A stretch of DNA of 64,000 bases, taken from positions 1,732,616 to 1,796,615 of the forward strand of contig CP054190.1 in the NCBI GenBank assembly GCA_015709575.1, read 5' to 3'. A program made the translations under genes and the position numbers. Below are positions 1 to 64,000 of this stretch, piece after piece. The notes below the pieces were generated by a model. It was not told the DNA's origin. It was given only the letters and a program-made list of their open reading frames with translations, and searched no databases. How positions within the stretch are numbered: position 1 is the stretch's first letter; each line of letters opens with the position of its first letter. The DNA is from Planctomycetia bacterium (GTDB lineage: Bacteria; Planctomycetota; Phycisphaerae; UBA1845; Fen-1342).

Positions 1-1681
1 CGGCTGCATCCCGAATCTCTGCGGAAGGTTTCATCGACCGAAATTCCGTCGGCGGCACAATGAAGATCGCCCGCTGCGATTGCGCATCTTCCCGCATTGC
101 AGAGAGGTAGTGCGTTCCGCCGAGTCGCGGGTCGTGCGGGGCCGGGGGGTACAGGAAGTACACGTTCCCGAATCGGAAGCAATAGTCCCAGACGCCGATT
201 TCCTGGACGTCGACGCGCCCCGCGATGCGCTCGGCCTGCCAGCGGTGCGGGTCGTAGTTCATGGCGACCAGCATCACGACGTACGGCATGTTGACCAGCT
301 TCTCATCCGCGGTCACGAACACCGCATCTGCCGTGTTCAGCTCATCTCCTAGTACGCGGCACGCCTCCACCAGCGCGACGTGATACGTCCTTTGGATTTT
401 GTCACGCCGGTCAAAATCGCCGTAGAACCACCAGCCCCAAATCCCCGCCTCCAGCAGCACCCAGGCCGCCAGCAGCTCCACGTAGATGCGCCGTCGCGAC
501 CACCACCACGCCGCCCAGCGCGCCGCTCCGAACGCCGCCAGCAGCACCAGCGGCACGATCCCGGGAAAGCTCCGCAGCGCACTGGGGCCGTCGTTGGCGT
601 TGAGGATGTCCGAGATCGGATACAGAACCAGCCCGACCAGCAGCGCCCGCGCCGTCGACGAGGACCGCCAACCCGCCACCGCCGTACCCGCTCCAACGAT
701 CAGCAGCAGCGCGAAGTACCACGGAATCTGCCCGCCGATCGCGGGAGCGATCGTGGCGAAATTGTCGCCGCGCGTCAGCAGGAATGCCGGGTCAAAGTGC
801 TCGAAGTATCGCACGGCGACCAGCCCAACGCATTGAGCCACGGATTCACGGGTGCCCCAGACCCATGTCGTATTGCCGCGTTTGTTGATCGCCTGCCCGT
901 CGGTGACGTGAGTCCACACCAGCGGCCCGAACGTGACCGCCAACCCCAGCGCAAGTCCCGCCAGGCGACGCAAACCGGCGCTGGTTCGCATCAATCGCCA
1001 CCATTCCGGCAGCGACACACACGCAATCGCGAGCAACAGCACCGGCACGAACAGCCGAATCGCTGGGTAGCCGTAACACACCAGCCCCACCATCAGGCCC
1101 GCGATCACGCTTCGCCAAAGCGGTGGCGCGCCCACGGTCATGGTTGTGCCCCGCAGGATCGGCATTCCTGCCCAGCCGCAGACCCATATGGCGGTGCAGA
1201 CCGCCAGCGGGCAGAGGGAGGCCTCGTGTCCCCAGCGGGTGTGCTGTACGTGCCACGGCGCAATCGCCATCAGCAGCGCCCCGATCAGGCCGGCTGTCGG
1301 TGACACCGCCCGTCGCAGGATCAGAAAGGTGAGCAGCACGGACAGCACGCCGGCGGCCGCGGCCGGGGCGCGCATGGTGAATACGTTCAGCCCGCCGATG
1401 AGCTGAAACGGCATCATCCAGTACACAAACAGCGTGGATCGGTTTTCTCCCAGCGCCCGGGTATAGAAGATCGGCGTGTGTGCACCGGCCTGGTCCATCC
1501 CGGTGTTCAGGATGCACCAGGCGTTCCAGGCGTTCGCGGCCTCGTCCTGGTGGATTCCCGGTGGTGCGCTGCCCGGCGGCAGCAGCCGCAGTGCCGCCGA
1601 CAGCGCCAGAATGCCGACCAGCAGCCAGCGCACGCGACGGTGATTCGCGGCAGGGGGCTGCGGTGTCGGTGTGTGTGACAT
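1..1681 (-). CDS. Glycosyltransferase family 39 (ArnT/PMT-like, GT-C fold) membrane protein; 3' end runs off the window
   Basis: Absent from the ORF track because no stop lies in the window. My translation of the minus strand from ATG 1681..1679 gives MSHTPTPQPPAANHRRVRWLLVGILALSAALRLLPPGSAPPGIHQDEAANAWNAWCILNTGMDQAG... and stays open to position 1. It has multiple hydrophobic helices, an acidic DE motif in the first loop as in ArnT/PMT enzymes, and G/C-rich third positions. Track ORFs 380..1303(+) and 846..1718(-) are out-of-frame shadows. Confidence 0.7.
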   Translation of the reverse strand, partial: MSHTPTPQPPAANHRRVRWLLVGILALSAALRLLPPGSAPPGIHQDEAANAWNAWCILNTGMDQAGAHTPIFYTRALGENRSTLFVYWMMPFQLIGGLNVFTMRAPAAAAGVLSVLLTFLILRRAVSPTAGLIGALLMAIAPWHVQHTRWGHEASLCPLAVCTAIWVCGWAGMPILRGTTMTVGAPPLWRSVIAGLMVGLVCYGYPAIRLFVPVLLLAIACVSLPEWWRLMRTSAGLRRLAGLALGLAVTFGPLVWTHVTDGQAINKRGNTTWVWGTRESVAQCVGLVAVRYFEHFDPAFLLTRGDNFATIAPAIGGQIPWYFALLLIVGAGTAVAGWRSSSTARALLVGLVLYPISDILNANDGPSALRSFPGIVPLVLLAAFGAARWAAWWWSRRRIYVELLAAWVLLEAGIWGWWFYGDFDRRDKIQRTYHVALVEACRVLGDELNTADAVFVTADEKLVNMPYVVMLVAMNYDPHRWQAERIAGRVDVQEIGVWDYCFRFGNVYFLYPPAPHDPRLGGTHYLSAMREDAQSQRAIFIVPPTEFRSMKPSAEIRDAA

Positions 1682-1816
1682 CGGCGGGAATGTTGAGCAA
1701 AGCGGCGCGCCGCGGCAAGGGGTGAGTTTACGAGAGCTTTTCGCGCGACTATGATTCCGCGTCCTCCCACGCCGGCAGAGGAGTTGTGGGAGCGTGGCAT
1801 CAGCAGGAATCCGCCC

Positions 1817-2930
1817 ATGGTGATCGCAGATCCGAAAGGCGCACTCGCCGATCTGACCGCCCGCATCCACGCGATGCGGGACTCTCTTTGACATTCCCTC
1901 CAAGTCCTCCCGTATCACTGAGTTGGAATCGAAGATGGCGGAACCCGGTTTCTGGGATAACCCGGAAGCGGCGCAGGCCGTCATTGCGGAGATGAAGGGA
2001 CTGCGCGCAAAGGTCGATCCGGTCGTGGACCTGACGCGTCGTGTGGATGATGCCGCCGTGCTGCTGGAGTTGTCGGCCGAGGATTCGAGCGGGGAGAGCG
2101 CCGCCGAGTTGGATCGTGAGCTGGGGACGCTGGCATCGCGTACCGAGCAAGTGGAACTGCTGACGCTGCTCAGCGGGGAAAACGACGCTCGCAACTGCTT
2201 CCTCTCGATCAACGCGGGCGCCGGCGGCGTGGAGTCGGCGGACTTCGCCGAGATGCTGTTGCGCATGTACCTGATGTACTTCGAGCGCGCCGGCTTCACG
2301 GCGTTTGAGCTGGATCGTCGCGACGGCGATGAGGCCGGGATTCAATCAGTGACGCTGCTGGTGCAGGGTCCATATGCCTACGGCTACCTCTCGTGCGAGG
2401 TAGGCGTGCATCGCCTCGTGCGGATCAGCCCGTTCAACGCCCAGGGCAAGCGGCAGACCAGCTTCGCCGGGGTGGACTGCCTGGCGGAGATCCCCGACCA
2501 GGAAGTGGACATTAAGGAAGTGGACCTGGAGTTCGAGTACTTCCGTCGCGCCAGCGGCGCCGGCGGCCAGAACGTGAACAAGGTCGCCACCGCGGTGCGT
2601 GTGAAGCACCTTCCGACCGGGATCGTGGTCGAATGTGTGAACGAGCGGAGCCAGGCGCAGAACAAGCGGTTGGCGCTGAGCATGCTGCAATCGCGGCTTG
2701 AAAAGATTGAGGAAGCCAAGCGCGATGAGGAAACCGCCAAAAAATACAGCGAGAAGGGCGACATCGCCTGGGGCAACCAGATCCGCAATTACGTTCTGCA
2801 CGGATCAACAATCCATGTGAAGGATCTGCGCACCGGGCTGGCGGTGGGGGACACGCAGCGCGTCCTCAACGGCGACCTACAGCCCTTTATCGACGCCTGC
2901 CTTCGCTTGCGCCTCCGCGGCGGAAAATGA
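1817..2930 (+). CDS. prfB: Peptide chain release factor 2, expressed through a programmed +1 ribosomal frameshift
   Basis: Frame 0 from ATG 1817 reads MVIADPKGALADLTARIHAMRDSL, then hits an in-frame TGA inside CTT TGA C (1886..1892), the canonical RF2 shift site. The +1 frame continues DIPSKSSRITELESKMAEPGFWDN..., which is track ORF 1923..2930. SPF (RISPFNAQGKRQTSF) and GGQ (SGAGGQNVNKV) motifs are present. Confidence 0.93.
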
Positions 2931-2999
2931 TTGATCATCCCAACCGCTCAGGTATTCGGCCAGGCACGTGAATACCTGATTCGATGGCGGGATGCTGTC

Positions 3000-4679
3000 T
3001 CACGGCGCGTCCGCGAGATCGCGCCGCTTGAACACCAGGATGTTGTGGCGCACGATGTCATCGACCTGCACGTAGTTCGCTTCCATCCACGGGCCGATCG
3101 TCACTTCGCTGGTCGGCTTGTCGGGCCGTCGCCCCATGATCCACTCGTAGTCCAGCGCCTCCATGACGATCAGCACCGGCTTGCTTGCCTGTAGCGTGCG
3201 CTCCAGCTCGTCGAGAACGAATCGCGCGCCCGGCCCGACCTGCCCGACCTTCTCCGTCGTGGTGAACCGGCATACGTTGACGCGCTTGGCGTGCAGGTAG
3301 ACCCCCGGCATGTATCCCCAGCACTGGATGCGATCCTCGGGACGCGAATGGCGTTTCACGGATTCGCCGACTTCCTCCCACCAGCGCGGCTGGCCTAACA
3401 CCACCCGTGGAACCCAGACCGACGCTAACGACTGCCATTGCCGCGTGACGGCTTCGGCGGCGAACCAGCCCATGACGACGAACGTCGCCACCACCCAGGC
3501 GCGCTGCTGCATTCGCCGCAGCAGCCGCTGCTCCGTCGTCAGCATGCTGAGCAGGTGCCCGCCCAGCATGATCACCGGCGCGAACGTCGGCACCAGGTAA
3601 TGTCGGAAGGCGTGCGGGCTGAGCAGCGCGCCATACACGGCCAATCCCCACCAGATCACGGTGAATACCGCGTACCGCGGGCACACCGGTCCCAGCCGCC
3701 GCACCTGCGCATCCAGCTCGCGCGGCCGCAGCGTCGGCCGCAGCCGCCAAAGCGCCGCGTGGATCAGTGCCCCGACCGCCAGCAGGTAGGGCAGCGTCAT
3801 CACCAGGATGTTGTCGTTCCAGAGCAGGAACCACGACTTGTAGCTATACGGGAAGCGGCTGTGCCCCGCGGCGAAATAGGAGCGATTGAACGTGAATGTT
3901 GCGAAAATCGCGTCATTCAGCGCCCCCTGGTATGCCAACACGCCCGCCGCGAGCGTGAGCACCAGGGCCACGCCCGCGACCAGCAGGCCGGCCCGCCGAA
4001 CTGCCGCGGTGAGCGAGATGTCGCGAAACAGCGCGCAGAGCACCAGATGAGCGCACATGGCCGCACAGGCCGCCAGGCCGACCTGCTTGAACAGAAACGC
4101 GCACCCTGCGCAAGCACCGGCCGCCAGCCAGCACCAGAGCCGATCCCGCGCCCAGCCGCGCATGTAGAGCGCCACGGCGGTCAGTTCGAACGCGACGAGA
4201 AACGTCTCGGTGCGATTGGTGCCGCCGGTGTAGTAGCCGTGCATCAGGTAGAAGGAGAGCAGCACGGTGCACAGTGCGGCGGCGGTACGGAAGTAGATGG
4301 AAGCGCAGGCGATGAAGAAGCTGACGAAGCTGATCGCCAGTGCCAGCGAGCAGGCCGCCACCACGCCGGCGTAGGACCCGCCGCCGGCGAACATCGCCAG
4401 CGCGTTGATCCAGTAAATGCCCGGAGGCTTGTTATCCCAGACGTCGAGGTAGACGGTCGCGCCGTCAGCGATGCGCCAGCCGTAGTAGGCGAACATCTGG
4501 TCGTCCACCACGTCATCGCGCAGCACGGCGATGTACTGGCAGAGCACGATCAGCGGGATGATGACCGCCGCCGTCACGCCGGCCAGCATCCGCCAACTCG
4601 TCTCGCGCGCGTCGATCAGCACCGCGTCCACCGCGGCATAGCTGATGGCCCGGGACTCGTCGCGGCGGTCGTCGCTCAA
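3000..4679 (-). CDS. Glycosyltransferase family 39 (ArnT/PMT-like) multi-pass membrane protein
   Basis: Track ORF 3000..4880(-). The body reads ...VVDDQMFAYYGWRIADGATVYLDVWDNKPPGIYWINALAMF... with many TM helices. The first ~67 track codons overlap the SOD gene and are Arg-rich. The start is more likely TTG 4679 (GGGGA upstream) or ATG 4589. The stop at 3000 is firm. Confidence 0.65.
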   Translation of the reverse strand: MSDDRRDESRAISYAAVDAVLIDARETSWRMLAGVTAAVIIPLIVLCQYIAVLRDDVVDDQMFAYYGWRIADGATVYLDVWDNKPPGIYWINALAMFAGGGSYAGVVAACSLALAISFVSFFIACASIYFRTAAALCTVLLSFYLMHGYYTGGTNRTETFLVAFELTAVALYMRGWARDRLWCWLAAGACAGCAFLFKQVGLAACAAMCAHLVLCALFRDISLTAAVRRAGLLVAGVALVLTLAAGVLAYQGALNDAIFATFTFNRSYFAAGHSRFPYSYKSWFLLWNDNILVMTLPYLLAVGALIHAALWRLRPTLRPRELDAQVRRLGPVCPRYAVFTVIWWGLAVYGALLSPHAFRHYLVPTFAPVIMLGGHLLSMLTTEQRLLRRMQQRAWVVATFVVMGWFAAEAVTRQWQSLASVWVPRVVLGQPRWWEEVGESVKRHSRPEDRIQCWGYMPGVYLHAKRVNVCRFTTTEKVGQVGPGARFVLDELERTLQASKPVLIVMEALDYEWIMGRRPDKPTSEVTIGPWMEANYVQVDDIVRHNILVFKRRDLADAP

Positions 4680-4726
4680 GCAGGTTCCCCGCGGGGGCGC
4701 AATTCCGCGGCAGCGCCGCGGCGCGG

Positions 4727-5593
4727 CTAGCGCTGCGGCTCCGCGGCGCGCAGGCGGGCGTCCACGTCGTCCCAGTTCACGACGTTCATGAACGCGCGGA
4801 CGTAGTCGCTGCGACGATTCTGATACTTGAGGTAATAGGCGTGCTCCCACACGTCGCAGCCCAGCAGCGGCACCACCCATACCGAGCTGTTCTGCTGTTT
4901 CTCCACCTGCAGCACGACCAGCCGTCGCGCGACCGTCTCGTAGCCGAGAATCGCCCAGCCGCTGCCCTGCACCTGCGCGGCTGCCGCCTGGAACTGCCCG
5001 GCGAACGCCTCGTAGGAGCCGAAATCGCGCTGGACCAATCGGCCGATCGCGGTATTCGCGTCCGGCGGTCCGCCACCGTTCCGGCGCATGTTGCTCCAGT
5101 ACATCGTGTGCAGCAGGTGGCCGGAGAGATTGAACTGAAGCGCGTCCGTGGCGGCCCGCACCTGGCGGATGGTGTCGCCTCCCGCCTCGCGGATGCGGGC
5201 CAGCTCGGCCAGCGCCGCGTTTGCCCCGTTCACGTATCCGAGGTGATGGACGTCGTGGTGCAGCTTGACCGTCTGCGCATCAAGGTAGGGTTCGAGGTCG
5301 GCGTAGTCGTAGGGCAGCGGCGGCAGCGCGTACATCCCGTCGGGCGAGACAGCGCCGGCGTTGACCGCGACGACCGCCGCCGGGGCGGCCTGCGTGACTG
5401 TCGGAGAGGCCGGAGACGTTGCCGGTGTCTCCTGCGCAGCCGCGAGGGTGGGAATCGCGATCCAGCCGCCGACAACCGCTGCACCGGCCAGCAGCGCACG
5501 GCGCGTCAGCGGGTCTTCCGTCGTTATGTGTAACGTGGCGTCCGCCGCCGTATGCGCTGGCGGCCCATTGGGGTCAATCGGCATGTTCGGCAT
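4727..5593 (-). CDS. Fe/Mn-family superoxide dismutase with N-terminal twin-arginine (Tat) signal and Ala/Pro/Thr linker
   Basis: YALPPLPYDYADLEPYLDAQTVKLHHDVHHLGYVNGAN... and DVWEHAYYLKYQNRRSDYV are classic Fe/Mn SOD signatures. The N-terminus carries TRRALLAGAAVVGGWIAIPTLAAAQ, which is Tat-like. Confidence 0.9.
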   Translation of the reverse strand: MPNMPIDPNGPPAHTAADATLHITTEDPLTRRALLAGAAVVGGWIAIPTLAAAQETPATSPASPTVTQAAPAAVVAVNAGAVSPDGMYALPPLPYDYADLEPYLDAQTVKLHHDVHHLGYVNGANAALAELARIREAGGDTIRQVRAATDALQFNLSGHLLHTMYWSNMRRNGGGPPDANTAIGRLVQRDFGSYEAFAGQFQAAAAQVQGSGWAILGYETVARRLVVLQVEKQQNSSVWVVPLLGCDVWEHAYYLKYQNRRSDYVRAFMNVVNWDDVDARLRAAEPQR

Positions 5594-5615
5594 CGCCGCT
5601 CACTTTCTACTCGCG

Positions 5616-6002
5616 TCAGCCGCCGCCGGCGCACCCGGGCGCGGTCGCCGGGGTGCTGCAATCGCGCGGGGCAGGGATCAGGCAGATGAACTCCAGCGGC
5701 TCCGGGCCGGTGTTCATGAACTGGTGCATTTCATTGGGTGGCACCCATATCACATCGCCGGCGCGACACGGGCGATCGCCGGCCTCGCTGCGCGCGGTGC
5801 CGCTGCCGCGCAGGATCAGGATCTCGTGCTCGTAGTCGTGCTGGTGGTGCGGCGTGAAACCGCCGGGCGCCACTTCGAAGTGGCGCATGTGAAACACCGT
5901 CGCGCCGTCCGCCGGCCCGACCAGCATGCGCATTCGGGCGCCGCTCGCGCCGGGCATTTGGACCGGATGCTGGGGATGATCCTGGAGCGAGGCGACGCGC
6001 AT
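5616..6002 (-). CDS. Cupin-domain protein
   Basis: GGFTPHHQHDYEHEILILRGSG...AGDVIWVPPNEMHQFMNTG matches the two cupin motifs (G-x5-H-x-H-x3-E ... G-x5-P-x-G-x2-H). Confidence 0.75.
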   Translation of the reverse strand: MRVASLQDHPQHPVQMPGASGARMRMLVGPADGATVFHMRHFEVAPGGFTPHHQHDYEHEILILRGSGTARSEAGDRPCRAGDVIWVPPNEMHQFMNTGPEPLEFICLIPAPRDCSTPATAPGCAGGG

Positions 6003-6025
6003 GATCGAGTTCCACCGTATGCGAT

Positions 6026-6478
6026 TCAGTTACTGACGATCCATGCGTCCGAAGCGCGGGTGTAGCTCACCAACTCCTCGGGTTTGAAGAAGAGTTCCAG
6101 TTCAAACTTGGCCGTTTCCGGGCCGTCGCTGGCGTGCACGAGGTTGAACTGCTTGTCGATGCCGAAATCGCCGCGAATCGTGCCCGGCGCGGCCTGACGT
6201 CCGTCGGTCGCTCCAAGCATCGTTCGAACGACCGTGATCGCCTGTGGCCCCTCGATCGCTGCAACCACGACCGGCCCGCTGGTCATGAATCCCACCAGCG
6301 ACTTGTAGAACGGGCGGTCCTTGTGCACCTCGTAGTGGCGGGCCACAATCGCATCGGGGGTCTTCTGCAAGCGCATGCCGATGATCCGCAGCCCCTTATC
6401 CTCAAACCGCGCCAGCAGGCGGCCGATCAATCCGCGCTGCACGGCGTCAGGCTTCACAATGATGAGCGTACGTTCCAT
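6026..6478 (-). CDS. ndk: Nucleoside diphosphate kinase
   Basis: MERTLIIVKPDAVQRGLIGRLLARFEDKGLRIIGMRL...TIRGDFGIDKQFNLVHASD is a canonical NDK sequence with typical length. Confidence 0.95.
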   Translation of the reverse strand: MERTLIIVKPDAVQRGLIGRLLARFEDKGLRIIGMRLQKTPDAIVARHYEVHKDRPFYKSLVGFMTSGPVVVAAIEGPQAITVVRTMLGATDGRQAAPGTIRGDFGIDKQFNLVHASDGPETAKFELELFFKPEELVSYTRASDAWIVSN

Positions 6479-6687
6479 CTCTGATTCGACTCCTGCGTTT
6501 CTTCATGCACTTTGGCCGCGGCTCAGCCGCGCCGGCGCCACCGCCGCGCCGGTCCCAAACCGGTCCAATCGTTGGCAGGGATCTTACCGCCGCGACCGCG
6601 GCGCGAACACTCCGCCTGGCACGCGGTCCCAGTCGCGTTCCGCGGCCGATTCACGGTCGATCGCGGGGGCAGCTATGCTCGGGCGCA

Positions 6688-7809
6688 GTGACAACGCCCG
6701 TTCTTCAACACTCCGATCCGATTCGCAACGCTGGCGCGTCGCGCCTGCTCGCGCTGGACGCCTTCCGCGGGTTCGACATGCTGGCCATGCTGCTGGTCGC
6801 GACCGCCTTCGATCCCAACTTTTACCCCGAACAGTTGCGTCATCGCGGGTGGAATGACGGGGCCCACGGAGCGACGTTCTGCGACCTGATCTTTCCGTGG
6901 TTTCTATTCATCGTCGGCGTCGCGATCCCGTTTTCGATGGAAGCCGGTCGTGGGCGGTCGCTGTCCATGACATGGAGATTGTTGTCCGCGGCGCGGCGCG
7001 GGTTGATGTTGTACCTGCTGGGATGCCTGATCCACGCCGCCCGTACCGGCATCGTTACGGTGCTGACGTGGGACATTCTTCAACACATCGGCGCTGCTTA
7101 TCTGATTGCGGTAGCGGTCTATCACCTCCCGCTGAGCGGGCGGCTCGGTTACGTCGCGGTCGTGCTCCTGGCGAAGTACGCGCTGCTGCGATTCATTCCA
7201 TACCCCGGCGCCGGAGAGGTGCTCTGGACGCGGGAGGAGAACTTGCAGTGCTGGCTCACGGCCAACGTGCTGGGCTGGTTCGGGGCGTTGCAGAACGTGC
7301 TGCCCGGATCGACGGTGGTGGTCATGGGATTGATGGCCGGATCGTGGCTGCGCACGCGCGCAAGCCAGCCATACGCGGCCATCGGCGGCCTGTTGATCGG
7401 CGGCGCGGCGCTGGTCGGGTTATCGTGGGTCTGGCAGGTCGATTTTCCCTACAGCAAGGACTACTTCACGTCCTCGTATGCCCTGCTCGGCGCGGGTTCA
7501 GGGTGCGTGCTGCTGGCGTGGTTCTACTGGTGCTGCGACGTGCGGCGACTGACACGTGCCGCCGTCTTCGTGATCCCCGGGCGAAACGCGATCGCCATGT
7601 ACGTCGCGATGTCCGTGTTGTCACCGATGGTGTTGCACCGATGGCGGCTCGCGGGAGACCCGCGCACGCTGGCGCAGGCGCTCACGGATTTCCTGTCCGC
7701 TTCATTCGGCGGAATGGCCGGGGCGTGGCTATATACGGCTGCGTACGTTGGCGCCGGCTGGCTGCTGACCTGCTGGCTGCACCGCCGTGGGGCGTATCTG
7801 AAGGTGTGA
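6688..7809 (+). CDS. Multi-pass membrane acyltransferase-like protein (DUF5009 / heparan-alpha-glucosaminide N-acetyltransferase-like)
   Basis: RLLALDAFRGFDMLAMLLV...FCDLIFPWFLFIVGVAIPFS plus about 10 hydrophobic segments. The track ORF starts at 6505 with an Arg/Pro-rich extension. I favour in-frame GTG 6688, but the start is uncertain. Confidence 0.6.
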   Translation: MTTPVLQHSDPIRNAGASRLLALDAFRGFDMLAMLLVATAFDPNFYPEQLRHRGWNDGAHGATFCDLIFPWFLFIVGVAIPFSMEAGRGRSLSMTWRLLSAARRGLMLYLLGCLIHAARTGIVTVLTWDILQHIGAAYLIAVAVYHLPLSGRLGYVAVVLLAKYALLRFIPYPGAGEVLWTREENLQCWLTANVLGWFGALQNVLPGSTVVVMGLMAGSWLRTRASQPYAAIGGLLIGGAALVGLSWVWQVDFPYSKDYFTSSYALLGAGSGCVLLAWFYWCCDVRRLTRAAVFVIPGRNAIAMYVAMSVLSPMVLHRWRLAGDPRTLAQALTDFLSASFGGMAGAWLYTAAYVGAGWLLTCWLHRRGAYLKV

Positions 7810-7820
7810 TCCGGGCGGGG

Positions 7821-8420
7821 CTACTGTCGCCCCTGAAACGCGGCTTCCAGCATCGACCGGTTGGCATGCTCGATCTGGCCGCCCGGCGGCAGCCCGCGGG
7901 CAAGCCGCGTCACGGTCACGCCGCTGTCCGCCAGCGCGCCGATCAAGCACAGCGCCGTGGCGTCGCCCTCGAGTGTCGGGTTCGTCGCCAGCACCACCTC
8001 GCGCACACCGCCGTCAGAAATGCGCTTTCGGAGCGATTCGATCGTCAAATGTCGCGGTTCGACGCCATCGAGCGCCGAAACGCGCCCCATCAGCACGTGG
8101 TAGACGCCGGAATTCAGCCCGCCCGCCTCAAACGCCAGCAGATCCTTGGGCTGCTCGACAACCACGATCAGCCCCGCGTCGCGACGCGGATCGCGACAGA
8201 TGTCACACAATTCGTCTTCTGCGAGGTTGAAGCAGCGCGAGCAGGGGCGGACACGCTCCTTGATGTCGATGATCGTCCGCGCCAAGCCGACGGCTTCCTC
8301 CGTCGGCTGCTTCAGGAGATGAAACGCGATGCGCTCTGCCGAGCGCGCGCCCACGCCGGGGAGCTTGCGCAATTCGTCAATTAATCGCTGGAGCGGGCCG
8401 CTCAGCCGCGGTTCAGACAT
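7821..8420 (-). CDS. recR: Recombination protein RecR
   Basis: HhH motif LRKLPGVGARSAERIAFHLL, C4 zinc finger CSRCFNLAEDELCDIC, and a Toprim-like core. Confidence 0.95.
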   Translation of the reverse strand: MSEPRLSGPLQRLIDELRKLPGVGARSAERIAFHLLKQPTEEAVGLARTIIDIKERVRPCSRCFNLAEDELCDICRDPRRDAGLIVVVEQPKDLLAFEAGGLNSGVYHVLMGRVSALDGVEPRHLTIESLRKRISDGGVREVVLATNPTLEGDATALCLIGALADSGVTVTRLARGLPPGGQIEHANRSMLEAAFQGRQ

Positions 8421-8431
8421 GCGTGTTCCGG

Positions 8432-8779
8432 CTACTTCGGGAGACCGCCGAGCAGATCGCCCATTCCGGGCAGATTCAGCCCGCCAGTGAGCTGCGCCAT
8501 TTCTTTCTGGGTGGCTTCACGGGCATAGGTGGCCGCCTGGCGAACTGCGGCGACGACGAGATCCTCGATCATCTCCACGTCGCCGGCAGTCACAAGATCA
8601 GGCGAGATCCGGACTTCCAGCAGTTCGCCGCGCCCGTCCACGGTCGCCGTCACCTGCCCCGCGCCGGCGTCGCCGACGTAGCGCGCGGCGGCCATGCGGG
8701 CCTGCATGTCCTGCATGGATTGCTTGATGCTGCCGGCGTTCTTCACCAGTTCCGCAATCTGCCCGAGCTTTCCGAACAT
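8432..8779 (-). CDS. ybaB: Nucleoid-associated protein YbaB/EbfC family
   Basis: MFGKLGQIAELVKNAGSIKQSMQDMQARMAA...TATVDGRGELLEVRISPDLV. It sits directly upstream of recR, as in the conserved ybaB-recR pair. Confidence 0.9.
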   Translation of the reverse strand: MFGKLGQIAELVKNAGSIKQSMQDMQARMAAARYVGDAGAGQVTATVDGRGELLEVRISPDLVTAGDVEMIEDLVVAAVRQAATYAREATQKEMAQLTGGLNLPGMGDLLGGLPK

Positions 8780-8836
8780 TCCCGCGCTCCCATGTGTGGC
8801 CGGCCGGCGATCAGCGGCATCGCGGCCGATGACACA

Positions 8837-9607
8837 TCATAGCGTCTTGGGCGAGGCCCGCACGGGCGCGGCTGTGTCGCCGTCGCGCTTCGGGCCGCCG
8901 GCTCGAATGTCGCGCCGCAGCGCCAGCAGTTCCCGAAACGCGCGAAAAATCACGCTCAGGCGCGCCCCGGTTTGCTGCCCGGCGGTGCGCGGATAGTGCG
9001 AGACGTCGATCTGGCCGATCGAATAGCCCAGCCGCTGGGCACGGGAGAGTACCTCGGTGTCGATCAGCGCGCCGGTGCTCTTCATATCGATGCGATCGAA
9101 GAGCGAACGCGGATAGATCTTGAACGCGCCGTCGATGTCGCGGATTCGCAGGCGGAACAGCGCACGCACCAATGTCCCCCAGGCCCATGCGTTGAGGCGG
9201 CGGATCCACGGGTCGCGACGCTGCCGGCGATAGCCGGACACGATGTCGTAGCGCTCCAGCAGGGGCAGCAGCCGCGGTAGTTCGCCGATGTCAAACTGCC
9301 CGTCGCCGTCGGTGTAGAAAACCCACGTCTTGGTCGCTTCGCGGAAGCCACGCGACAGCGCCCCGCCGTAGCCGCGGTTCGGCGAATTGTGCACGACCCG
9401 CACTTCGGGGAATTCCGCTGCAAGGCGCTCGGCGATTTCTCCGGTGCGGTCGCGGCTGCCGTCGTTCACGATCAGCACTTCGAGGTCGTCGGCAACCTTC
9501 CGTCCGACTTCGACGGCCGATCGGGTCACGCGCTCGACGTTGGCCTCCTCGTTGTAGCAAGGAAAGGTGATCGTGAGTGAGAGGGGGGAGCGCGGCGGGC
9601 GGGTCAT
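8837..9607 (-). CDS. Family 2 glycosyltransferase (polyprenol-phosphate sugar synthase-like, Dpm1/ArnC/GtrB type)
   Basis: LTITFPCYNEEANVERV...EVLIVNDGSRDRTGEIAE...NRGYGGALSRGF...YTDGDGQF is a typical GT2 DxD-containing core. Confidence 0.8.
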   Translation of the reverse strand: MTRPPRSPLSLTITFPCYNEEANVERVTRSAVEVGRKVADDLEVLIVNDGSRDRTGEIAERLAAEFPEVRVVHNSPNRGYGGALSRGFREATKTWVFYTDGDGQFDIGELPRLLPLLERYDIVSGYRRQRRDPWIRRLNAWAWGTLVRALFRLRIRDIDGAFKIYPRSLFDRIDMKSTGALIDTEVLSRAQRLGYSIGQIDVSHYPRTAGQQTGARLSVIFRAFRELLALRRDIRAGGPKRDGDTAAPVRASPKTL

Positions 9608-10038
9608 GGGTCGGTCCTTTGGCTGTCATTGCAGGGCGGCGCCCGGCGCGGGCGAGCCGCATCCTGTCGGGCAAGCAGAGCCGGGCAGGCGGGGCGCAGA
9701 TACAAGCCAAATCATGGTGAGATGCCGTGCGAGCGCGGACGAGCGCTGGTACGACCGTAACCAATTGTCATATATGTGATTACGGGCGGCCGTCGGCGCG
9801 CCGAGATGAAAAAATCGGCCGAGCAGGCAGGGTGCATGTATTTCGCTGCGGGGCCGCCGCTCTGAAGGGGCGTCTGCGGAGCATTCCGCGGAACACCCGG
9901 TCGCAAAAGGGGCGCCGCGGGTGGTCCGGGAGAGTGGGCCGCGGCCACGGTCCGAAGCGTCGGGCCGGCGACGCGGAACGCACCGGGTTGGTGCGGCGGC
10001 TGCCGGAAACGCACCGGGCCAATGACGGAGATGGAACC

Positions 10039-10992
<954 letters not shown>

Positions 10993-11155
10993 CGGAGCGT
11001 GAGGCGTGCGGCGGCCCCCGCGGCCGAGCGCCCCGTTTGTTGCAACCCGGGCGGCCCGGTCTCGTGTTCGAGCCGGGCCGCCGGGTCAGCCTGAGGGAAT
11101 GACAACAGGGCACGAGTGTCGTGTCTTGCAGATTTGTGAATGGCGAACAGGAGCC

Positions 11156-11587
11156 ATGCGGATGCGAACGGGAAATGGAAAGTGGCTGATGATCAGTGCG
11201 GCGTTCCTGGGTGCGCTGGCGGGATGTGTCAGCGATGCCGCGGATTCCCTGCTGAACGCAGTCACGGATGCGGTTCGCTCGGTCGGCGGCGCCAGCGTCA
11301 ACGGGAATACGAACGGCGGTGGCACTGCTAACTCAAACGCCAATTCGTCCGGATCAGGAAACCAGAACGGCAACACAAACGCGTCCAACTCGAACTCCGG
11401 TTCCGGCGGCTCGTCGAACGGCAATTCAAACAGCGCCGGCCCAACGAACGGGAACTCCAACTCCAGCGGGAACGGCAACTCGAACGCGGCTGGCAACACG
11501 AATGGCAACACCAGCGGCGGCACGAACAGCAACACCAGCAGCGGCGGGAACGGCAACGCCAATTCCGGCGGCGGCGACGACGACTAA
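11156..11587 (+). CDS. Paralogous Asn/Ser/Gly-rich lipoprotein
   Basis: MRMRTGNGKWLMISAAFLGALAGCVSDAADSLLNAVTD shares the lipobox and the CVS-x3-SLL-x-AV-x-D start with the preceding gene. The remainder is an N/S/G/T low-complexity region ending GGGDDD. AGGAG lies upstream. The start is ATG 11156 or 11162. Confidence 0.75.
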   Translation: MRMRTGNGKWLMISAAFLGALAGCVSDAADSLLNAVTDAVRSVGGASVNGNTNGGGTANSNANSSGSGNQNGNTNASNSNSGSGGSSNGNSNSAGPTNGNSNSSGNGNSNAAGNTNGNTSGGTNSNTSSGGNGNANSGGGDDD

Positions 11588-11640
11588 CGCGGAGCCGGGT
11601 GTATCACGGCGATGCGGACCTGGTCCGTGGAGGGCCTCAC

Positions 11641-14061
11641 GTGAGTATCGCGGCTTCGGTGCTTGTTCGGGACGCAGCCCCTCCGCGGAGCGCGGACGCG
11701 CGGCGCACATTGCTGGTCGCGCGCGCACCGGCCATGGCATATTGGATCGAGTCACTGCTTGTCGGGGCGATCTCCGTCGCGCTGATGTCATTTCTGTACA
11801 GCGGTTCCGGCGGCCCGAACGGAACGGAAGTCGGTGTCCCGGGAAATGACTCGTCCTATCACATCCGCATGGCGGCGATGCTGCCGACGCACGGGCTGGT
11901 CGGTCAATTCCCCTGGCTGCAATTCGCCTGGTTTCGAGACGCGGGGGAGGCGTTTGTCAGCCATCACTATGGCTTCCACCTCCTGCTGATGCCCTTTGTC
12001 CTGGTCGCTGAGGCGCTCGGCGCCGATGCGATGACCGGCGGCCGCTGGGCGACCACGGGCTTTTTTGCCATCGTATTGGCGCTCATCAACGGTCTGTTGC
12101 GGCTTGGAAACGTCCCGTTGCGCTGGCTCTGGATCAGCCTGCTGCTGGTGCTGCCGGAGCATTTCTTCTTCCGGCATGCCCTGGTCCGGGCCATCGCACC
12201 GTCGCTGATGCTGCAACTGGCGGTAGTCGCTGCACTGCTGGCGCGGCGACCGGTCGCGCTGGCCGTGTGCGTTGCCGCGTATAACCACCTGTACCTCGGC
12301 GCGGTCATGTTCTCGCCCGTGATCCTGCTGGCATTCGCGGTCGCCCATCTTGCGTCTGGGCGCGAGGACCGCCGCAGGGCACTGCGAATGTGCGCGGCGG
12401 GTGCGATCGGCTGGCTGGCGGGCGTTCTGACGTATCCCTACTTCGCCGGCATGCGAGAGTTTCTCTGGCTGCAGGTCTTCGGTACGGGACTGACGCCCGA
12501 CATCGAAGTGGGCGTCGAGTGGTCCTCGTACGGAAATGTGTGGGACTTCGCGACCCGCATGTGCGGGCCGCTGCTCGCGATCTGGTGCACAGCGCTCGTC
12601 CTGCGCCTGCGCAGCGGCCCGCCGCTCTCGCCGACGGAACTGACGCTGTTGTTCCTGCATCTGGGGTTCCTGCTGTTGACGCTCAAGGCGCGGCGGTTCA
12701 TTGAATACTGGCCGGCATATGCGCTACTGTCCGCTGCCTGGCTGTCCGCGCCGCCGATCCGGGCGTGGCTGCACCCCGCGCAGGCTTCGCGCTGGGCCGG
12801 TTTTCGGGGACCGGTCATTGGCGTGATTGCGCTGGCAGGAATCGGCCTGGTAGCCTTCTTCGCGTGGCGGGCCGGGCGACCCGGGGGTTCAGATGTCCTG
12901 CTGCTCGGCGCTGCCCTGGCAGCCCTCGTCGGCGGAATTGCCTGCCTGCAGGCGCTTCTACAGGCTGAAGGGCGAGCTTTGCGGAGGGTGCTGGTTGCCG
13001 CAGCGGCGCTCGCTGCCGCGGGGGGCACGGCTTCGGCGGCGGTGATGCTGCGGGCTGATGCGCTGCGACACGCCCGCGATGAGCTTCGCTGTCCCTACGA
13101 CCTGGCCGCCATCCGTGACATGATGGGCTTCATCAAGGCCCAATCCGCCCCGGGCGAGGTCATCTTCACCGACGATTGGGACACGTTCCCGGTGTTTTTC
13201 TATCATAACACGCACAACCACTACGTCGTCGGCCTGGATCCGAAGTTCACGCACGCCCGCCGCCCGGATCTCTGGGAGCGCTATGTGCGCATCACCCGCG
13301 CCCAGGTTCCCCACGAAGGGCGAGTCAAGCGCCATGGCGCGGATGGCAGCGTTTCCTACGAACCGATCCGCGTCGAGCTGGCTGACATCCGTCGCTTCTT
13401 CGGGGCGCGCTGGGTGATCTGCGACCGCGACCATCGCGGACTCGCCGCGGCGCTGGCGCGCGCCCCCGCGCTGGCCGAGCTGGCGTACCCGGTGAAGAAC
13501 TATGCCGACGTGCACGATGCTCCATACGTCGTATTTCGCATTCGCCGCGAGGACGAAACGCTGCCGGCGGAGTCGGCCCTATCGGCCCGGGAACTCGGCG
13601 ACGTCGTGTTCCTCGGCGACCTCGCGCCGACGCACTCCGAGCAGGGTTGGGGCGAACTGCGGGTGGATCGTTCCGTCGCCGGAGGTCCGATCCGCATCGG
13701 TGGAATGACCTATCTGCGCGGATTGGGCACGCACGCCCCGTCGCGGATCGAGTTTCGCATCCCGGATGGCTACGACACGTTCGAGGCCGTCGTCGGCATT
13801 GATGCGTCGCAGAGCGCGGCGGGATCGGTGGTCGTGCGCGTCGAGGTGGACGGGGTTGAGCGCTTCCGGTCGTCGCTCCTTCGCGGCGGAGCCGAACCAC
13901 TGACAGTACAGGTTCCGATAGGCGTGGGACGCACTTTGTCATTGTTCTCGGACGCTACCAACGACGGCGATACCAGTGATCACGTCAACTGGGCGTTCGC
14001 ACGGCTGCTGCGAACCGTCGATTCCGCCGACGTCGACCCAACCGACCGCAAGGGGCCGTAA
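11641..14061 (+). CDS. Large multi-pass membrane protein (GT-C-like architecture, unassigned family) with C-terminal NPCBM-like carbohydrate-binding domain
   Basis: The N-terminal ~450 aa hold many TM helices. The C-terminus GWGELRVDRSVAGGPIRIGGMTYLRGLGTHAPSRIEFRIPDGYDTFEAVVGIDASQSAAGSVVVRVEVDG...SDATNDGDTSDHVNWAFARLL matches the NPCBM/NEW2 pattern. GTG 11641 is preceded by GGAGG at 7 nt. The track start 11599 and ATG 11734 are alternatives. Confidence 0.6.
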   Translation: MSIAASVLVRDAAPPRSADARRTLLVARAPAMAYWIESLLVGAISVALMSFLYSGSGGPNGTEVGVPGNDSSYHIRMAAMLPTHGLVGQFPWLQFAWFRDAGEAFVSHHYGFHLLLMPFVLVAEALGADAMTGGRWATTGFFAIVLALINGLLRLGNVPLRWLWISLLLVLPEHFFFRHALVRAIAPSLMLQLAVVAALLARRPVALAVCVAAYNHLYLGAVMFSPVILLAFAVAHLASGREDRRRALRMCAAGAIGWLAGVLTYPYFAGMREFLWLQVFGTGLTPDIEVGVEWSSYGNVWDFATRMCGPLLAIWCTALVLRLRSGPPLSPTELTLLFLHLGFLLLTLKARRFIEYWPAYALLSAAWLSAPPIRAWLHPAQASRWAGFRGPVIGVIALAGIGLVAFFAWRAGRPGGSDVLLLGAALAALVGGIACLQALLQAEGRALRRVLVAAAALAAAGGTASAAVMLRADALRHARDELRCPYDLAAIRDMMGFIKAQSAPGEVIFTDDWDTFPVFFYHNTHNHYVVGLDPKFTHARRPDLWERYVRITRAQVPHEGRVKRHGADGSVSYEPIRVELADIRRFFGARWVICDRDHRGLAAALARAPALAELAYPVKNYADVHDAPYVVFRIRREDETLPAESALSARELGDVVFLGDLAPTHSEQGWGELRVDRSVAGGPIRIGGMTYLRGLGTHAPSRIEFRIPDGYDTFEAVVGIDASQSAAGSVVVRVEVDGVERFRSSLLRGGAEPLTVQVPIGVGRTLSLFSDATNDGDTSDHVNWAFARLLRTVDSADVDPTDRKGP

Positions 14062-14273
14062 CCATGATGCTTGCAACCGAGGTAGACGCGGCCACGCGGG
14101 CGCATCAGTCCCGCGCTCCAGCGGCTCTCGCTGCCACACAAGACGCAGCGCGCTTCGCCAGGAATGTTCGCAACGCATTCGAGGAGGATCCTGGTCGCGA
14201 TCACCCGTCGGGAGGGCTACAATCCGGCGGCCGCGGGCTTCCGACCGGTTCGCGCTTCAATTCGGGAAATCGA

Positions 14274-14831
14274 GTGCAGCGAAGCGATGCCGATCTGGTC
14301 CGTCTTTGCATCGACGGCAATGCAGACGCCTGGAACGAGCTGGTGGACCGCTTCGGTCGGCTCGTTTACTCCATTTCGATCAAGTGCGGCTTGGCGGGAA
14401 ATGACGCGGATGACGTCTTTCAGACGGTGTTTGGCATCGTTCTGCGCAAGCTGAACGAACTCCGCGACGAATCCCGCCTCGCCGGTTGGATCGGACGAAC
14501 GGCCCAGCGAGAAGCCTGGCGCATGCGCCGCCGCCGGCGCGGCGAGCCGCTCACGCTTGACGACGCGGCTGAGCCGGCCGCGGATGATGACGTTGATCTG
14601 GCCCGCGCCGAGCAGCAACACATCGTTCGTCGCGGATTGTCGGAATTGGGCGGCCGCTGCCAGGAATTGCTCGAGGCGCTCTTTCTCGGCGCGGACGACC
14701 CGGATTATCAGACCATCGCCGAGCGCCTGGGTATCCCGGTCGGCAGCATCGGTCCTACCCGCGCCCGCTGCTTCACGAAGCTCGAAGCGATCCTGAAAAA
14801 GCTCGGAATCGCGGATTCGGACGTGGAATAG
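14274..14831 (+). CDS. ECF-type RNA polymerase sigma factor (sigma-70 regions 2 and 4)
   Basis: Region 2 reads DLVRLCIDGNADAWNELVDRFGRLVYSISIKCGLAGNDADDVFQTVF...AGWIGRTAQREA. Region 4 reads LGGRCQELLEALFLGADDPDYQTIAERLGIPVGSIGPTRARCFTKL. The track ORF starts at 14064, but those 70 codons have poor G/C third-position bias. GTG 14274 gives a typical 185-aa ECF size. Confidence 0.85.
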   Translation: MQRSDADLVRLCIDGNADAWNELVDRFGRLVYSISIKCGLAGNDADDVFQTVFGIVLRKLNELRDESRLAGWIGRTAQREAWRMRRRRRGEPLTLDDAAEPAADDDVDLARAEQQHIVRRGLSELGGRCQELLEALFLGADDPDYQTIAERLGIPVGSIGPTRARCFTKLEAILKKLGIADSDVE

Positions 14832-14927
14832 GTCCATGGTCGGCGACCCGCCCCGTCCCGATTTTCTAACCGGCTGTATTTCTTTGGCCCGCCCGGCGCT
14901 CTGGCTACAGTGTCAGGAGGTCTCACG

Positions 14928-15560
14928 ATGTCGGAATTGAAGATCAACCCGGAACTGCTGCTGGCCTGGGCCGCCGGCGAACTCTCGGCTGCGGACGTGA
15001 CCGCCGTTGAAGCGGTGCTGGCCGGCGCGCCGGAGCTTGCCCGTCGGGCCACCCGATTTCGGAAAGTGGTCGAGTTGATGCGGACGGATGACTCGCGCCC
15101 GGTCCCCGCGGCGCTGCTGACGGAGGCGAAGTCGCTGTTCGCCGAACGGCGAACCGCAAAGGTGGGGCCGGGTTGGCTTGAGTCGCTGAAGCGCGTCGTG
15201 GCGGCGCTGGTGTACGACAGTCGACCGCGCGGTGCGCTTGCGGGGCTGCGGTCTGGCGCGTCGGACAGCTTCCAGCTTTCCTACGAATCCGAGCTGGCGG
15301 ATGTGGACGTTCAGCTTGACTCGCTGCCGTTGGACGCCGGCGATCCGCCGCGGTGGCGCATGCTGGCGCAGGTCACTCCGCACGGCGACGCGGCGGTTGC
15401 GTCGGCTGTGCTGGTGCATGCCGGGACGCTGGATGCGGTGGCCGAGGTCCGTGCCGATGAAACCGGATTGATTCGAATTGACGTTTCCAGCGGGCGGTTC
15501 GACCTGCTGGTGGCCGTGGGGGCCGACGTGATCGTGGTGCCGGGAGTCAGCCCGGAATGA
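14928..15560 (+). CDS. Soluble anti-sigma-factor-like protein (anti-sigma-domain-like N-terminus, no TM helix, no zinc motif)
   Basis: ATG 14928 follows GGAGG at 7 nt. INPELLLAWAAGELSAADVTAVEAVLAGAPELARRATRF resembles the helical N-terminus of ECF anti-sigma factors. It lies immediately downstream of the ECF sigma gene. Its stop overlaps the next start (ATGA at 15557..15560). Confidence 0.5.
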   Translation: MSELKINPELLLAWAAGELSAADVTAVEAVLAGAPELARRATRFRKVVELMRTDDSRPVPAALLTEAKSLFAERRTAKVGPGWLESLKRVVAALVYDSRPRGALAGLRSGASDSFQLSYESELADVDVQLDSLPLDAGDPPRWRMLAQVTPHGDAAVASAVLVHAGTLDAVAEVRADETGLIRIDVSSGRFDLLVAVGADVIVVPGVSPE

Positions 15561-18391
15561 ACGCGACCGAACGAGACGGCGGCGGGACGGAATCGGCGGC
15601 GGCAGTGCTGGATCAACTGTCGGCGCTGGCGCCGGAGCATCGGTCCGCGTGGCTGCGCGCCAGGGGAAACGTAGCGGCCGTCCTGATCGAGCTGGCGGAG
15701 CTGGTCGAGACGCTGGCGGTCAGTGAGGTCAAGGCGGCGCTTCAGGCCGGTGCGCTGATTGAGGCCGTTGCGGCGGAACTGGCCCCCGGAGCGACCGAGG
15801 CGCGGGTTCGTCGCGCATGCGCACAGGCGCTGGCCTATGGCGGGCGCTTCGAGGAGGCACTGCGGACGCTTGACACCGCCGTGTCGGCGGCGGAGCGGGC
15901 CGGCAGCGCCGTCGAGGCCGCCCGCGCCCGAATGGCCAGCATGCACGCGCTGAATCAACTGGGCCGCTATCGTGAATCAATCGCGGCCGGGGATGCGGCG
16001 CGGGAGGGCTTCCTGGCGGCGGGCGAGCCGGCACAGGCCGCGCGCGCGGATGCAAACCTGGGCGCGACCTATCGAATGCTGGATAACCCACAGGGGGCCT
16101 TGCGCCACTATGACCGCGCTCGTCCCATTCTTGCGGCCGATCCGGGCGCAACGGCCCAGCTCGACGCGAATCGCGGTGTGGCGCTGATGGATCTGGACCG
16201 ATTCGACGACGCCGCGCGAGCCTTCGGCAGCGCGCTGCCGGTCTTCGATAGTCGCGGAATGGGCTGGGCCGCGGCCATTGTTGAAGGCAACCTCGCGGAA
16301 TTGCGGGCGCGGCAGGGGAGGATCCAGGCGGCACTCTCCCATTACGAGCGGGCGCGCCGGCATCTTGAATCCGACGCGGCGGACGCCGAAGTAGCGCGCA
16401 TCCTGGGTGAAGAGGGGGATGCGCTCGCGCTGGCGGGCGCGTTGGAGGACGCGCAGTCGAGCTATGAGCGCGCGTTGCCGGCGCTCGAGTCGCACGGTCT
16501 GGTGACGGAAGCGGTGCGCGCGAGACTCGGAATCGCACGGGTGCTGATGCAGCGGCGGCGGCTGCGGGAAGCGGACCTGCTGCTCGCCGACGTCGCGGAG
16601 CGCTACGCGAGCCTGGGCCAGCACGCGGCCCGCGGCCGGGCGCAACTGCTCCGCTCGGAAGCGCGCCTGGCGCAGGGAGACCTAGATACCGCGGCCGAAC
16701 TGGTCAGCGATGCGCTCGCATCCCTGGCGGATCGGCCGACGGAGCGGGCGGCGGCGCTGATCCAGCGGGCCGACCTGCTCCGCAGCCGCGGTGACATCGG
16801 CGCCGCGCGGCGCGACGTGGAGGAGGCGGCCGCCATCGCCGAATCGCTTGACCTGGCGCCCCTGCGGGCCGAGGCGGCGAGGCTGCACGCGGCTCACGCT
16901 CGCGCCGCCGGCGACCCGAGCGCCGCCATCGGCCACCTGCGTGAGTCTGTCCGACAGGTCGAGCGCGTGCGCGGCACGTTGCATGCGCAGCGCTTGCGGT
17001 CGGCGTTCCTCGGGCGGCGGCTGGCGGCGTATGAGGAGCTGGTGCAGGCGCTGCTCGATCGCGGCGGGCCGCGCGATGTGGCGGAGGCCTTTGACGTAAT
17101 CGAGCGTGCGCGCAGCCGCTGGCTGCTCGATCAATTGCAACCGGCCGCCCCAACCGAGCCGAATGGCCTGGAGGGTGCGGAAGACCCGCTTGAGACAGAA
17201 CTGGCGTCGGTGCAATCCGAGCTGAACGGCCTGTACAGCCGCGTGGCTGACGGCGACGGCGGCGCCGCCGCGGGGGACCGGCGCGAGGACATTCGCCGCT
17301 GCGAGCAGCGCCTCGCGCAACTGGAGAGCCGCATCGCCAACGCGCGCGGCGCGGTGAGCCTTTTTGCCCCGCCGGCCCCGGTGTCAGACGTGCAGCGACG
17401 CCTGGCGGCGGGGGAGCGCCTGATCCAGTTCTTCACCGCCGGCGACGAACTGCTGGCGCTGGTGCTGTCGCCGGACGAACTGACCGTACATCGTCGCCTG
17501 GGCGTGAACTCCCAGATCGCCGACCGGGTGCAACAGGCCGTGTTCCAGGTGCGGCGGGCGCTGCGCCCGGGCGCCACGGACGGTTCGCGCGGCGAGCGCC
17601 TGCTGACGGACACGAAGCGCGCCGCCGCAGCGCTGTACGACGCGCTGATCGCGCCGCTCGAGCCATCGCTGCGCGGGGCGTCGCGCCTGATCATCGCGCC
17701 GCACGGATCGCTGCACGCGCTGCCATTCGCGGCGCTATGGGACGGCGCGGCGTGGCTGGTGGAGCGCTTCGAGATTGAGCACGTCATCAGCGGCAGCTTG
17801 TTCCGCTCGATGGTGCGCGAGGAGTCCGGCGCGAGCCGGGCGCTGGTGGTGGGGGTGGCGGATGATCGCGCGCCGCAGATCGCCGCCGAAGCGCGGCAGG
17901 TAGCGTCGCGATTCAGCAACGCCACGTTGCTGCTGGGTTCAGAGGCGACGGTTGCAAACGTGATGCGGACCGCCCCGCTGGCGCAGGTGCTGCACCTCGC
18001 GGCGCACGGGCACTTTTCGAGCGACTCGCCGCTGAGCAGCGGGCTGCGCCTGGCGGATCGCTGGCTCACCGTGAGCGATATCTGCCGGATGAAGCTCGAC
18101 GCGCGCCTGACCGTGCTGAGTGGGTGCGAGACGGGTCGCAGCGTGGTGGCAGCCGGAGACGACCTGCTCGGGCTGCTGCGCGGGTTCGTCGCCGGCGGCG
18201 CTCGGCGGCTGCTGGCCAGCCAGTGGACCGTGCCGGATGCGGCCACGCTGAGACTGATGGATGCGTTCTATGATTCCTGGTGCGGCGGAATGCCGGCGGC
18301 CGCAGCCCTGCGGCGCGGCCAGCTCGCGCTGCTGGCCGAACAACCTCATCCGGCGGCGTGGGCCGGATTCATTCTCATAGGTGCTGCATGA
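15557..18391 (+). CDS. TPR-repeat + CHAT-domain (caspase-like) protease, cytoplasmic
   Basis: The N-terminal ~600 aa are Ala/Leu/Arg-rich TPR-like helical repeats. The C-terminus reads LIIAPHGSLHALPFAAL...VLHLAAHGHF...LTVLSGCETG...LASQWTVPDAATLRLMDAFY, the CHAT His/Cys dyad pattern. No signal peptide is present. Confidence 0.85.
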   Translation: MNATERDGGGTESAAAVLDQLSALAPEHRSAWLRARGNVAAVLIELAELVETLAVSEVKAALQAGALIEAVAAELAPGATEARVRRACAQALAYGGRFEEALRTLDTAVSAAERAGSAVEAARARMASMHALNQLGRYRESIAAGDAAREGFLAAGEPAQAARADANLGATYRMLDNPQGALRHYDRARPILAADPGATAQLDANRGVALMDLDRFDDAARAFGSALPVFDSRGMGWAAAIVEGNLAELRARQGRIQAALSHYERARRHLESDAADAEVARILGEEGDALALAGALEDAQSSYERALPALESHGLVTEAVRARLGIARVLMQRRRLREADLLLADVAERYASLGQHAARGRAQLLRSEARLAQGDLDTAAELVSDALASLADRPTERAAALIQRADLLRSRGDIGAARRDVEEAAAIAESLDLAPLRAEAARLHAAHARAAGDPSAAIGHLRESVRQVERVRGTLHAQRLRSAFLGRRLAAYEELVQALLDRGGPRDVAEAFDVIERARSRWLLDQLQPAAPTEPNGLEGAEDPLETELASVQSELNGLYSRVADGDGGAAAGDRREDIRRCEQRLAQLESRIANARGAVSLFAPPAPVSDVQRRLAAGERLIQFFTAGDELLALVLSPDELTVHRRLGVNSQIADRVQQAVFQVRRALRPGATDGSRGERLLTDTKRAAAALYDALIAPLEPSLRGASRLIIAPHGSLHALPFAALWDGAAWLVERFEIEHVISGSLFRSMVREESGASRALVVGVADDRAPQIAAEARQVASRFSNATLLLGSEATVANVMRTAPLAQVLHLAAHGHFSSDSPLSSGLRLADRWLTVSDICRMKLDARLTVLSGCETGRSVVAAGDDLLGLLRGFVAGGARRLLASQWTVPDAATLRLMDAFYDSWCGGMPAAAALRRGQLALLAEQPHPAAWAGFILIGAA

Positions 18392-20862
18392 ATCTGGCAG
18401 CCGGACGTACGGGCCTCGTCGTCGTCACGCTGTGCGCGGCGACGTTCGTCCCGCTGACAGCGGTGGGCCAGCCGATCGATCCGATTGTTCCCGACCAGGT
18501 GATGCTGCGTCTGGCTCCCGCTTTTTCTGTCCAGCAGTTCAACGCCCAGCATGGCAGCACGACGCTGCGAAGCGTCGCCTCCCGGCACATCTATCTCGTG
18601 CAGACGCCGCCCGGGACGAACTCCGCCGCGTTTGAGTCGCTGGTGAGAAACGCGCCGGGCGTGGTCTGGGCGGAGGCGAACTATCTCGGCGATGCGCCGG
18701 AGGGCACCGCCCGGCAGTTCTATTTCAATCTTGCCGACGACCCCGGCGTGTTTCTGTCGCAGCCGGCGTTCGACCAGGTGAACCTGGCCGAAGCGCGGAT
18801 GACGGTCGGGGGCGCGGGCGTGATGGTCGCCGTGATCGACTCCGGCGTGGATGCTTTTCACCCGGCGCTGCAGGGACGGATCGCGCCCGGCGGATATGAC
18901 TTTCTGCTGCGGGCGCCGACGGCGCCGGACATCGGCGATGGCACAGACAGCGACGGTGACGGACTGGTGGATGAAATGGTGGGTCACGGAACGCACGTGG
19001 CGGCGCTGGTGGCCGCGGTAGCGCCGCAGGCGATGATCCTGCCGTTGCGCGTGCTGGACGGCGACGGCAACACCGACAATTTCACCGTCGGCGAGGCGAT
19101 GTTCTTTGCGATCGACGCCGGCGCGGACGTGATCAATCTCAGCCTAGGCTCGACGTACGAATCCAAGATCGTCGAAGACGCCGTGGCCGAAGCGCTCTCG
19201 CGCGGCGTGGTGCTGGTCGCTGCCAGCGGCAACAACAACGCCCTGCAGCAGGAGTTCCCCGCCGCGATCGGCGGCGTCATTTCGGTGGCGGCGGTGGACG
19301 GGCAGGACCACAAGACCTCGTTCAGCAACTTCGGAAATTCGATCGCGCTTACCGCGCCCGGCGTTGCGATTCGCTCGGCCATTCCGGCCGCCCAGTATGC
19401 CGATTGGGACGGCACCAGCATGGCGACGCCGCTGGTCTCCGGCGCCGCGGCGCTGATCCTGGAGCGAAACGCGCATTGGACCGCGAACGGTTTGCGGGCG
19501 GCACAGGTGCGCCTGATGCTGCAGCGCTCGGCCGCGAGCGTCGATGTCGAGAACCCCGGCTTCGACGGGCTGCTGGGAGCGGGTCGGCTCGACATCGGTG
19601 CGGCAGTCGCGGCGCAGGCGCTGTTTGAGACCGGCGCGACAATCCCGGTCGGCGTGGGTGTGAGCGCACTGACAGCGGCGGATGTGCTCGGTGACCGCCG
19701 CCTCGATCTCCTCGCGATTCGGCCGGCCGCGCCGCAACTGGCCGTGATGGCCGGACGGCTGATGGGCGGGTTTGATTCGCCGGTGTACTTCAACGCAGGG
19801 GCTGCGCCCGATGCGCTGCTGACTGCGGACCTCAACGGGGACGGTCGCGTTGATGTCGCGACGGTGAACAACAACAGCAACAGTGTCAGCGTATTGTTGA
19901 ACTCCGCTGCGGGGTTCCTGCCGCCGGTCGTGCTTTCGGTCGGGCAGGGGCCGGTCGCGGCGGAAGCGGCCGACATCGACGGCGACGGTGACCTCGACCT
20001 GGTCATCGCGCTGGAGGATGCCGCCCGCGTCGCGATCCTGCGGAACGACGGCGGCAACTTCGCTCTGCTCAACGCCGGCAACGCCGGGACGCGGCCGGTC
20101 GCGTTGGCCGTCGCCGATCTTTCGGGCGATTCATTGCCGGATGTTGTTGTGGCCGATCGGCGCGGCGACCGTGTGATGATGCTGAGAAACCTCGGCTCGG
20201 GCGTTTTCGCTGCGGCAGTGCCAATCGCCGTGGGAGCGGACCCGCGTGCGGTCGCCGCCGCCGACGTGGATGGCGACGGTCAGACGGATGTACTGGTCGG
20301 GTGCCAGGACGGCGATACGCTGCAGGTGCTGCGGAATGTCGGCGGCGTACTGTCGATCGCGGGCACGTGGCAGCTCCCGCTGGGGGCGGACCCCGAGCAG
20401 ATCCGAATCGCCGACGTGAATTGCAACGGCATTCCGGACGTGGTCCTGAGCGGACTGGACGGGGCGGCGCTGCTGATGGTGATTGAGAACAAGTCACGAC
20501 CGGGCGTGTTCACGCTCGGTTCGCCGAATATTCTCTCGTCGGGCGCGCTGATCTCGGGTTGGGCGACGGCCGATCTCGACACCGACGGTGATTCGGATTT
20601 CGCCGTGTCTGACGCGGTCTCCGGCACTGTGTCCGTGCTGAAAAACATGACCTGCACGCCCCGCGTGCTCGGTGATCTGAATTGCGACGGGCGGCTGGAC
20701 TACTTCGATATTGACCCGTTGGTCACTTCGCTCGTCAACCTCGATGCATACCTGGCCATCTATCCTGGCTGCGATCCGACCGTGGCGGACATCGACCTTG
20801 ACGGTGCGGTCACGCTGTTTGATATCGAGCCATTCCTCGATCTGCTGTTCGCCGGCATCTGA
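18388..20862 (+). CDS. Secreted subtilisin-like (S8) serine protease with FG-GAP/VCBS repeats and C-terminal dockerin-like module
   Basis: ATG 18388 overlaps the CHAT stop (ATGA). The signal peptide reads MNLAAGRTGLVVVTLCAATFVPLTAVG. The catalytic triad is VAVIDSGVD / GHGTHVAALV / GTSMATPLVSGAAAL. Repeats include DLNGDGRVDVATV, ADIDGDGDLDLVIA and ADVDGDGQTDVLVG. The tail is GDLNCDGRLDYFDIDPLV...DIDLDGAVTLFDIEPFL. Confidence 0.88.
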   Translation: MNLAAGRTGLVVVTLCAATFVPLTAVGQPIDPIVPDQVMLRLAPAFSVQQFNAQHGSTTLRSVASRHIYLVQTPPGTNSAAFESLVRNAPGVVWAEANYLGDAPEGTARQFYFNLADDPGVFLSQPAFDQVNLAEARMTVGGAGVMVAVIDSGVDAFHPALQGRIAPGGYDFLLRAPTAPDIGDGTDSDGDGLVDEMVGHGTHVAALVAAVAPQAMILPLRVLDGDGNTDNFTVGEAMFFAIDAGADVINLSLGSTYESKIVEDAVAEALSRGVVLVAASGNNNALQQEFPAAIGGVISVAAVDGQDHKTSFSNFGNSIALTAPGVAIRSAIPAAQYADWDGTSMATPLVSGAAALILERNAHWTANGLRAAQVRLMLQRSAASVDVENPGFDGLLGAGRLDIGAAVAAQALFETGATIPVGVGVSALTAADVLGDRRLDLLAIRPAAPQLAVMAGRLMGGFDSPVYFNAGAAPDALLTADLNGDGRVDVATVNNNSNSVSVLLNSAAGFLPPVVLSVGQGPVAAEAADIDGDGDLDLVIALEDAARVAILRNDGGNFALLNAGNAGTRPVALAVADLSGDSLPDVVVADRRGDRVMMLRNLGSGVFAAAVPIAVGADPRAVAAADVDGDGQTDVLVGCQDGDTLQVLRNVGGVLSIAGTWQLPLGADPEQIRIADVNCNGIPDVVLSGLDGAALLMVIENKSRPGVFTLGSPNILSSGALISGWATADLDTDGDSDFAVSDAVSGTVSVLKNMTCTPRVLGDLNCDGRLDYFDIDPLVTSLVNLDAYLAIYPGCDPTVADIDLDGAVTLFDIEPFLDLLFAGI

Positions 20863-21071
20863 CCGCCGGGGTGGTCACCGCCCCAACTTCCGCCGCGCAT
20901 TCCGCAGACTGCGGGCTGATTCCAGCGCCTCGGCGGTGGTGGTCTCCTCGCCCCACCCGCCCGGGCTCCCGCCGCGATCCCTAAGTTGAGTGCTGAGCAA
21001 CGGATACAGAACTTGCGGCTGCTCAGCCGGCCGGAAATGAACGATTTGATCGAATAATTGTAAAACTTGCG

Positions 21072-21100
21072 TTGACTGCGACAGTGCACGCTGATACAGT
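21072..21100 (+). promoter_or_regulatory. Sigma-70-like promoter candidate upstream of folE
   Basis: TTGACT (21072..21077), a 17-nt spacer, then TACAGT (21095..21100). It lies in a locally AT-richer intergenic stretch about 45 nt upstream of the folE start. Confidence 0.4.
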
Positions 21101-21143
21101 GAACGAGATGAACGATTTATACCGCGGACTTCCGGAGGTTCCC

Positions 21144-21869
21144 ATGACGCGGGTCGCAGCCATACCAGCGACTGATGCGAGCCGGCGAGCTGGTCAGCGC
21201 TTGGGCGGCAGCGGGCGGACATTGCGGCTGGGCGCTGCCGGACGTCGCAGCGGCACCTCGGATTTGGAGTGCCGCTCGGACGGTGCGACTGCGGCAAGGC
21301 GCGCCGTGGACCTGGGTCGCATCGAGGCTGCCGTTCGTGAAATCCTGATCGCGATCGGCGAGAACCCCGAGCGCGACGGCTTGATGGAGACGCCGCGCCG
21401 CGTGGCCCGGGCCTATCGCGACCTGTTTGGCGGGATGCGCGATGATGCCGCCCGCCACCTCTCCCGGACGTTCGAGCATCAATCGGACGAGCTGGTCGTC
21501 GTTCGCGGGATTCCGTTCAGCAGCATGTGTGAGCATCACATGCTCCCATTCATGGGTCAGGCGCACGTGGCGTACCTGCCCGGCGGCGGAAGAGTCGTCG
21601 GCCTGTCGAAGCTCGCGCGCACCGTGGATGTCTTCGCGCGTCGCCCGCAGATGCAGGAGCGCCTCTCGCAGCAGGTGGCCGACGCGCTGGAGCAGCACCT
21701 GTCCCCGCGCGGCGCATGTGTGGTCATGGAGGCGGAGCACCTCTGCATGCGGCTGCGCGGCGCGTGCAAGCCCGAGGCCGTGACGACGACGATGGCGGTG
21801 CGCGGTGTGTATCGGGAGGACATCGCGGCACGCGCGGAAGTGCTGCGGCTGATGCGAATTGGCGGTTGA
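21144..21869 (+). CDS. folE: GTP cyclohydrolase I (FolE type 1) with N-terminal extension
   Basis: [26 protein letters not shown]...[49 protein letters not shown] is canonical. ATG 21144 follows GGAGG at 5 nt. GTG 21306 is an alternative that would give a standard-length protein. Confidence 0.9.
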
Positions 21870-21910
21870 TATCCGGGGTGTGGCGTTTCGTAATGAACAG
21901 GAGAATTGGC

Positions 21911-22132
21911 ATGAAGTCGATCGATGTTCTTGCGGCGGTGTTGCTGGTGGTCGGCGGCCTGAACTGGGGATTTGTCGGAGTGGCGAACTTTGACCTGGTG
22001 GCTACGCTGTTCGGCGCTGGATCGTTCCTGGCGAAGGTCGTGTACACGCTGGTTGGGCTTTCCGCCGTGTATCAGGCGGCGTCGCTGAAGATGATTCAGC
22101 AGCGCTGGCGCGTGAACGCTGCCGCGGCGTAA
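21911..22132 (+). CDS. DUF378-family small membrane protein
   Basis: MKSIDVLAAVLLVVGGLNWGFVGVANFDLVATLFGAGSFLAKVVYTLVGLSAVY is the typical DUF378 two-helix pattern. AGGAG lies 7 nt upstream of ATG 21911. Confidence 0.75.
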   Translation: MKSIDVLAAVLLVVGGLNWGFVGVANFDLVATLFGAGSFLAKVVYTLVGLSAVYQAASLKMIQQRWRVNAAAA

Positions 22133-22406
22133 CGTGAAGTTGGGTCATCAGCGGCCGGCTGCCGTGCCGGTCGTGGTGCGATTGAGCAGGTCGCTGTTGG
22201 CCATGCCGTGTGATCGAGTGACTGTGTAGTACGGGGTTGCCCGCCGCGCTACGCGTCGTGCGCGGCGATAACAGGGGGCGCTCATTCGCTGGGAGTGGGC
22301 GCCCCCGACGTATCTGCGATGGCGCCTTGCATCGAGCGGCGTCGGGTCGTATTCAGATCATGCAATCGTCCGTTGGAATGGTCCTGCACGAATCAATGAG
22401 GTGGCG

Positions 22407-23024
22407 ATGAAACCGAATGTCGTGAGTCTCAGTCGCGCGATGATTGCAGGGGTGACTGTCGGCTGCCTGCTGCTGGTTTCCGGCTGCGGCTGGCAGGCAG
22501 CCGGCAATCTCCCGCCGCTGCGCACCGTGGAGCGCGTGGACGTGTCGCGCTACGCGGGCGTCTGGTACGAAATCGCCAAGTATCCGAACAGTTTTGAACG
22601 CGGTTGTCACGGCGTTACGGCCGAGTACACGCTGCGCGATAACGGCACCATTGGTGTGCGAAATCTCTGTCGCAGCGCCGACGGCAAGTCGGTGACGCGC
22701 TCGATCGACGGCTACGCGACCATCGCGGACAGGGCCTCGAACGCCAAGCTCACGGTGTACTTCTCGTGGCCCTTCGGAGCACCGTATTGGATCATCGATC
22801 TGGACGAGGAGTACACCTACGCCGTGGTCGGCGAGCCGAGCCGCCGGTTTCTGTGGATTCTCAGTCGAACACCGGTGATGGAACCAGCAGTCTACGACGG
22901 CATCCTCGCGCGGCTGGCCGAACAGGGGTATGACCCGTCGCGCCTCGAGCTCATGACGCAGTTTCCCGAGTCACACTCCGAACCAACCGGCCATCGCACC
23001 GCCGCACACGCGCTGGCGGAGTAG
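22407..23024 (+). CDS. blc: Bacterial lipocalin (outer-membrane lipoprotein Blc)
   Basis: Lipobox LLLVSGC, then VDVSRYAGVWYEIAKYPNSFERGC...YWIIDLDEEYTYAVVGEPSRRFLWILSRTP is the Blc signature. Confidence 0.88.
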   Translation: MKPNVVSLSRAMIAGVTVGCLLLVSGCGWQAAGNLPPLRTVERVDVSRYAGVWYEIAKYPNSFERGCHGVTAEYTLRDNGTIGVRNLCRSADGKSVTRSIDGYATIADRASNAKLTVYFSWPFGAPYWIIDLDEEYTYAVVGEPSRRFLWILSRTPVMEPAVYDGILARLAEQGYDPSRLELMTQFPESHSEPTGHRTAAHALAE

Positions 23025-23032
23025 GCGGCGTC

Positions 23033-24574
23033 GTGCCACCGCTGGTCCTGTTGACGGGCGCAACCGGCTACATCGGCGGGCGGCTTGTGCCCCGCCTGCT
23101 GGAGGCCGGTTATCGGGTTCGTTGCCTGGTCCGCAGCGCCGATAAGGCCCGTGCTCGCCCGTGGGCCGCTGACTCGCGTGTCGAGATCGTCGAGGCGGAC
23201 TTCCACGACGAGCGGGCGCTTCGAGCGGCGATGGGGAGCGGCGCGGTCGCAGCGTACTACCTGGTGCACTCGATGATGGCGGCCGGGCCGCGGTATCGGC
23301 AGCACGATCGGGAACTCGCCGGGACATTTGCCCGGGCGGTTGACGCGGCCGGGGTCGGTCGGATCATCTACCTGGGGGGATTGGGCGAGACCGGCGATGG
23401 CCTGAGTGAACACCTCGCCTCGCGCCGCGAGGTCGAATCGTCGCTCGCGTCAACGCCCGTGCCGGTCACAGTCCTCCGGGCGGCGATGATCATCGGATCG
23501 GGTTCGGCGTCGTTCGAGATTCTGCGATATCTCGTGGAGCGATTGCCGGTGATGGTGACGCCGCGCTGGGTGCATACGGAATGCCAGCCGATCGCCGTGC
23601 GCGACGTGCTGCGATACCTGGTCCAGTGCCTTTCCGTTCCGGACACCATCGGCCGAACGCTCGATATCGGCGGCCCGGACGTGCTGACCTACCGCGCGTT
23701 GATGGACGTGATGGCGAACTCGCTGCACCTTCGACCGCGCGTAATCGTGCCTGTTCCCATCCTCACACCGCACCTGAGTTCCCTGTGGATTCACCTCGTC
23801 ACGCCCATTAGCCACCGCATCGCCCGCCCGCTGGCCGAGGGATTGCGCAACCGGGTGGTGTGTCGGAATGAGGATGCCGTGCGCCTGATGCCCGGAGAGC
23901 GATTGACAGTCGCGGCCGCAATCAGTGCTGCTTTGGGCAGGCGACAGTCCGCCGACGTCGAGACGGCCTGGTCAGACGCCGGGCCGATGCCGGGCGATCC
24001 CGATTGGGCCGGCGGGCGAGTGTTCACAGATGTGCGATCCATTCGCGTATCAGCGCCGGCTGATGCAGTTTTTCGCGTCATCACGCGAATCGGCGGTGAC
24101 CATGGCTATTTCGGCTCGGATTGGCTGTGGCGCCTGCGCGGAGTGATGGACCGGCTCGCCGGTGGTCCGGGGTTGCGAAGGGGGCGGCGCGATCCGGAGC
24201 GGCTGGCATATGGCGAAGCGGTGGATTTCTGGCGCGTGACGGCGGTTGAGGCGAACCAGCGGCTGGAGCTGCGGGCTGAAATGCGATTGCCGGGCGAAGC
24301 GACGCTGACGTTCGAGGTTCTGGAACAACCTGCAACAGTGGACGCGAATGAAGCGCAGGCCGCGTCACGCGGGACCATTGTGCGTCAAACCGCGCGTTTC
24401 AAGCCGCGCGGACTCGCCGGCATCGCGTACTGGTACGCCGTGCTGCCGCTGCATGGGATCGTGTTTGACCGGATGCTGCGCGGGATAAGAGCCGTCGCCG
24501 AACGCGATATGGCGGAAAGCTGTTACCATGCGCGCGGGTCGCGAATCACAGAGACTGGAGCACGCGATGGATGA
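23033..24574 (+). CDS. NAD(P)-binding SDR/NmrA-like protein fused to a DUF2867-like C-terminal domain
   Basis: The N-terminal Rossmann motif reads LLTGATGYIGGRLVPRLLEAGYRVRCLVRS. The C-terminal ~170 aa (VFRVITRIGGDHGYFGSDWLWRLRG...) resemble DUF2867. Confidence 0.7.
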   Translation: MPPLVLLTGATGYIGGRLVPRLLEAGYRVRCLVRSADKARARPWAADSRVEIVEADFHDERALRAAMGSGAVAAYYLVHSMMAAGPRYRQHDRELAGTFARAVDAAGVGRIIYLGGLGETGDGLSEHLASRREVESSLASTPVPVTVLRAAMIIGSGSASFEILRYLVERLPVMVTPRWVHTECQPIAVRDVLRYLVQCLSVPDTIGRTLDIGGPDVLTYRALMDVMANSLHLRPRVIVPVPILTPHLSSLWIHLVTPISHRIARPLAEGLRNRVVCRNEDAVRLMPGERLTVAAAISAALGRRQSADVETAWSDAGPMPGDPDWAGGRVFTDVRSIRVSAPADAVFRVITRIGGDHGYFGSDWLWRLRGVMDRLAGGPGLRRGRRDPERLAYGEAVDFWRVTAVEANQRLELRAEMRLPGEATLTFEVLEQPATVDANEAQAASRGTIVRQTARFKPRGLAGIAYWYAVLPLHGIVFDRMLRGIRAVAERDMAESCYHARGSRITETGARDG

Positions 24575-24923
24575 CATCCGCAAGCTGGACGCTGAATTGA
24601 ACGCGATGGTGCAGGGCGGTCAGATTCTGCCCGCATTTGAGCGATTTTACGGCGACGACGTGGTCATGCAGGAGAATTCGGAGCCGCCGGTGAGCGGCAA
24701 GACGGCCAATCGCGCCCGCGAGCAGGCATTTGTGGACTCCGTGGCGGAAGTTCACGGGATTCACCTGCTGGCGACGGCGACGGCTGGGGACGTTGCGTTT
24801 GGCGAGTGGCTGCTGGATGTGACGTTCAAGGGTGGTGGGCGTGTGATAATGGCACAGGCGAGCGTCCGGCGCTGGAAGGACGGCAAGGTTGTCGCGGAGC
24901 GCTTTTACTACAACAAGGGATAA
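24567..24923 (+). CDS. SnoaL/NTF2-like small protein
   Basis: MDDIRKLDAELNAMVQGGQILPAFERFYGDDVVMQENSEPP...RRWKDGKVVAERFYYN. GGAG lies upstream of ATG 24567. It overlaps the previous gene by 8 nt. Confidence 0.6.
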   Translation: MDDIRKLDAELNAMVQGGQILPAFERFYGDDVVMQENSEPPVSGKTANRAREQAFVDSVAEVHGIHLLATATAGDVAFGEWLLDVTFKGGGRVIMAQASVRRWKDGKVVAERFYYNKG

Positions 24924-24961
24924 GCCGTCGGTGCGAGTGGGGCGCTTCGCGGAGAACAGGC

Positions 24962-26080
24962 ATGTCCGCCGAATGGCACGACGTGGGCGACGCAGAGTCG
25001 CTGAAGTGTACCCCGCTGCAGCAATTGTCGATCGGGCGCGTCAAGATCGCGCTGAGCTGCGTGAACGGGAAATTTGGCGCGGTCAGCGGCGTGTGCAATC
25101 ATGTCGCGGGGCCGTTGGGGGAGGGGCGGTTGGACGGCGATTACGTCGTCTGCCCGTGGCACAGCTGGAAGTTTCATCGTTGCACGGGGGTCGGCGAACC
25201 GGGCTATGAAGAGGACGCCGTTCCGCGCCACGACGTAAAGGTCGAGGGGGGACGGGTGTTTGTAAACCTCGCGCCGGCTTCCCCGCGGACGCGCAAGCCG
25301 CACGCCGCTCATCCGCTATCGCGGAGCACGGCGCGAGAAGCGGGACCGCTGCGGGTGGTGGGGATTTCGACGACGGTGATGGATGCTGCGAATCCGCGGG
25401 TCTCGACCTCGGAACTGCTGCTGGAGTACGCGCTGCAGCACGCCGCGGAGACGCGCGGCGCGCAGACGCGGATGATCCGGCTGAACGCTCTGAAGTTCCG
25501 CCATTGCGAGGGCTATTACAGCAAGAGCGCCCGCGCCTGCACGTGGCCCTGCTCGATCACGCAGATGGATCCGACGGATGAGCTGGATCGCGTCTATGAG
25601 GCGATCGTGCACTGGGCGGATGTTTTTCTCGTCGCAACGCCGATCCGCTGGGGCAGCGCCAGCTCGCTTTACTACAAGATGATCGAGCGGATGAACTGCA
25701 TTCAGAACCAGATCACCATTGCGAACAAGGTGCTGCTGCGGAACAAGGTGGCCGCGTTCATCATCACCGGCGGGCAGGACAACGTGCAGGCGGTGGCGGG
25801 TCAGATGCTCGGCTTCTTCGCGGAGCTGGGCTGCCACCTGCCGCCGTTTCCGTACATCGCGCACTCCCGCGGCTGGTCGGCCGAGGACATGGAGCGGAAC
25901 GTGCGGTCGGTGCGGGAGAGCAGCGAACTGCGTGACGGTGCGGCAGACCTGGTCTGCCGCGCGATGGACGTAGCCGGGGTGCTGATCAGCGCGGCGGAGG
26001 CGGCGGGTGCCGTGTCGAACGCGGGAACAACCCGCGGCGGGCGCAAGGCGCATCGGCTGGATGTGCTGGGGCAGGGGTGA
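24962..26080 (+). CDS. Fusion protein: N-terminal Rieske [2Fe-2S] domain + C-terminal flavodoxin-like NAD(P)H-dependent FMN reductase domain
   Basis: The Rieske motif is CNHVAGPLGEG...CPWHSWKF (C-x-H ... C-x2-H). Then LRVVGISTTVMDAANPRVSTSELLLEYAL...ADVFLVATPIRWGSASSLYYKMIERM...AAFIITGGQDN is FMN_red / iron-sulfur flavoprotein-like. ATG 24962 follows GGAG. Confidence 0.75.
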   Translation: MSAEWHDVGDAESLKCTPLQQLSIGRVKIALSCVNGKFGAVSGVCNHVAGPLGEGRLDGDYVVCPWHSWKFHRCTGVGEPGYEEDAVPRHDVKVEGGRVFVNLAPASPRTRKPHAAHPLSRSTAREAGPLRVVGISTTVMDAANPRVSTSELLLEYALQHAAETRGAQTRMIRLNALKFRHCEGYYSKSARACTWPCSITQMDPTDELDRVYEAIVHWADVFLVATPIRWGSASSLYYKMIERMNCIQNQITIANKVLLRNKVAAFIITGGQDNVQAVAGQMLGFFAELGCHLPPFPYIAHSRGWSAEDMERNVRSVRESSELRDGAADLVCRAMDVAGVLISAAEAAGAVSNAGTTRGGRKAHRLDVLGQG

Positions 26081-26108
26081 ACCGCCCCGACCCGGTTGTT
26101 CGAGAGTT

Positions 26109-26125
26109 GCGCAGTGCGACTGCGC
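26109..26125. terminator. Short GC hairpin between convergent genes
   Basis: GCGCAGT-gcg-ACTGCGC is a perfect 7-bp stem, 29 nt after the stop of the Rieske fusion gene. No U-tract follows, so it is only a weak terminator candidate. Confidence 0.25.
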
Positions 26126-26237
26126 TCCCGACGGTGGGTTGCGGCGTACCGTCGCGTGATGCACAGCGACCCATCTGTTCAACCCGCGGCGCGCTACGAC
26201 GTCGGTTGCGTAACCAATCGGGTTCGCGGCGGGCGAA

Positions 26238-27239
26238 CTACTTCGGCCGCACGGCCTCGATCTCCAGGCTGGTGATGTAGTCGCTGGGCCGCGTGCCAGG
26301 CGGCAGTGCGGCGATGATTCGCTGGTAGAGCGGATCCTCCCAGTGCGTCATCGCGTCGATGTAGTCCTTGTGCGGCGTCAGGCCGACCACGGTCAGCCCG
26401 GCTGCGGCGATGTCGCGGCGCGTGTCGTCCACCAGCGCAGCGCCAGACACGCAGCCGACCAGCGCCTCCACATCCGCGCGAACCGCCGCGGGCAGCGGTT
26501 GCAAGAGCGCCAGGTCTGATACGGCCACGCGCCCGCCCGGGCGCAGCACGCGAGCGATTTCGCGCCATACCCGCGACTTGTCGGGAGAGAGGTTGAGCAC
26601 GCAATTGGAGATGACCACGTCCACCGAAGCGTCCGCGACGGGCAGGTTTTCGATCTCGCCGAGACGGAACTCGACGTTCTCCAGTCCGGTGCGTTCGCGA
26701 TACGCGGCGATATTTCGGCGGGCACGCGCGATCATCTCGGCCGTCATGTCCACGCCGATCACCCGGCCGGTCGGTCCGACCTTCGCGCCGGTGATGAAGC
26801 AGTCGAAGCCGCCGCCCGCGCCGAGATCGAGGACGACCTCGCCCGGACGCAGGGCCGCGATGGCGGTCGGGTTGCCGCAGGAAAGCCCCATGTTGGCGGC
26901 CGCGGGAGCGGCTTCCAACTCCTGCTGGGAATAGCCGATCGCCGCGGCGAGCTGATCGGGTGAGAAAGTGCTTGGTCCGCAGCAGCCGCCGCCCGTCGGC
27001 GCCGGAGCGCAACAGCCGGCTTGGGACGGCGCTTGTTCCGAAGCGTGCGTCGATTCGGTGCGAGCGGCGTTCCATGTGCCGGCCTGTGCGATCTGAGCGT
27101 AGCCCTCGCGGACACGTTCGCGAACGGCGGTTGCGGACTCTTCCACCCCCGCTTGCCCACGTGTGATCGTGACGCGGTCAGTGGGGTGGTCGTTGCAGGC
27201 TCCGGCTGGGCAGCAGGGGGTTTGCTCATTCACATTCAT
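26238..27239 (-). CDS. arsM: Arsenite S-adenosylmethionine methyltransferase
   Basis: [12 protein letters not shown]..., Cys pairs in the N-terminus (CCPAGAC, GCCAP, GCCGP), SAM motif [14 protein letters not shown], and [16 protein letters not shown]...[12 protein letters not shown]. This is the typical ArsM/AS3MT layout. Confidence 0.85.
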
Positions 27240-27264
27240 GGTTGGCTCTCCATTGCATGGCGGA

Positions 27265-27705
27265 TCAGCAGGGCATCAGGGCCTCGGGCAGTGTCTCGAT
27301 GAACTGGCGAATTTCGTCCCGAACACGGCGATAGTGCACCATCGCGGCCTCCTCGGTCGGGGCGTCCCGGGCAAGCCGCGGCGGATCATCGAAGCCGACG
27401 TGCACGATCCGAGCGCCGGGGATGGCCGGACAGGACTCGTGGGCGGAATCGCAGACGGTGACAACGACATCGATCGGCGTACCGAGTTCTTCAGGGCGTT
27501 TGGACGTGTGCGAACGGATGTCCACTCCGACCTCGGCCATCGCACGGACGGCCAGCGGGTTGAGGCCGTGCGGGCTGGTGCCGGCGGAGTAGGCGGCGAT
27601 GCGGTCGCCGCGCAGGGCGCGCGCCCAACCTTCGGCCATCTGGCTTCGGCAGGAATTCCCGGTGCAGAGAAAGAGCACCCGCAGGCGGCCGTCGGCGTCA
27701 GGCAT
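27265..27705 (-). CDS. arsC: Arsenate reductase, low-molecular-weight phosphatase (thioredoxin-coupled) type
   Basis: MPDADGRLRVLFLCTGNSCRSQMAEGWARAL...VVTVCDSAHESCP contains the CX5R P-loop plus downstream Cys residues. ATG 27705 follows GGAGA at 6 nt. The longer track ORF (to 28164) is an out-of-frame read-through of arsR. Confidence 0.88.
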   Translation of the reverse strand: MPDADGRLRVLFLCTGNSCRSQMAEGWARALRGDRIAAYSAGTSPHGLNPLAVRAMAEVGVDIRSHTSKRPEELGTPIDVVVTVCDSAHESCPAIPGARIVHVGFDDPPRLARDAPTEEAAMVHYRRVRDEIRQFIETLPEALMPC

Positions 27706-28186
27706 GGGTATCTCCGGGCGAGCAGCAGTTCTTGGAAGGGCCGCAGCCTGCGTCAGACGGGTTGCAGGCCGCGTCGGCCGGTCCGCAGCAGGCGTCGATT
27801 GCGGCGGCGATGTCGCGGAATCGCTCTGCCAGCGCGGCGGCGGGGGCTTCATAGCGGACGGTTCGACCGTCGCGCTGCACGCGCAACATGCCTGCGGCGC
27901 GCAGCGCGTGCAGGTGGCGCGAGACGACCGAGAGATCGACGGCGCAGCAGGCGGCGATCTCGCCGACGGAGGCAGGACGAGCGCACTTGAGCAGGCAGCA
28001 GAGCAGGGTGAGTCGGGTGGGGTCGCAAAGCGACTTGAACAGGGCCGGGTCGAGGGCGCGATCCACCGGCTGCCGGCGGCGAGCGGCCTGACGAGGGGAA
28101 AGCGGTCGGCGCGCGGCGGAGCGCCGGACGCTGCCCTGTGGCGGGCGTGGGACACGCGGGCCAATATTGTTGCATGGTTGCGTCAT
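27698..28186 (-). CDS. arsR: ArsR/SmtB-family metalloregulator with Cys-rich C-terminal tail
   Basis: The wHTH reads FKSLCDPTRLTLLCCLLKCARPASVGEIAACCAVDLSVVSRHLHALRAAGML. The tail reads CCGPADAACNPSDAGCGPSKNCCSPG. It overlaps the arsC start by 8 nt. Confidence 0.85.
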   Translation of the reverse strand: MTQPCNNIGPRVPRPPQGSVRRSAARRPLSPRQAARRRQPVDRALDPALFKSLCDPTRLTLLCCLLKCARPASVGEIAACCAVDLSVVSRHLHALRAAGMLRVQRDGRTVRYEAPAAALAERFRDIAAAIDACCGPADAACNPSDAGCGPSKNCCSPGDTHA

Positions 28187-28252
28187 GATGCAAGTATATG
28201 ATCCTGTTGCCCGGGCGTCAAGTCGTGGGCCTGATTGGGGCCGTGTTCCCGC

Positions 28253-28732
28253 TTACAGCGGCGACGGGCCCAGCAGCTCGATCCCGAACTCCGGCGCGAG
28301 CTTCAGGATGCGCTCCACGATCAGTTCGTCGGCGGGCGGTGTTCCGGTGCGGGGGTCCGGAGCGCCGAAGCGGTGAAACAGTTCCTCCCCGCCCGGCGGC
28401 GTGAGCAGCACCAGCAGGCGCGCGGGGGCGGTGCCGCGGTTCTTGAACGTGTGTGGCACGTTTCGCGGCGCGAAGAGCGTCGCGCCGGGGCCGGCTTCGA
28501 AGATCCGGCCATCGACGATGAACGACACGCGGCCCTCGACGATGATGAAGATTTCATCTTCGCGGGTGTGGCGGTGCAGCGGTGGCCCGCCGCCGGGCGG
28601 CAGGCGGATCTCGCAGAGCGAGAGCGCTCCGGAGGTCTGCGGCGCCTGCAGGCGGGTGATGTACAGCTCTCTCGCCGGGCCGTGCGAACGATGACCGGCG
28701 TCGGCGGCAACGAACAGCGGTGGTGAGTTCAA
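28253..28732 (-). CDS. Cupin-domain protein
   Basis: LPPGGGPPLHRHTREDEIFIIVEGRVSF...GATLFAPRNVPHTFKN carries the cupin motifs. Confidence 0.75.
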   Translation of the reverse strand: MNSPPLFVAADAGHRSHGPARELYITRLQAPQTSGALSLCEIRLPPGGGPPLHRHTREDEIFIIVEGRVSFIVDGRIFEAGPGATLFAPRNVPHTFKNRGTAPARLLVLLTPPGGEELFHRFGAPDPRTGTPPADELIVERILKLAPEFGIELLGPSPL

Positions 28733-28970
28733 GCGTGTGACTCCCGTGGAATGCCCAGCGCGCTGGCACGCGGAATCGCGAGGCCGCTGTGCGCATTTCG
28801 GGCACTGTCGATCTGGATTTTACCGCCCGGACGGTTTCTCCGAGCGTCGCGGTTCGCGGCAGTATCGGCGCGAGGGTACAGTGCGGATTCGTGCCGGCGC
28901 GCAGCGCGCGACCGGCCCCGGACGCGCGATCGTCGCGCGACGGTTCAGGACATCGCACGGGAGAGCACCG

Positions 28971-29399
28971 ATGCCGCAGTACGTGGACGGATTCGTGTTG
29001 CCGATTCAGACGTCGAAGGTGGCCGCGTATCGCAAGATCGCCACGGCCGCTTCCAGGGTATGGATGGATCACGGCGCGCTGGCGTACGTCGAGGCTGTTG
29101 GCGAGGACCTGGACCAGAAGCAGATGGTCGCGTTTCCCAAGCTGGCCGGCGCAAAGAAGGGGGAGACGGTCATCTTCGCCTGGGTGGTGTACAAGTCGCG
29201 GGCGCATCGTGATCGCGTCAATGCGGCCATCATGAAGGACCGTCGCATCCTCGAGATGATGTCTGGCAAGGCGATGCCGTTTGATTGCACGCGCATGGCG
29301 TATGGCGGCTTTGAAGTGCTCGTCCAGGCGGCGGCCAGGGCGAAGGCGAAGGCCAGGTCAAAAGCGGCCGGAAGCTCGAAGTCGAAGGCCGGGAAGTAG
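28971..29399 (+). CDS. DUF1428-family protein with Lys/Ala-rich C-terminal tail
   Basis: MPQYVDGFVLPIQTSKVAAYRKIA...GETVIFAWVVYKSRAHRDRVNAAIMKD...MPFDCTRMAYGGFEV. GGGAGA lies upstream of ATG 28971. Confidence 0.7.
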   Translation: MPQYVDGFVLPIQTSKVAAYRKIATAASRVWMDHGALAYVEAVGEDLDQKQMVAFPKLAGAKKGETVIFAWVVYKSRAHRDRVNAAIMKDRRILEMMSGKAMPFDCTRMAYGGFEVLVQAAARAKAKARSKAAGSSKSKAGK

Positions 29400-29451
29400 G
29401 CAGGCTGGACCCGCTGCCGCCGCCGGGTGCATCCGGTGGTCGCGGGCGGGG

Positions 29452-31023
29452 TCAGCAGCGCTCGACGACGACGATCGTCATGTCGTCGGCCTGGTGCAGC
29501 GATCCTTCGCGGCGGTCGAGCGCGCGCTGCAGCGCCTCAATCAGGGCCGTCGCTCCGAGCGGCGCCAGTTCGCGCAGCAGGGGCGCGAATGCCGGCCGCG
29601 AGCGGCTGTCCGCCGCCGGAAGCAGCAGGATGTCCTCGAGGCCGTCGGTGTAGAGGATGATCTTGTCGCCCGGGGCGAGCGCGATGCGCACCTCGTCGAA
29701 GTCGGGGGGCATGTCCGGCACGCCCAGCAGCGGACCCTCGGGCGTCAGCTCACGCAGTTCGCCGGCGGCGCTGACGAACAGCGGATAGGGATGGCCGCCG
29801 CGGGAAACGCGCAACTCGTGAGTGCGGGTGTCGATCGTGCCATACACGGCCGTGACGAAGTTTTGGCTGGGCAGGTTTTGACGCGCGAGCGCCTCGTGCA
29901 ACAGCGCGAGCGCCTCGACGGGCTGCTCGATGCGCGCGCCGGGCGCGTCAAGCGGGCGACCGTGCAGCGTTTGCCGGAGGAACATCGTCATGATGCCGGC
30001 GGCCAGGCCGTGCCCCATGGCGTCGGCAAGGAACACGCCCACGTGATGCTCGCCGATGCGGAAGAAATCGTAGAGGTCACCGCTGACCCAGGTGGCCGGC
30101 TGGTACAGCGCGGCGCATTGCAGACCCGGCAGCGAGAGCGTCGCATTGGGGAGGAAGTCGCGCTGCAGGCGACCGGCGAGGCGCAGCTCCTGATCGACCT
30201 CGGCGAAATAGCGGTTGAGCTGGCGGCCCAGGCGCTCGAGATGCTCGATCTCGCGCTCCAGCCGCGTCACCATCGGGCCGTAATGCGAAAGCGTGAGCAG
30301 GCGTCCGATCAGCTCGTCCACCGCGGTTTCCGGCGGTGCGAACTCGACGTTGCCGGTCGCGCCGGCCGCGCTTTGCGCCTGTCCCCACACCAGCACCGGC
30401 ATTCCCTGGGCGGAAAGCGAATCGACGATCCGGCTGAGATCAGGCGTTGGTCCAACCGGTGCCGGGAGTGGGGTGCGTTCGGACGAACCTGCCATGCTCC
30501 CGGCGCGGCCAAGCGCGGATGGTGGCGAGTGGGTGGTAATTGCCGGGTCGGCGGTGATGATGAGTGCGACTTCGCTGATCGTGCCGAATCCGGACAGGTG
30601 GGCCGCGGCGCTCGCGCTGATGGATGCGATCGAGTCCGTCGCCGTGCCGCCGTCTGAGGCGCCGGAACCGGCGAATCGTGCTGAGGAGGCCGGGCGTGGT
30701 ATCTGGCCGTCGGCCGCTGTCGCCTGCCCGGTAAGGGTGCCCGTGGGCAGGGGGGTCGAATCCAGTCCGCGGCGCTGCGCAGCGCTGGCGAAGGCCGCCG
30801 CGCGTGCGTCGTCGAAGGACAGGACGCGGATTCTGGGGGCGCGCAGCATCGGCGGGCTTTCCGAGGCGACGGGAGTGCGCAGCGCACCGCGCGCAGCGCC
30901 TTCCCACGAGGATGCCTTCGGAGACGCGGGGGCAGCGCTTAAGCGGAAGGTGCTGAAACAGGCGATTGCCGAGCGCCCGGCCATTCGTGCGCGAAGCTCG
31001 CCGCCTGCGGCAGGTCCGATCAC
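29452..31023 (-). CDS. PP2C/SpoIIE-family serine phosphatase with degenerate receiver-like N-terminal region
   Basis: The C-terminus reads LQRDFLPNATLSLPGLQCAALYQPATWVSGDLYDFF...VFLADAMGHGLAAGIM...SRGGHPYPL...ILYTDGLED...ADDMTIVVVE. The N-terminus has RIRVLSFDD...ALIITAD...MPVLVW, reminiscent of a CheY-like fold. The start is uncertain (ATG 30849 is an alternative). Confidence 0.75.
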   Translation of the reverse strand: MIGPAAGGELRARMAGRSAIACFSTFRLSAAPASPKASSWEGAARGALRTPVASESPPMLRAPRIRVLSFDDARAAAFASAAQRRGLDSTPLPTGTLTGQATAADGQIPRPASSARFAGSGASDGGTATDSIASISASAAAHLSGFGTISEVALIITADPAITTHSPPSALGRAGSMAGSSERTPLPAPVGPTPDLSRIVDSLSAQGMPVLVWGQAQSAAGATGNVEFAPPETAVDELIGRLLTLSHYGPMVTRLEREIEHLERLGRQLNRYFAEVDQELRLAGRLQRDFLPNATLSLPGLQCAALYQPATWVSGDLYDFFRIGEHHVGVFLADAMGHGLAAGIMTMFLRQTLHGRPLDAPGARIEQPVEALALLHEALARQNLPSQNFVTAVYGTIDTRTHELRVSRGGHPYPLFVSAAGELRELTPEGPLLGVPDMPPDFDEVRIALAPGDKIILYTDGLEDILLLPAADSRSRPAFAPLLRELAPLGATALIEALQRALDRREGSLHQADDMTIVVVERC

Positions 31024-31062
31024 TCACGGCTGCGCGCGAACGACAGAACAAGTGCCCTGTGC

Positions 31063-31623
31063 TTAGCGCGCCTGTGTCGTGATTTCGGCGGGGATCAGCA
31101 GGCGGTCTCCCTCGGCAATTCCCAGGGCGGCGAACGCGCCTGCCTTCATCTCCAGCGCGAACATGGCCGGCTCGTCCGAGGGGAAGGATTGCAAAGTCAG
31201 TGGCGGCATGCGGTGCGTGCGCACGATGGTGCCGTCAAAACGGGCGAAGGCGATGTCCAGCGGGATGATCGTGTTTCGCATCCAGAAGCCGCGGTGTGCC
31301 TCCTCGCGGAAGACGAACAACATGCCCTGATCGTCGGCGATTTCCTCAGCGGTGACGTGCATCAGTCCTTCGGCGCGGGTGCTATCGTTGACGGCCAGCC
31401 AGACGCGCAGGACCCGATCCTTGGCGGCGATTTCGCCCGTCGGCAGCGTGCTCAGCGGATGCTCTCGCAACTGATCGCTCCGTTTGCCGTTTGAGTCGCC
31501 GGAGGCGGATCCGCCGGGGGAAGTGCCGACGCAGCCGCCAATGAACGCCTGCAGCGCGGCGATGCAGATCATGGTCGTTCTCATCGCACGGCGGCGCACG
31601 GGCTGCTCCTTTGCGGGCCGCAA
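31063..31623 (-). CDS. DUF192-family protein (probable lipoprotein)
   Basis: The signal reads MRTTMICIAALQAFIGGC. GMLFVFREEAHRGFWMRNTIIPLDIAF...ALEMKAGAFAALGI is the DUF192 pattern. Confidence 0.75.
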   Translation of the reverse strand: MRPAKEQPVRRRAMRTTMICIAALQAFIGGCVGTSPGGSASGDSNGKRSDQLREHPLSTLPTGEIAAKDRVLRVWLAVNDSTRAEGLMHVTAEEIADDQGMLFVFREEAHRGFWMRNTIIPLDIAFARFDGTIVRTHRMPPLTLQSFPSDEPAMFALEMKAGAFAALGIAEGDRLLIPAEITTQAR

Positions 31624-31699
31624 TCGACCCTGCGAGTACGATAGGCGCGATCGGCACGGCGGGCAAAGGCACGCCGAATCGGAAGTCGGAGGCCCTGAA

Positions 31700-32446
31700 G
31701 TGCCCGAACCAGTCCGCCTTGAGGGCGTTCTAAACCTCTACAAGCCGACCGGCATCACCAGCGCCAAAGCGCTGTACGCGGTTCGTCGCATTCTGCGCGA
31801 AAAGAAAAGCGGTCATGCCGGAACACTTGATCCGCTCGCCAGCGGGGTATTGTTGCTGTGCTTTGGGCGCGCGACGCGGCTGGTCGAGCGCCTGATGAAT
31901 CTGCGCAAGGGCTATGAAGCGACCATCCGGCTCGACGTCACCAGCGACAGCCTGGATGTTGACTCGCCGCTTGTTCCGGCGCAGTGCGCTAGTGTTCCAA
32001 CCGAGGCGGGTGTGCGGTCGGCGCTGGCGACGTTCATGGGTGCGATTCAACAGGTGCCGCCGGCCGTGTCGGCCCTCAAGATCGGCGGCGTACCGGCCTA
32101 CAAGCTGGCGCGCCGCGGACAGGCGCCGGAATTATCAGCCCGGACGGTCCACGTCTACGCGGCGGAATTGCTTGCGTACGAGTGGCCTGTGGTGCGGATT
32201 CGTGTGGAATGTGGGCGGGGGACGTACATCCGCGCGATTGCCCGCGACCTGGGCGCCGCGCTCGGTTGCGGGGGCTGCATCATGGCGCTGGAGCGAACCT
32301 TTGTCGGGCCGTTCGAGGCGTCCTCCGGCTGGACACTGGAGCGGCTTGGCCTCGTCCCGGAGCCGTCCTCAGCGCTGCAATCGGTCCAGAGCTTGATGCC
32401 GATGCTGCCTGACGCGCCGACCGGCTCGGGTAACGGTTTGCGGTAA
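31700..32446 (+). CDS. truB: tRNA pseudouridine(55) synthase
   Basis: LNLYKPTGITSAKALYAVRRIL...GHAGTLDPLASGVLLLCFGRATRL. GTG 31700 follows GGAGG at 8 nt. The track ORF start 31484 overlaps the preceding gene region. Confidence 0.9.
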   Translation: MPEPVRLEGVLNLYKPTGITSAKALYAVRRILREKKSGHAGTLDPLASGVLLLCFGRATRLVERLMNLRKGYEATIRLDVTSDSLDVDSPLVPAQCASVPTEAGVRSALATFMGAIQQVPPAVSALKIGGVPAYKLARRGQAPELSARTVHVYAAELLAYEWPVVRIRVECGRGTYIRAIARDLGAALGCGGCIMALERTFVGPFEASSGWTLERLGLVPEPSSALQSVQSLMPMLPDAPTGSGNGLR

Positions 32447-32728
32447 ATGGGTTTGCATTTGATCCGCGCTGGGTGACCGGTTTTGCGGTTGCACAACGAT
32501 TTGCACTTGGGTTGGGGTGGAATCCGCACTATCTTAACGTGATCTTTGCGATGTAGCGGTAGAGTCGCAGCCGGAAGGTTGGAAAAAGCAGCACCCGTCT
32601 TTGATAGCGGATCGCCGGCGTCGCGTGGCGGCGTTGTGCGTTTGCGGAATTCGCGGCGCGGTCGCCGCGCGAATCGATTACGAGTGGATCGCTTTGGAAC
32701 GGCGGACCCCCTAACTCGAGGAGCAGAC

Positions 32729-35700
32729 ATGGGTATCGGGTCGAAGATTACGCGCTGTTGCATGACAGCCGTGCTGGCCACATTTTGTGGCACAGCGCTG
32801 GCCGCCTCGGACCTGGTGATCAGCCAGGCCTACGGCGGCGGCGGGAACACCGGTGCGACGTACAACCGCGATTTCATCGAGATTTTCAATCGCGGTGCCT
32901 CGCCGATCGATCTTGCCGGCAAGTCCGTGCAGTATGCGTCGGCGACGGGCACGTCCTGGTCGAAGTTTGACCTGCCGACGTTCACCCTTCAGCCGGGTCA
33001 GTACTTCCTCGTTGGCGGTGCGAGCGGTGCCAACGGCGCCGCGCTGCCGACGGTGGACGGTTCGAGCAGCATCAACCTGGCGGCTGGTGCGGGCAAGGTC
33101 GCACTGGTGGACAGCACGACGGCCCTGACCGGCAACGGCTGTCCGATCGCAGCGCCGATCATCGACTATTTGGGATTCGGTGCCACGGCGAACTGCTCGG
33201 AGGGCACGACCACACCGACGATCAGCGGCAACGTCACTGCGAACATCCGCAATGATGACGGTTGCACGGACACGGATGACAACGGCGCGGACTTTTCGCA
33301 GGGCACACCGACCCCGCGCAACTCCTCCTCGACGCTGAATCCGTGCGGTGGAGACCCGACCGGCGCCTGCTGCGATTCGAACACCAACACCTGCTCGCTG
33401 ACTACCGCAGCGGCGTGCGTCGGCGCAGGGCTGAGCTATCTCGGCGACGGTGTGAGCTGCGGGTCGAACGCGTGCGGCTTTCCGACCGGCGCTTGCTGCA
33501 ACGGCGGCGTCTGCACGATCAAGAACAACCAGGAGTGCACGGCCGGCAGCGGCACGTACCAGGGCAACGGCTCGACCTGCACGCCGAATCCGTGCGTCAG
33601 CTGCATCAACATCGCGGCGGCCCGCGCGGCGGCCCCGGGGTCGTATGTGAAGCTGTGCAACGTCGTGATCGCCTCGACCGAGGACCTGATCAATTCGGCC
33701 ACCAGCAAGAGCTTCACGCTTCAGGACGCCAGCGGCGGCATCACCGTCTTCGGCACCAACGCCGTGATCGACGGCATCCTGCTCGGACGCACTGCCGGAG
33801 ATCGCATTGATCTTGAAGGCACGACCGGCATCTTCAATGGCCTGTCGCAGATGATAGCGCCGTTCGGGCCGGTCACGTTCGTGGACAGCCCCGGCGTTCC
33901 CGCCGCGCAGCTTGTCACCGGCGCGGACTTCGAAGAAGGCGGCCCGGGTGAGTCGTTCGAGAGCGAGATCGTGGAGGTCCGCTGCGTGACGTTCAGCACC
34001 GGCGGCACCTTCACGGGCAACGCGAACTTCAACGCGACCGACTCCAACGGCGATCCGGTCGTCGTGCGCATCTCACGGACCGATCAGGACATCGCCGGCA
34101 CGCCGATCCCGAGCGGTCCGGTGGATATCGTTGGCGTCTTTACGCAGAACGACACCACCGACCCGCGTGACGGTGGGTATCAGCTCCTACCGCGCACGCT
34201 GGCGGACTTCACGGATCCCAGCCCGAACTGCCCGCCCGCCCCGACCGGCGCCTGCTGCAACGGCCGCGTCTGCTCGGTCGTTTCAGCGGCGGTGTGCACG
34301 ACCGGCGGCGGCACGTACCAGGGCAATGACTCGGTCTGCTCACCGAATCCCTGCCTGCCGTGCGACACGACCGCCTCGGCCGAGGCGCTGCCGATCGGCA
34401 CGCGCGTCAAGCTGTGCGACATCGTGATTTCGAGCACGACCGACCTGATCAACAGCACGGCCAACAAGCATTTCCACGCTCAGGACTCGGCCGGCGGCAT
34501 CACGATCTTCGGCACGAATGCCGTGATCGACCCGCTGCTGGCGCTGGCCGGCGTGGGTGACCGCATCACGATCGAGGGCACGACCGGCACGTTCAACGGG
34601 CTGTTCCAGCTTCAGGCGCCGTTCGTGTTGATCAGCGTCACGGCGGACACGGCTCCGACGCCGGACGTGGTGACCGGCGCGGACTTCCAGGAAGGCGCGG
34701 CCAATGCGGAGTTCGAGGAGAGCCGGCTGGTTCGCCTCAACTGTGCGACGTTCGTGCAGACGGGCTTGTTCGCGGGCGTGACGACCTACCAGGTCAACAC
34801 CGGTGCAGGCCAGGTGAACGTCCGTGTTGCGACGACCGCTCTGGATCTTGTTAACCAGGCGATCCCGACCGATCCGGTGGACATCATCGGCATCTTCTCG
34901 CAGCTCGACGCGACCGATCCGCGCGACGGCGGCTACGAGCTGCTGGTGCGCTTCTACTCGGATCTGACCGGCCCGACCTGCCCGACCACCGGCGCCTGCT
35001 GTGTCGGTGTGACCTGCACGCCAGATGTCACCAGCGGCGACTGCACAACGCTCGGCGGCGTGTTCCAGGGGCTGGGCACCGGCTGCTCGCCGAACCCGTG
35101 CGTGCTGCCGACCGGTGCTTGCTGCCTGGCCGGAGTCTGCACGATTGACGAAGAGGCGGACTGCTACGCCGCGGGTGCGACGTACCTCGGCAATAACACG
35201 ACCTGCCCGGGTAGCTGCCCGAATCCGGCGGCTCAGCCGGTGCAGGCGCTGGACCTTGCCTGGGGCAGCAACAGCTCCGTCGGCGGCTCATTGCACCATG
35301 TGCGCAGCGGTTCGGTGATCGGTCGCTGGTCGGTGCGCTTCATGCAGTCGGTGGAGTTTGACAACACCGGCGGCGGCCTCGGCCACGCTCCGAACGGCAA
35401 CCTGCTCGGTGCGGATTTTGGCGATTCCTGCGGCGGCGCACCGGATGACGGCGGTGAGCTGTGGAACATCGCGACGGATGGCTCGGACCGCGCCGAGCGG
35501 CTGTTCCGCGTGAACGGGTTTGAGGGCACTGATTGCGCCCGTACCGTGGGCCTGTCGGTGAATCCGTCGAACAACCTCGTAGCGATGATGGGCCAGACGA
35601 ACGGCACGCTCTATATCCTGAACTACAACGCGGGTGCGAACCCGGGTACGGGAACGGGTGCGAGCGCGTCGGCGAATCTGTCCGTCACGACCGTCGGCCA

Positions 35701-36658
35701 GTCGAACATTTCGCAGGGCACGGCGTGGTATGACGACAGCAACGTGCTGGTGGCCGCCCAGAATCCGGGCGACCCGAGCCAGAACTCGCTGGTCAACGTC
35801 ACGACCGGCGGAACGATCACGGACCTGGAGTTCTTCCCGGCCCGTGGCACCGCCGGCCAGGTGACGGACGTTGAGTACAACCCCGCAATCTCGCCGTACG
35901 TGTACTACATGCAGTCGTCCTTCAGCACGCTGCAGACGCCCAACTCGCAGTCCACGCTCTACGTGCTCGATCTCTCGCAGCCGGCCGGCTCGCGCGTGAT
36001 CAAGACCGTGATCCTGGACAACTCGCTGCAAACCAGCCGCGAGATCGCGCTGGGCTCCGATCGCCGGCTGTACATCTCGCAGTTCGGCGGCAGCACCGCG
36101 CCGCAGCCGAAGGTGTACGTCGACGTGCTGAACCTCGACACCGACAACGACAACGACATCGACGCCGCCGACATTGCCTCGCTGACGGATGACAGCTCGG
36201 TCGATTACTACATCGTTCCGGGCGGTGCGGATTCGTCGTTCAACGGCGTGGACGTGGCGAACGGTGTGGTGGCGGCGCCGATTCAGGCGTGCTGCTTCCG
36301 CAACGGCAGTTGCGATATGCTGACGCCTGCCGCGTGCCTCGGGCTGCTGGGTACGCCGCAAGGCCCCGGCACGAGCTGCACACCGAATGTCTGCACGGCG
36401 ATTTGCCTGGTCGGCGATGCGAACTGCGATGGTGTTGTCAACAACTTCGACATCGATCCGTTCGTGATCGGAATTGTGAGCGGCTCTGAGACCCTCGCCC
36501 CGGTGCCCTACCTCAACCTGGGTGGCACGCAGCAGTGCTGGAACATTCGCACCTGCTGGGGTGACATCAGCCGCAACGGCCTGTTCAACAACTTCGACAT
36601 CGATCCGTTCGTGGCGTGCATTGTGGATCTGCCGCCGTCGGGCGATCCGTGTCCGTAG
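32729..36658 (+). CDS. Giant secreted multidomain protein: lamin-tail domain, two tandem ~200-aa modules, six six-Cys modules, a beta-rich region and C-terminal dockerin-like module
   Basis: ATG 32729 follows GAGGAG at 5 nt. The signal reads MGIGSKITRCCMTAVLATFCGTALA. The LTD reads DLVISQAYGGGGNTGATYNRDFIEIFNRGASPIDLAGKSVQYASATGTSW...AGAGKVALV, as in ExeM/NucH-type extracellular nucleases. The tail reads GDANCDGVVNNFDIDPFV...NGLFNNFDIDPFV. Confidence 0.85.
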   Translation: MGIGSKITRCCMTAVLATFCGTALAASDLVISQAYGGGGNTGATYNRDFIEIFNRGASPIDLAGKSVQYASATGTSWSKFDLPTFTLQPGQYFLVGGASGANGAALPTVDGSSSINLAAGAGKVALVDSTTALTGNGCPIAAPIIDYLGFGATANCSEGTTTPTISGNVTANIRNDDGCTDTDDNGADFSQGTPTPRNSSSTLNPCGGDPTGACCDSNTNTCSLTTAAACVGAGLSYLGDGVSCGSNACGFPTGACCNGGVCTIKNNQECTAGSGTYQGNGSTCTPNPCVSCINIAAARAAAPGSYVKLCNVVIASTEDLINSATSKSFTLQDASGGITVFGTNAVIDGILLGRTAGDRIDLEGTTGIFNGLSQMIAPFGPVTFVDSPGVPAAQLVTGADFEEGGPGESFESEIVEVRCVTFSTGGTFTGNANFNATDSNGDPVVVRISRTDQDIAGTPIPSGPVDIVGVFTQNDTTDPRDGGYQLLPRTLADFTDPSPNCPPAPTGACCNGRVCSVVSAAVCTTGGGTYQGNDSVCSPNPCLPCDTTASAEALPIGTRVKLCDIVISSTTDLINSTANKHFHAQDSAGGITIFGTNAVIDPLLALAGVGDRITIEGTTGTFNGLFQLQAPFVLISVTADTAPTPDVVTGADFQEGAANAEFEESRLVRLNCATFVQTGLFAGVTTYQVNTGAGQVNVRVATTALDLVNQAIPTDPVDIIGIFSQLDATDPRDGGYELLVRFYSDLTGPTCPTTGACCVGVTCTPDVTSGDCTTLGGVFQGLGTGCSPNPCVLPTGACCLAGVCTIDEEADCYAAGATYLGNNTTCPGSCPNPAAQPVQALDLAWGSNSSVGGSLHHVRSGSVIGRWSVRFMQSVEFDNTGGGLGHAPNGNLLGADFGDSCGGAPDDGGELWNIATDGSDRAERLFRVNGFEGTDCARTVGLSVNPSNNLVAMMGQTNGTLYILNYNAGANPGTGTGASASANLSVTTVGQSNISQGTAWYDDSNVLVAAQNPGDPSQNSLVNVTTGGTITDLEFFPARGTAGQVTDVEYNPAISPYVYYMQSSFSTLQTPNSQSTLYVLDLSQPAGSRVIKTVILDNSLQTSREIALGSDRRLYISQFGGSTAPQPKVYVDVLNLDTDNDNDIDAADIASLTDDSSVDYYIVPGGADSSFNGVDVANGVVAAPIQACCFRNGSCDMLTPAACLGLLGTPQGPGTSCTPNVCTAICLVGDANCDGVVNNFDIDPFVIGIVSGSETLAPVPYLNLGGTQQCWNIRTCWGDISRNGLFNNFDIDPFVACIVDLPPSGDPCP

Positions 36659-36832
36659 TTGGGCAAGCGTGACTTCGCTGGCAGAGCCGGCCCGCGTGAC
36701 GAGCGGGTGACGGATCGGCAATCAGCGAAGTGACGTACAGTATGACCACATCCGGCGGGTCGATGGGCAAACGCTCATCGGCCCGCCGGCCGTTGATCGA
36801 TGCTGATTGACGTCGGCGGGATGGCGGCTTCG

Positions 36833-37357
36833 TTACCGGCTCTCGACGGCCGTCTCCGCCGGTGAAAACCCGGCCGCGCGCAAGACGTCGCACAGCCCGC
36901 GCAGGTCGCTTTCGTCGAACGCTCCGACTTCGTGGCTGTCCACGTCCAGCACCCCCCAGCAGGCTCCCAAATCGTCCAGCAGCGGAACCACGACCTCGGC
37001 CCGGTCTCGCGGGTCGCAGGCCACATACGCGCCCCCCAGCTCGGCTGTGTCCCGGATGATCTGCGGCCGGCGAGTCCGAAACCCCGCCCCGCAGACGCCG
37101 TGCAGGCCGATCGGGGAGCAGGCCGGCTTGTTTCGCATCGGCCCCAGCACCAGTTCGTCTGCGCCCTCGTGCAGATAAAACCCTACCCACGAGACGCCAC
37201 CGTCGGCCAGCCCGTGCCAGAGGGCGTCGGCGACGATGCGCATCCGCGCTGTACGATCGCCGGTCGCAGTGGCGACGCGACGTGCGATGTCAGCGTAGTC
37301 CCGGGTCGGCAGGCAGCGCTCCAGGTTACCGGGCGGCATGAAAAAACTTGGCTCCAC
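36833..37357 (-). CDS. GAF-domain protein, free methionine-(R)-sulfoxide reductase-like
   Basis: VSWVGFYLHEGADELVLGPMRNKPACSPIGLHGVCGAGF...VACDPRDRAEVVVPLL...GVLDVDSHEVGAFDESD is the typical fRMsr/YebR GAF pattern. Confidence 0.75.
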   Translation of the reverse strand: MEPSFFMPPGNLERCLPTRDYADIARRVATATGDRTARMRIVADALWHGLADGGVSWVGFYLHEGADELVLGPMRNKPACSPIGLHGVCGAGFRTRRPQIIRDTAELGGAYVACDPRDRAEVVVPLLDDLGACWGVLDVDSHEVGAFDESDLRGLCDVLRAAGFSPAETAVESR

Positions 37358-37408
37358 CGCGGTCGCTTGATAGGATCAGAGGGGCGATTCTCGCGGGAGG
37401 ACGGTTGG

Positions 37409-37735
37409 ATGTCCATGATGGCAGCGGAAACCGTCCTCGCGCCAACGGCGGTTCGCCCTCGGCTCGCGCCGCTGTGGCACGTCGTTCTGCTCGATGACGA
37501 CGATCATACCTACGAGTACGTGATCGAGATGCTCTGCACGATCTTTCGGCTGGATCCGCGCGCCGCGTACGCGATGGCCTGCGAGGTGGATCGAACCGGG
37601 CGGGTGATCGTGCACACCGGGCTGCTGGAACAGGCGGAGTTCAAGCGCGAGCAGATTCACGGTTTTGGGGCGGATCCACGGCTCAAGCGTTCACAGGGGG
37701 CGATGACGGCGGTGCTGGAGCCAGCGCCGGTTTGA
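37409..37735 (+). CDS. clpS: ATP-dependent Clp protease adaptor ClpS
   Basis: LWHVVLLDDDDHTYEYVIEMLCTIFRLDPRAAYAMACEVDRTGRVIVHTG. GGGAGG lies 8 nt upstream of ATG 37409. Confidence 0.9.
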   Translation: MSMMAAETVLAPTAVRPRLAPLWHVVLLDDDDHTYEYVIEMLCTIFRLDPRAAYAMACEVDRTGRVIVHTGLLEQAEFKREQIHGFGADPRLKRSQGAMTAVLEPAPV

Positions 37736-37801
37736 GTCACGATTGCGGGCCCGCAGCGTCGGGCTGGGCCGCGGCGGTCCGCCGGCCGTTCGGTCGGGCG
37801 A

Positions 37802-38644
37802 TCAACCCCGCGTGGTTTCAAATTCCGGCTGGCGCGACTGCAGCTTCCCCTTCAAGCGCTCCAGAATCGACGAGTGCATCTGGCTGACGCGCGACTCCGA
37901 GAGGTCGAGCGTCAGACCGATTTCCTTCATCGTCATCTGCTCATAGTAGTAAAGCACGATGATGAGCCGTTCGTCGCGGCTCAGTCCGCGGACCACCAAT
38001 TCCTTCAGGTCCGCCCGCTGCGCCTCCGCCACCGGATCGGCCGCATCATCCCCGGGAATGACATCCAGCTCAAAGGAATCGCGTCCGGCGTCGCCGTCGG
38101 CATATTTCCGCGAGAGCGAGACCAGCGACACGGCGCTGGCGTCGCGCAGCAGCTTCTCAAATTCCGCCGGATCCATGCCCATGCGTTGCGCCAATTCGTC
38201 CCGGGTGGGCGCGCGACCGAGTTCGACTTCCAGCGCGCGGGTGGCCGCTTCAAGTCGATGTGCGCGATGGCGCACAAGCCGCGGAACCCAGTCCATGTGA
38301 CGCAGCTCATCCAGAATCGCACCACGGATGCGCGGCGCGCAATAGGTTTCGAACTTCACGCCGCGATCCAGGTCGAACGCATCCAGCGCATCCGCCAGAC
38401 CGAACACTCCCGCGCTCATCAGGTCGTCCACGTCCACTTCGTCGGGCAGCTTCGCCCCGATTCGTTCGGCCGTGAACCGAACGAGAAACAGATAGTGCTC
38501 CATCAGCCGGTTGCGCACTGAGTCCGTCCCGTTGCGCTTGAACTCGCTCCACGCCGCCGCCAGGTCATCCGCGTCGCGGAAGGGGCGAACCAGCGACTCC
38601 CGGGCACTGACGCGGCGAAGACGCCCGCCAAGGCGACGATTCAT
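37802..38644 (-). CDS. fliA: FliA/WhiG-family (sigma-28) RNA polymerase sigma factor
   Basis: Regions 2-4 read LMEHYLFLVRFTAERI...GVFGLADALDAFDLDRGVKFETYCAPRIRGAILDELRHMDWVPR...LYYYEQMTMKEIGLTLDLSESRVSQMHSSIL. Confidence 0.85.
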   Translation of the reverse strand: MNRRLGGRLRRVSARESLVRPFRDADDLAAAWSEFKRNGTDSVRNRLMEHYLFLVRFTAERIGAKLPDEVDVDDLMSAGVFGLADALDAFDLDRGVKFETYCAPRIRGAILDELRHMDWVPRLVRHRAHRLEAATRALEVELGRAPTRDELAQRMGMDPAEFEKLLRDASAVSLVSLSRKYADGDAGRDSFELDVIPGDDAADPVAEAQRADLKELVVRGLSRDERLIIVLYYYEQMTMKEIGLTLDLSESRVSQMHSSILERLKGKLQSRQPEFETTRG

Positions 38645-38664
38645 CGGCTACCCTCCGGTTTCGC

Positions 38665-38925
38665 TCAGGAACGTTCGGCGGACGACGGCGCAGCCTCCGC
38701 GCCGTCGACGTGCGACCGGTCGATTTCCACCTTGCGCTTCTGCAAGTGATCGCGAAGCACCCGCCGCGCACACTCGCCCACCACCCGCGCCACAATCAAC
38801 GCCCCGAGCATCACGATCAGGGAGCGGCTCAGGATGGTCAGCGGCGTGTTGCCCGCCAGCAGCCCCGCAACCAGTGCGGCGCTGAAGGCAAGCAGGGCGA
38901 CCTGTGCGGCGATGGCTTGTTGCAT
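38665..38925 (-). CDS. Small two-helix membrane protein, function unknown, immediately upstream of fliA
   Basis: MQQAIAAQVALLAFSAALVAGLLAGNTPLTILSRSLIVMLGALIVARVV... The longer track ORF (to 39207) has an Arg-rich, non-coding-looking N-terminus. Confidence 0.5.
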   Translation of the reverse strand: MQQAIAAQVALLAFSAALVAGLLAGNTPLTILSRSLIVMLGALIVARVVGECARRVLRDHLQKRKVEIDRSHVDGAEAAPSSAERS

Positions 38926-39477
38926 GGATGAGTCCGTGAGTCCTATCGGCCCGCGCGCCGCTCGCCTTATATGCCGCCACGGGCGTTTCGCACCCCATCG
39001 AGCGCTGTGCGCCGAGGGTCCGAAGATCACTCCGCCACGGCCTATAAGACACCGGCCGCGTGGTCCCCGCGCCGATCCGCGCAGCCGACGCGCGGCCGTC
39101 GAGGGAAACGAACGGGAGATGACAACAGGCCGACCGCCCGGTTGAGGCGAACGGGTGTGTCCGATAGCGGCTCGAGCGGCGGATGAGCTTGTGCCGCGGC
39201 CCAGCAACTCCCGATCTCGTCAAGTTGTGGCGGGCCGTTGCGGTCCGGGTCGCACTCGATCGGCGAAACGGGAATCCGATGGCGTGTTGCGCGCGCGGAG
39301 CCGGACAGCGGCGCCGTGTCCCGCGACGGGGAACAGTGTGAGGTGGCGTTGTCGAAATCGGCCGAGGCATGAGGTGCTCATCCGTAAGCAAGCCGTCGCC
39401 ATCCAGGCGCGGATAGGATGAACGACCCTGCGTCGGGCGGCAATAGGAAATTCCCCCCCCGGCCGATTTTCTTTCCG

Positions 39478-40110
39478 CTAGCCGACCGCCGCCCCGTCGA
39501 ACAGCGCCGCGTCCGTTTCGCTGATCGCGTCAAACATGCGCTGCGCGGCCGTGATGATGTGCTCGCGCTCGGTGGCGGAGAATGGCACGGCGTTCATCCG
39601 GTCCCTGAATGCCGCCCAAAGCTCGCGCTGCCGTGGCCCATGCGGGTTCATGTAGCGCGTTCCGTCGTCTCCACTCAGCCCATAGGCCGCCCGAACCCGC
39701 GGCGCGAGAAAGGCCGCGCCGTTCTTGCTCCCCTCGGTCACGTAGTAGTAGCCCAGCAGCGCCGCAGGCTGATCCGTCGCCGCGGTTCCCAGGTCGGCGC
39801 ACAGTGCCGCGGTCGCCGCCAGCGGCTCCACGTCCACTGCCCGAACTCCGAAATGCAGAAGGTCGGCCTCCAGCCGCTCCCATTGCAGCAACTCGCCATG
39901 AACCAGCCCGTTCAGGCGGATATCCCGATCACACAGGTCCGCGACGTTTCGATCCAGCACGCGATGAGCGCAGTACCGCTGCTCGAGCATGTTGATGTAC
40001 ACGTCCTTCGGCAGGACACCCCGAGCCAGGGCCTGCTCAAGCGGCTGCTGCTCGGCGCGGCGGTGATGTTCAGCGGTGAGTGTGCGAAGCGAATCCATGA
40101 TCGAGGTCAC
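39478..40110 (-). CDS. Heme oxygenase-like protein (biliverdin-producing type)
   Basis: MDSLRTLTAEHHRRAEQ...LLGYYYVTEGSKNGAAFL matches the heme oxygenase family pattern (proximal His region; YV-x-EGS-x-xG). GTG 40110 follows AGGAG at 5 nt. ATG 40098 is an alternative. Confidence 0.6.
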   Translation of the reverse strand: MTSIMDSLRTLTAEHHRRAEQQPLEQALARGVLPKDVYINMLEQRYCAHRVLDRNVADLCDRDIRLNGLVHGELLQWERLEADLLHFGVRAVDVEPLAATAALCADLGTAATDQPAALLGYYYVTEGSKNGAAFLAPRVRAAYGLSGDDGTRYMNPHGPRQRELWAAFRDRMNAVPFSATEREHIITAAQRMFDAISETDAALFDGAAVG

Positions 40111-40186
40111 GAAATCTCCTTGAAGCGTGCCAGCACCACGACAATTGGCTGATTTCCAGCGACCGGATATATATACGTCCAAGTGA

Positions 40187-40198
40187 TTGATAAATCAA
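40187..40198. promoter_or_regulatory. AT-rich palindrome TTGATAAATCAA in the divergent heme-oxygenase / kinase promoter region (weakly Fur-box-like)
   Basis: It is a perfect 5-2-5 inverted repeat. It is flanked by GATATATATAC, in the most AT-rich patch of this intergenic region. The resemblance to the GATAAT-type Fur hexamers is only partial. Confidence 0.3.
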
Positions 40199-40304
40199 GC
40201 AAACGGTGCACCGGACAGACATCGCCGTTGAAATGGCCCTGTCAGTGCCGTCCATCCGCCCTATACTTTGCGGTTGTCAGCACTTACCCGTTGTGGAGTC
40301 ACGG

Positions 40305-42674
40305 ATGCCCACAACTCCGCGAACCGTCTGCGCCGCGCGACCTTCCGTGGAAGCGCTGGCTCATGACCGGCTGGACCCCGCCGCGCGGTCCGGCGTGCAT
40401 CACCATCTTGAGTCGTGCGAGGCGTGCCGATCCGCCTTTCGACGGATCACGTCCGGCTGGCTGCCCCACGTTCGCAATTACACGATCCTCGAGCAGGTCG
40501 GCAAGGGCGGCTTCGGTGTCGTCTACAAGGCGGTGCATCACCAGAAACAGCGCATCGAAGCGCTGAAGGTGCATTTCGGTCGTACCCCGTTGCGCGCCGC
40601 GTACTTCGAGAACGAGGTGCACCTGATCGCGCGGCTGCAGCATCCGAACATCGCCACGCTCTACGAAGCGAATCTTGGCGGTTCTCCGCCCTATTACACG
40701 ATGGCCTTCGTGGAAGGTCGGCAACTCGGCGATCACCTCCGTGCCTCATCCCTGTCGCTGGAGGGGCGCATCCACCTGTTTCGGACGATTGTCCGCACCA
40801 TCGGCTATGCCCACAGCCAGGGCGTGATTCATCGTGACATCAAGCCGCAGAACATCGTGGTCGACGCGGGCGGCGTGCCGCGCATCGTGGACTTCGGCAT
40901 CGGCAAAATGCTGGGACTGACGGAGCCGATCGACGAATTGGCCCCGCACGGCTCGCCGGAAATGCCGGAGGGGCCGATTGGCACGTTCGGCTATATCGCG
41001 CCGGAGCAGATGTCGGGAGGGGCCGTGGACTCGCGGGCCGACATCTACGCGCTCGGGGCGCTGCTCTTTCACTGCGTGACCGGCGAGCCGGCCAAGTGGG
41101 CGACCCGGGCCGATCGGCTGGCTGCGTATCTGCGCGAGCGGCATGTCAGCCGGGCCGATGACCTGGCCGCGATCATCGGGCGCTGCGTCGAAACCGACCC
41201 TGCGCGGCGTTACCAGACCTGCGCGGAATTGGATCGCGATCTTGACAATTATCTTTCGGCCTGGACGATCGCCGCCCGCCGCGACCGCCCGCCGGGCTAC
41301 GCACTGGCCCGCGGGCTGGCGTACGTGCTCAGGCATCACCCGTGGGCGGTGCGAGCGCCGTTGATGACGACGGCGGCGCTGCTGCTCTGCATCGTGTGGT
41401 CGGGGTTGGACCTGCGCTACTATTCCGCCGGGGGCGCCGGCGATGACGTGCATGTGATCGCGTTTGCGGATTCCACAGTCGAGGCGCTGCGCAGCGGAGC
41501 GGTCGGTGCGCCGGAAGGCGTGCGGGCCGACGATCCGCGGAGCTGGCGCGGGTTGGACGCACAGTTGCTGCGCCGATTGGCAGTGGCCGGGCCGCGCGTG
41601 GTCGTGATGGACTATTTCTTTCGGCGCCCGAACCCGGAGCATGATGGCGCACTGGCGGACGCCATTCGAGACGCCGGCGCGCCGGTGCTGATCGGAGCGG
41701 CGGAGTTTGATCGTGACGGTGAGCCGGTGGGCGGCGTTCCGGCGTTGCACGAGGCAGCCCACGCGGCCGGGTGCCTGATCGGAGTGCGACCGACGGCGCT
41801 GCCGGGGGAGTACATCGTGCCGTTGGTGGTGGAACGCGGCGGCGCGCCGCCGTTTCCGGGGCTGGCCGTCGCTGCCTACGCGGCGTGGCGCTTCCCGGAT
41901 AGCCGAGCGCGCTTCGCGGCGGCGGCGGGCGCGATCGAGATTCGCTATGAGCGGCGGCTTTCCGCCGACGGCGAGTCGCGCTGGCGCGATCGGATCGACC
42001 GGGTTCCGGTGCGCGACGTACACCAGCCGGTTTCCGCGGCAGCGATCTTCTCGCCCGGCGATCGCGTATACCGTGGGGCGGTGCGCGCGGTTGCGCCCGG
42101 CCATTGGGACGGTCGCGTACACCGCTATGAACAGGTGCTGGCGGCGAGCGATGACCAGATTCGAGCGTGGTTTGAGGGGCGGGCAGTGCTGATCGGGCAG
42201 ATGCGCGGCGGTGAGGACCGCTACCAGCTTTCCGACGGGCAGTCGCTGTACGGCTGCCAGGTGCAGGCACTGGCGCTGGAGTCGATGATCGGAGAGGCGC
42301 TGCCGGTCAATCTGTCGCGACCGCAGATTGCTGCTCGTGCCCTGGCGGCGTGTGTGGTCGGCACCATTTTCGTGCTGGCCCTGCGCCGGATCATTAGAGC
42401 GTCGGCCGGTTGGGTGATCTTTGCCGCAGTGCCGATGCTGGCATGCGCCGGGCTGGCGGCCGCCGTGGCGATCGCGCGTTCCAGCCCGGAACGGATCGCT
42501 TTGGAAGCCGGAATGCTGCTGGCCGGCATTCTGACGGCGGCGGGATTTGTTTTGCTGGCCGAGGCCCTGCGCGAGCGGCAGTTGCAACTCGCGCCGGGCG
42601 CCAACTGGTCCACCGGGGACCCGACCTTGTCGAGCACTTTGCTCGCGGAGACGCGCCAGGTCACCGCAGGGTGA
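40305..42674 (+). CDS. Hanks-type Ser/Thr protein kinase with N-terminal HxxxCxxC (zinc anti-sigma-like) motif, TM helix, CHASE2 sensor domain and C-terminal TM bundle
   Basis: HLESCEAC lies at 40404..40427. Kinase motifs are GKGGFGVVYKAV, HRDIKPQNIVVD, DFGIGK and GTFGYIAPEQ. The CHASE2-like segment reads VVVMDYFFRRPNPEHDGALADAIRDAGAPVLIGA. Three terminal TM helices follow. ATG 40305 follows GGAG at 6 nt. Confidence 0.85.
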   Translation: MPTTPRTVCAARPSVEALAHDRLDPAARSGVHHHLESCEACRSAFRRITSGWLPHVRNYTILEQVGKGGFGVVYKAVHHQKQRIEALKVHFGRTPLRAAYFENEVHLIARLQHPNIATLYEANLGGSPPYYTMAFVEGRQLGDHLRASSLSLEGRIHLFRTIVRTIGYAHSQGVIHRDIKPQNIVVDAGGVPRIVDFGIGKMLGLTEPIDELAPHGSPEMPEGPIGTFGYIAPEQMSGGAVDSRADIYALGALLFHCVTGEPAKWATRADRLAAYLRERHVSRADDLAAIIGRCVETDPARRYQTCAELDRDLDNYLSAWTIAARRDRPPGYALARGLAYVLRHHPWAVRAPLMTTAALLLCIVWSGLDLRYYSAGGAGDDVHVIAFADSTVEALRSGAVGAPEGVRADDPRSWRGLDAQLLRRLAVAGPRVVVMDYFFRRPNPEHDGALADAIRDAGAPVLIGAAEFDRDGEPVGGVPALHEAAHAAGCLIGVRPTALPGEYIVPLVVERGGAPPFPGLAVAAYAAWRFPDSRARFAAAAGAIEIRYERRLSADGESRWRDRIDRVPVRDVHQPVSAAAIFSPGDRVYRGAVRAVAPGHWDGRVHRYEQVLAASDDQIRAWFEGRAVLIGQMRGGEDRYQLSDGQSLYGCQVQALALESMIGEALPVNLSRPQIAARALAACVVGTIFVLALRRIIRASAGWVIFAAVPMLACAGLAAAVAIARSSPERIALEAGMLLAGILTAAGFVLLAEALRERQLQLAPGANWSTGDPTLSSTLLAETRQVTAG

Positions 42675-42774
42675 CGTGGCCATCCCCTGTGGATAGCCGT
42701 CGTCGTGAGGCCGTCGGGATCGTGCCGGCGGTTCGATCGGCACGGTGGCGGCGGGCCCGCAGCGGCGACGGCCG

Positions 42775-42900
42775 TCACATCGCCCAGAGCAGGATCACTC
42801 CGAGCAGCGTGTACGTCGTGACCCAGAGCGCGTCGGCGAAGCGCGTCCCGATCGCGCACTCGGACGCTGTGAACACCGATGCTGACAGAGCGGAGTTCAT
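42775..42900 (-). CDS. Unannotated 41-aa small membrane protein candidate
   Basis: My translation is MNSALSASVFTASECAIGTRFADALWVTTYTLLGVILLWAM*. G/C is at the third position in 36 of 41 codons. The start is 1 nt after the stop of the preceding mini-ORF (TGAcATG). It is below the ORF-track size cutoff. Confidence 0.45.
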   Translation of the reverse strand: MNSALSASVFTASECAIGTRFADALWVTTYTLLGVILLWAM

Positions 42901-42901
42901 G

Positions 42902-42976
42902 TCAGCGCTCCACGCCCAGGATCACGTAGTCATACATGTCCAAGACCCACTTGACGATCCACACCAAGTTGACCAT
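42902..42976 (-). CDS. Unannotated 24-aa mini-ORF candidate
   Basis: My translation is MVNLVWIVKWVLDMYDYVILGVER*. GGAG lies 7 nt upstream of the ATG. G/C is at the third position in 23 of 24 codons. Confidence 0.4.
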   Translation of the reverse strand: MVNLVWIVKWVLDMYDYVILGVER

Positions 42977-43277
42977 TGGAACACTCCTCTGCCTCGCTTC
43001 TCCTCCGGCGTCAATGCGGACGTGCAAATAGAGCTTCGGGCGATTTTTGCCCCCGGGTTAACTTCGTGCTGTCAATTTGGCAAAGATCAAGTGGTCCGGA
43101 ATCGGTCACGGTCGGGCCTCGGGAAAGGAGCTAAGTCCCTCCTGCAAATCCGGCGGCCGCGCCGGCGGTCGTGGGGCGCAACAGATCGAAATATGATCCG
43201 GTCTTCTGCGAATACGCTTGGGACGCGGCCGACGCTGCGAGCAGCGGCGTTTCGGTCGGCGGCCCGGTGAGGCAGTC

Positions 43278-44831
43278 ATGCTCGGAGAGTGGTTCTTCTC
43301 AAAATTGCGGTCAGCTGAATCTGCGATGGAGCAGGGGCGGCTCGATGATGCCTTGCGCCTTCTCGGGGCCGTTCGAGGCGGATCGACTGAGGGGCGCGCG
43401 GTGGTGCTGCGGGAGCGACTCGCGCGATTGCTGTCGGCCCGCGCGCGGGTTCGGGCGCAGGAAGCCCGGTATCGCGAGGCGCTCGACGACCTCGAACACG
43501 CGCGCGGGCTCGCGCCGCTCGATCCGGATTCCGAGGCCCTGTGGGCGCGCGCGCTGGATGCACTGCGCGACGCGGAGCGTGCTCAGCGCCGCCAGGCGGA
43601 GGCCGTGCGAGCGGCGACGGATCAATTGGACGCCGGTCGGCTCGCCACCGGGCGCGTACTCGCGGACAAGATCGAGGATGCGGCCGTCAGGCATGAAATT
43701 CGCGCTCGGCTGGATGCCCGCGCGGATCGCGCCCGTGAGCTGCTCGATCGGGCGCGCGCGGCGCAGCGTGCCGGGGACGTAACCGGCGCATTGCTGCTGC
43801 TCTCGGAGTCGGTGACGCGTCACGGCCGGGACGATGAGACGCGCGACGTGGAGCGGTCGCTCTGCCTGAGCGCGATGGAGGCGGCCGACCAGCACTGGCA
43901 GGAAGGTCGCCTCGATCGCCTGGGCGCGATGATCGAGGCGGCCAATCGCCTGCCTGCGGCGGATCCCGGCCTGGCAGGTTGGGCGCGCGTGATGGAGGGC
44001 CTTCGCGCCATCTGTGCGGGCCTGCATTCAGCCGGTGTGGATGAACTGCGCGCCGGCCTGCTGCGCATCAGCGCGGGGCGCCCCACCGGGCGCTGGCTGC
44101 AGGATGCGCTGGAGGCCACCGCGCAGTTGGAGGCAGCCCGCGACCGGCTGCTATCTTCGCCGCTGATGCTGGCGGGTCCGCGCTCCCGGCCGGCGCCGCG
44201 CGATGCCGCGCTCGAGACCCAGGCCGCCCAGCCGCGAGCGGCGCAGTCCGGGGCGAGAATGCGGCTGCTGCTGGTGGACACCGCCGGCAGTGCGCTGCTG
44301 TGCATGGAGCCTACGGTACGGATCGGTCGCTCCGGCAGCAGTGCCGGGCTGGAGGTGGCTGTACCGGCGGATCTGGCGTCGCACCATGCGGACGTGGTGC
44401 GCGTCGGGGATGATTACTTCCTCGTGGCGCATGCGCCGACGATGGTGAACCGGCGTTCGGCGGGCCGGGTGCTGCTGCGCGACGGCGACCGCGTCACGAT
44501 GGGCGCCCGGGGGCGCTTCACGTTTCACAAGCCCAGCTCGCGGAGCGAGTCGGCCGTGCTGCGGCTGGCGGATCGTTGCCGCCTGGCGCACGACGTGGGG
44601 CAGGTGATCCTCTTTTGCGGCACGTTCGTGATTGGTCCGCACTCCGGAGCGCATGTGCAGACGCGCGATTCGGAGACGCGCGTTGTGGTGTTCGAGCGCG
44701 GCGGAGAGATGCTGGCGCGACAGATCAGCACCGACGGTCGTCACCTGGATGCGGCGGTGCCGCTGGTCGAGGGGCGGCCCGTGCAGATCGGGGATCAGCG
44801 GCTTACGCTGGTCTCCCCAAGCGCGGCGTGA
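43278..44831 (+). CDS. FHA-domain protein with helical (TPR-like) N-terminal half
   Basis: TVRIGRSGSSAGLEVAVPADLASHHADVVRVGDDYFLVAHAPTMVNRRSAGRVLLRDGDRVTMG is FHA-like. A second degenerate FHA-like segment follows. ATG 43278 follows GAGG. Confidence 0.7.
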   Translation: MLGEWFFSKLRSAESAMEQGRLDDALRLLGAVRGGSTEGRAVVLRERLARLLSARARVRAQEARYREALDDLEHARGLAPLDPDSEALWARALDALRDAERAQRRQAEAVRAATDQLDAGRLATGRVLADKIEDAAVRHEIRARLDARADRARELLDRARAAQRAGDVTGALLLLSESVTRHGRDDETRDVERSLCLSAMEAADQHWQEGRLDRLGAMIEAANRLPAADPGLAGWARVMEGLRAICAGLHSAGVDELRAGLLRISAGRPTGRWLQDALEATAQLEAARDRLLSSPLMLAGPRSRPAPRDAALETQAAQPRAAQSGARMRLLLVDTAGSALLCMEPTVRIGRSGSSAGLEVAVPADLASHHADVVRVGDDYFLVAHAPTMVNRRSAGRVLLRDGDRVTMGARGRFTFHKPSSRSESAVLRLADRCRLAHDVGQVILFCGTFVIGPHSGAHVQTRDSETRVVVFERGGEMLARQISTDGRHLDAAVPLVEGRPVQIGDQRLTLVSPSAA

Positions 44832-44904
44832 CGCCGGCAGCGGGTGCGGTGCAGTGACGGCCCGTGATCCCGCGCGCAGGCGCGGGTGATCCGAAGGAGC
44901 AGTC

Positions 44905-47049
44905 GTGGCGTACGCCTTCAAGTATGGAGATCGCCCGCTCGACGGGATCACGATCCAGCGCGCTGTGGGGCGCGGCGGGTTCGGCGAGGTGTACTACGCG
45001 CTGACCGATTCCGGCAAGCAGGTGGCGGTCAAGTTTCTTCGGGACAACGCCGACGTGGAGCTGCGCGGGATTCAGAACGTCCTGAATCTCAAAAGCCCGC
45101 ACCTCGTTTCGGTGTTTGACGTCCGCCGCGACAACGCCGGCGACTCCTGGGTGGTGATGGAGTACATCAGCGGCCCGTCATTGCGCGACGTGCTGATCGC
45201 GGAGCCGCAGGGGCTGGGCCCGCAGAAGGCGGCGTTCTTCCTGCGCGGAATTGCGCAGGGCCTTTCGTACCTGCACGAGCGCGGGGTTGTCCACCGCGAC
45301 CTGAAGCCGGGCAACATTTTTTATGACGACGGATACGTGAAGATCGGCGACTACGGCCTGAGCAAGTACATCCCGGTCAGCCGGCATTCCGGCCAGACGA
45401 TGAGCGTGGGCACCGTGCATTACATGGCGCCCGAGATCGGCAGCGGAAACTACAGCAAGGCCATCGACGTCTATGCGCTGGGCGTGATCCTGTTCGAGAT
45501 GCTTACCGGGCGGCTGCCGTTCGCCGGCAGCAGCATGGGCGAAGTGCTGATGCGCCACCTCTCCGACACGCCCGACCTCTCCGTGCTGCCCGAGGGTTTT
45601 CGTCCGATCGTCGCCCGGGCGCTGGCCAAGAAGCCGGAGGATCGCTACCCGGATGCCGGCTCGATGGTGGCGGCGCTGGACGCATCGCCCGAGCTGCGCG
45701 AGTGCGCCGAGCGCTTTGATCACTCCGGACTCTCGCGCATGCCGCTGCCGCCCCGCACGGGCGGCGACTCCCCGACACGCACCACGCCGCCGCGCCGGGT
45801 TCCCGCAGCGCTCGATGCCCGCGATCCGCGCTGGCCGGAGCAGTTCGATAGTTCCAAGAACGAGCGGTTGCATCGCCTGGAGCGGAAGTTCGAGAAGCGC
45901 GCCGAGCACTGGCACCGTCGCATCGAAAGCCAGGGCATGAAGGCCACCCCGCCGCCGTCGCGAATGGAGGGCGGTCTGCCGCGGGTCGGCCTGGGCGCCA
46001 AGTTCGTCCGCTCCGCCGTGCTGGCCGTCGTAGTCGTGAGCCTGTCGGTCGTTCTCGCGCTGATCTCCCGCAACCGTCGAGTGGAGGAAGCGGCTGTCGC
46101 CCTGGGCCTGTTCATGATCGGCGGCGTGATCGGCGGGTTGGCGGCGCGGCTTTTCGCCATTCCGCGCATGGGCGCGACACACTGGGTGTTTGACCGCCTG
46201 GTGTTCGGCTGCCTGGCCGGGGCGCTCATGGCGCCGGGGCTGGCGGCGGCAGACGAGTGCTCGCCGGAACTGCATGAGTTGATCATCGGGCCAGTCGCGA
46301 TGCTATTGCTGCTCGATTGGCGCAGGCTGATCGACAACGCCCGCGCCGGTGAGGTTGATGGCGGCGCCGTGGTCTGGTCCGGCCTGATATGCTTCATCTC
46401 CGCCGTGTTCACGGAGGTCCGCGGCAGCGCGATGTTCGCCGCCGCGGGCATGGGGGCGGCCATCGCGCTGCTGATGCAGATGGCGGCCGGAATGTGGCCG
46501 CTGCCGAAATCGGCGATTCAGCGCGATCCGGACGAAGAGTCCGGCGACGACGACAATGACGTCGGCTCCGGTGCGGGCGAGCCTGCCCGGCCGGCGGCAG
46601 CGGGGGCCTCGCCGGTGGCTCGTGCCGACGCCGCTTCCCATTCGCCCGGACCGTTCGCGAACGTGGTCATCGGCGTCGGCCAGCGCGCACAGCCCGCGAC
46701 TGCGCCACCGACCCGGGCGCAGGAAGCGGTGAGCAACGTTGTCACAGGTGCAGCGCGCACCACGCCGCAGGGCACCGAAGCCATGCGGAGAGAGGTAATC
46801 GTCGGCCGTTCATCGAGGCGATTTCCGATTGTGCGTGTGATGATTCTGGCGCTCGCAGCCGGTGCCGGCGCCATGTACCTGGCGCACGAGACCCGGCCGC
46901 GTGCGACTCACAGCCCAGTGGGGCTCAGCCGGGTGAATCGGGCCATGGTGCTGGGCGGAGCGACCGCCGCCGTGGCGACGGGGGCGACCCTCTCTGCGAT
47001 ATGGGTGATACGCAGACGTTTGGCAACCCGTCACCACCTGTCTGACTAG
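44905..47049 (+). CDS. Hanks-type Ser/Thr protein kinase with multi-TM C-terminal region
   Basis: GTG 44905 follows GGAG. Kinase motifs are GRGGFGEVYYAL, VAVKFL, HRDLKPGNIFYD, IGDYGLSK and GTVHYMAPE. Several hydrophobic helices lie after residue ~370. Confidence 0.88.
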   Translation: MAYAFKYGDRPLDGITIQRAVGRGGFGEVYYALTDSGKQVAVKFLRDNADVELRGIQNVLNLKSPHLVSVFDVRRDNAGDSWVVMEYISGPSLRDVLIAEPQGLGPQKAAFFLRGIAQGLSYLHERGVVHRDLKPGNIFYDDGYVKIGDYGLSKYIPVSRHSGQTMSVGTVHYMAPEIGSGNYSKAIDVYALGVILFEMLTGRLPFAGSSMGEVLMRHLSDTPDLSVLPEGFRPIVARALAKKPEDRYPDAGSMVAALDASPELRECAERFDHSGLSRMPLPPRTGGDSPTRTTPPRRVPAALDARDPRWPEQFDSSKNERLHRLERKFEKRAEHWHRRIESQGMKATPPPSRMEGGLPRVGLGAKFVRSAVLAVVVVSLSVVLALISRNRRVEEAAVALGLFMIGGVIGGLAARLFAIPRMGATHWVFDRLVFGCLAGALMAPGLAAADECSPELHELIIGPVAMLLLLDWRRLIDNARAGEVDGGAVVWSGLICFISAVFTEVRGSAMFAAAGMGAAIALLMQMAAGMWPLPKSAIQRDPDEESGDDDNDVGSGAGEPARPAAAGASPVARADAASHSPGPFANVVIGVGQRAQPATAPPTRAQEAVSNVVTGAARTTPQGTEAMRREVIVGRSSRRFPIVRVMILALAAGAGAMYLAHETRPRATHSPVGLSRVNRAMVLGGATAAVATGATLSAIWVIRRRLATRHHLSD

Positions 47050-47081
47050 GTATGCCGTGCTCCGGAACGCGGCTGTCGGCG

Positions 47082-48641
47082 TCACGGGCAGCCGTTGTTC
47101 AGCACGCACTCAATGAACGGGTCGATGTCGAAGTTGTTCGCAAATCCGTCGTCGTTGATGTCCGCCAGCATTCGATCGCAGTGCGGGAAGACCTGCGCGT
47201 AGCCGTCGGGGTTCAGAATCGCCGCCACGAACGCGTCGATGTCGAAGTTGTTCACCATGCCGTCACAGTTCAGGTCACCCAGCGCGAAACCCGCCGCCAC
47301 GTTGCCGACCAGGGTTACCACCCGGGACGGCTGATCCGGCGCATTGGAGCTGATGACGAGCGTTGCATTTCTCGGGCCGGGCGTGGCGGTGTCCATCGTG
47401 ACGGTGTGAGAATTGCTCCCACCGCCGGCGGATTCGTTGAACGATCCGCCGGGCGCGCTGAACCCCGATCCGGCCGAGAGCGTGTAGTTCAGCACGGCGA
47501 TTCCGTTGTTCGTCCACAGCGATGTATCGCCGCTGTTCGTGACCGTCAGTGGCAGTTGCGCGACCGCTCCGACATTCACCGTGCCGAAGTCGAGCAGCAG
47601 CGGCGAGTCCACCCGCGGCGGCACGCGCAGATCCAGATACACGGGCAGGTGTCCGCTGGGGGCCGCGGCCTGTTGCAAGGCCAGCGCAATCGCGGGCCCG
47701 ACCATCGTGTTGGTCGTCGTGTTCAGCGGGTTGTTGTAACTAGAGCCGTCATTGCCCCACGAGCGATACGAGTGATTGGGATCGTCCCATGTCGTCGTGC
47801 TGTAGGCCAGCGCCGGGTTGCCGATGTAGTCAAACCCGGTTCCGTCCACGAGATTTTCTGAAAGCAGGATCTGGTCGTGCCGGTCATCCATCTCTCCGCT
47901 GCTGGCCGGGTCCTGTGTGTGGACGTAACGAAATGCGAAGGAGTTGTTCCACGAGCCGGGCGTATTGATCGGATCAATGAATCGCCGCAGGTACCCCGCC
48001 AGCACGGCCACCAGCCGTTGATACTCCGCGGACGCTGAGTTTTGGATGTTCAGATCTCCGGCCAGCAGGTAATGCCGCCCGGCCGGAAGCCCCTCGGCGT
48101 CGTCGCGGATGCGCGTGGCCTCCGTCAGCCGGCGCAGATCATCATCGGATCCGGCTTCCTGCGCCTTCATGTGCGAGCTATAGCAGGAGAGGATCGCGCC
48201 ATCGGAGGTGTATCCGGCCAGACGTACGTCGTAGCGCATGATGTGTCGCGGCTGATTCGGCGACGCCCCGCCTGTCGATACCAGCACCGTGGCGAGCAAC
48301 GTGGCCCTGGAGGTGCGGTAGAAGAACGCATTGTCCGTGTCGGGACCGTTTACAAACGGCGCCGCCGCCCAGTCGCCCGGGCTGCCGGGAGCTCCGTTGA
48401 GCAGGTTCACGAACTCCGTCACCGCCGGAGCGCTGATAAATTCCTGCCCCACGATGATGTCAGGGCGCATCGACCGGCCCAGGTAGCTGCCGTAGAAGAT
48501 CGTCTGAAACTCGCTGACCCGCCCGCCGTTGTAGTTGGTCACGTTGTATTCGCAGATCCGCAGCTGCGCCGTCGCCGTTCCGCAAATCCCGGCGATAGCG
48601 GCGATCCAGGCGGCCGTGCAGCGGAACAGACGATCCATCAC
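47082..48641 (-). CDS. Secreted endonuclease/exonuclease/phosphatase (EEP) family protein with Ig-like middle domain and C-terminal dockerin-like module
   Basis: The signal reads MMDRLFRCTAAWIAAIAGICGTATA. EEP blocks are LRICEYNVTNY...PDIIVGQEF...LLAGDLNIQ...DDRHDQILLS. The choice-of-anchor/ASH-like segment reads LLDFGTVNVGAVAQLPLTVTNSGDTSL. The tail reads GDLNCDGMVNNFDIDAFV...DDGFANNFDIDPFI. Confidence 0.85.
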   Translation of the reverse strand: MMDRLFRCTAAWIAAIAGICGTATAQLRICEYNVTNYNGGRVSEFQTIFYGSYLGRSMRPDIIVGQEFISAPAVTEFVNLLNGAPGSPGDWAAAPFVNGPDTDNAFFYRTSRATLLATVLVSTGGASPNQPRHIMRYDVRLAGYTSDGAILSCYSSHMKAQEAGSDDDLRRLTEATRIRDDAEGLPAGRHYLLAGDLNIQNSASAEYQRLVAVLAGYLRRFIDPINTPGSWNNSFAFRYVHTQDPASSGEMDDRHDQILLSENLVDGTGFDYIGNPALAYSTTTWDDPNHSYRSWGNDGSSYNNPLNTTTNTMVGPAIALALQQAAAPSGHLPVYLDLRVPPRVDSPLLLDFGTVNVGAVAQLPLTVTNSGDTSLWTNNGIAVLNYTLSAGSGFSAPGGSFNESAGGGSNSHTVTMDTATPGPRNATLVISSNAPDQPSRVVTLVGNVAAGFALGDLNCDGMVNNFDIDAFVAAILNPDGYAQVFPHCDRMLADINDDGFANNFDIDPFIECVLNNGCP

Positions 48642-48659
48642 CAGCAGCTCCTTCCCGCA

Positions 48660-48675
48660 GTCAATCGCGATTGAC
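48660..48675. promoter_or_regulatory. Perfect 16-bp palindrome GTCAATCGCGATTGAC just upstream of the EEP gene RBS
   Basis: Read directly from the sequence. It lies 19 nt upstream of the start codon (48641) and abuts the GGAG ribosome-binding site on the minus strand. It is a candidate operator for a dimeric regulator. Confidence 0.35.
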
Positions 48676-48851
48676 CACCCGCCAGCCAGCGGCGCGCGGG
48701 CGTCGGCGGGACCATGCGTATGCTCAATTGAAGCGGCCGTTTCCCATCCGAGCAGCGCCGCCGTCCGGGAGGGTCCGCGTGCCTACGGATTCTAACACGC
48801 CTGTCCGCGAAAATTCCGCGCACGCGGCGTCAGAATCGCATGATTCCCGGC

Positions 48852-49181
48852 TTACCGCGCCAATGCGTCGATCCGGGCGGCGACGATGAAATCCGCCTCG
48901 GTCAGCCCGCCGGCACTGTGCGTCCACAATTCCACCCGCACCCGTCCCCAGGCCAGGTGAATGTCGGGATGGTGATTCTGCTGCTCGGCGACCGCGGCAA
49001 CCGCATTCGTGAAAGCGAGTGCCGCTGCAAAGTCCGGAAACCTGAACTCCCGCTGCAAGCGGGATTCGTCCAGTACCGTCCACTGCGGAAGCTGGACCGC
49101 CAGTTCGCGAAGCGCCTGGCCGCTGAGCGGCGGGGCGCCTTGCGAGTGGGGGGTGCAGGTGCGTCGCGCCAGCGGCGTCAT
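48852..49181 (-). CDS. phhB: Pterin-4-alpha-carbinolamine dehydratase
   Basis: FRFPDFAAALAFTNAVAAVAEQQNHHPDIHLAWGRVRVELWTHSAGGLTEADF is the PCD/DCoH signature. Confidence 0.88.
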   Translation of the reverse strand: MTPLARRTCTPHSQGAPPLSGQALRELAVQLPQWTVLDESRLQREFRFPDFAAALAFTNAVAAVAEQQNHHPDIHLAWGRVRVELWTHSAGGLTEADFIVAARIDALAR

Positions 49182-49256
49182 CGGTCATACTCCCGGCGGT
49201 TGCGAAAATGGGCTTCGCGGTTAGGCTACCCCGTCCGCAAACGGAAAGGAACCGCG

Positions 49257-50162
49257 ATGTCGCTGCTGGTTACCGGCTCTATTGGGATTGACACCATCGA
49301 AACGCCCCACGGGCGGGCGAATGACACGCTGGGCGGGTCGGCTGTCTACTTCGCCGTCGCAGCTTCGCTGTTCAACGAAGTCCGGATGGTCGCGGTCGTC
49401 GGGGATGACTTTGACGCCCGCTTGTTTGAGCCGCTCGGGAAGCGGAGGATCGACACTTCCGGAGTGGAGCGCCGCACCGGCAGCCGCACGTTCCGCTGGC
49501 ACGGTCGTTACGCCGGCGCAATGAATGAAGCGGAGACGGTGGACGTCAAGTTGAACGTGCTCGCGGAGCGCGCCGCGACGATTCCGCCCGCATTTGCGGA
49601 CAGCCCGTATGTCTTTCTGGCCAACACGCACCCTGCGGCTCAGTTCGAGATGGCCCGCCAGATGTCCGGCAGCAAGCTGATCGTCTGCGACACGATGAAC
49701 CTGTGGATTCAGAATGAGTCGCAGGCGCTGCGGAAGACGCTTGCGGCGGTCAACGGCGTGGTGCTCAACGAGGGCGAAGCGCGGCTGCTGACCGGAAAGT
49801 CGAACCTGGTGGCCGCCGGGCGCGAAATCCTCGCGATGGGTCCGCGCTTCGCGATTATCAAGAAGGGCGAGCACGGCAGCCTGATGGTGTCGAAGGAGGG
49901 GGTGTTCGTGATGCCGGCCTACCCGACCACCAACGTCGTCGATCCGACCGGCTGCGGCGACTGCTTCGCGGGTGCGATGATGGGGTACCTGGCGGCGAGC
50001 GGGCGGACGGACATCGCCGGCGTCCGCAGCGCCATGGCCCGCGGCAGCGTGGTTGCCTCGTTCGTGATCGAGTCTTTCAGCATCACTTCGTTGCATAGCG
50101 CCACCGCGGCCGATGTCGAATCGCGGCTGCGCGAGCTGCGGGCGATGGCCGCCTACGAATAG
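49257..50162 (+). CDS. PfkB-family carbohydrate/nucleoside kinase
   Basis: MSLLVTGSIGIDTIETP...GGSAVYFAVAASL...NEGEARLLTG...DPTGCGDCFAGAMMGYL carries the PfkB motifs. GGAAAGGA lies upstream of ATG 49257. Confidence 0.8.
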   Translation: MSLLVTGSIGIDTIETPHGRANDTLGGSAVYFAVAASLFNEVRMVAVVGDDFDARLFEPLGKRRIDTSGVERRTGSRTFRWHGRYAGAMNEAETVDVKLNVLAERAATIPPAFADSPYVFLANTHPAAQFEMARQMSGSKLIVCDTMNLWIQNESQALRKTLAAVNGVVLNEGEARLLTGKSNLVAAGREILAMGPRFAIIKKGEHGSLMVSKEGVFVMPAYPTTNVVDPTGCGDCFAGAMMGYLAASGRTDIAGVRSAMARGSVVASFVIESFSITSLHSATAADVESRLRELRAMAAYE

Positions 50163-50213
50163 ACGAGCGTGATGGCGGGCAGTCGCGTTCGGCATGCGCG
50201 CCGCTTGCGGCGC

Positions 50214-51842
50214 TCAATGATCGACCGGGTGCCCGAGCAGGGGGGTCAGTTCCGCCAGGCGCCGCTCCAGCAGCTCGCGATTGGCGGCTTCCATGTTCAG
50301 CCGCAGCAGAGGCTCGGTGTTCGACGCACGCACGTTGAACCACCAGTCCGGGTACTGAACTGTCACACCATCGAGCTGGTCGATCTCGGCGTCGGAGTAT
50401 TGGCGGCTGATTTTGGCAAACGTTCCTTGCTTATCCTCATTCTCAAAGTTGCGCTCGCCGCTGGCGGCGTACACGCACAGCGAGGACATCAGCGTGCCGA
50501 GTGATTGATTGCGGCGCGTCAGCGCGTTGAGCACCGCCACGAACGCCAGCATCCCGCTGTCGCAGTAGTAGAAGTCGCGGAAGTAGAAGTGTCCCGACAG
50601 CTCGCCGCCAAAGGCCGCGTCGCATTCGGCCATGGTGCGCTTCATGAAGACGTGCCCAACCCGCTCGCGGCGCGGGATGCCGCCGGCGCGGCGCACCACG
50701 TCGGCCACCACGCGGCTGGAGCGCAGGTCATAGACAATCGTCGCGCCCGGTCGCTGCCGCAGGTACTCTTCCGCCAGCAGCGCTGTCAGCAGGTCGCTCG
50801 GCACGGTGCGGCCGTTTTCATCGACGAAGACGCAGCGGTCTGCGTCGCCGTCAAAGCACGCGCCGATGTCCGCACCGTGCTCGCGAACGGCGGCCTGAAG
50901 CTGCGCCAGGTTCGCCTCCACGAGCGGGTTCGGCGGATGCACGAACTCGCCGTCATGCTCGAAATTCAGCGGAATGACCGTGAGGTTCGGAGTGCCGGAG
51001 AAAAGGATCGGGAACCAGCGCCCCGCCATGCCGTTGGAGGCGTCCACCACCACCTTCAGCGGGCGGATCGGCTGCAGGAACCGCTGCAATTGTGCACGGT
51101 ACGGCTCCGAGAGGTCCACCACCCGAACCGGTTCGCCGTCCAGGACTCGATGCCGGCTGATCGCCGCCGCGATTCGTTCGATCTCGCGCAACCCGGTGTC
51201 CTGTCCGATCGGCTTGCCCTTCGGCCCGCAGATCTTGAAGCCGTTGTAGTTGCTCGGGTTGTGGCTGGCGGTGGTCTGAACCCCGCCGCAGCAGGGCATG
51301 TGGTTGGTCGCGAAGTAAATCTGCGACGTGTCGATCATGCCGATGTCCACCACCCTGCCGCCGGTCGCGCGCGCTCCCTCGATGAACGCCCGGGCCAAGG
51401 CCGGGCTGTGCGAGCGCATGTCGCGGCCGATGATCAGCGTGTTCATGGCGTCGTCGCTGCGGTCGTAGCCCGACAGCGACGTGCGCAGAAACTGGGCGGT
51501 GGCGTTGCCGATGCGCCAGGCGACGTCCTCGCTCAGCGGGTCGGGCACGATTGCCCGCACGTCATAGGCCTTGAACACACGATGGATCGGATCCATATCG
51601 TCTCGTTCCTTGCGAAGGGCCGGCTGCGTGCGCTGCCCCTGCACGTGCACCACCAGCGGTCGCTGCGTGGTCACACCGGGCACCGGCTCGCCCAGCCCGC
51701 GCTCGTCATCATTGAACTGGCAGCCGGGGCACTTGTGGAAGTTGGCGCGCCGCCGCCCCATGCACACGGCGTCCGAGATCTTCACGCTCTCTTCGCCGGG
51801 GCAGTAGCGGGTGTAGCCGGGCTTCGCGGGCTTGCTGCTCAC
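50214..51842 (-). CDS. Phosphomannomutase/phosphoglucomutase with ~85-aa four-Cys N-terminal extension
   Basis: FKAYDVRAIVPD..., the active-site loop TASHNPSNYNGFKICG, and DGDADRCVF. The N-terminal extension contains CPGEE...C...CPGC. Confidence 0.88.
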   Translation of the reverse strand: MSSKPAKPGYTRYCPGEESVKISDAVCMGRRRANFHKCPGCQFNDDERGLGEPVPGVTTQRPLVVHVQGQRTQPALRKERDDMDPIHRVFKAYDVRAIVPDPLSEDVAWRIGNATAQFLRTSLSGYDRSDDAMNTLIIGRDMRSHSPALARAFIEGARATGGRVVDIGMIDTSQIYFATNHMPCCGGVQTTASHNPSNYNGFKICGPKGKPIGQDTGLREIERIAAAISRHRVLDGEPVRVVDLSEPYRAQLQRFLQPIRPLKVVVDASNGMAGRWFPILFSGTPNLTVIPLNFEHDGEFVHPPNPLVEANLAQLQAAVREHGADIGACFDGDADRCVFVDENGRTVPSDLLTALLAEEYLRQRPGATIVYDLRSSRVVADVVRRAGGIPRRERVGHVFMKRTMAECDAAFGGELSGHFYFRDFYYCDSGMLAFVAVLNALTRRNQSLGTLMSSLCVYAASGERNFENEDKQGTFAKISRQYSDAEIDQLDGVTVQYPDWWFNVRASNTEPLLRLNMEAANRELLERRLAELTPLLGHPVDH

Positions 51843-51985
51843 GGCGGGGATGCTATCAAGCGCACCGACCCGCGGTCAAACCCGCAGGCGAGTCTGCTGA
51901 CGCCCGTGCGGACCGCCTCAGCGCGCCGAGCCGCCAATCGCGCTGCATCGGCGCACGATTGCCTGGCGTGGCGGATTAGGGTTGA

Positions 51986-53068
51986 ATGCCGCTCATGCCT
52001 GCCCGTTTCGGACTGCACTACCCGCTGTGGAGCCACGGCCGCCACTCCGGCGACCTGCTGGATCGCGCCTGTGGCGAGATGGGCATCGACCATCTGACGA
52101 TCCCGGTCGTGACCGGCCCGATGTGCCAGTTCCGTCCCGCGTGGTTTGCCGGGGAGCCTTATTTTCACACTGAAGGCGGCCTGCACTTCCGCCCCGATGC
52201 GCGGCGCTACACCGTTGCCGGGGCGCGGCCGCGCATGGCCCGCTGGCTCGGGCAGCGGGCGCTGTTGGAGGAAGTGTGTGAGGACGCGCAGCGCCGCGGA
52301 CTTGCGGTCTGGTTCTGGGTGGAATTGCGCCGAGCGCCCTCGCTGTTCGAGCCGGAGCCGCACCTCGCGCAGCGCTCCGCCTGGGGGGATCCCGCGCATC
52401 CGCCGTCCGCGTGCATTTCGAACGCCGCCTTTCGCGAATTGCTCCACGCCGTCCTTTCGGATCTCGAAACGCGCGCACCGCACGGCTTCGCACTGCATGA
52501 CCTGGCGCTGGATGACCTGCAGCCGATCCCCGATTCCGCCCGCGGGACGGCCTCAATCTGCTTTTGTCCGGCGTGTCGGGCCGTGGCCGTTGAGCACGGC
52601 GTGGATGCGGAGGCTGCCGCTCGGGCGGCGCAGGTAACGCTGCGCAGCGCTCCGGATTGGCGCACCGCCCGCACGGACGATCCCCTGGTCGAGCAATACG
52701 CGGCGGTGCGTCTTGCAGCTTGCGCGGCCGCGCTTCACCGGTTAATTGAGCCGCTTGGGAGCGGTCGCTGCCTTGTACCCGCTGACCGCCTGCAGCGCAG
52801 CGCCTCCGCGTCGCCCGCAGGCTTTCCTCTCTGTGGCGCGTCGGGGACGCGCGCTTCGCCCCCCCACGGCTCGGCCGTCTACCTGCCGCATGCGCGCTTT
52901 CGGTGCCGGACGCCTGTCGATGATCGCGAGGCGCAAGCGCTCGTCCGCGATGTGAACGAAGCCGCCGCCGGCAGCGGTGCGATCGATTTTTACGACCTCG
53001 AAGAGGCTCATCCGGGCATGGTAGACGTGCTTCGGCAGGCGGTTCGCTACGCTCGCCGCGGTCCGTGA
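51986..53068 (+). CDS. Hypothetical protein (possibly glycoside-hydrolase-like TIM-barrel; unassigned)
   Basis: It has a coding-like composition and no recognisable catalytic motif. Segments such as GIDHLTIPVV, GLAVWFWVEL and ICFCPAC vaguely recall GH-like DUF families. Confidence 0.4.
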   Translation: MPLMPARFGLHYPLWSHGRHSGDLLDRACGEMGIDHLTIPVVTGPMCQFRPAWFAGEPYFHTEGGLHFRPDARRYTVAGARPRMARWLGQRALLEEVCEDAQRRGLAVWFWVELRRAPSLFEPEPHLAQRSAWGDPAHPPSACISNAAFRELLHAVLSDLETRAPHGFALHDLALDDLQPIPDSARGTASICFCPACRAVAVEHGVDAEAAARAAQVTLRSAPDWRTARTDDPLVEQYAAVRLAACAAALHRLIEPLGSGRCLVPADRLQRSASASPAGFPLCGASGTRASPPHGSAVYLPHARFRCRTPVDDREAQALVRDVNEAAAGSGAIDFYDLEEAHPGMVDVLRQAVRYARRGP

Positions 53069-53070
53069 GC

Positions 53071-54177
53071 CTACTCGAAGTGCGGAAAGGGCTTCATCAG
53101 GCCGCCGAGCCGCGGCTTCAGATCCGGCGCCAGATCAACGAACGCCGACCAGTCGTAGCGCAATGTGCACACGCCGTGGCGGAATCCCTGCGGGTCGATC
53201 TGCGGGGACTCGCCCAGGTGCTCCTGCAGCAGCCAGAGCGGAAAATCCGCGCCCGCCGCGATCGCAAGCGGCGCACCTCCGCCGAAGCGCGGATTGATCT
53301 CGATGAAGCGGATTGCTCCGTCCGCGGTGCGAATGCACTGCAGGGTCACGACTCCGCGCAGACCGCCGCCCAATGCCTTCGCCACGCGCATTCCGGCGTC
53401 CATGATCGCGGAATCGCGCACAACGACGCCCTTACTCACTTCTCCGCCACGCACCTGCCATCGCAGCCGCGGCACGACGCAGCGCGCTTCTCCGCTAAGC
53501 CCGACATAGACATCCAGCGTGAATTCCTCGCCGGCGACGAACTCCTGCACGATCGGCGAGCGGCCCTTGGCCAGGAAATAGGCGAGATCGGTGGGGTCAT
53601 CCGCGCGATGGGCGCTCTCACTGGCGCTGCCGAAGCGCGGTTTCACAAAGCAGGGAAAGCCATGTTGCGGCAACGCCCCTAGTTGCTCGGGCGTCTGGGT
53701 GCGCGGCGTGTCGATCCCGTGGCGGGTCAGGAACTCGAACGTTCGCAGCTTGTCCCGGCAGGTTTCGATCACTTCCGGCGGGCCGATCAACGGGATGCCG
53801 CCCGCCGCGATCAGCGCATCGCGCCCCCGGCTGATGACGCCCAGGTCGGTGTCGGTGGTCGGCAGCACCAGGCCGCCGCCGGTGCGCTGCAGCAGTGCGG
53901 TCAGGTGATCGAGGTAGTCCGGCTCATCCGCGCGCGGGACGATCTCTGCCACGTCGGCGCAGTGCAATCCCGGGGCCGTGGCGTCGCGATCCACGGCGGC
54001 CACGCGCAGCGGCACGCCCAGCCGCGCTGCGGCGGCACGAAACGCCTGCATCAGTTCGATTCGGCGACCGACGCAGGTGAAGAGGATCGTCAGCGGCTCC
54101 GCGGAGCGCGCACGTGTCATCCGTTCGGTCCCGCGGAGGCAGACCCGTCCGTCCGGCGCGCCGCGCGCCGCTGACAC
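53071..54177 (-). CDS. ATP-grasp domain enzyme (carbamoyl-phosphate-synthase-L-like/PylC-like ligase)
   Basis: ILFTCVGRRIELMQAF...DKLRTFEFLTRHGIDTP...FPCFVKPRFGSAS...IVQEFVAGEEFTLDV...FIEINPRFGGG is the ATP-grasp signature. Confidence 0.78.
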   Translation of the reverse strand: MSAARGAPDGRVCLRGTERMTRARSAEPLTILFTCVGRRIELMQAFRAAAARLGVPLRVAAVDRDATAPGLHCADVAEIVPRADEPDYLDHLTALLQRTGGGLVLPTTDTDLGVISRGRDALIAAGGIPLIGPPEVIETCRDKLRTFEFLTRHGIDTPRTQTPEQLGALPQHGFPCFVKPRFGSASESAHRADDPTDLAYFLAKGRSPIVQEFVAGEEFTLDVYVGLSGEARCVVPRLRWQVRGGEVSKGVVVRDSAIMDAGMRVAKALGGGLRGVVTLQCIRTADGAIRFIEINPRFGGGAPLAIAAGADFPLWLLQEHLGESPQIDPQGFRHGVCTLRYDWSAFVDLAPDLKPRLGGLMKPFPHFE

Positions 54178-54322
54178 CGGGTGAAAAGCCGTCGCTCCAG
54201 TAGCTTCGCCGATGAACGGGTCGAAAGCAAACCGAGCTGCACCTTCGGCCAGGGATCTCGCCGTCGCGGGTTCCGGCTTCTACAATGCCAGCGGGACTGG
54301 TCCCATATTTCGAGGATATGCG

Positions 54323-54511
54323 ATGAAGACACGAATCATGGCCGCTTGGACGCGCCTCGCGGCGGCGGGCGGGTCGTTGTTGTTCCTGGGCAGTTGCGGG
54401 CTAAGCGACCAGCAGATTCAGCAGGTATGGCAATCCGTGATCACGAGCGCCCTCACCAGCTCGGTTAACGTTTTCGTCAGCGCGCTGGGGCAGGCTGCCG
54501 GGGGCGGATGA
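54323..54511 (+). CDS. 62-aa lipoprotein, function unknown
   Basis: MKTRIMAAWTRLAAAGGSLLFLGSCGLSDQQIQQVWQSV... contains a lipobox. GAGG lies upstream of ATG 54323. Confidence 0.55.
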   Translation: MKTRIMAAWTRLAAAGGSLLFLGSCGLSDQQIQQVWQSVITSALTSSVNVFVSALGQAAGGG

Positions 54512-54806
54512 ACCCCGATCGTGCGGTTCCGAGTCTGAATGCCTGGACGTCGCTCCAGCGCGTTCCCGCTGCACGGTCGTGGCGCTTTGGTTTAGACCGT
54601 AGCGATGGCGGTCGAGCGACCGGCAGCCGGCTTCCATGATGGGAGGCGCGCTGGCGACCCCTCCGATCGGCCGGTTTGGTCGCGGCCGCGTTCCTTCTCT
54701 GCCGGTAACTGCCGGCGCCGCCATGTGCCTTCGATGCAGCCCCCTTATTGCCTGGGGACGAGGACGGCGTACGTATTGCAGTGATTCGTTGACGGGAGTG
54801 GCTGGT

Positions 54807-55868
54807 ATGGCTGTGTTATTGAATGGCGGTCGGGTTCTGGCGATGCTGGCGGCGGGCGTGATGTTGCTCGGCGCCGGCGGCTGTGGCGGCGGCGGCAGCG
54901 GCGTGACCGTGCTGGTGAACAAGCCGGACTGGTCCTACGAACGTTACCAGCGCATCGCCGTGCTCGAGACGCGCTGCAGCGACCCACGGGCGCGCTCGCA
55001 TGCCGACCACCTTACCGCCAGGCTCACGGAGATGCTCGCGAACAATGGCACCTTCACCGTTGTGGAGAAGGAGCGCTTTCGCGACCTGATGACCGAGCAG
55101 GATCTCTCGCGGCTGGCCGACGTCGCCAATCCCGATTCGGCCCTGCCCGAAGGCGCGATTGAAGTGGCGCAGGTGCTGGTGCTGCCAGCGCTCACGACGT
55201 TCGACCTGAAGGCCACGCGCGTCGATCGGCGACAACCGGTTTACCAGATGGATCGGCATGGGCGGTTGGTGCAGACTGGTGAGCGAATCGTTCCGGAGTT
55301 TACCCACGGGGCGCGCGTGTCGGGCACGGTGCGCGTGGTGGACGCCGCCACCGGACGGACGCTGACGAGCCACACCGTTACGAACCTGGGCGATGAGCGC
55401 TCTCGCAGTAACCGCCCGCCGGACGTTTCGCCCGAGGACATCGCGACTGCCGCGGTGGACGAAATGGCGGTGGAGTTTACCCGCCGAATCGCGCCGACGC
55501 AGGTGGAGGTCGAGTTTGATACGGACATGCTGATTGTAGCGCTGGAGTACCGCGACGGGCGCTACGCGACCGTGACGCGCGTGCCGTGGAGCGCGGAGCA
55601 GGTGATCGTTGCCGCGCGCGATTTGCCGCGTGAGTGCATGCGAAACGACTTCAAGCTGGAGTTGGAGACGCTGGAGGGTCGGCGGCTGCTCGGCGAGGCG
55701 TCCTTCACATGGAACGGTTCGGCCGGAAAGCGCGGCGAAGTGCTGATCGTGCCGGCCAAGGAGCTGCGCGACAGCGGCGAGATCGACTTCGTCGCCAAGC
55801 TCTTCGCCGCCGGCGACGACGAGCCGGTGCTGACGCGCGAGTTCGCCCTGATCCCGCCGAAGCAGTAG
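54807..55868 (+). CDS. Lipoprotein with CsgG/LpoB-like N-terminal half and an extra C-terminal domain
   Basis: The lipobox reads MLLGAGGC. RIAVLE...LTARLTEMLANNGTFTVVEKERFRDLMTEQDLS...VLVLPALTTFDL resembles CsgG-family lipoproteins. The assignment is tentative. Confidence 0.45.
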   Translation: MAVLLNGGRVLAMLAAGVMLLGAGGCGGGGSGVTVLVNKPDWSYERYQRIAVLETRCSDPRARSHADHLTARLTEMLANNGTFTVVEKERFRDLMTEQDLSRLADVANPDSALPEGAIEVAQVLVLPALTTFDLKATRVDRRQPVYQMDRHGRLVQTGERIVPEFTHGARVSGTVRVVDAATGRTLTSHTVTNLGDERSRSNRPPDVSPEDIATAAVDEMAVEFTRRIAPTQVEVEFDTDMLIVALEYRDGRYATVTRVPWSAEQVIVAARDLPRECMRNDFKLELETLEGRRLLGEASFTWNGSAGKRGEVLIVPAKELRDSGEIDFVAKLFAAGDDEPVLTREFALIPPKQ

Positions 55869-56084
55869 CGCATCCGGTGGCGCGTCACGAGCCACGGCGT
55901 TCGTTCTCGCGCCGCCCCGGTCGCGTTCTTGCAGATGGTGTTGTGAATTCGATAGAACTCGCGTTGCGCGCGTTGGAGTTCGGTGCTCATTCGTGCCTCT
56001 CGGTAATAAGCGCCAGCGTGCGGCTTCTCCCACTGATCAACAGAGTGATAGAGCCGTCATGACTGTGACCTTCGCCCCGTTCAG

Positions 56085-58031
56085 TTGCTCGCTGATCACC
56101 AGATGTCGGTGCAGACTGATGCGGAGAAAAGGCGCGCCGCGTCCGTGTCGGGGAGGGCGCCGTTTCGCGGCGAACAAGCTGCCCAAAGGCGCCGCATGAA
56201 GCCTCCGGACGCTTCCGAACACGAACGTGCGCCCGGCACTTCGGATCCGCCGATCGATCCCGGCGTGCTGGCGCTGGCGTCGTGCATTGATCGCTTCTTG
56301 CGCGAGCTGATCGCTCGTGACGCCGGGTTGCGCTTACTGCTTCCTTCTGTCGCGGACTATCTGCATCGTCTCGCCAAGGAGCCGGGCGACCGATCGGCGC
56401 AATCGGCGCCGGATTCCGTCGCTTCGGCGCTCGAAAATGCGGCTCATGCAACAACAGGCGCTCGAACCGCGACTGTCGAGCAGCTTGCGGCCGGCGCGCT
56501 GAGCGCGGTCGCGGCGAAGCTGATCGGGGCCAGCGAAGGCATCGCGGAGCGGGTGGCGGCTGCTTCCGGGGCAACCACCGAGGCGCAGGGCGCGGCGCGC
56601 GATGGCGGCTCAGGCGCGCTTCAGTCATTTCCAACCTCTGCACCCCTCCCCGGCACTGCACGCGCGACCTCGGTTGCCGCCGGGCCGCACGAGGTGCGAA
56701 TGGTGCCGCTGAAGCTCGGCTGGGGGCAGGTGGATGTGCCGGTTGTCGGGTCGGCGGCGGATGCGGCGCGGGCGGCCGCGGCGATTCAGCTTGTGGATCG
56801 CAATGCGCCGGGTTCGGCCGCGAGCGGCGAACCGCAGGCGGATATCGGCCTGATCGCGCGGCGCTGCCGCATCAAGGCGCGGGCGTGTGAACTGGTCATT
56901 CGACGGCTTGAACTTGAGCCGGGGACGGAGGGGTACGAGGCCGTGGACGGTGAGATCCGCGGGTTGATTGACCAGGCCAAGGCGCTGCCGCTGTGCTTCC
57001 TGTGGGCGCCCTATCGCCTGCAGGCACTGCCGCCGGTACCGGTGGTTCAAACGGCCGGACGGGCGTACGCCAATCTTGCGGCAGCAGCGGAGCTGATGGA
57101 GTTCATTGACAGGCAGGCGGGTGGCACGAGGTTTGTGACGGATGGCCTGCACCTGATGGCCGAGGCCCAATCGGCATTGCGCACCATCATGGCCCGCACC
57201 TGGCTCTCGCGTGACGAGCAGGATCAGCTCGATGCGTTCCTGTGGGTGCGCCGTCGGACGGCGGTGGACCAGGTGTACGTCGACCGATACATGCGGGCGG
57301 GCGATGCAGCTGATCCGGAGCAGCACGCGGCGCTGCAAGAGCGGATCGCGGCGCTACTGGAGCGCGTGCGATCCCTTGCGCAGCAGGGCAAGGCCGTCAC
57401 AGCGGTGGTGAACAAGCTGCGCTACCATGCCCGCAAGCTGGCGACGGACCCGGACGGAAGCGCGGAGACGGTCGCCGGCCTGCGGGCTGCTGCGGAGGTG
57501 GCGGAAGAGGCGGGAATGGCGCCGAATGACGCGCGTACACTCGAAGCGCTAGCGGCCGCGCTCCCTCAGATCGATCCCGAAACGGAGGAGAGCGGCTTTC
57601 TGGCGGAGGCGGCGCGGGCGGCACTGGAACGCAGTGGCCGTGCCGCTATCGGGCCTGTCGAACGAAGCTACAGCGCGAGCGTGCTTCGGGTTCGCGAGGC
57701 GCTGCGCGGCCGGACGGTCGTGATGGTCGGCGGAATGGTGTATCCGCACCAGCGGCGGCGGCTGATCGAGGCCTTCGAGCTGGCCGAGCTGAACTGGGTC
57801 GAGCAGACCGAGCACGCGACGAGTGAGCCGTTCGAAGCGCCGATCGCGAGAAGCGAAACGCATCTGGTGCTGTCGCTGGTGAAGCTCACCGGGCACCAGC
57901 ATCTGGATGATGTCCGCCGCTGGACCCGGAAGTATGAGAAGCCGCTGGTGCTGCTGAAGGCGGGTTACAGTCCGGAGCAGGTGGCGGCGGCGGTGCTGGA
58001 GCAGGCCAGCGAGGCGCTGGGGATCGAGTAG
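56085..58031 (+). CDS. Large helical hypothetical protein with DUF2325-like C-terminal domain
   Basis: The C-terminus reads RGRTVVMVGGMVYPHQRRRLIEAFELAELNWVEQ...THLVLSLVKLTGHQHLDDVRRWTRKYEKPLVLLKAGYSP, resembling DUF2325. The start is uncertain: TTG 56085, ATG 56103 or ATG 56196. Confidence 0.45.
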   Translation: MLADHQMSVQTDAEKRRAASVSGRAPFRGEQAAQRRRMKPPDASEHERAPGTSDPPIDPGVLALASCIDRFLRELIARDAGLRLLLPSVADYLHRLAKEPGDRSAQSAPDSVASALENAAHATTGARTATVEQLAAGALSAVAAKLIGASEGIAERVAAASGATTEAQGAARDGGSGALQSFPTSAPLPGTARATSVAAGPHEVRMVPLKLGWGQVDVPVVGSAADAARAAAAIQLVDRNAPGSAASGEPQADIGLIARRCRIKARACELVIRRLELEPGTEGYEAVDGEIRGLIDQAKALPLCFLWAPYRLQALPPVPVVQTAGRAYANLAAAAELMEFIDRQAGGTRFVTDGLHLMAEAQSALRTIMARTWLSRDEQDQLDAFLWVRRRTAVDQVYVDRYMRAGDAADPEQHAALQERIAALLERVRSLAQQGKAVTAVVNKLRYHARKLATDPDGSAETVAGLRAAAEVAEEAGMAPNDARTLEALAAALPQIDPETEESGFLAEAARAALERSGRAAIGPVERSYSASVLRVREALRGRTVVMVGGMVYPHQRRRLIEAFELAELNWVEQTEHATSEPFEAPIARSETHLVLSLVKLTGHQHLDDVRRWTRKYEKPLVLLKAGYSPEQVAAAVLEQASEALGIE

Positions 58032-58088
58032 CGGCGCTTCGAGGCCGAGCTGGATCGGGGGCGGGTGCGAGATCGGAAAGCGCGGAGG

Positions 58089-58499
58089 CTATTTCAGCCG
58101 CTCGAGCCGCCCCTTGCGCTTCACGATGTTCTTGTAGTCCCACTGGATTCGGACCGATTTCTCGATCCAGCGCTTGAGGTCTTTCACCGGGATTTCGTCG
58201 GCGGACGTGTAGCGCGCCTCGGCAGCTTTGAAGCTCCCCTCGGGCGCAAGCCCCGGCTCATCAAACGACTGGCCGCTCCAGAACAGCAGGCGGACGCAGC
58301 CCTTGAGCTTGCTGTAGCCGACGATCGGGTTGCCGTCGATGAACCAGACCGGATGTCGGTGCCAGATCTTTCGCGCCACTACGCCCTCGGCCTTCGCCGA
58401 CAGGTGTGGGTCGATCGTCGCGGCGAGCGCGTCGCAGATCCGCCGATCCTCGGCGGATTGGGCGGCGTGATATGCGAGGATGTCCTCGGGCAGGGTCAT
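58089..58499 (-). CDS. DUF1801 (YdhG-like) domain protein
   Basis: RKIWHRHPVWFIDGNPIVGYSKLKGCVRLLFWSGQSF... is typical of DUF1801. Confidence 0.7.
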   Translation of the reverse strand: MTLPEDILAYHAAQSAEDRRICDALAATIDPHLSAKAEGVVARKIWHRHPVWFIDGNPIVGYSKLKGCVRLLFWSGQSFDEPGLAPEGSFKAAEARYTSADEIPVKDLKRWIEKSVRIQWDYKNIVKRKGRLERLK

Positions 58500-58547
58500 C
58501 GTGTCAATCCTTCGTTCGTGAGCGGCGCGACGCGCCGCCGGCTTGGA

Positions 58548-60308
58548 TCACGCCTGGCGCGGTCGTCGCAGCAGCGCAAGCGGCGCGAGCGCGAGCATCG
58601 GGAGCAGGAAGCAGGGCGGCGGCGCCGGCGCATCGAGTTTCGCCGAATAATAGTCGCCGACTGCCGAGCCGCCCTCGACCAATCGCTCCGGCGCTGCGCC
58701 GCGCAATCGGAACGATACTTCGCCGGCGGCATTGACTTCGATCACGGCATAGCCCACGCGATTCGGCTCCACGAGTTGCAGCCGGTTGGCGGACGTGATG
58801 AGCGCGGCGAACGCCGACTCGGCGAACCCGGCGAAGACGCCCGCCCGCGGCGCGCCGATCAGCCCAGACACCACCTCATCCGCGCTTTGCCGGGCGGTTT
58901 CATTACCGATCGGGCCGACAATCAACTCGGGGATCCGCACACGCCCGCGCAGGCCGTACTCCGGCCGCTGACGGCGGAAGAAGTGCGTGACATCCGGGTT
59001 GTACAGGTTGGCGTGAATGTCGGTTGTCAGGATCACGACGCCGCTGATCGCGTTCGAGTCGATGAAATGCAGGATCATGCGCCGCTCGCGGTCATATCCG
59101 TCCCAGCGGTCGTACGGGGCGACGCCGAGGTAGGTCATCGGCACGTTGTTCACGATGAATTTGACCTTCGCCGTGGACTCGCGCAGCCCGGCCAGGAGCC
59201 ATTCCAACTGCTTCGACCCGAGCATGGTCCGCGGGTCATCCAGCGAGTCGGAGCAGTCGCCGTCGCGCAGCAGCGGACCACCGACAAACCCCTGCGGATC
59301 CACCGCGCCGCCGCAGTCGGCTGCGGCTGACGGCTCTCGATATTGGCGACCGTCGAGCAGAAAAAACTCGGCCGTCGCGCCGAAGCGCATGCGGCGGTAG
59401 GTGCGGAATGGGTCGGTCGGCTCAGACGCGGGCGAGATCGGCAGATACTCGAAGAATGCGCGATACGCGGCGTCGCGCCGGGCGCGCGAGAGCAGCGGGT
59501 CCGCCCCGGCATAGTCGTTGAACAGCTCGTGATCGTCCCAGCCGACCACCAGCGGCAGCGCCGCAAGCGCGGCCTGCACCGACGAATCACCGAGCATCTG
59601 GGCGTACTTCCGGCGGTAGTCGTCGAGCGTCTGCGCAACCCCCAACCCGCCCGACGGCACATCGGCGTAGATCGTGTCGCCGAACCACAGAAACAGGTCG
59701 GCATCCTCGCGCGCGATGGCGTCGAAGGCGATCATGGGGGCGCTTGCATAGTTCGAGTCGCCGGAAAATACGAACCGCAGCGGTGCGACGTCCTCGGGCG
59801 ACGGGGCCGTGCGGAAGGTGCCGACAGGGCTGCGCTGCGAATCTCCCTCGGCCTCAAAGGCGTACCAGTAGCGCGTGCGCGGTGACAGGCCGTCCACGAA
59901 CTCGGAGAGCGTCCGGTCACGGTCCAGGCTGCTGTTCACGCTCCGCGACAGCAGGATGTGCGTGAACTCGGGGTCGCGCGCGATCCGCAGTGTGACGCCG
60001 CCGGCAGCCGGCGCTCGGGTCCACAGCACGGCCGACGTGTGCGTCACGTCCCCGCAGGAAACGCCGCTATCGAAGCCCTGTGCGCGCAGCGTCACGGTGC
60101 AGCAGGCTGCGACAAGAACCGCCAGCAGGGCGCAAGGCGGCGCAACCGGGCGCAGTCGGCGCTGTTTCAGCGGCGTCCGCCGAGCGATGTTCGCCGGCCG
60201 CGCGCGCGCGGAGTGAGAGTCGTGGAGGGATTCGGTTGTGGTGGGTCGCTGCGCGACAGCCGGTGGGGGCGTCATGGTCGCTCCGGGGCAATGTGATGGA
60301 CCGCGCAC
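58548..60308 (-). CDS. phoD: PhoD-family alkaline phosphatase/phosphodiesterase with PEP-CTERM-like C-terminal tail
   Basis: GVSCGDVTHTSAVLWTR...RYWYAFEAEG...GTFRTAP...FVFSGDSNY...FLWFGDTIYAD...GWDDHELFNDY. The N-terminus has an RR-containing signal. The C-terminus reads PAPPPCFLLPMLALAPLALLRRPRQA. Confidence 0.85.
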   Translation of the reverse strand: MRGPSHCPGATMTPPPAVAQRPTTTESLHDSHSARARPANIARRTPLKQRRLRPVAPPCALLAVLVAACCTVTLRAQGFDSGVSCGDVTHTSAVLWTRAPAAGGVTLRIARDPEFTHILLSRSVNSSLDRDRTLSEFVDGLSPRTRYWYAFEAEGDSQRSPVGTFRTAPSPEDVAPLRFVFSGDSNYASAPMIAFDAIAREDADLFLWFGDTIYADVPSGGLGVAQTLDDYRRKYAQMLGDSSVQAALAALPLVVGWDDHELFNDYAGADPLLSRARRDAAYRAFFEYLPISPASEPTDPFRTYRRMRFGATAEFFLLDGRQYREPSAAADCGGAVDPQGFVGGPLLRDGDCSDSLDDPRTMLGSKQLEWLLAGLRESTAKVKFIVNNVPMTYLGVAPYDRWDGYDRERRMILHFIDSNAISGVVILTTDIHANLYNPDVTHFFRRQRPEYGLRGRVRIPELIVGPIGNETARQSADEVVSGLIGAPRAGVFAGFAESAFAALITSANRLQLVEPNRVGYAVIEVNAAGEVSFRLRGAAPERLVEGGSAVGDYYSAKLDAPAPPPCFLLPMLALAPLALLRRPRQA

Positions 60309-60369
60309 TGTAACCGCGGCGGTGCGGGCCGCCCAACCGGCGCGGCGCTGCGCTTATGATGCCGCCGCC

Positions 60370-62022
60370 ATGAACGAGCGGCGCACGGTACTTTCCTCAG
60401 CCCGACGGATTGCCGCGTGCACGCTGGCCTCGCGGGTTACGGGGATGGTCCGCGACGTGCTCCTGGCCCAGACGTTCGCGCTCTCGTGGGTCCAAGACGC
60501 CTTCTCCTACGCCTTCACAATTCCCAACCTGTTCCGCCGACTCTTTGGTGAGGGCGGGCTGGCGCCGGTGTTTGTGCCGCGCTTCACCCGCGCTCTGGAG
60601 CAGGACGGGCGCGAAGCCGCGGTGCGCCTGTTTCACCGGGCGCTGGCGGTGTTGACGGTGACGCTGGTCGCCGTCGTGATGCTGCTGGAGGTTGTGATCC
60701 TGGGGGTCTGGCTGCTCGGTGGCGGCGGGGACGGAAGCGCGGCGCGCGGCCTGCTGCTGGGGCTTTCGGCGCTCACGCTGCCCTTCATGGTCAGCATCTG
60801 CGTGCTCTCACTGCTGGCGGCGCTGCTCAATTGCGTCGGCAGCTTTGTGCCGGCGGCCGCCGCGCCGATCGTCTTGAATCTGTTCATGATCGCGGGAATC
60901 GCGTGGGTGGGGCCGGCGCTGGGCGGAAGCGCGCCGGAACGGCAGGTGTACTGGGTTGCCGCGATGGTGCTGGCCGGCGGTGTGGCGCAGGTATTGATGC
61001 TGCTGCCGGTGTTGCGCCGGCGCGGCGTGCCGATCGGCTGGCAGTGGGCGCCGCGCGATCCGGCCGTCGCGGGCATGATGAAGATGATGGTGCCGATCGC
61101 CCTGGGACAATCGGTGCTGGCGCTGGGCGTGTTCATCGACAGCCAGCTTTGTGTCCTGCTGACGCGCACGGCGGGCAGCGCGGTGGGGATTGAGTGGTTC
61201 GGCGGGCGGGTCGATTATCCGCTGGAGGAGGGCGCGCTGTCTGCGCTGAGCATCGCCCAGCGCTTGTACCAATTTCCGCTGGGGGTGCTGGTGATTTCGA
61301 TCGCGACGGCGGCGCTGCCGGCCTTTTCGCGCCACGCGGTTCGCGAGGATTGGCGCGCCTGGGGCGGCGAGGTGCGCCAACTGCTGCGAATGGCCATTTT
61401 TGAGGGACTGCTCGCCGGCGCGATGATGGTGGCGATGGCACCGCAGCTCATCCGCCTGCTGTTCGAGTACCGCAACTTCGACGCGGCCGACACGCAGCGC
61501 ACCGCCGTGGTGCTGGCGTGGTACGGCCTGGGAATGTGGGCGTTCTGCGCACAGCACATCGTTTCGCGGGCGTTCTACAGCCTTGGCGACGCGGTCACGC
61601 CGCTGCGGATCAGCGCCGCAGTGCTGCCGCTGAACGTGCTGCTGAGTCTGTCGCTGGTGTGGGTGCCCGGTCTGCGCGAGGCGGGGTTGGCGGTGTCGTC
61701 GGTCATTTCATTCGGATTGGCGGCGATTGTCGGGTTGCTGCTGCTCGCGCGGCGGCGGCGCGACGCGCGGATCGGCGATGGGCTGGCTTCGGCGCTGGTG
61801 CGGATGATCGCGTGCGGGGTGATCGCCGGCGGGGCGGTGTGGGCGGCTGCCCCAGCGGCCGGTCGCATGGCGGAAGCGGCGATGGGTGCGGGCGTGTGGG
61901 GGCGCTGCGCGGAGACGTTCGGGCTGTTGGCCATTGGGGGGGGCGTGTACCTGTCGGCGGCGGTGCTGCTGCGACTGGAGGAGGGGATCCGCCTGCTTCG
62001 GGTATCGCGAGCGCGCCGCTGA
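60370..62022 (+). CDS. murJ: Lipid II flippase MurJ (MviN)
   Basis: ASRVTGMVRDVLLAQTFALSWVQDAFSYAFTIPNLFRRLFGEGGLAPVFVP plus about 14 TM helices. I place the start at ATG 60370. The track start 60238 overlaps the divergent phoD. Confidence 0.9.
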   Translation: MNERRTVLSSARRIAACTLASRVTGMVRDVLLAQTFALSWVQDAFSYAFTIPNLFRRLFGEGGLAPVFVPRFTRALEQDGREAAVRLFHRALAVLTVTLVAVVMLLEVVILGVWLLGGGGDGSAARGLLLGLSALTLPFMVSICVLSLLAALLNCVGSFVPAAAAPIVLNLFMIAGIAWVGPALGGSAPERQVYWVAAMVLAGGVAQVLMLLPVLRRRGVPIGWQWAPRDPAVAGMMKMMVPIALGQSVLALGVFIDSQLCVLLTRTAGSAVGIEWFGGRVDYPLEEGALSALSIAQRLYQFPLGVLVISIATAALPAFSRHAVREDWRAWGGEVRQLLRMAIFEGLLAGAMMVAMAPQLIRLLFEYRNFDAADTQRTAVVLAWYGLGMWAFCAQHIVSRAFYSLGDAVTPLRISAAVLPLNVLLSLSLVWVPGLREAGLAVSSVISFGLAAIVGLLLLARRRRDARIGDGLASALVRMIACGVIAGGAVWAAAPAAGRMAEAAMGAGVWGRCAETFGLLAIGGGVYLSAAVLLRLEEGIRLLRVSRARR

Positions 62023-62051
62023 GAGCGGGCGGCCCGGTCGCTTTCGCCACG

Positions 62052-62528
62052 CTAGGCGTTGGGCTGAGAGATTGACATCAGGCGGGTGCGCGCGTCGCCG
62101 ACGCTCTCCACGCGCAGCCCAAAGTTCTCGCCGACGCGAACCGCCGTGCCTGTTCCGACGACGTGGTTGTTGATCATCAGGTCGAGCGGCTCCTCGACCG
62201 GCTTATCCAGTCGCACGATCGAGCCGGTGGCCATCCGGCGAACGTCCGCCAGCGCCATGCGCGTTTGCGCGAGCCGCGCGATGACCGGCACGCGGATCTG
62301 AAGCAGACGATTCACGCGAGCGGATTCCGGCGACCCTGCCGCTGGCGGGCGTGCGGACGCGTCCGAGCCGCGCGTCGCTGCTTGAGCAGTGCGAGTTCCC
62401 GGCGGGGCGGCTGTTTCGACTGCGGCCAATCGTGTGGCTCCTGCGGCTGCACCGGCGCGGCGGGCGAGCCTTGTGTTCGGTCGTATCATCGGCTGTTCGC
62501 AGCGACCGGGTGTGCGGTCGGGGCGCAT
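62052..62528 (-). CDS. fliN: Flagellar motor switch protein FliN-like (SpoA domain)
   Basis: IRVPVIARLAQTRMALADVRRMATGSIVRLDKPVEEPLDLMINNHVVGTGTAVRVGENFGLRVESV is the FliN/SpoA signature. The N-terminal start is uncertain. Confidence 0.75.
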   Translation of the reverse strand: MRPDRTPGRCEQPMIRPNTRLARRAGAAAGATRLAAVETAAPPGTRTAQAATRGSDASARPPAAGSPESARVNRLLQIRVPVIARLAQTRMALADVRRMATGSIVRLDKPVEEPLDLMINNHVVGTGTAVRVGENFGLRVESVGDARTRLMSISQPNA

Positions 62529-62606
62529 CGTGCGCGAGGACGGCGCGGCGCATCCGTTCCGAGGCTGAATCCTCCTGATGATTGGACGTTGCTTCGGATG
62601 GCGGAG

Positions 62607-64000
62607 CTAGGCGAGGTCGACGTGCCAGCGGCGATGCCAGCGCTCGAGCATGAGCAATGCCCACAGGCGATGCGCGTGGTTTGCGCGGCCGTCGCGATGC
62701 TGTGACAGCAGGCGCTGCAGCGCTGCGCGGCGCAGAATGCGCCCGCTCAGCGCATCCTCCGCCAGCAGCTCGCGTTCCAGCGTTTCGCGCAGTTCGCCGC
62801 GGAACCACTCACCGACCGGCACGCCGAAGCCCGACTTTGGCCGGTCGAGTATCTCGCGCGGCAACAGCCGTCGTGCCCAGTCGCGCAGGATGTGCTTGCC
62901 GCGCCGGCCGCGCAGCTTCCACTCCTCCGGAAGCGTCAGCGCGAATTCGACCAGCTCGTGGTCCAGCAGCGGGGCGCGGCATTCCAGCGAGCAGGCCATC
63001 GACGCAATGTCCACTTTCGTCAGCAGGTCGCCGGGCAGGTAGGTCTGATAGTCGGCGCGCATCGCGGCGGTCGCCGTGCAAACACCCTCGATCCCCGAGG
63101 CGGCATCCAGCCAGCGGCGCACGCAGTCGTCGACCGCGCCATCGGCTCGCAGTCGATCGGACCACTCGGGGCGATAATCGTTCCAGAGCGCACCTTCCGA
63201 AAAGACGCTCACCCATTCCGCGTAGCGGTCGCGCGGCGCCGCGCTCATCGCGGTCAGGAACCGATAGGCGCGGTTGCTCAGGGATTTCGGCCGGCCGTGA
63301 GGCAGCAGGGCGGCAACGCCCGCCGCGGCCGTGCGCAACAGCGCGGCCCGATCCAGCCGCGCCGCCCAGCGCACCGCGCGGTAGCGGTCGTAGCCGCCGA
63401 AGGCCTCATCCCCGCCGTCGCCGCTGAGCGCGACGGTGACAGACCGGCGCGTGATGTCGGCGACATGCCAGGTGGGAAGGGCGGAGGAGTCGGCAAACGG
63501 CTCATCGTAATGATACGCGAGGTGGTCGAGCAGCTCCGCGGCGCGCGGCGTCACTACCTGTTCGGTGTGCTCGGTTCGAAAGCGGCTCGCCACGAGCCGC
63601 GCCGCGGCCGTTTCGTCATAGCGCGGGTCGCTGAATCCGATCGAAAACGTGCGCAGTGGGGAAACGCCCAGGCGGTGCATCAGGCTGACCACGATCGAGG
63701 AATCCACGCCGCCCGACAAAAACGCGCCCAATGGGACATCCGAGATCAATCGGCGCTCGACGGCGCGCGTCAGCAGCAGATCAAGTCGTTCCAGCGCATC
63801 GGCGTAGCTGCCGCCGAAGCGCCGGTCCGGCGGCGGCAGTTGCCAGTAGCGGCGTTGCCCGCCGGTCCGGGGATCTGGCACAAGTGGTGCTGCGGCGGCG
63901 TCCGCGGGGCAGTCGGCCCGGATGATGCGCATCGCACCGGGCAGCAGCTTCTCAAACCCCCTGAAAATGCTTCGGGGCGCTGGAACGTACTGCAGAACGA
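62607..64000 (-). CDS. asnB: Asparagine synthase (glutamine-hydrolysing), 5' end beyond the window
   Basis: SDVPLGAFLSGGVDSSIVV (PP-loop) and the C-terminal synthetase region. My translation upstream of the track start continues without a stop to the window edge as ...VLQYVPAPRSIFRGFEKLLPGAMRII, the conserved AsnB linker. Confidence 0.88.
   Translation of the reverse strand, partial: VLQYVPAPRSIFRGFEKLLPGAMRIIRADCPADAAAAPLVPDPRTGGQRRYWQLPPPDRRFGGSYADALERLDLLLTRAVERRLISDVPLGAFLSGGVDSSIVVSLMHRLGVSPLRTFSIGFSDPRYDETAAARLVASRFRTEHTEQVVTPRAAELLDHLAYHYDEPFADSSALPTWHVADITRRSVTVALSGDGGDEAFGGYDRYRAVRWAARLDRAALLRTAAAGVAALLPHGRPKSLSNRAYRFLTAMSAAPRDRYAEWVSVFSEGALWNDYRPEWSDRLRADGAVDDCVRRWLDAASGIEGVCTATAAMRADYQTYLPGDLLTKVDIASMACSLECRAPLLDHELVEFALTLPEEWKLRGRRGKHILRDWARRLLPREILDRPKSGFGVPVGEWFRGELRETLERELLAEDALSGRILRRAALQRLLSQHRDGRANHAHRLWALLMLERWHRRWHVDLA

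Follow-up and report, generated by a model that had tools for sequence, protein, structure and literature searches.

A conserved cassette joining an ECF sigma factor, an anti-sigma-like protein, a TPR-CHAT protein, and a secreted subtilase

ChrR is a soluble, zinc-binding anti-sigma factor of two domains that carries a C-terminal cupin and has no dedicated protease partner. In the Craspase set, which comprises the TPR-CHAT protein Csx29 together with Csx30, Csx31, and CASP-sigma, cleavage of Csx30 relieves inhibition of the sigma factor (PMC10028731). The ECF sigma factor DdvS of Myxococcus xanthus is controlled by DdvA, an anti-sigma fused to TPR-CHAT in one transmembrane polypeptide; DdvA has a zinc-binding anti-sigma domain (ASD) and a periplasmic TPR-CHAT, is RseP dependent, and regulates a CBASS/CRISPR island (PMC11506125). 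ECF54 sigma factors, which were defined in Actinobacteria, are reported to have no anti-sigma factor (PMC7826278). The passages on ECF54 in PMC8999054, which cite Huang 2015 and Casas-Pastor 2021, report that the conserved neighbors carry a carboxypeptidase-regulatory-like domain, a subtilase domain, or a CHAT domain and mention a proposal of proteolytic control; as summarized there, Casas-Pastor et al. 2021 emphasize a 4Fe-4S protein near ECF54.

The locus analyzed here lies in a 64-kb stretch of DNA (referred to here as the window). Judged from its sequence, it is a real signaling cassette, consisting of a sigma factor, a putative soluble inhibitor, a caspase-like TPR-CHAT protein, and a secreted subtilase (Table 1). 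A preliminary description of this DNA had proposed four co-directional genes, and the open reading frame list places all four on the forward strand at the coordinates given in the table. The ATGA stop/start overlaps at 15557-15560 and 18388-18391 were both verified in the sequence. The proposed domains were recovered by HMM searches (Sigma70_r2, CHAT, TPR_12, Peptidase_S8, and FG-GAP_3), and the three functional classes that had been likened to Craspase (an ECF sigma factor, a small soluble partner, and a TPR-CHAT protein) were all found at the locus.

Table 1. Positions of the cassette genes and associated elements in the window
Feature	Position	Strand	Details
ECF sigma gene	ORF 14064/14274..14831	+	185 aa, GTG start
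Small anti-sigma-like gene	ORF 14910/14928..15560	+	210 aa
TPR-CHAT gene	15557..18391	+	944 aa; start over the stop of the small gene (ATGA)
S8 subtilase gene	ORF 18280/18388..20862	+	824 aa; start over the CHAT stop (ATGA)
Conserved-loop codons	15216..15257	+	D97-S98-R99...A103..G106.R108.G110 of the small protein
Non-coding block with GCTACAAT	14215..14273	+	Nearly identical in sister genome L001; directly 5' of the sigma start
Candidate ECF-dependent promoter, TGTATTTC-N-CTCT	14875..14902	+	52 nt 5' of the small gene ATG
Second motif copy, TGTATTTC-N17-CTCT	9837..9863	+	5' of two lipoprotein genes
Third motif copy	9677..9704	-	Divergent from the second; 5' of GT2 glycosyltransferase gene 9607..8837(-)

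Assignment of the first gene product to the ECF (group IV) sigma factors was borne out by the superfamily model TIGR02937 (sigma70-ECF; 2.1e-15, 56.8 bits versus a cutoff of 42.9). In Pfam, Sigma70_r2 also matched above its cutoff (4.4e-7, 30 bits versus 24), and Sigma70_r4 gave a weak, sub-threshold match (0.0075, 16.2 bits). The ATG at 14064 is probably not the start codon: homology to orthologues begins at residues 1 to 4 counted from the GTG at 14274, which for this reason is most likely the true start. Region 14062-14273 shows 64% identity to sister genome L001, with non-triplet indels, versus 85% for the coding sequence. The non-coding block at its 3' end could represent either a 5' leader or a -10 element of the housekeeping type. 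Gene context matches that published for ECF54 in its CarboxypepD_reg-like, CHAT, and subtilase neighbors, although context alone is no proof of membership, and actinobacterial versions of the present cassette exist. Unlike in ECF54 contexts, the "carboxypeptidase-like" protein here has an N-terminal anti-sigma domain, and the 4Fe-4S protein is absent. A search with the Nocardioides sigma orthologue returned sigma factors of Nocardioides and Aeromicrobium and no named ECF54 member. ECF58 is the planctomycete neighbor of ECF54; reference members for phylogenetic placement in these groups include SFT86700.1.

The second gene product had been described as a small protein with an anti-sigma-like N-terminus and with neither a transmembrane helix nor a zinc motif. 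It contains no hydrophobic span and no Cys at all, so the H-x3-C-x2-C motif is absent; a Chloroflexota orthologue retains this motif, which is kept only in rare relatives (e.g., L003). Taken alone, the window protein had no Pfam match, scored 7e-4 and 19.6 bits against the anti-sigma model NF052375 (cutoff, 100), and in a full-length fold search gave weak matches only (ChrR, 0.05), among which Ig-like matches dominated. The anti-sigma resemblance was upheld at the family level. Among 33 family members, Pfam matched zf-HC2 in 16 (best, 3.7e-7), RseA_N in 4, and CarboxypepD_reg in 9. In a profile search of PDB sequences, 7 of 12 matches were anti-sigma ASDs aligned to the N-terminus (RslA, DdvA, RskA, ChrR, RsiW, RseA, and MucA), each of them weak (E, 0.015 to 1.9), and NOMO2 was matched at 2e-9. 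In addition, residues 7-74 are matched by P0247, a zf-HC2/DUF5667 anti-sigma encoded beside an ECF sigma factor. By these sequence comparisons, and at the level of its family, the small protein qualifies as a true anti-sigma-domain protein. The family (about 600 clusters; 608 representatives) combines an N-terminal class-I ASD, mostly zinc-less, with a C-terminal CarboxypepD_reg/transthyretin-like beta-sandwich.

In the window protein, the ASD spans residues ~8-77, a conserved loop residues 97-110, and the beta-sandwich residues 114-207. AlphaFold2 (AF2) modeled the protein at a pLDDT of 90.9 and its four-helix N-domain (helices 8-15, 21-33, 35-52, and 61-77) at >90. The best-conserved stretch, DSR-x-QPALAG-x-R-G, falls in a low-confidence loop (residues 98-113 have low pLDDT, and block 101-110 averages 62); conservation across 141 sequences is 99% for D97, 92% for S98, 96% for R99, and 85% for R108. 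Conservation and model together suggest that loop 97-110 may be a cleavage or docking site. As in ChrR, a cytoplasmic N-terminal ASD is joined to a C-terminal beta-rich domain; unlike ChrR, the small protein is zinc-less and has a transthyretin-like domain instead of a cupin. Two-domain soluble anti-sigma factors of the ChrR kind exist, and ChrR is among both the fold and the profile matches, which favors an ordinary soluble sigma/anti-sigma pair. The beta-sandwich would then sense the signal, as the cupin does in ChrR, and CHAT and S8 would be merely co-regulated outputs of the sigma factor, acting, for example, as proteases in the cytoplasm and outside the cell in envelope or protein turnover. 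We consider this rather unlikely; against it, conservation in the small protein is highest in a flexible loop and not in a ligand pocket.

For the 944-aa protein, Pfam matched CHAT at 2.6e-61 and TPR_12 at 5e-19. The intact caspase-like dyad reported in the preliminary description was confirmed, with AHGH at 18002-18013 (His817 codon, 18005-18007) and the Cys857 codon TGC at 18125-18127 within LSGCETG; both residues are invariant in 28 CHAT homologues. An AF2 model (pLDDT, 89.1) contains about 12 TPR repeats, and its best Foldseek matches were Csx29 (4.2e-18), separase (1.2e-17), and DdvA (4.9e-14). On this basis, the protein is a TPR-CHAT of the separase/Craspase/DdvA type, predicted to act as a cytoplasmic protease. 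Its assignment to the Csx29 family itself was rejected, given a score of 23.6 bits against NF041237 (cutoff, 300) and no cas gene or array found in the 64 kb.

The Craspase resemblance that had been proposed is borne out for the CHAT protein, which by predicted fold belongs to the same fold class as Csx29; the small protein shows no detectable sequence relation to Csx30. When PDB sequences, including Csx30-containing Craspase entries such as 8eey, were searched with the small-family profile, no Csx30 chain was returned at E values up to 10, and none was among the listed matches of the fold search. Both systems include an ECF sigma factor and a soluble partner. The N-terminal domain of Csx30 binds the sigma factor (PMC10028731), and a comparable binding is presumed here. 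However, Cas7-11, crRNA, and Csx31 are absent at the present locus, a secreted S8 protease is attached, and the trigger cannot be target RNA; the 210-aa partner, with its class-I ASD and beta-sandwich, has no detectable similarity to Csx30.

DdvA offers a second comparison, since there too an anti-sigma domain is functionally joined to a TPR-CHAT of the separase/craspase type that bears a His-Cys dyad, and the DdvA ASD (8rlz) and TPR-CHAT (8rw5) are both among the matches described above. Moreover, a DdvA-like fused homologue of the window CHAT (P0108; 5.5e-26) combines H-x3-C-x2-C, a transmembrane segment, TPR, and CHAT in a single polypeptide. That P0108 and DdvA (PMC11506125) each have a homologous TPR-CHAT fused to an anti-sigma domain speaks against CHAT being a mere output. 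In contrast to DdvA, the two parts are separate here and both cytoplasmic, the ASD is zinc-less, and the putative regulon consists of envelope genes. The novelty claimed for the module was overstated, as the ECF54 context (PMC8999054) and DdvA (PMC11506125) had already been reported: with that gene context and that fusion known, the module is not wholly new, and the present variant is uncharacterized.

A different role for the TPR-CHAT protein must also be weighed. It could have another substrate (the sigma factor or, as proposed for DdvA, itself), or it could be a non-catalytic scaffold that sequesters the anti-sigma by partner switching. TPR arrays are protein-binding scaffolds, and about 12 repeats are present here; for DdvA, self-cleavage in trans has been proposed (PMC11506125), and the Craspase work does not explain how cleavage releases the sigma factor (PMC10028731). 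That the His/Cys dyad is invariant speaks against a role entirely without catalysis, and we regard the alternative as a whole as improbable.

A lack of conserved synteny had been named beforehand as grounds for abandoning the proposal; synteny proved to be strongly conserved, and the cassette occurs in three bacterial phyla. Of 27 complete loci in genome representatives of Planctomycetota and Chloroflexota, 26 have the order sigma, small, TPR-CHAT, which was also found in Nocardioides, one marine contig, and further metagenome contigs. A signal-peptide S8 gene comes next in 27 of 30 loci, its start overlapping the CHAT stop or sitting a few bases away in almost all of them, and small-CHAT and CHAT-S8 stop/start overlaps recur. 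This translational coupling of small and CHAT genes, and the persistence of the pair where S8 has been lost (L013, L028, L029, and Nocardioides), weigh against CHAT being only a co-regulated output.

In the spacers between sigma and small genes, a bipartite ECF-type motif, (T)GTAT[TC]-N17/18-C[TA]C[TA], was detected in 22 of 29 loci versus 0.11 expected (∼200-fold enrichment). The search pattern, GTAT[TC]-N16-19-C[TA]C[TA], allowed a wider spacing than the 17 to 18 nt at which the motif proved to be fixed in these intergenic regions. No ECF-type motif was present upstream of sigma in any of the 29 loci. The window copy before the small gene has its CTCT element at 14899-14902. The second copy precedes two genes for Asn/Thr-rich lipoproteins (about 10039..10992 and about 11156..11587) and has an equivalent at position 4765 of L001; the gene behind the third encodes a match to Glycos_transf_2 (1.2e-29). 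The form with an 18-nt spacer occurs twice in the window versus 0.02 expected, and extra copies adjoin the modules in L003, L012, L021, L032, and L034 as in the window. Sequence variation in the -10 and -35 elements goes along with variation in the sigma2 loop and the sigma4 helix, a covariation confounded by phylogeny. The motif may be read by the cassette's own sigma factor. The suggestion that S8 is a regulated output is supported by the conserved promoter upstream of small-CHAT-S8. The same promoter would place all three genes in the regulon and in this respect suits an ordinary sigma/anti-sigma pair, as does the fact that an exported S8 cannot touch a cytoplasmic anti-sigma.

Returning to CHAT as the protease of the anti-sigma, we find proteolytic release of the sigma factor by cleavage of the small protein plausible. 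The sigma factor would be made from its own non-ECF promoter and kept inactive by the small protein, with its zinc-less class-I ASD and transthyretin-like beta-sandwich. TPR-CHAT, translationally coupled to the anti-sigma, would be a signal-gated protease: when a ligand or protein engages the TPR superhelix, the His817/Cys857 dyad would cut the anti-sigma, most likely within D97-S98-R99...R108, an invariant exposed loop that separates the sigma-binding helices from the beta-sandwich. Degradation of the remnant would free the sigma factor for TGTAT[TC]-N17/18-CTCT promoters. The copy at 14875-14902 would drive anti-sigma, CHAT, and S8, giving negative feedback and subtilase export, and the copies at 9837 (+) and 9677-9704 (-) would drive the lipoproteins and the GT2 glycosyltransferase, so that the output would be remodeling of the cell envelope or surface. 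The sequence analysis shows the gene content, the domain identities, the conserved cassette, the promoter motif, the invariant dyad, and the fold class; sigma binding, cleavage, the cleavage site, reading of the motif by this sigma factor, and gating by a signal are each predicted.

That the whole forms a self-contained cytoplasmic ECF cassette, in which CHAT cuts the anti-sigma and the output is directed to the envelope or surface, has in our estimate slightly less than an even chance. It is possible, if somewhat doubtful, that the cytoplasmic, caspase-like TPR-CHAT is devoted to a soluble anti-sigma factor as its signal-gated "site-1" protease, which would make the cassette a free-standing, CRISPR-independent counterpart of the Craspase switch and DdvA. 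Precedents for a protease that cuts an anti-sigma exist in Csx29/Csx30/CASP-sigma (PMC10028731) and in the mechanism proposed for DdvA (PMC11506125), and P0108 fuses an anti-sigma-like motif to TPR-CHAT as DdvA does. On the other hand, the putative sigma-dependent promoter precedes CHAT and S8, which could simply be regulon members; a purely cytoplasmic switch leaves the strictly co-inherited exported S8 unexplained; at locus L023, small-CHAT-S8 has no sigma gene beside it; and the window small protein alone is sub-threshold as an anti-sigma, with a weak fold search. If the proposal is correct, an intracellular cue would be coupled to subtilase secretion and surface remodeling, the protease switch would extend over at least three phyla and hundreds of sequence clusters, and the cassette would possibly be the evolutionary source of the Craspase Csx29-Csx30-sigma switch and DdvA.

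The description of the S8 protein stood in part. A signal-peptide-like, hydrophobic N-terminus (MNLAAGRTGLVVVTLCAATFVPLTAVG) was read from the sequence and recurs in all related loci but the irregular L031 and L035; Pfam matched Peptidase_S8 (2.3e-45, 155.6 bits) and FG-GAP_3 (1.8e-42). The order is signal peptide, propeptide-like region, S8 catalytic domain, FG-GAP repeats, and a Ca-loop tail, in which inspection shows two Ca-loop-like D-x-[ND]-x-DG motifs. The dockerin tail was not supported, as Dockerin_1 gave no match at E values up to 1 and the resemblance is visual only.

The window had been described as free of cas genes, and Pfam scans, PADLOC, and a repeat search found none: about 30 further open reading frames scanned with Pfam were ordinary chromosomal genes only, and a search of the 64 kb for arrays of spaced repeats was negative. 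The cassette could instead be an anti-phage or abortive-infection module independent of CRISPR, in which a stand-alone Craspase-like effector leads to defense transcription or toxicity. Such a module would fit the closeness of the CHAT fold to Csx29, the regulation of defense by the known protease/anti-sigma/ECF triads (Csx29-Csx30 and DdvA; PMC10028731 and PMC11506125), and one generic "subtilase" match, the only one returned by PADLOC for the window. We think this highly unlikely, since PADLOC matched none of sigma, small protein, and CHAT, and the neighborhood is housekeeping (RecR, GTP cyclohydrolase I, TruB, MurJ, and PGM in Pfam scans) and syntenic with L001. Furthermore, the putative regulon comprises lipoproteins, GT2, and a secreted protease, and actinobacterial copies of the cassette adjoin exopolysaccharide genes.

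The cassette, comprising an ECF sigma factor, a small anti-sigma-like protein, a TPR-CHAT protein, and a secreted S8 subtilase with FG-GAP repeats, is real and widely conserved. It may represent a new form of protease-controlled ECF signaling, but not a categorically new one, as comparative-genomic surveys had partly anticipated it. The four co-directional ORFs of the preliminary description were recovered at its coordinates, with translations that fit what it had said of them; both ATGA overlaps (15557-15560 and 18388-18391), the AHGH motif, and the Cys codon are exact. The sigma factor matches Pfam Sigma70_r2 (4.4e-7) and NCBIfam TIGR02937 (sigma70-ECF; 2.1e-15), and Pfam detected CHAT (2.6e-61) and TPR_12 (5e-19) in the 944-aa protein and Peptidase_S8 (2.3e-45) and FG-GAP_3 (1.8e-42) in the product of the last gene, whose tail, initially called dockerin-like, was unrecognized as a dockerin by Pfam. 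GTG 14274 is almost certainly the start codon of the sigma gene, because orthologue homology begins there. This start had been assumed in the preliminary description, although the left edge given there, 14064, does not hold: a longer ORF from ATG 14064 was ruled out, as 14062-14273 evolves like noncoding DNA (64% identity with indels relative to the sister genome, versus 85% for coding sequence). The TACAAT within a conserved block of this region may be a housekeeping -10 element for the sigma gene; a sigma-70 consensus scanner detected no promoter inside the module, and terminator matches were at chance level only. The upstream membrane protein gene was rejected as part of the module because, besides the window, it was found only in the sister genome.

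Features of the cassette and its surroundings (window coordinates)
Feature	Position	Strand	Remarks
ECF sigma factor gene	14274..14831	+	
Small protein gene	14928..15560	+	210 aa
TPR-CHAT gene	15557..18391	+	AHGH 18002-18013; Cys codon 18125-18127
S8 subtilase gene	18388..20862	+	
Conserved noncoding block GGCTACAATCCGGCGG	14215-14230	+	~45-60 nt upstream of sigma GTG; contains TACAAT
Two-box motif, sigma-small spacer	14875-14902	+	
Two-box motif	9837-9863	+	
Two-box motif	9677-9704	-	
GT2 glycosyltransferase gene	9607..8837	-	faced by motif 9677-9704(-)
Two paralogous putative Asn/Thr-rich lipoproteins	~10039..10992 and ~11156..11587	+	lipobox LAGC, then SLL[DN]AV
AAC-rich tandem repeats	10284-10559, 10893-10988, 11428-11553		
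Polytopic large membrane protein	11599..14061	+	C-terminal NPCBM/NEW2 glycan-binding domain, 7.4e-36; stop 3 nt before long sigma ORF
SpoIIE/PP2C phosphatase	29452..31023	-	
Lamin Tail Domain + DUF5689 protein	32543..36658	+	1371 aa; largest ORF of the window
Ser/Thr protein kinases	40194..42674 and 44890..47049	+	one with CHASE2 sensor domain
Dockerin-like repeat protein	47082..48782	-	566 aa; direct repeat 47088-47169 / 47202-47283

The orthologous TPR-CHAT family is well populated (~940-960 aa, 35-50% identity). With each species represented by one genome, a neighborhood scan recovered 30 loci from Planctomycetota (Phycisphaerae, Planctomycetales, and Isosphaeraceae) and Chloroflexota (Ardenticatenaceae, Sphaerobacteraceae, and Thermomicrobiales). 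The small gene precedes the CHAT gene in all 30, and of the 27 loci extending far enough, 26 have the sigma gene directly upstream, so the triplet synteny on which the preliminary description had staked its proposal is conserved and the idea survives. S8 follows in 27 of the 30 loci, its product having a hydrophobic, signal-like N terminus and its start nearly always overlapping the CHAT stop or lying within a few bases of it. The same three-gene core occurs on independent metagenome contigs and in Nocardioides genomes.

Several loci depart from this arrangement. In the exception noted for sigma, a Phycisphaerales locus (L023, 6000-7330), TetR-like and AhpD-like genes occupy the sigma position ahead of small-CHAT-S8. 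Nocardioides sp. BP30 and N. humi (loci L004 and L036) have the sigma factor, small protein, and CHAT only, with S8 absent; their sigma gene overlaps or directly borders the small gene, and the cassettes adjoin exopolysaccharide genes (Wzz, Wzy_C, Bac_transf, and GT4). The planctomycete MAG JADFOJ01 carries two copies (L013 and L021), one with S8 and the other without, and several Nocardioides and Aeromicrobium genomes encode two paralogous sigmas of the cassette's sigma family.

For the small protein, the window sequence alone gave no Pfam match and a weak NCBIfam "antisigma" match (7e-4, residues 10-77). A word-indexed homology search found only 3 relatives; an exhaustive HMMER search revealed a family of 608 cluster representatives at E values up to 1e-3 (325 at up to 1e-10), nearly all 200-215 aa and matching end to end. 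Among 33 individually scanned members, zf-HC2 was detected in 16 (best 3.7e-7), RseA_N in 4, and CarboxypepD_reg in 9. The H-x3-C-x2-C motif is kept in the Ardenticatenaceae orthologue; the window protein is devoid of cysteine. When the family profile was compared with PDB sequences, its N-terminal 80 residues matched almost only anti-sigma domains (RslA, DdvA, RskA, ChrR, RsiW, RseA, and MucA), with hits that are individually weak (E values of 0.015 to 1.9) and jointly consistent, and its C-terminal part matched a transthyretin-like domain of NOMO2 (2e-9). An AlphaFold model (pLDDT 90.9) comprises four N-terminal helices followed by an eight-strand beta-sandwich, and a fold search with the whole model returned mostly Ig-like beta-sandwiches. 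At the family level, these sequence data identify an anti-sigma-domain protein, probably a soluble anti-sigma factor. The most conserved segment of the family, A92-x-L-V-F-D97-S98-R99-x-Q-P-A103-L-A-G106-x-R108-G110, forms in its second half a low-confidence loop in the model; we infer that a near-invariant, flexible loop leading from the anti-sigma domain to the beta-sandwich is what would be expected of a protease recognition or docking site.

The TPR-CHAT protein shares His817 and Cys857 with all 28 homologues compared, at identities as low as 27%. Its AlphaFold model (pLDDT 89.1, pTM 0.85) shows ~12 TPR pairs, a helical linker, and the CHAT domain, with best PDB fold matches to Csx29 (4.2e-18), human separase (1.2e-17), and the Myxococcus xanthus protein DdvA (4.9e-14). 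A 1291-aa metagenome protein (P0108), homologous to the window CHAT protein at 5.5e-26, carries H-x3-C-x2-C, a hydrophobic segment, TPR, and CHAT in a single chain; as judged from sequence, it has the DdvA architecture, a gene fusion that ties an anti-sigma domain to such a protease. It is unlikely that CHAT has another substrate or a scaffold role, as opposed to cutting the anti-sigma factor.

The sigma and small genes are almost never coupled, being separated by a 60- to 165-nt spacer. The motif (T)GTAT[TC]-N17/18-C[TA]C[TA] was present in 22 of 29 such spacers (0.11 expected, given its frequency elsewhere in the loci), or 24 of 29 when a GTAC variant is included, typically 44-70 nt before the start codon, and was never found in the 250 nt that precede the sigma gene. 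Its two-box shape and fixed spacing fit a predicted ECF promoter. Where the -10 element (CACA) or the -35 element (GTACGAA) varies, the sigma2 specificity loop and sigma4 helix differ as well, a suggestive covariation that is confounded by phylogeny. The strict motif occurs three times in the 64-kb window, and with the spacer restricted to 18 nt there are 2 matches versus 0.02 expected. The two sites outside the cassette are divergent, with the GT2 glycosyltransferase gene on one side and the lipoprotein genes on the other, which suggests that the ECF sigma factor controls a local regulon. Neither lipoprotein has a Pfam match, and their long Asn/Thr/Ser/Gly low-complexity tracts derive from the AAC-rich repeats. 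In other genomes, further copies lie near the cassette but outside it (L003 11475; L012 9165, 10239, and 14045; L021 12344; L032 11332; L034 5125), that in L003 (Ardenticatenaceae) preceding a DUF5666 gene, and could define the regulon by comparison.

Proteolysis is a well-established route to ECF sigma release for membrane anti-sigmas (DegS/RseP) and CRISPR-linked proteases (Csx29 and CalpL); we know of no demonstrated case of a free-standing cytoplasmic caspase-fold protease freeing an ECF sigma. The best-supported model, which we hold tentatively, is the proteolytic release that the preliminary description had proposed. The sigma factor would be made from its own promoter, and the anti-sigma, CHAT, and S8 from a promoter probably read by sigma itself, so that the anti-sigma would exert negative feedback; TPR-gated CHAT would then cut the soluble anti-sigma, in putative binding and cleavage steps, and release sigma, the output being S8 and other envelope and secreted proteins. 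The place of CHAT in the operon is equally compatible with an output role, as expected if the anti-sigma were ChrR-like and self-sensing and CHAT and S8 were both outputs, a reading we consider less likely. If the proteolytic-release model is true, the cassette would be a natural TPR-gated protease switch with no need of CRISPR and would give a function to many "CHAT domain-containing" or "hypothetical" proteins of Planctomycetota, Chloroflexota, and Actinomycetota. The three-gene core is present in cultured species of Nocardioides, so the model is directly testable.

In Craspase, Csx29 cuts Csx30, whose N-terminal domain binds an ECF sigma (PMC10028731). The window module is alike on paper, but its proteins fell outside Csx29 and Csx30 in membership tests (for Csx29, the model NF041237 gave the CHAT protein 23.6 bits, far below the cutoff of 300). 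DdvA differs in being fused, membrane spanning, and periplasmic. The cassette also matches, by context, the published genomic neighborhood of ECF54 as described in a review (PMC8999054), with neighbors that carry CHAT, subtilase, and carboxypeptidase domains; a sequence search with the Nocardioides sigma recovered no named ECF54 reference. ECF54 (Actinobacteria) and the neighboring group ECF58 (Planctomycetes) have no recognizable anti-sigma according to Casas-Pastor et al. (PMC7826278), whereas the "carboxypeptidase-like" protein of the present cassette itself carries an anti-sigma domain. If the model holds, ECF classification would be corrected, and groups listed without an anti-sigma would have one.

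The source organism is a Phycisphaerales planctomycete whose closest relative is a MAG sharing local synteny. No sign of CRISPR was found in the window, in which the preliminary description had noted no cas gene: Pfam scans covering ~30 other ORFs of the 64 kb yielded common chromosomal genes (RecR, GTP cyclohydrolase I, TruB, ClpS, a group-3 sigma, Ser/Thr kinases, PGM, MurJ, PhoD, and Asn synthase), and repeat searches found no spaced repeat array and Rfam no match. PADLOC returned no match for the sigma factor, small protein, or CHAT. After these ORF and PADLOC scans a defense island was judged unlikely, and a defense role for the cassette itself is highly improbable.

The largest ORF, with its Lamin Tail Domain, is not Cas7-11. 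Two kinases and a phosphatase fit the signaling-rich genomes typical of planctomycetes, with no link to the cassette seen. The 566-aa protein combines an Ig-like region with a C-terminal dockerin-like repeat in tandem (Dockerin_1, 0.0029), and its Ca-loop tail resembles that of S8.

What the first reader, a model, noticed from the sequence alone, without database searches (positions are those of the whole stretch)
36407..36658. Shared C-terminal twin 'NxFDIDPF' dockerin-like module on three unrelated secreted enzymes
Three signal-peptide proteins end with the same ~65-80-aa module:
- S8 protease (20665..20862): GDLNCDGRLDYFDIDPLV...ADIDLDGAVTLFDIEPFL.
- Giant LTD protein (36407..36658): GDANCDGVVNNFDIDPFV...GDISRNGLFNNFDIDPFV.
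- EEP enzyme (47082..47285, minus strand): GDLNCDGMVNNFDIDAFV...ADINDDGFANNFDIDPFI.

Each has two D-x-[ND]-x-[DN]-G Ca-loop-like segments, each followed by FDI[DE]P[FL]. This is a duplicated EF-hand/dockerin-type layout (established for clostridial dockerins). The module is always at the extreme C-terminus.

Inference: it is a common anchoring or sorting module. It may dock a protease, a nucleic-acid-binding protein and a nuclease/phosphatase onto one cell-surface scaffold, or mark them for one export/attachment route. No cohesin-like partner is evident in the window.
Basis: partly seen in the sequence, partly recalled or inferred. Interest (0 to 1): 0.6.

Follow-up and report, generated by a model that had tools for sequence, protein, structure and literature searches.

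The report
Orphan dockerin tag on exported proteins
The three matching protein tails are real and are three of about 157 copies of a calcium-loop "dockerin" plug that this planctomycete puts on its exported proteins, although the genome has no recognisable socket (cohesin) for it, so what the plug binds is an open and testable question.

Summary
The three tails are exactly as quoted. They belong to about 161 copies in about 157 ORFs of this 3.89-Mb Phycisphaerales genome. Of these, 129 lie within 15 residues of the C-terminus, and most carriers have signal-peptide-like N-termini.

The module is a divergent type-I dockerin:
- Both 12-residue Ca loops keep their ligand positions.
- AlphaFold models are confident (pLDDT 96 and 88).
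- The best PDB matches by sequence profile and by fold are cellulosomal dockerins.
- It adds an invariant N-F-D-I-D-P-F motif in both halves and co-varying cysteines that imply disulfide staples.

Standard models miss it. Pfam Dockerin_1 is below threshold for all three window copies. NCBIfam's "GC-type dockerin" never reaches its cut-off here.

No cohesin was found with Pfam or with a profile built from relatives' cohesins, and cohesin presence in relatives does not track module count.

Across relatives each genome uses one flavour. In the same family, 19 genomes carry 35–163 NNFDIDPF copies and almost no GC-type copies. The 6 without NNFDIDPF carry GC-type copies instead. Orthologues of the same enzyme carry different flavours, and paralogous bodies swap this tail for PEP-CTERM.

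Best reading: a Ca-dependent docking or retention tag for one lineage-specific, still unknown receptor. It is a new variant of a known kind.

The parts
36404..36655 (+). Type B (long-spacer, six-Cys) dockerin-like module at the C-terminus of the LTD protein: C-LVGDANCDG..NNFDIDPFV - Cys-rich spacer (..GGTQQCWNIRTCW) - GDISRNG..NNFDIDPFVACIVDLPPSGDPCP. The stop codon is at 36656-36658.
   Evidence: Translation. Alignment with 26 paralogues shows invariant C6, C43, C49 and C70 and near-invariant C81. Upstream Cys. AF2 pLDDT 88. Foldseek top hits are dockerins.
20671..20859 (+). Type A (short-spacer) dockerin-like module at the C-terminus of the S8 subtilase/FG-GAP protein. This copy is divergent (YFDIDPL / LFDIEPF) and has no terminal Cys pair.
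   Evidence: Translation. HMM i-E 5.8e-31 as seed and 1.1e-18 under the iterated profile. Pfam Dockerin_1 gives 13.8 bits, below threshold.
47085..47279 (-). Type A dockerin-like module with a terminal C...GCP staple, at the C-terminus of the EEP / choice-of-anchor-D enzyme.
   Evidence: Translation. Pfam Dockerin_1 gives 22.2-22.6 bits against a cut-off of 22.9. AF2 pLDDT 96.4. Foldseek top 19 hits are all dockerins, TM up to 0.78.
18388..20862 (+). Carrier 1: secreted subtilase (Peptidase_S8, residues 178-435 of the ORF) plus six FG-GAP-like repeats plus the module. The start is uncertain: the ORF opens at 18280 and Met37 is at 18388.
32729..36658 (+). Carrier 2: secreted lamin-tail-domain protein with two DUF5689-like regions, six 6-Cys 'GACC' units and the module.
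47082..48638 (-). Carrier 3: secreted 518-aa enzyme with an EEP-family body (PF03372 in orthologues), a choice-of-anchor D domain and the module.

Best explanation
The three tails are copies of a lineage-specific branch of the type-I dockerin fold. It is a 60-85-residue domain with two Ca loops, stapled by disulfides.

Anatomy: each half is a 12-residue EF-hand-type loop (D-x-N-x-D-G-x-h-N-N-F-D) running into a helix that begins I-D-P-F-V.

This Phycisphaerales genome attaches the module to about 157 Sec-exported proteins: proteases, nucleases, glycosidases, cytochromes, lectins, RHS toxins and giant adhesins.

Proposed mechanism, with shown and inferred steps marked:
1. The proteins are exported (inferred from signal-peptide-like N-termini).
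2. The module folds outside the cytoplasm around two Ca2+ ions, and disulfides lock it (inferred from ligand conservation and Cys covariation).
3. The invariant N-F / D-P-F surface, duplicated in both halves as in dual-binding-mode dockerins, plugs into one common receptor. This retains or collects the cargo at the cell surface (inferred).

The receptor is not a sequence-recognisable cohesin. It appears to be lineage-specific and co-evolving, because each genome uses a single flavour of the tail and related genomes use another one (NCBIfam GC-type).
For: Identity as a dockerin:
- Loop ligand positions are near-invariant in 145 copies: D3 1.00, N5 0.86, D7 0.97, D14 1.00, D41 0.99, N/D43 0.93, D45 0.84, D52 1.00.
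- Pfam Dockerin_1 hits 45 of 58 modules.
- The top PDB profile hits are dockerins, E 2e-4.
- AF2 pLDDT is 96.4 and 88. Foldseek returns dockerins from cohesin complexes, TM 0.6-0.79.

Tag on exported proteins:
- 161 copies exist, 129 of them within 15 aa of the C-terminus.
- 124 of 150 carriers have a signal-peptide-like N-terminus by my own crude heuristic.
- Cargo is very diverse.

Binding module rather than cleaved signal:
- It also occurs right after the signal peptide, at the N-terminus of RHS proteins, internally and in tandem pairs.
- It has no hydrophobic anchor segment.

Common receptor:
- N12 0.88, F13 0.94, F51 0.97 and P/F at helix positions 3-4 are conserved in both halves across all paralogues and in metagenomic relatives. 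The equivalent positions 10-11 are the specificity positions of cellulosomal dockerins (established knowledge; Pages 1997, Carvalho 2003).

Lineage-specific co-evolution:
- In the same family, 19 genomes have 35-163 copies and 0-2 GC-type hits. The 6 genomes with 4 or fewer copies have 4-33 GC-type hits. Fisher P = 5.6e-6.
- 69 of 120 orthologues of the EEP enzyme carry this tail. The others carry other twin-loop tails, several of which pass NF041540.

Anchor-equivalent role:
- Homologous bodies carry either PEP-CTERM or this tail, including adjacent paralogues.
- The carrier has a 'choice-of-anchor D' domain.

Disulfides:
- C59 and a tail Cys co-occur in 69/70 copies, against 12/75 when C59 is absent (P = 2e-27).
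- C6 comes with a spacer Cys in 110/111 copies.
Against: - No receptor was found. There is no Pfam cohesin at E<=1 and no hit with a cohesin profile built from 20 relatives' cohesins (best E 4.7).
- Cohesin presence in relatives is unrelated to module count: 9/21 against 8/20 genomes.
- Four candidate receptors failed: PEP-CTERM neighbours, the 634036 family, untagged repeat proteins and the 6-Cys unit.
- Ca binding, disulfides, surface exposure of the N-F motif and surface localisation are all inferred. I had no model coordinates to measure exposure.
- The conserved F/I/F residues could be core rather than surface.
- The genome comparison counts related genomes, so the P values overstate independence.
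- The signal-peptide call is a home-made heuristic.
Confidence: 0.6

Rival explanations
1. Export or sorting tag. The folded module is recognised in the periplasm by a secretion or attachment machine (for example a type II-like system or an unknown outer-membrane translocon), as the T9SS C-terminal domain is. It may be removed afterwards. On this reading it addresses cargo rather than docking it.
For: - The position is overwhelmingly at the extreme C-terminus.
- There is one flavour per genome on 100-160 unrelated exported proteins, as for the T9SS CTD or PEP-CTERM.
- It is interchangeable with PEP-CTERM on homologous bodies.
- No cohesin-type receptor is present.
Against: - 24 of 161 copies are more than 50 residues from the C-terminus: directly after the signal peptide, at the N-terminus of RHS proteins, internal, or in tandem pairs. 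That is unusual for processed C-terminal signals.
- The fold is that of a known protein-binding module.
- No candidate machine was identified. I did not search for one.
Confidence: 0.2
2. Classical cohesin-dockerin system ('planctosome'). A true cohesin-fold receptor exists in this genome but is too divergent for sequence profiles to find.
For: - Some relatives do have Pfam cohesins (17 of 41 genomes at E<=0.01).
- A cohesin/dockerin 'planctosome' was proposed for a Phycisphaerae family (PMC6461901).
- Earlier notes of this scan report cohesin-fold modules in other Phycisphaerae that Pfam misses (unchecked leads).
Against: - There is no hit in this genome or its congener with Pfam Cohesin.
- A lineage-specific cohesin profile run with all filters off also finds nothing.
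- Six of the genomes with 150 or more modules have no cohesin, while a genome with no modules has three.
- The tail-swapping PEP-CTERM family shows no cohesin similarity (hhalign probability 1.3%).
Confidence: 0.12
3. Matrix- or glycan-binding, or purely stabilising, Ca module. On this reading the tail binds exopolysaccharide, LPS or peptidoglycan, or merely gives Ca-dependent folding and stability outside the cell. No protein receptor is involved.
For: - No protein receptor was found.
- Ca-loop and disulfide features fit an extracellular stability element.
Against: - A stability element would not need an invariant N-F-D-I-D-P-F face in both halves of 150 paralogues.
- It would also not need wholesale flavour replacement between sister lineages.
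- A glycan ligand is not excluded by these points.
Confidence: 0.08

Closest known systems
Type I dockerin (Pfam PF00404), e.g. C. thermocellum Xyn10B dockerin (1OHZ/2CCL) and C. acetobutylicum CaDoc0917 (6KG9/6KGC)
   Same: - Two tandem 12-residue EF-hand-type Ca loops, each followed by a helix, with a short linker helix between them.
- About 60-70 residues, C-terminal on secreted enzymes, with near-symmetric halves.
- These are the best profile and fold matches.
   Different: - There is no cohesin in the genome.
- The cargo is not cellulolytic.
- The N-F-D-I-D-P-F motif replaces the variable S/T-containing recognition positions.
- It has a Cys in loop 1 and one to three inferred disulfides.
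- It is present in about 157 copies per 3.9-Mb genome.
- The three window copies score below Pfam's threshold.
NCBIfam NF041540, 'GC-type dockerin domain-anchored protein' (domain model)
   Same: - It occupies the same C-terminal position on orthologues of the same EEP enzyme in other Phycisphaerae.
- It has twin Ca loops.
- It often ends in G-C(-P).
- It is expanded in sister genomes (up to 57 hits).
- It is interpreted by curators as an anchoring domain.
   Different: - The model does not recognise the NNFDIDPF flavour. The best score in this genome is 23 bits against a cut-off of 29, and a consensus-like copy gets no hit.
- The two flavours are mutually exclusive among genomes of the family.
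- The helix motifs differ (for example DFFYFLD or DLSDLxxLL against FDIDPFV).
'Planctosome' hypothesis for freshwater Phycisphaerae (Nemodlikiaceae), Andrei et al. 2019, ISME J, PMC6461901
   Same: - A non-cellulolytic use of dockerin modules on peptidases in Phycisphaerae.
- LTD-containing proteins are involved.
   Different: - That model rests on cohesin-bearing anchor and adaptor proteins. Here no cohesin exists.
- Here the tag is on about 157 proteins of every kind.
C-terminal sorting or anchoring tags: PEP-CTERM/exosortase and the T9SS C-terminal domain
   Same: - A single tag is shared by tens to hundreds of unrelated exported proteins.
- It is mostly at the extreme C-terminus.
- It is interchangeable with PEP-CTERM on homologous bodies in this genome.
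   Different: - It has no transmembrane helix or basic tail.
- It is a helical Ca-binding fold rather than a beta-sandwich.
- It also occurs N-terminally, internally and in tandem.

Membership tests
Type I dockerin (Pfam PF00404 Dockerin_1) | Two 12-residue EF-hand-like Ca-binding loops with acidic or amide ligands at positions 1, 3, 5, 9 and 12 | tested here: met
   Column frequencies over 145 copies: D3 1.00, N5 0.86, D7 0.97, N/T/D11 0.98, D14 1.00. The second loop: D41 0.99, N/D43 0.93, D45 0.84, D52 1.00.
Type I dockerin (Pfam PF00404 Dockerin_1) | Dockerin fold (two loop-helix 'F-hand' motifs packed antiparallel) | tested here: met
   AF2 pLDDT 96.4 and 88. The Foldseek top hits are all dockerins, TM 0.6-0.79, probability up to 0.99, although E-values are weak for so small a domain. 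These are predicted, not solved, structures.
Type I dockerin (Pfam PF00404 Dockerin_1) | Score at or above Pfam's gathering threshold (22.9 bits) | tested here: inconclusive
   The window copies give 22.2-22.6 bits (EEP), 13.8 bits (S8) and no hit (LTD). Among 58 isolated modules, 45 hit at E<0.1 and the best is 3e-9. Only 4 of 60 full-length carriers reach E<1e-3.
Type I dockerin (Pfam PF00404 Dockerin_1) | Cognate cohesin encoded in the same genome | tested here: not met
   PF00963 gives no match at E<=1. A profile of 20 cohesins from relatives, run with --max, gives best E 4.7. This is a sequence-level test only.
Type I dockerin (Pfam PF00404 Dockerin_1) | Ca2+-dependent binding to a partner | not testable with these tools
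   Needs biochemistry.
NCBIfam NF041540 GC-type dockerin domain | HMM score at or above 29 bits | tested here: not met
   The best score in the whole genome is 23 bits. P0002 scores 16.2 bits. A consensus-like type A copy gets no hit at E<=1.
NCBIfam NF041540 GC-type dockerin domain | C-terminal twin-loop domain on exported proteins, at the same position in orthologues | tested here: met
   Orthologues of the EEP enzyme carry NF041540-positive tails (29.5-78.7 bits) where this genome has the NNFDIDPF tail.
Cellulosome / 'planctosome' system | Scaffoldin with cohesins, plus dockerin-tagged enzymes | tested here: not met
   There is no cohesin. Repeat-rich untagged proteins are RTX/PKD, kelch, WD40 and DUF11 types or the 6-Cys repeat protein.
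Processed C-terminal sorting signals (PEP-CTERM, LPXTG, GlyGly-CTERM) | Short motif plus a hydrophobic helix plus a basic tail, strictly C-terminal | tested here: not met
   The sequences show no hydrophobic helix. 24 of 161 copies lie more than 50 residues from the C-terminus. True PEP-CTERM tails exist separately on about 31 other proteins.

The most novel reading that the evidence does not exclude
Phycisphaerales may run a cohesin-independent 'addressing' system. Each lineage stamps 100-160 exoproteins, about 1 gene in 20-25, with one dockerin flavour that fits a single co-evolving receptor of an unknown fold or chemistry. On this reading, whole proteomes have switched flavour en bloc between sister genera. 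That would be a new kind of surface-display or retention system, built from the dockerin half alone. The 19-versus-6 flavour split within one family gives a ready-made phylogenetic-profiling handle for finding the receptor.
Probability: 0.3. Interest if true: 0.75.

Novelty: new variant of a known kind. Interest (0 to 1): 0.5.

Why it matters
- Dockerins are understood almost entirely through cohesin pairing in cellulosomes. Here the dockerin half alone is one of the commonest domains of a genome. It sits on proteases, nucleases, cytochromes, toxins and adhesins, with no cohesin in sight.
- The profile finds 6,528 cluster representatives in public data at E<=1e-10.
- Current annotation calls most carriers 'hypothetical', because the Pfam and NCBIfam models miss this flavour.
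- Identifying the receptor would show how planctomycetes of this group organise their exoproteome.
- It could also yield a new orthogonal Ca-dependent plug-and-socket pair for protein engineering.
- More modestly, a dedicated HMM for this flavour would improve annotation of thousands of proteins.

Tried and rejected
1. Cohesin partner. Pfam PF00963 gives nothing in the genome. A profile from 20 cohesins of relatives gives nothing: the first attempt, with flanks, gave only spurious flank hits, and the trimmed profile gave best E 4.7. Cohesin presence in 40 relatives is unrelated to module count.

2. PEP-CTERM proteins as membrane-anchored receptors. There are about 31 of them. Their adjacency to tagged genes is not significant: 13 observed against 8.9 expected within 3 kb, P = 0.08. 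Their bodies have no Pfam domain.

3. The PEP-CTERM family 634036/635221/3466076/1526214, which has a dockerin-tagged paralogue. hhalign against cohesins gives probability 1.3%. It has no PDB or earlier-note match. It is present in only 6 of 21 module-rich genomes. Rejected as the common receptor.

4. Untagged repeat-rich proteins as scaffoldins. The first self-BLAST failed for a technical reason. The chunk method then found RTX/PKD, kelch, WD40, DUF11 and housekeeping proteins.

5. The 6-Cys 'GACC' unit as partner. It is widespread, occurs in GC-type genomes and is absent from one module-rich genome. It is not flavour-specific.

6. Membership in NF041540. Rejected on score.

7. Literature. 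No paper on 'GC-type dockerin', or on dockerin together with PEP-CTERM, was found. Peer et al. 2009 is not held.

8. The idea that the shared tail links the LTD protein and the EEP enzyme into a split ExeM/NucH-like nuclease. About 157 proteins share the tail, so sharing it is not specific evidence.
Full report
OBSERVATION

The three tails exist exactly as quoted, and each ends at a stop codon. Each closes a long ORF with a signal-peptide-like N-terminus:
- A Peptidase_S8 + FG-GAP protein.
- A lamin-tail-domain protein with two DUF5689-like regions.
- A 518-aa protein with a choice-of-anchor D domain. Its orthologues carry Pfam PF03372 and are named endonuclease/exonuclease/phosphatase hydrolases.

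The second loop of the LTD tail is D-I-S-R-N-G, with Ser at position 3. The long version of the module starts one residue earlier, with a conserved Cys at window 36404-36406.

SCALE

The window lies in a single-contig genome of 3.887 Mb and 67% G+C.
- A profile made from the three tails alone finds 155 domains at i-E < 1e-5 in six-frame ORFs.
- After three iterations there are 161 domains in 157 ORFs. Of these, 91 end within 5 residues of the ORF end, 38 within 6-15, 8 within 16-50, and 24 further away.
- By a crude heuristic of my own, 124 of 150 carriers have a signal-peptide-like N-terminus.
- A Pfam census of 60 carriers shows very diverse cargo. It includes subtilase, M12 peptidases, GH57, CBM53, phytase-like, GSDH, MtrC-like and c7 cytochromes, RHS, C-type lectin, BNR, NHL, and HYR/Ig domains. 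Many carriers have no Pfam domain.
- Assuming roughly 3,200-3,500 genes for a genome of this size (an inference), about one gene in 20-25 carries the tag.

SUBTYPES

- Type A, about 84 copies: short spacer, GDxNCDGxxNNFDIDPFVLAL..YPxC..GDxNxDGxxNNFDIDPFV. It ends either in ..LLxG or in xCxxxxGCP.
- Type B, about 39 copies, including the finding's own tail: a longer spacer with ..CWxxRxCW.. and a tail ACIxxxPPxGxPCP.
- Type C, about 18 copies: free of cysteines.
- Type D, about 12 copies: internal, with a different Cys pattern, followed by an acidic linker and a conserved C-terminal HFWxTIAxxRAYFG motif.

WHAT IT IS

The module is a divergent type-I dockerin.
- The Ca-ligand positions 1, 3, 5, 9 and 12 of both 12-residue loops are essentially invariant over 145 copies.
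- Pfam Dockerin_1 hits 45 of 58 isolated modules at E<0.1, best 3e-9.
- A profile search of PDB sequences returns dockerins first: 6KG9, 4FL4, 1OHZ and 2CCL, best E 2e-4.
- AlphaFold2 with paralogue alignments gives pLDDT 96.4 for type A (the window's EEP tail) and 88 for type B (the finding's LTD tail).
- Foldseek against the PDB returns only dockerins at the top, TM 0.6-0.79.

Standard annotation nevertheless misses it.
- The three window copies score 22.2-22.6 bits, 13.8 bits and nothing, against a threshold of 22.9.
- Only 4 of 60 full-length carriers reach E<1e-3.
- Public records name the EEP orthologues 'hypothetical protein' or 'choice-of-anchor D domain-containing protein'.

WHAT IS SPECIAL ABOUT THIS BRANCH

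1. The motif N-N-F-D-I-D-P-F-V is conserved in both halves (N12 0.88, F13 0.94, I15 0.88, D16 0.93, F18 0.97; N50 0.87, F51 0.97, I53 0.91, D54 0.95, F56 0.95). Loop positions 10-11, here N-F, are the specificity positions of cellulosomal dockerins. Near-identical halves there go with the dual binding mode.

2. The cysteines co-vary.
   - Cys59 and a later tail Cys occur together in 69 of 70 copies, against 12 of 75 when Cys59 is absent (Fisher P = 2e-27).
   - The loop-1 Cys comes with at least one spacer Cys in 110 of 111 copies.
   - Most type B copies add a Cys 3 or 6-7 residues upstream, giving six cysteines.
   - I infer one to three disulfide staples, which fits an extracytoplasmic domain. 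I could not check distances, because model coordinates are not returned.

NO COHESIN

- Pfam Cohesin finds nothing in this genome at E<=1.
- Prompted by earlier notes of this scan reporting divergent cohesins in other Phycisphaerae, I fetched 20 Pfam-positive cohesins from relatives. I built a lineage-specific profile from them and searched all six-frame ORFs with filters off. The best E was 4.7, in tiny ORFs.
- Among 41 genomes, cohesin hits occur in 9 of 21 module-rich and 8 of 20 module-poor genomes (Fisher P = 1.0, Spearman rho -0.06).
- The own genus (161 and 163 copies) and four other genomes with 150 or more copies have no cohesin.

DISTRIBUTION AND FLAVOUR SWITCHING

- The organism is a Phycisphaerales planctomycete. 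The closest named genome is the activated-sludge MAG Kalu_18-Q3-R12-55_MAXAC.193, whose EEP orthologue is 91% identical.
- In the same family, 19 of 25 genomes carry 35-163 copies. A second family of the order carries 40-49. The other nine families carry 0-3.
- None of 150 genomes sampled across the rest of the phylum has a copy at E<=1e-12. Only 41 candidates per genome were scored in that search.
- Globally the profile finds 13,791 cluster representatives at E<=1e-3 and 6,528 at E<=1e-10. Most of these are again C-terminal.
- NCBIfam NF041540, 'GC-type dockerin domain-anchored protein', never passes its cut-off in this genome (best 23 bits against 29).
- NF041540 does hit the six same-family genomes that lack the NNFDIDPF module (4-33 hits) and one genome of another family (57 hits). 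It finds 0-2 in the 21 module-rich genomes. Within the family the split is 0/19 against 6/6 (Fisher P = 5.6e-6, rho -0.71). The genomes are related, so these P values overstate independence.
- The same switch shows at the level of one gene. Of 120 homologues of the EEP enzyme, 69 carry the NNFDIDPF tail. The others carry other twin-loop tails, such as DVDLSDLxxLL..GTTCP, SDVLDFLDFLDAF..GC, DFFYFLDxF..GC and NSSDISAFLSDWL. Five of the nine tested pass NF041540 (29.5-78.7 bits), while a consensus-like NNFDIDPF tail gets no hit at all.
- Orthologues labelled Armatimonadota and other phyla match the enzyme body only.

One flavour per genome on more than 100 paralogues, with a different flavour on orthologues in sister lineages, is what a single co-evolving binding partner per lineage would produce. 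This is an inference.

ANCHOR-EQUIVALENT POSITION

- The genome also has about 31 proteins with true PEP-CTERM tails.
- Homologous bodies occur with either tail:
  - -774279..775154 (PEP-CTERM) against -2571..3677 (dockerin-like): 38% identity over 259 aa.
  - The adjacent pair -2634964..2635701 / -2634075..2634842: 40% over 119 aa.
  - +775564..776334 / +777419..778438.
- Together with the choice-of-anchor D domain in the EEP carrier, this places the module in the slot of a surface-anchoring or sorting tail.
- Against a processed linear signal: the module has no hydrophobic segment. It also occurs directly after the signal peptide (two esterase-like proteins, one HYR-type protein), at the N-terminus of four RHS/YD-repeat ORFs, internally (type D) and as tandem pairs. 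A folded binding domain can work in all of these positions.

MECHANISM

My best reading (about 0.6) is a Ca-dependent, disulfide-stapled docking tag. It retains or gathers a large and diverse exoproteome on one lineage-specific receptor that is not a recognisable cohesin.

Rivals:
- An export or attachment address read by a secretion machine (about 0.2).
- A true cohesin too divergent to detect (about 0.12).
- A glycan- or matrix-binding or merely stabilising module (about 0.08).

What is shown: sequence anatomy, fold prediction, homology, copy number, position, distribution, flavour complementarity, tail swaps and absence of detectable cohesin.

What is inferred: export, Ca binding, disulfides, surface exposure of the N-F motif, the existence of a receptor, and surface localisation.

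RECEPTOR HUNT (NEGATIVE)

- PEP-CTERM genes are not significantly closer to tagged genes than chance.
- The PEP-CTERM family with a tagged paralogue shows no cohesin similarity and occurs in only 6 of 21 rich genomes.
- Untagged repeat-rich proteins are RTX/PKD, kelch, WD40, DUF11 or housekeeping proteins.
- A 910-aa secreted protein made of 17 tandem 6-Cys 'GACC' units looked scaffold-like. However, the unit occurs in 34 of 41 relatives regardless of flavour.

COMPARISON AND NOVELTY

- The domain belongs to the dockerin superfamily. It is the functional counterpart of NCBIfam's GC-type dockerin domain, but neither curated model captures it.
- The 'planctosome' proposal (PMC6461901) invokes cohesin-dockerin pairs in another Phycisphaerae family, which does not apply here.
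- I found no paper describing this expansion, its flavour switching or its orphan status. Subscription literature, including Peer et al. 2009, was not readable.
- I rate it a new variant of a known kind, with moderate interest. The open question of what the tag binds is sharp and directly testable, and the 19-versus-6 split within one family is a practical handle for answering it.

Noticed in passing
window 33362-33613, 34247-34372, 34991-35239, 36284-36403; also G000:C1:2295662-2298391(-): A 40-50-residue six-Cys unit, GACCxxxxxxxCxxxTxxxCxxxGGxYxGxGxxCxxxxC(xPP), unknown to Pfam and NCBIfam. It occurs six times in the window's LTD protein, follows or precedes type B tails in several proteins, and makes up nearly all of a 910-aa secreted protein (17 tandem units). 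There are 136 hits in this genome, and it is present in 34 of 41 relatives.
   Followed up: partly
G000:C1:1283137-1298850 (outside the window): Four RHS/YD-repeat ORFs carry the dockerin-like module near their N-terminus instead of the C-terminus. This suggests the tag can replace the usual N-terminal trafficking domain of polymorphic toxins.
   Followed up: no
G000:C1, e.g. 36993-40315, 56784-60121, 556835-560956, 1647738-1652897, 2232132-2235565, 3716372-3719757: About ten repeated gene pairs. A 640-690-aa protein has an internal type D module, an acidic linker and a C-terminal HFWxTIAxxRAYFG motif. It is followed by one or two ~500-aa proteins with the Cys-free type C tail. Neither body has a Pfam domain among the commonest census hits.
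   Followed up: no
G000:C1:634036-636105, 3466076-3466933, 1526214-1528769, 1068219-1069622: A PEP-CTERM-anchored ~220-aa domain family with no known relatives. It occurs only in the six genomes with the highest module counts (6 of 41). Its one dockerin-tagged paralogue is interrupted by a TGA and looks like a pseudogene.
   Followed up: partly
G081 and G108 (same class, genus g41; handles): Two small (3.3-3.4 Mb), near-complete genomes of the same class gave more than 400 first-look candidates for the module profile but no real match. This may be another, unmodelled twin-loop flavour in very high copy number.
   Followed up: no
L126, L134, L138, L143, L146, L154-L160: Close orthologues (42-57% identity) of the EEP enzyme body occur in Armatimonadota MAGs (Fimbriimonadaceae, Chthonomonadaceae) without the tail. 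This hints at transfer of the enzyme between phyla, with lineage-specific tails added afterwards.
   Followed up: no
The TIGR02595 scan of the whole genome at E<=0.1 did not list this place, so it is at best an atypical PEP-CTERM.
   Followed up: partly
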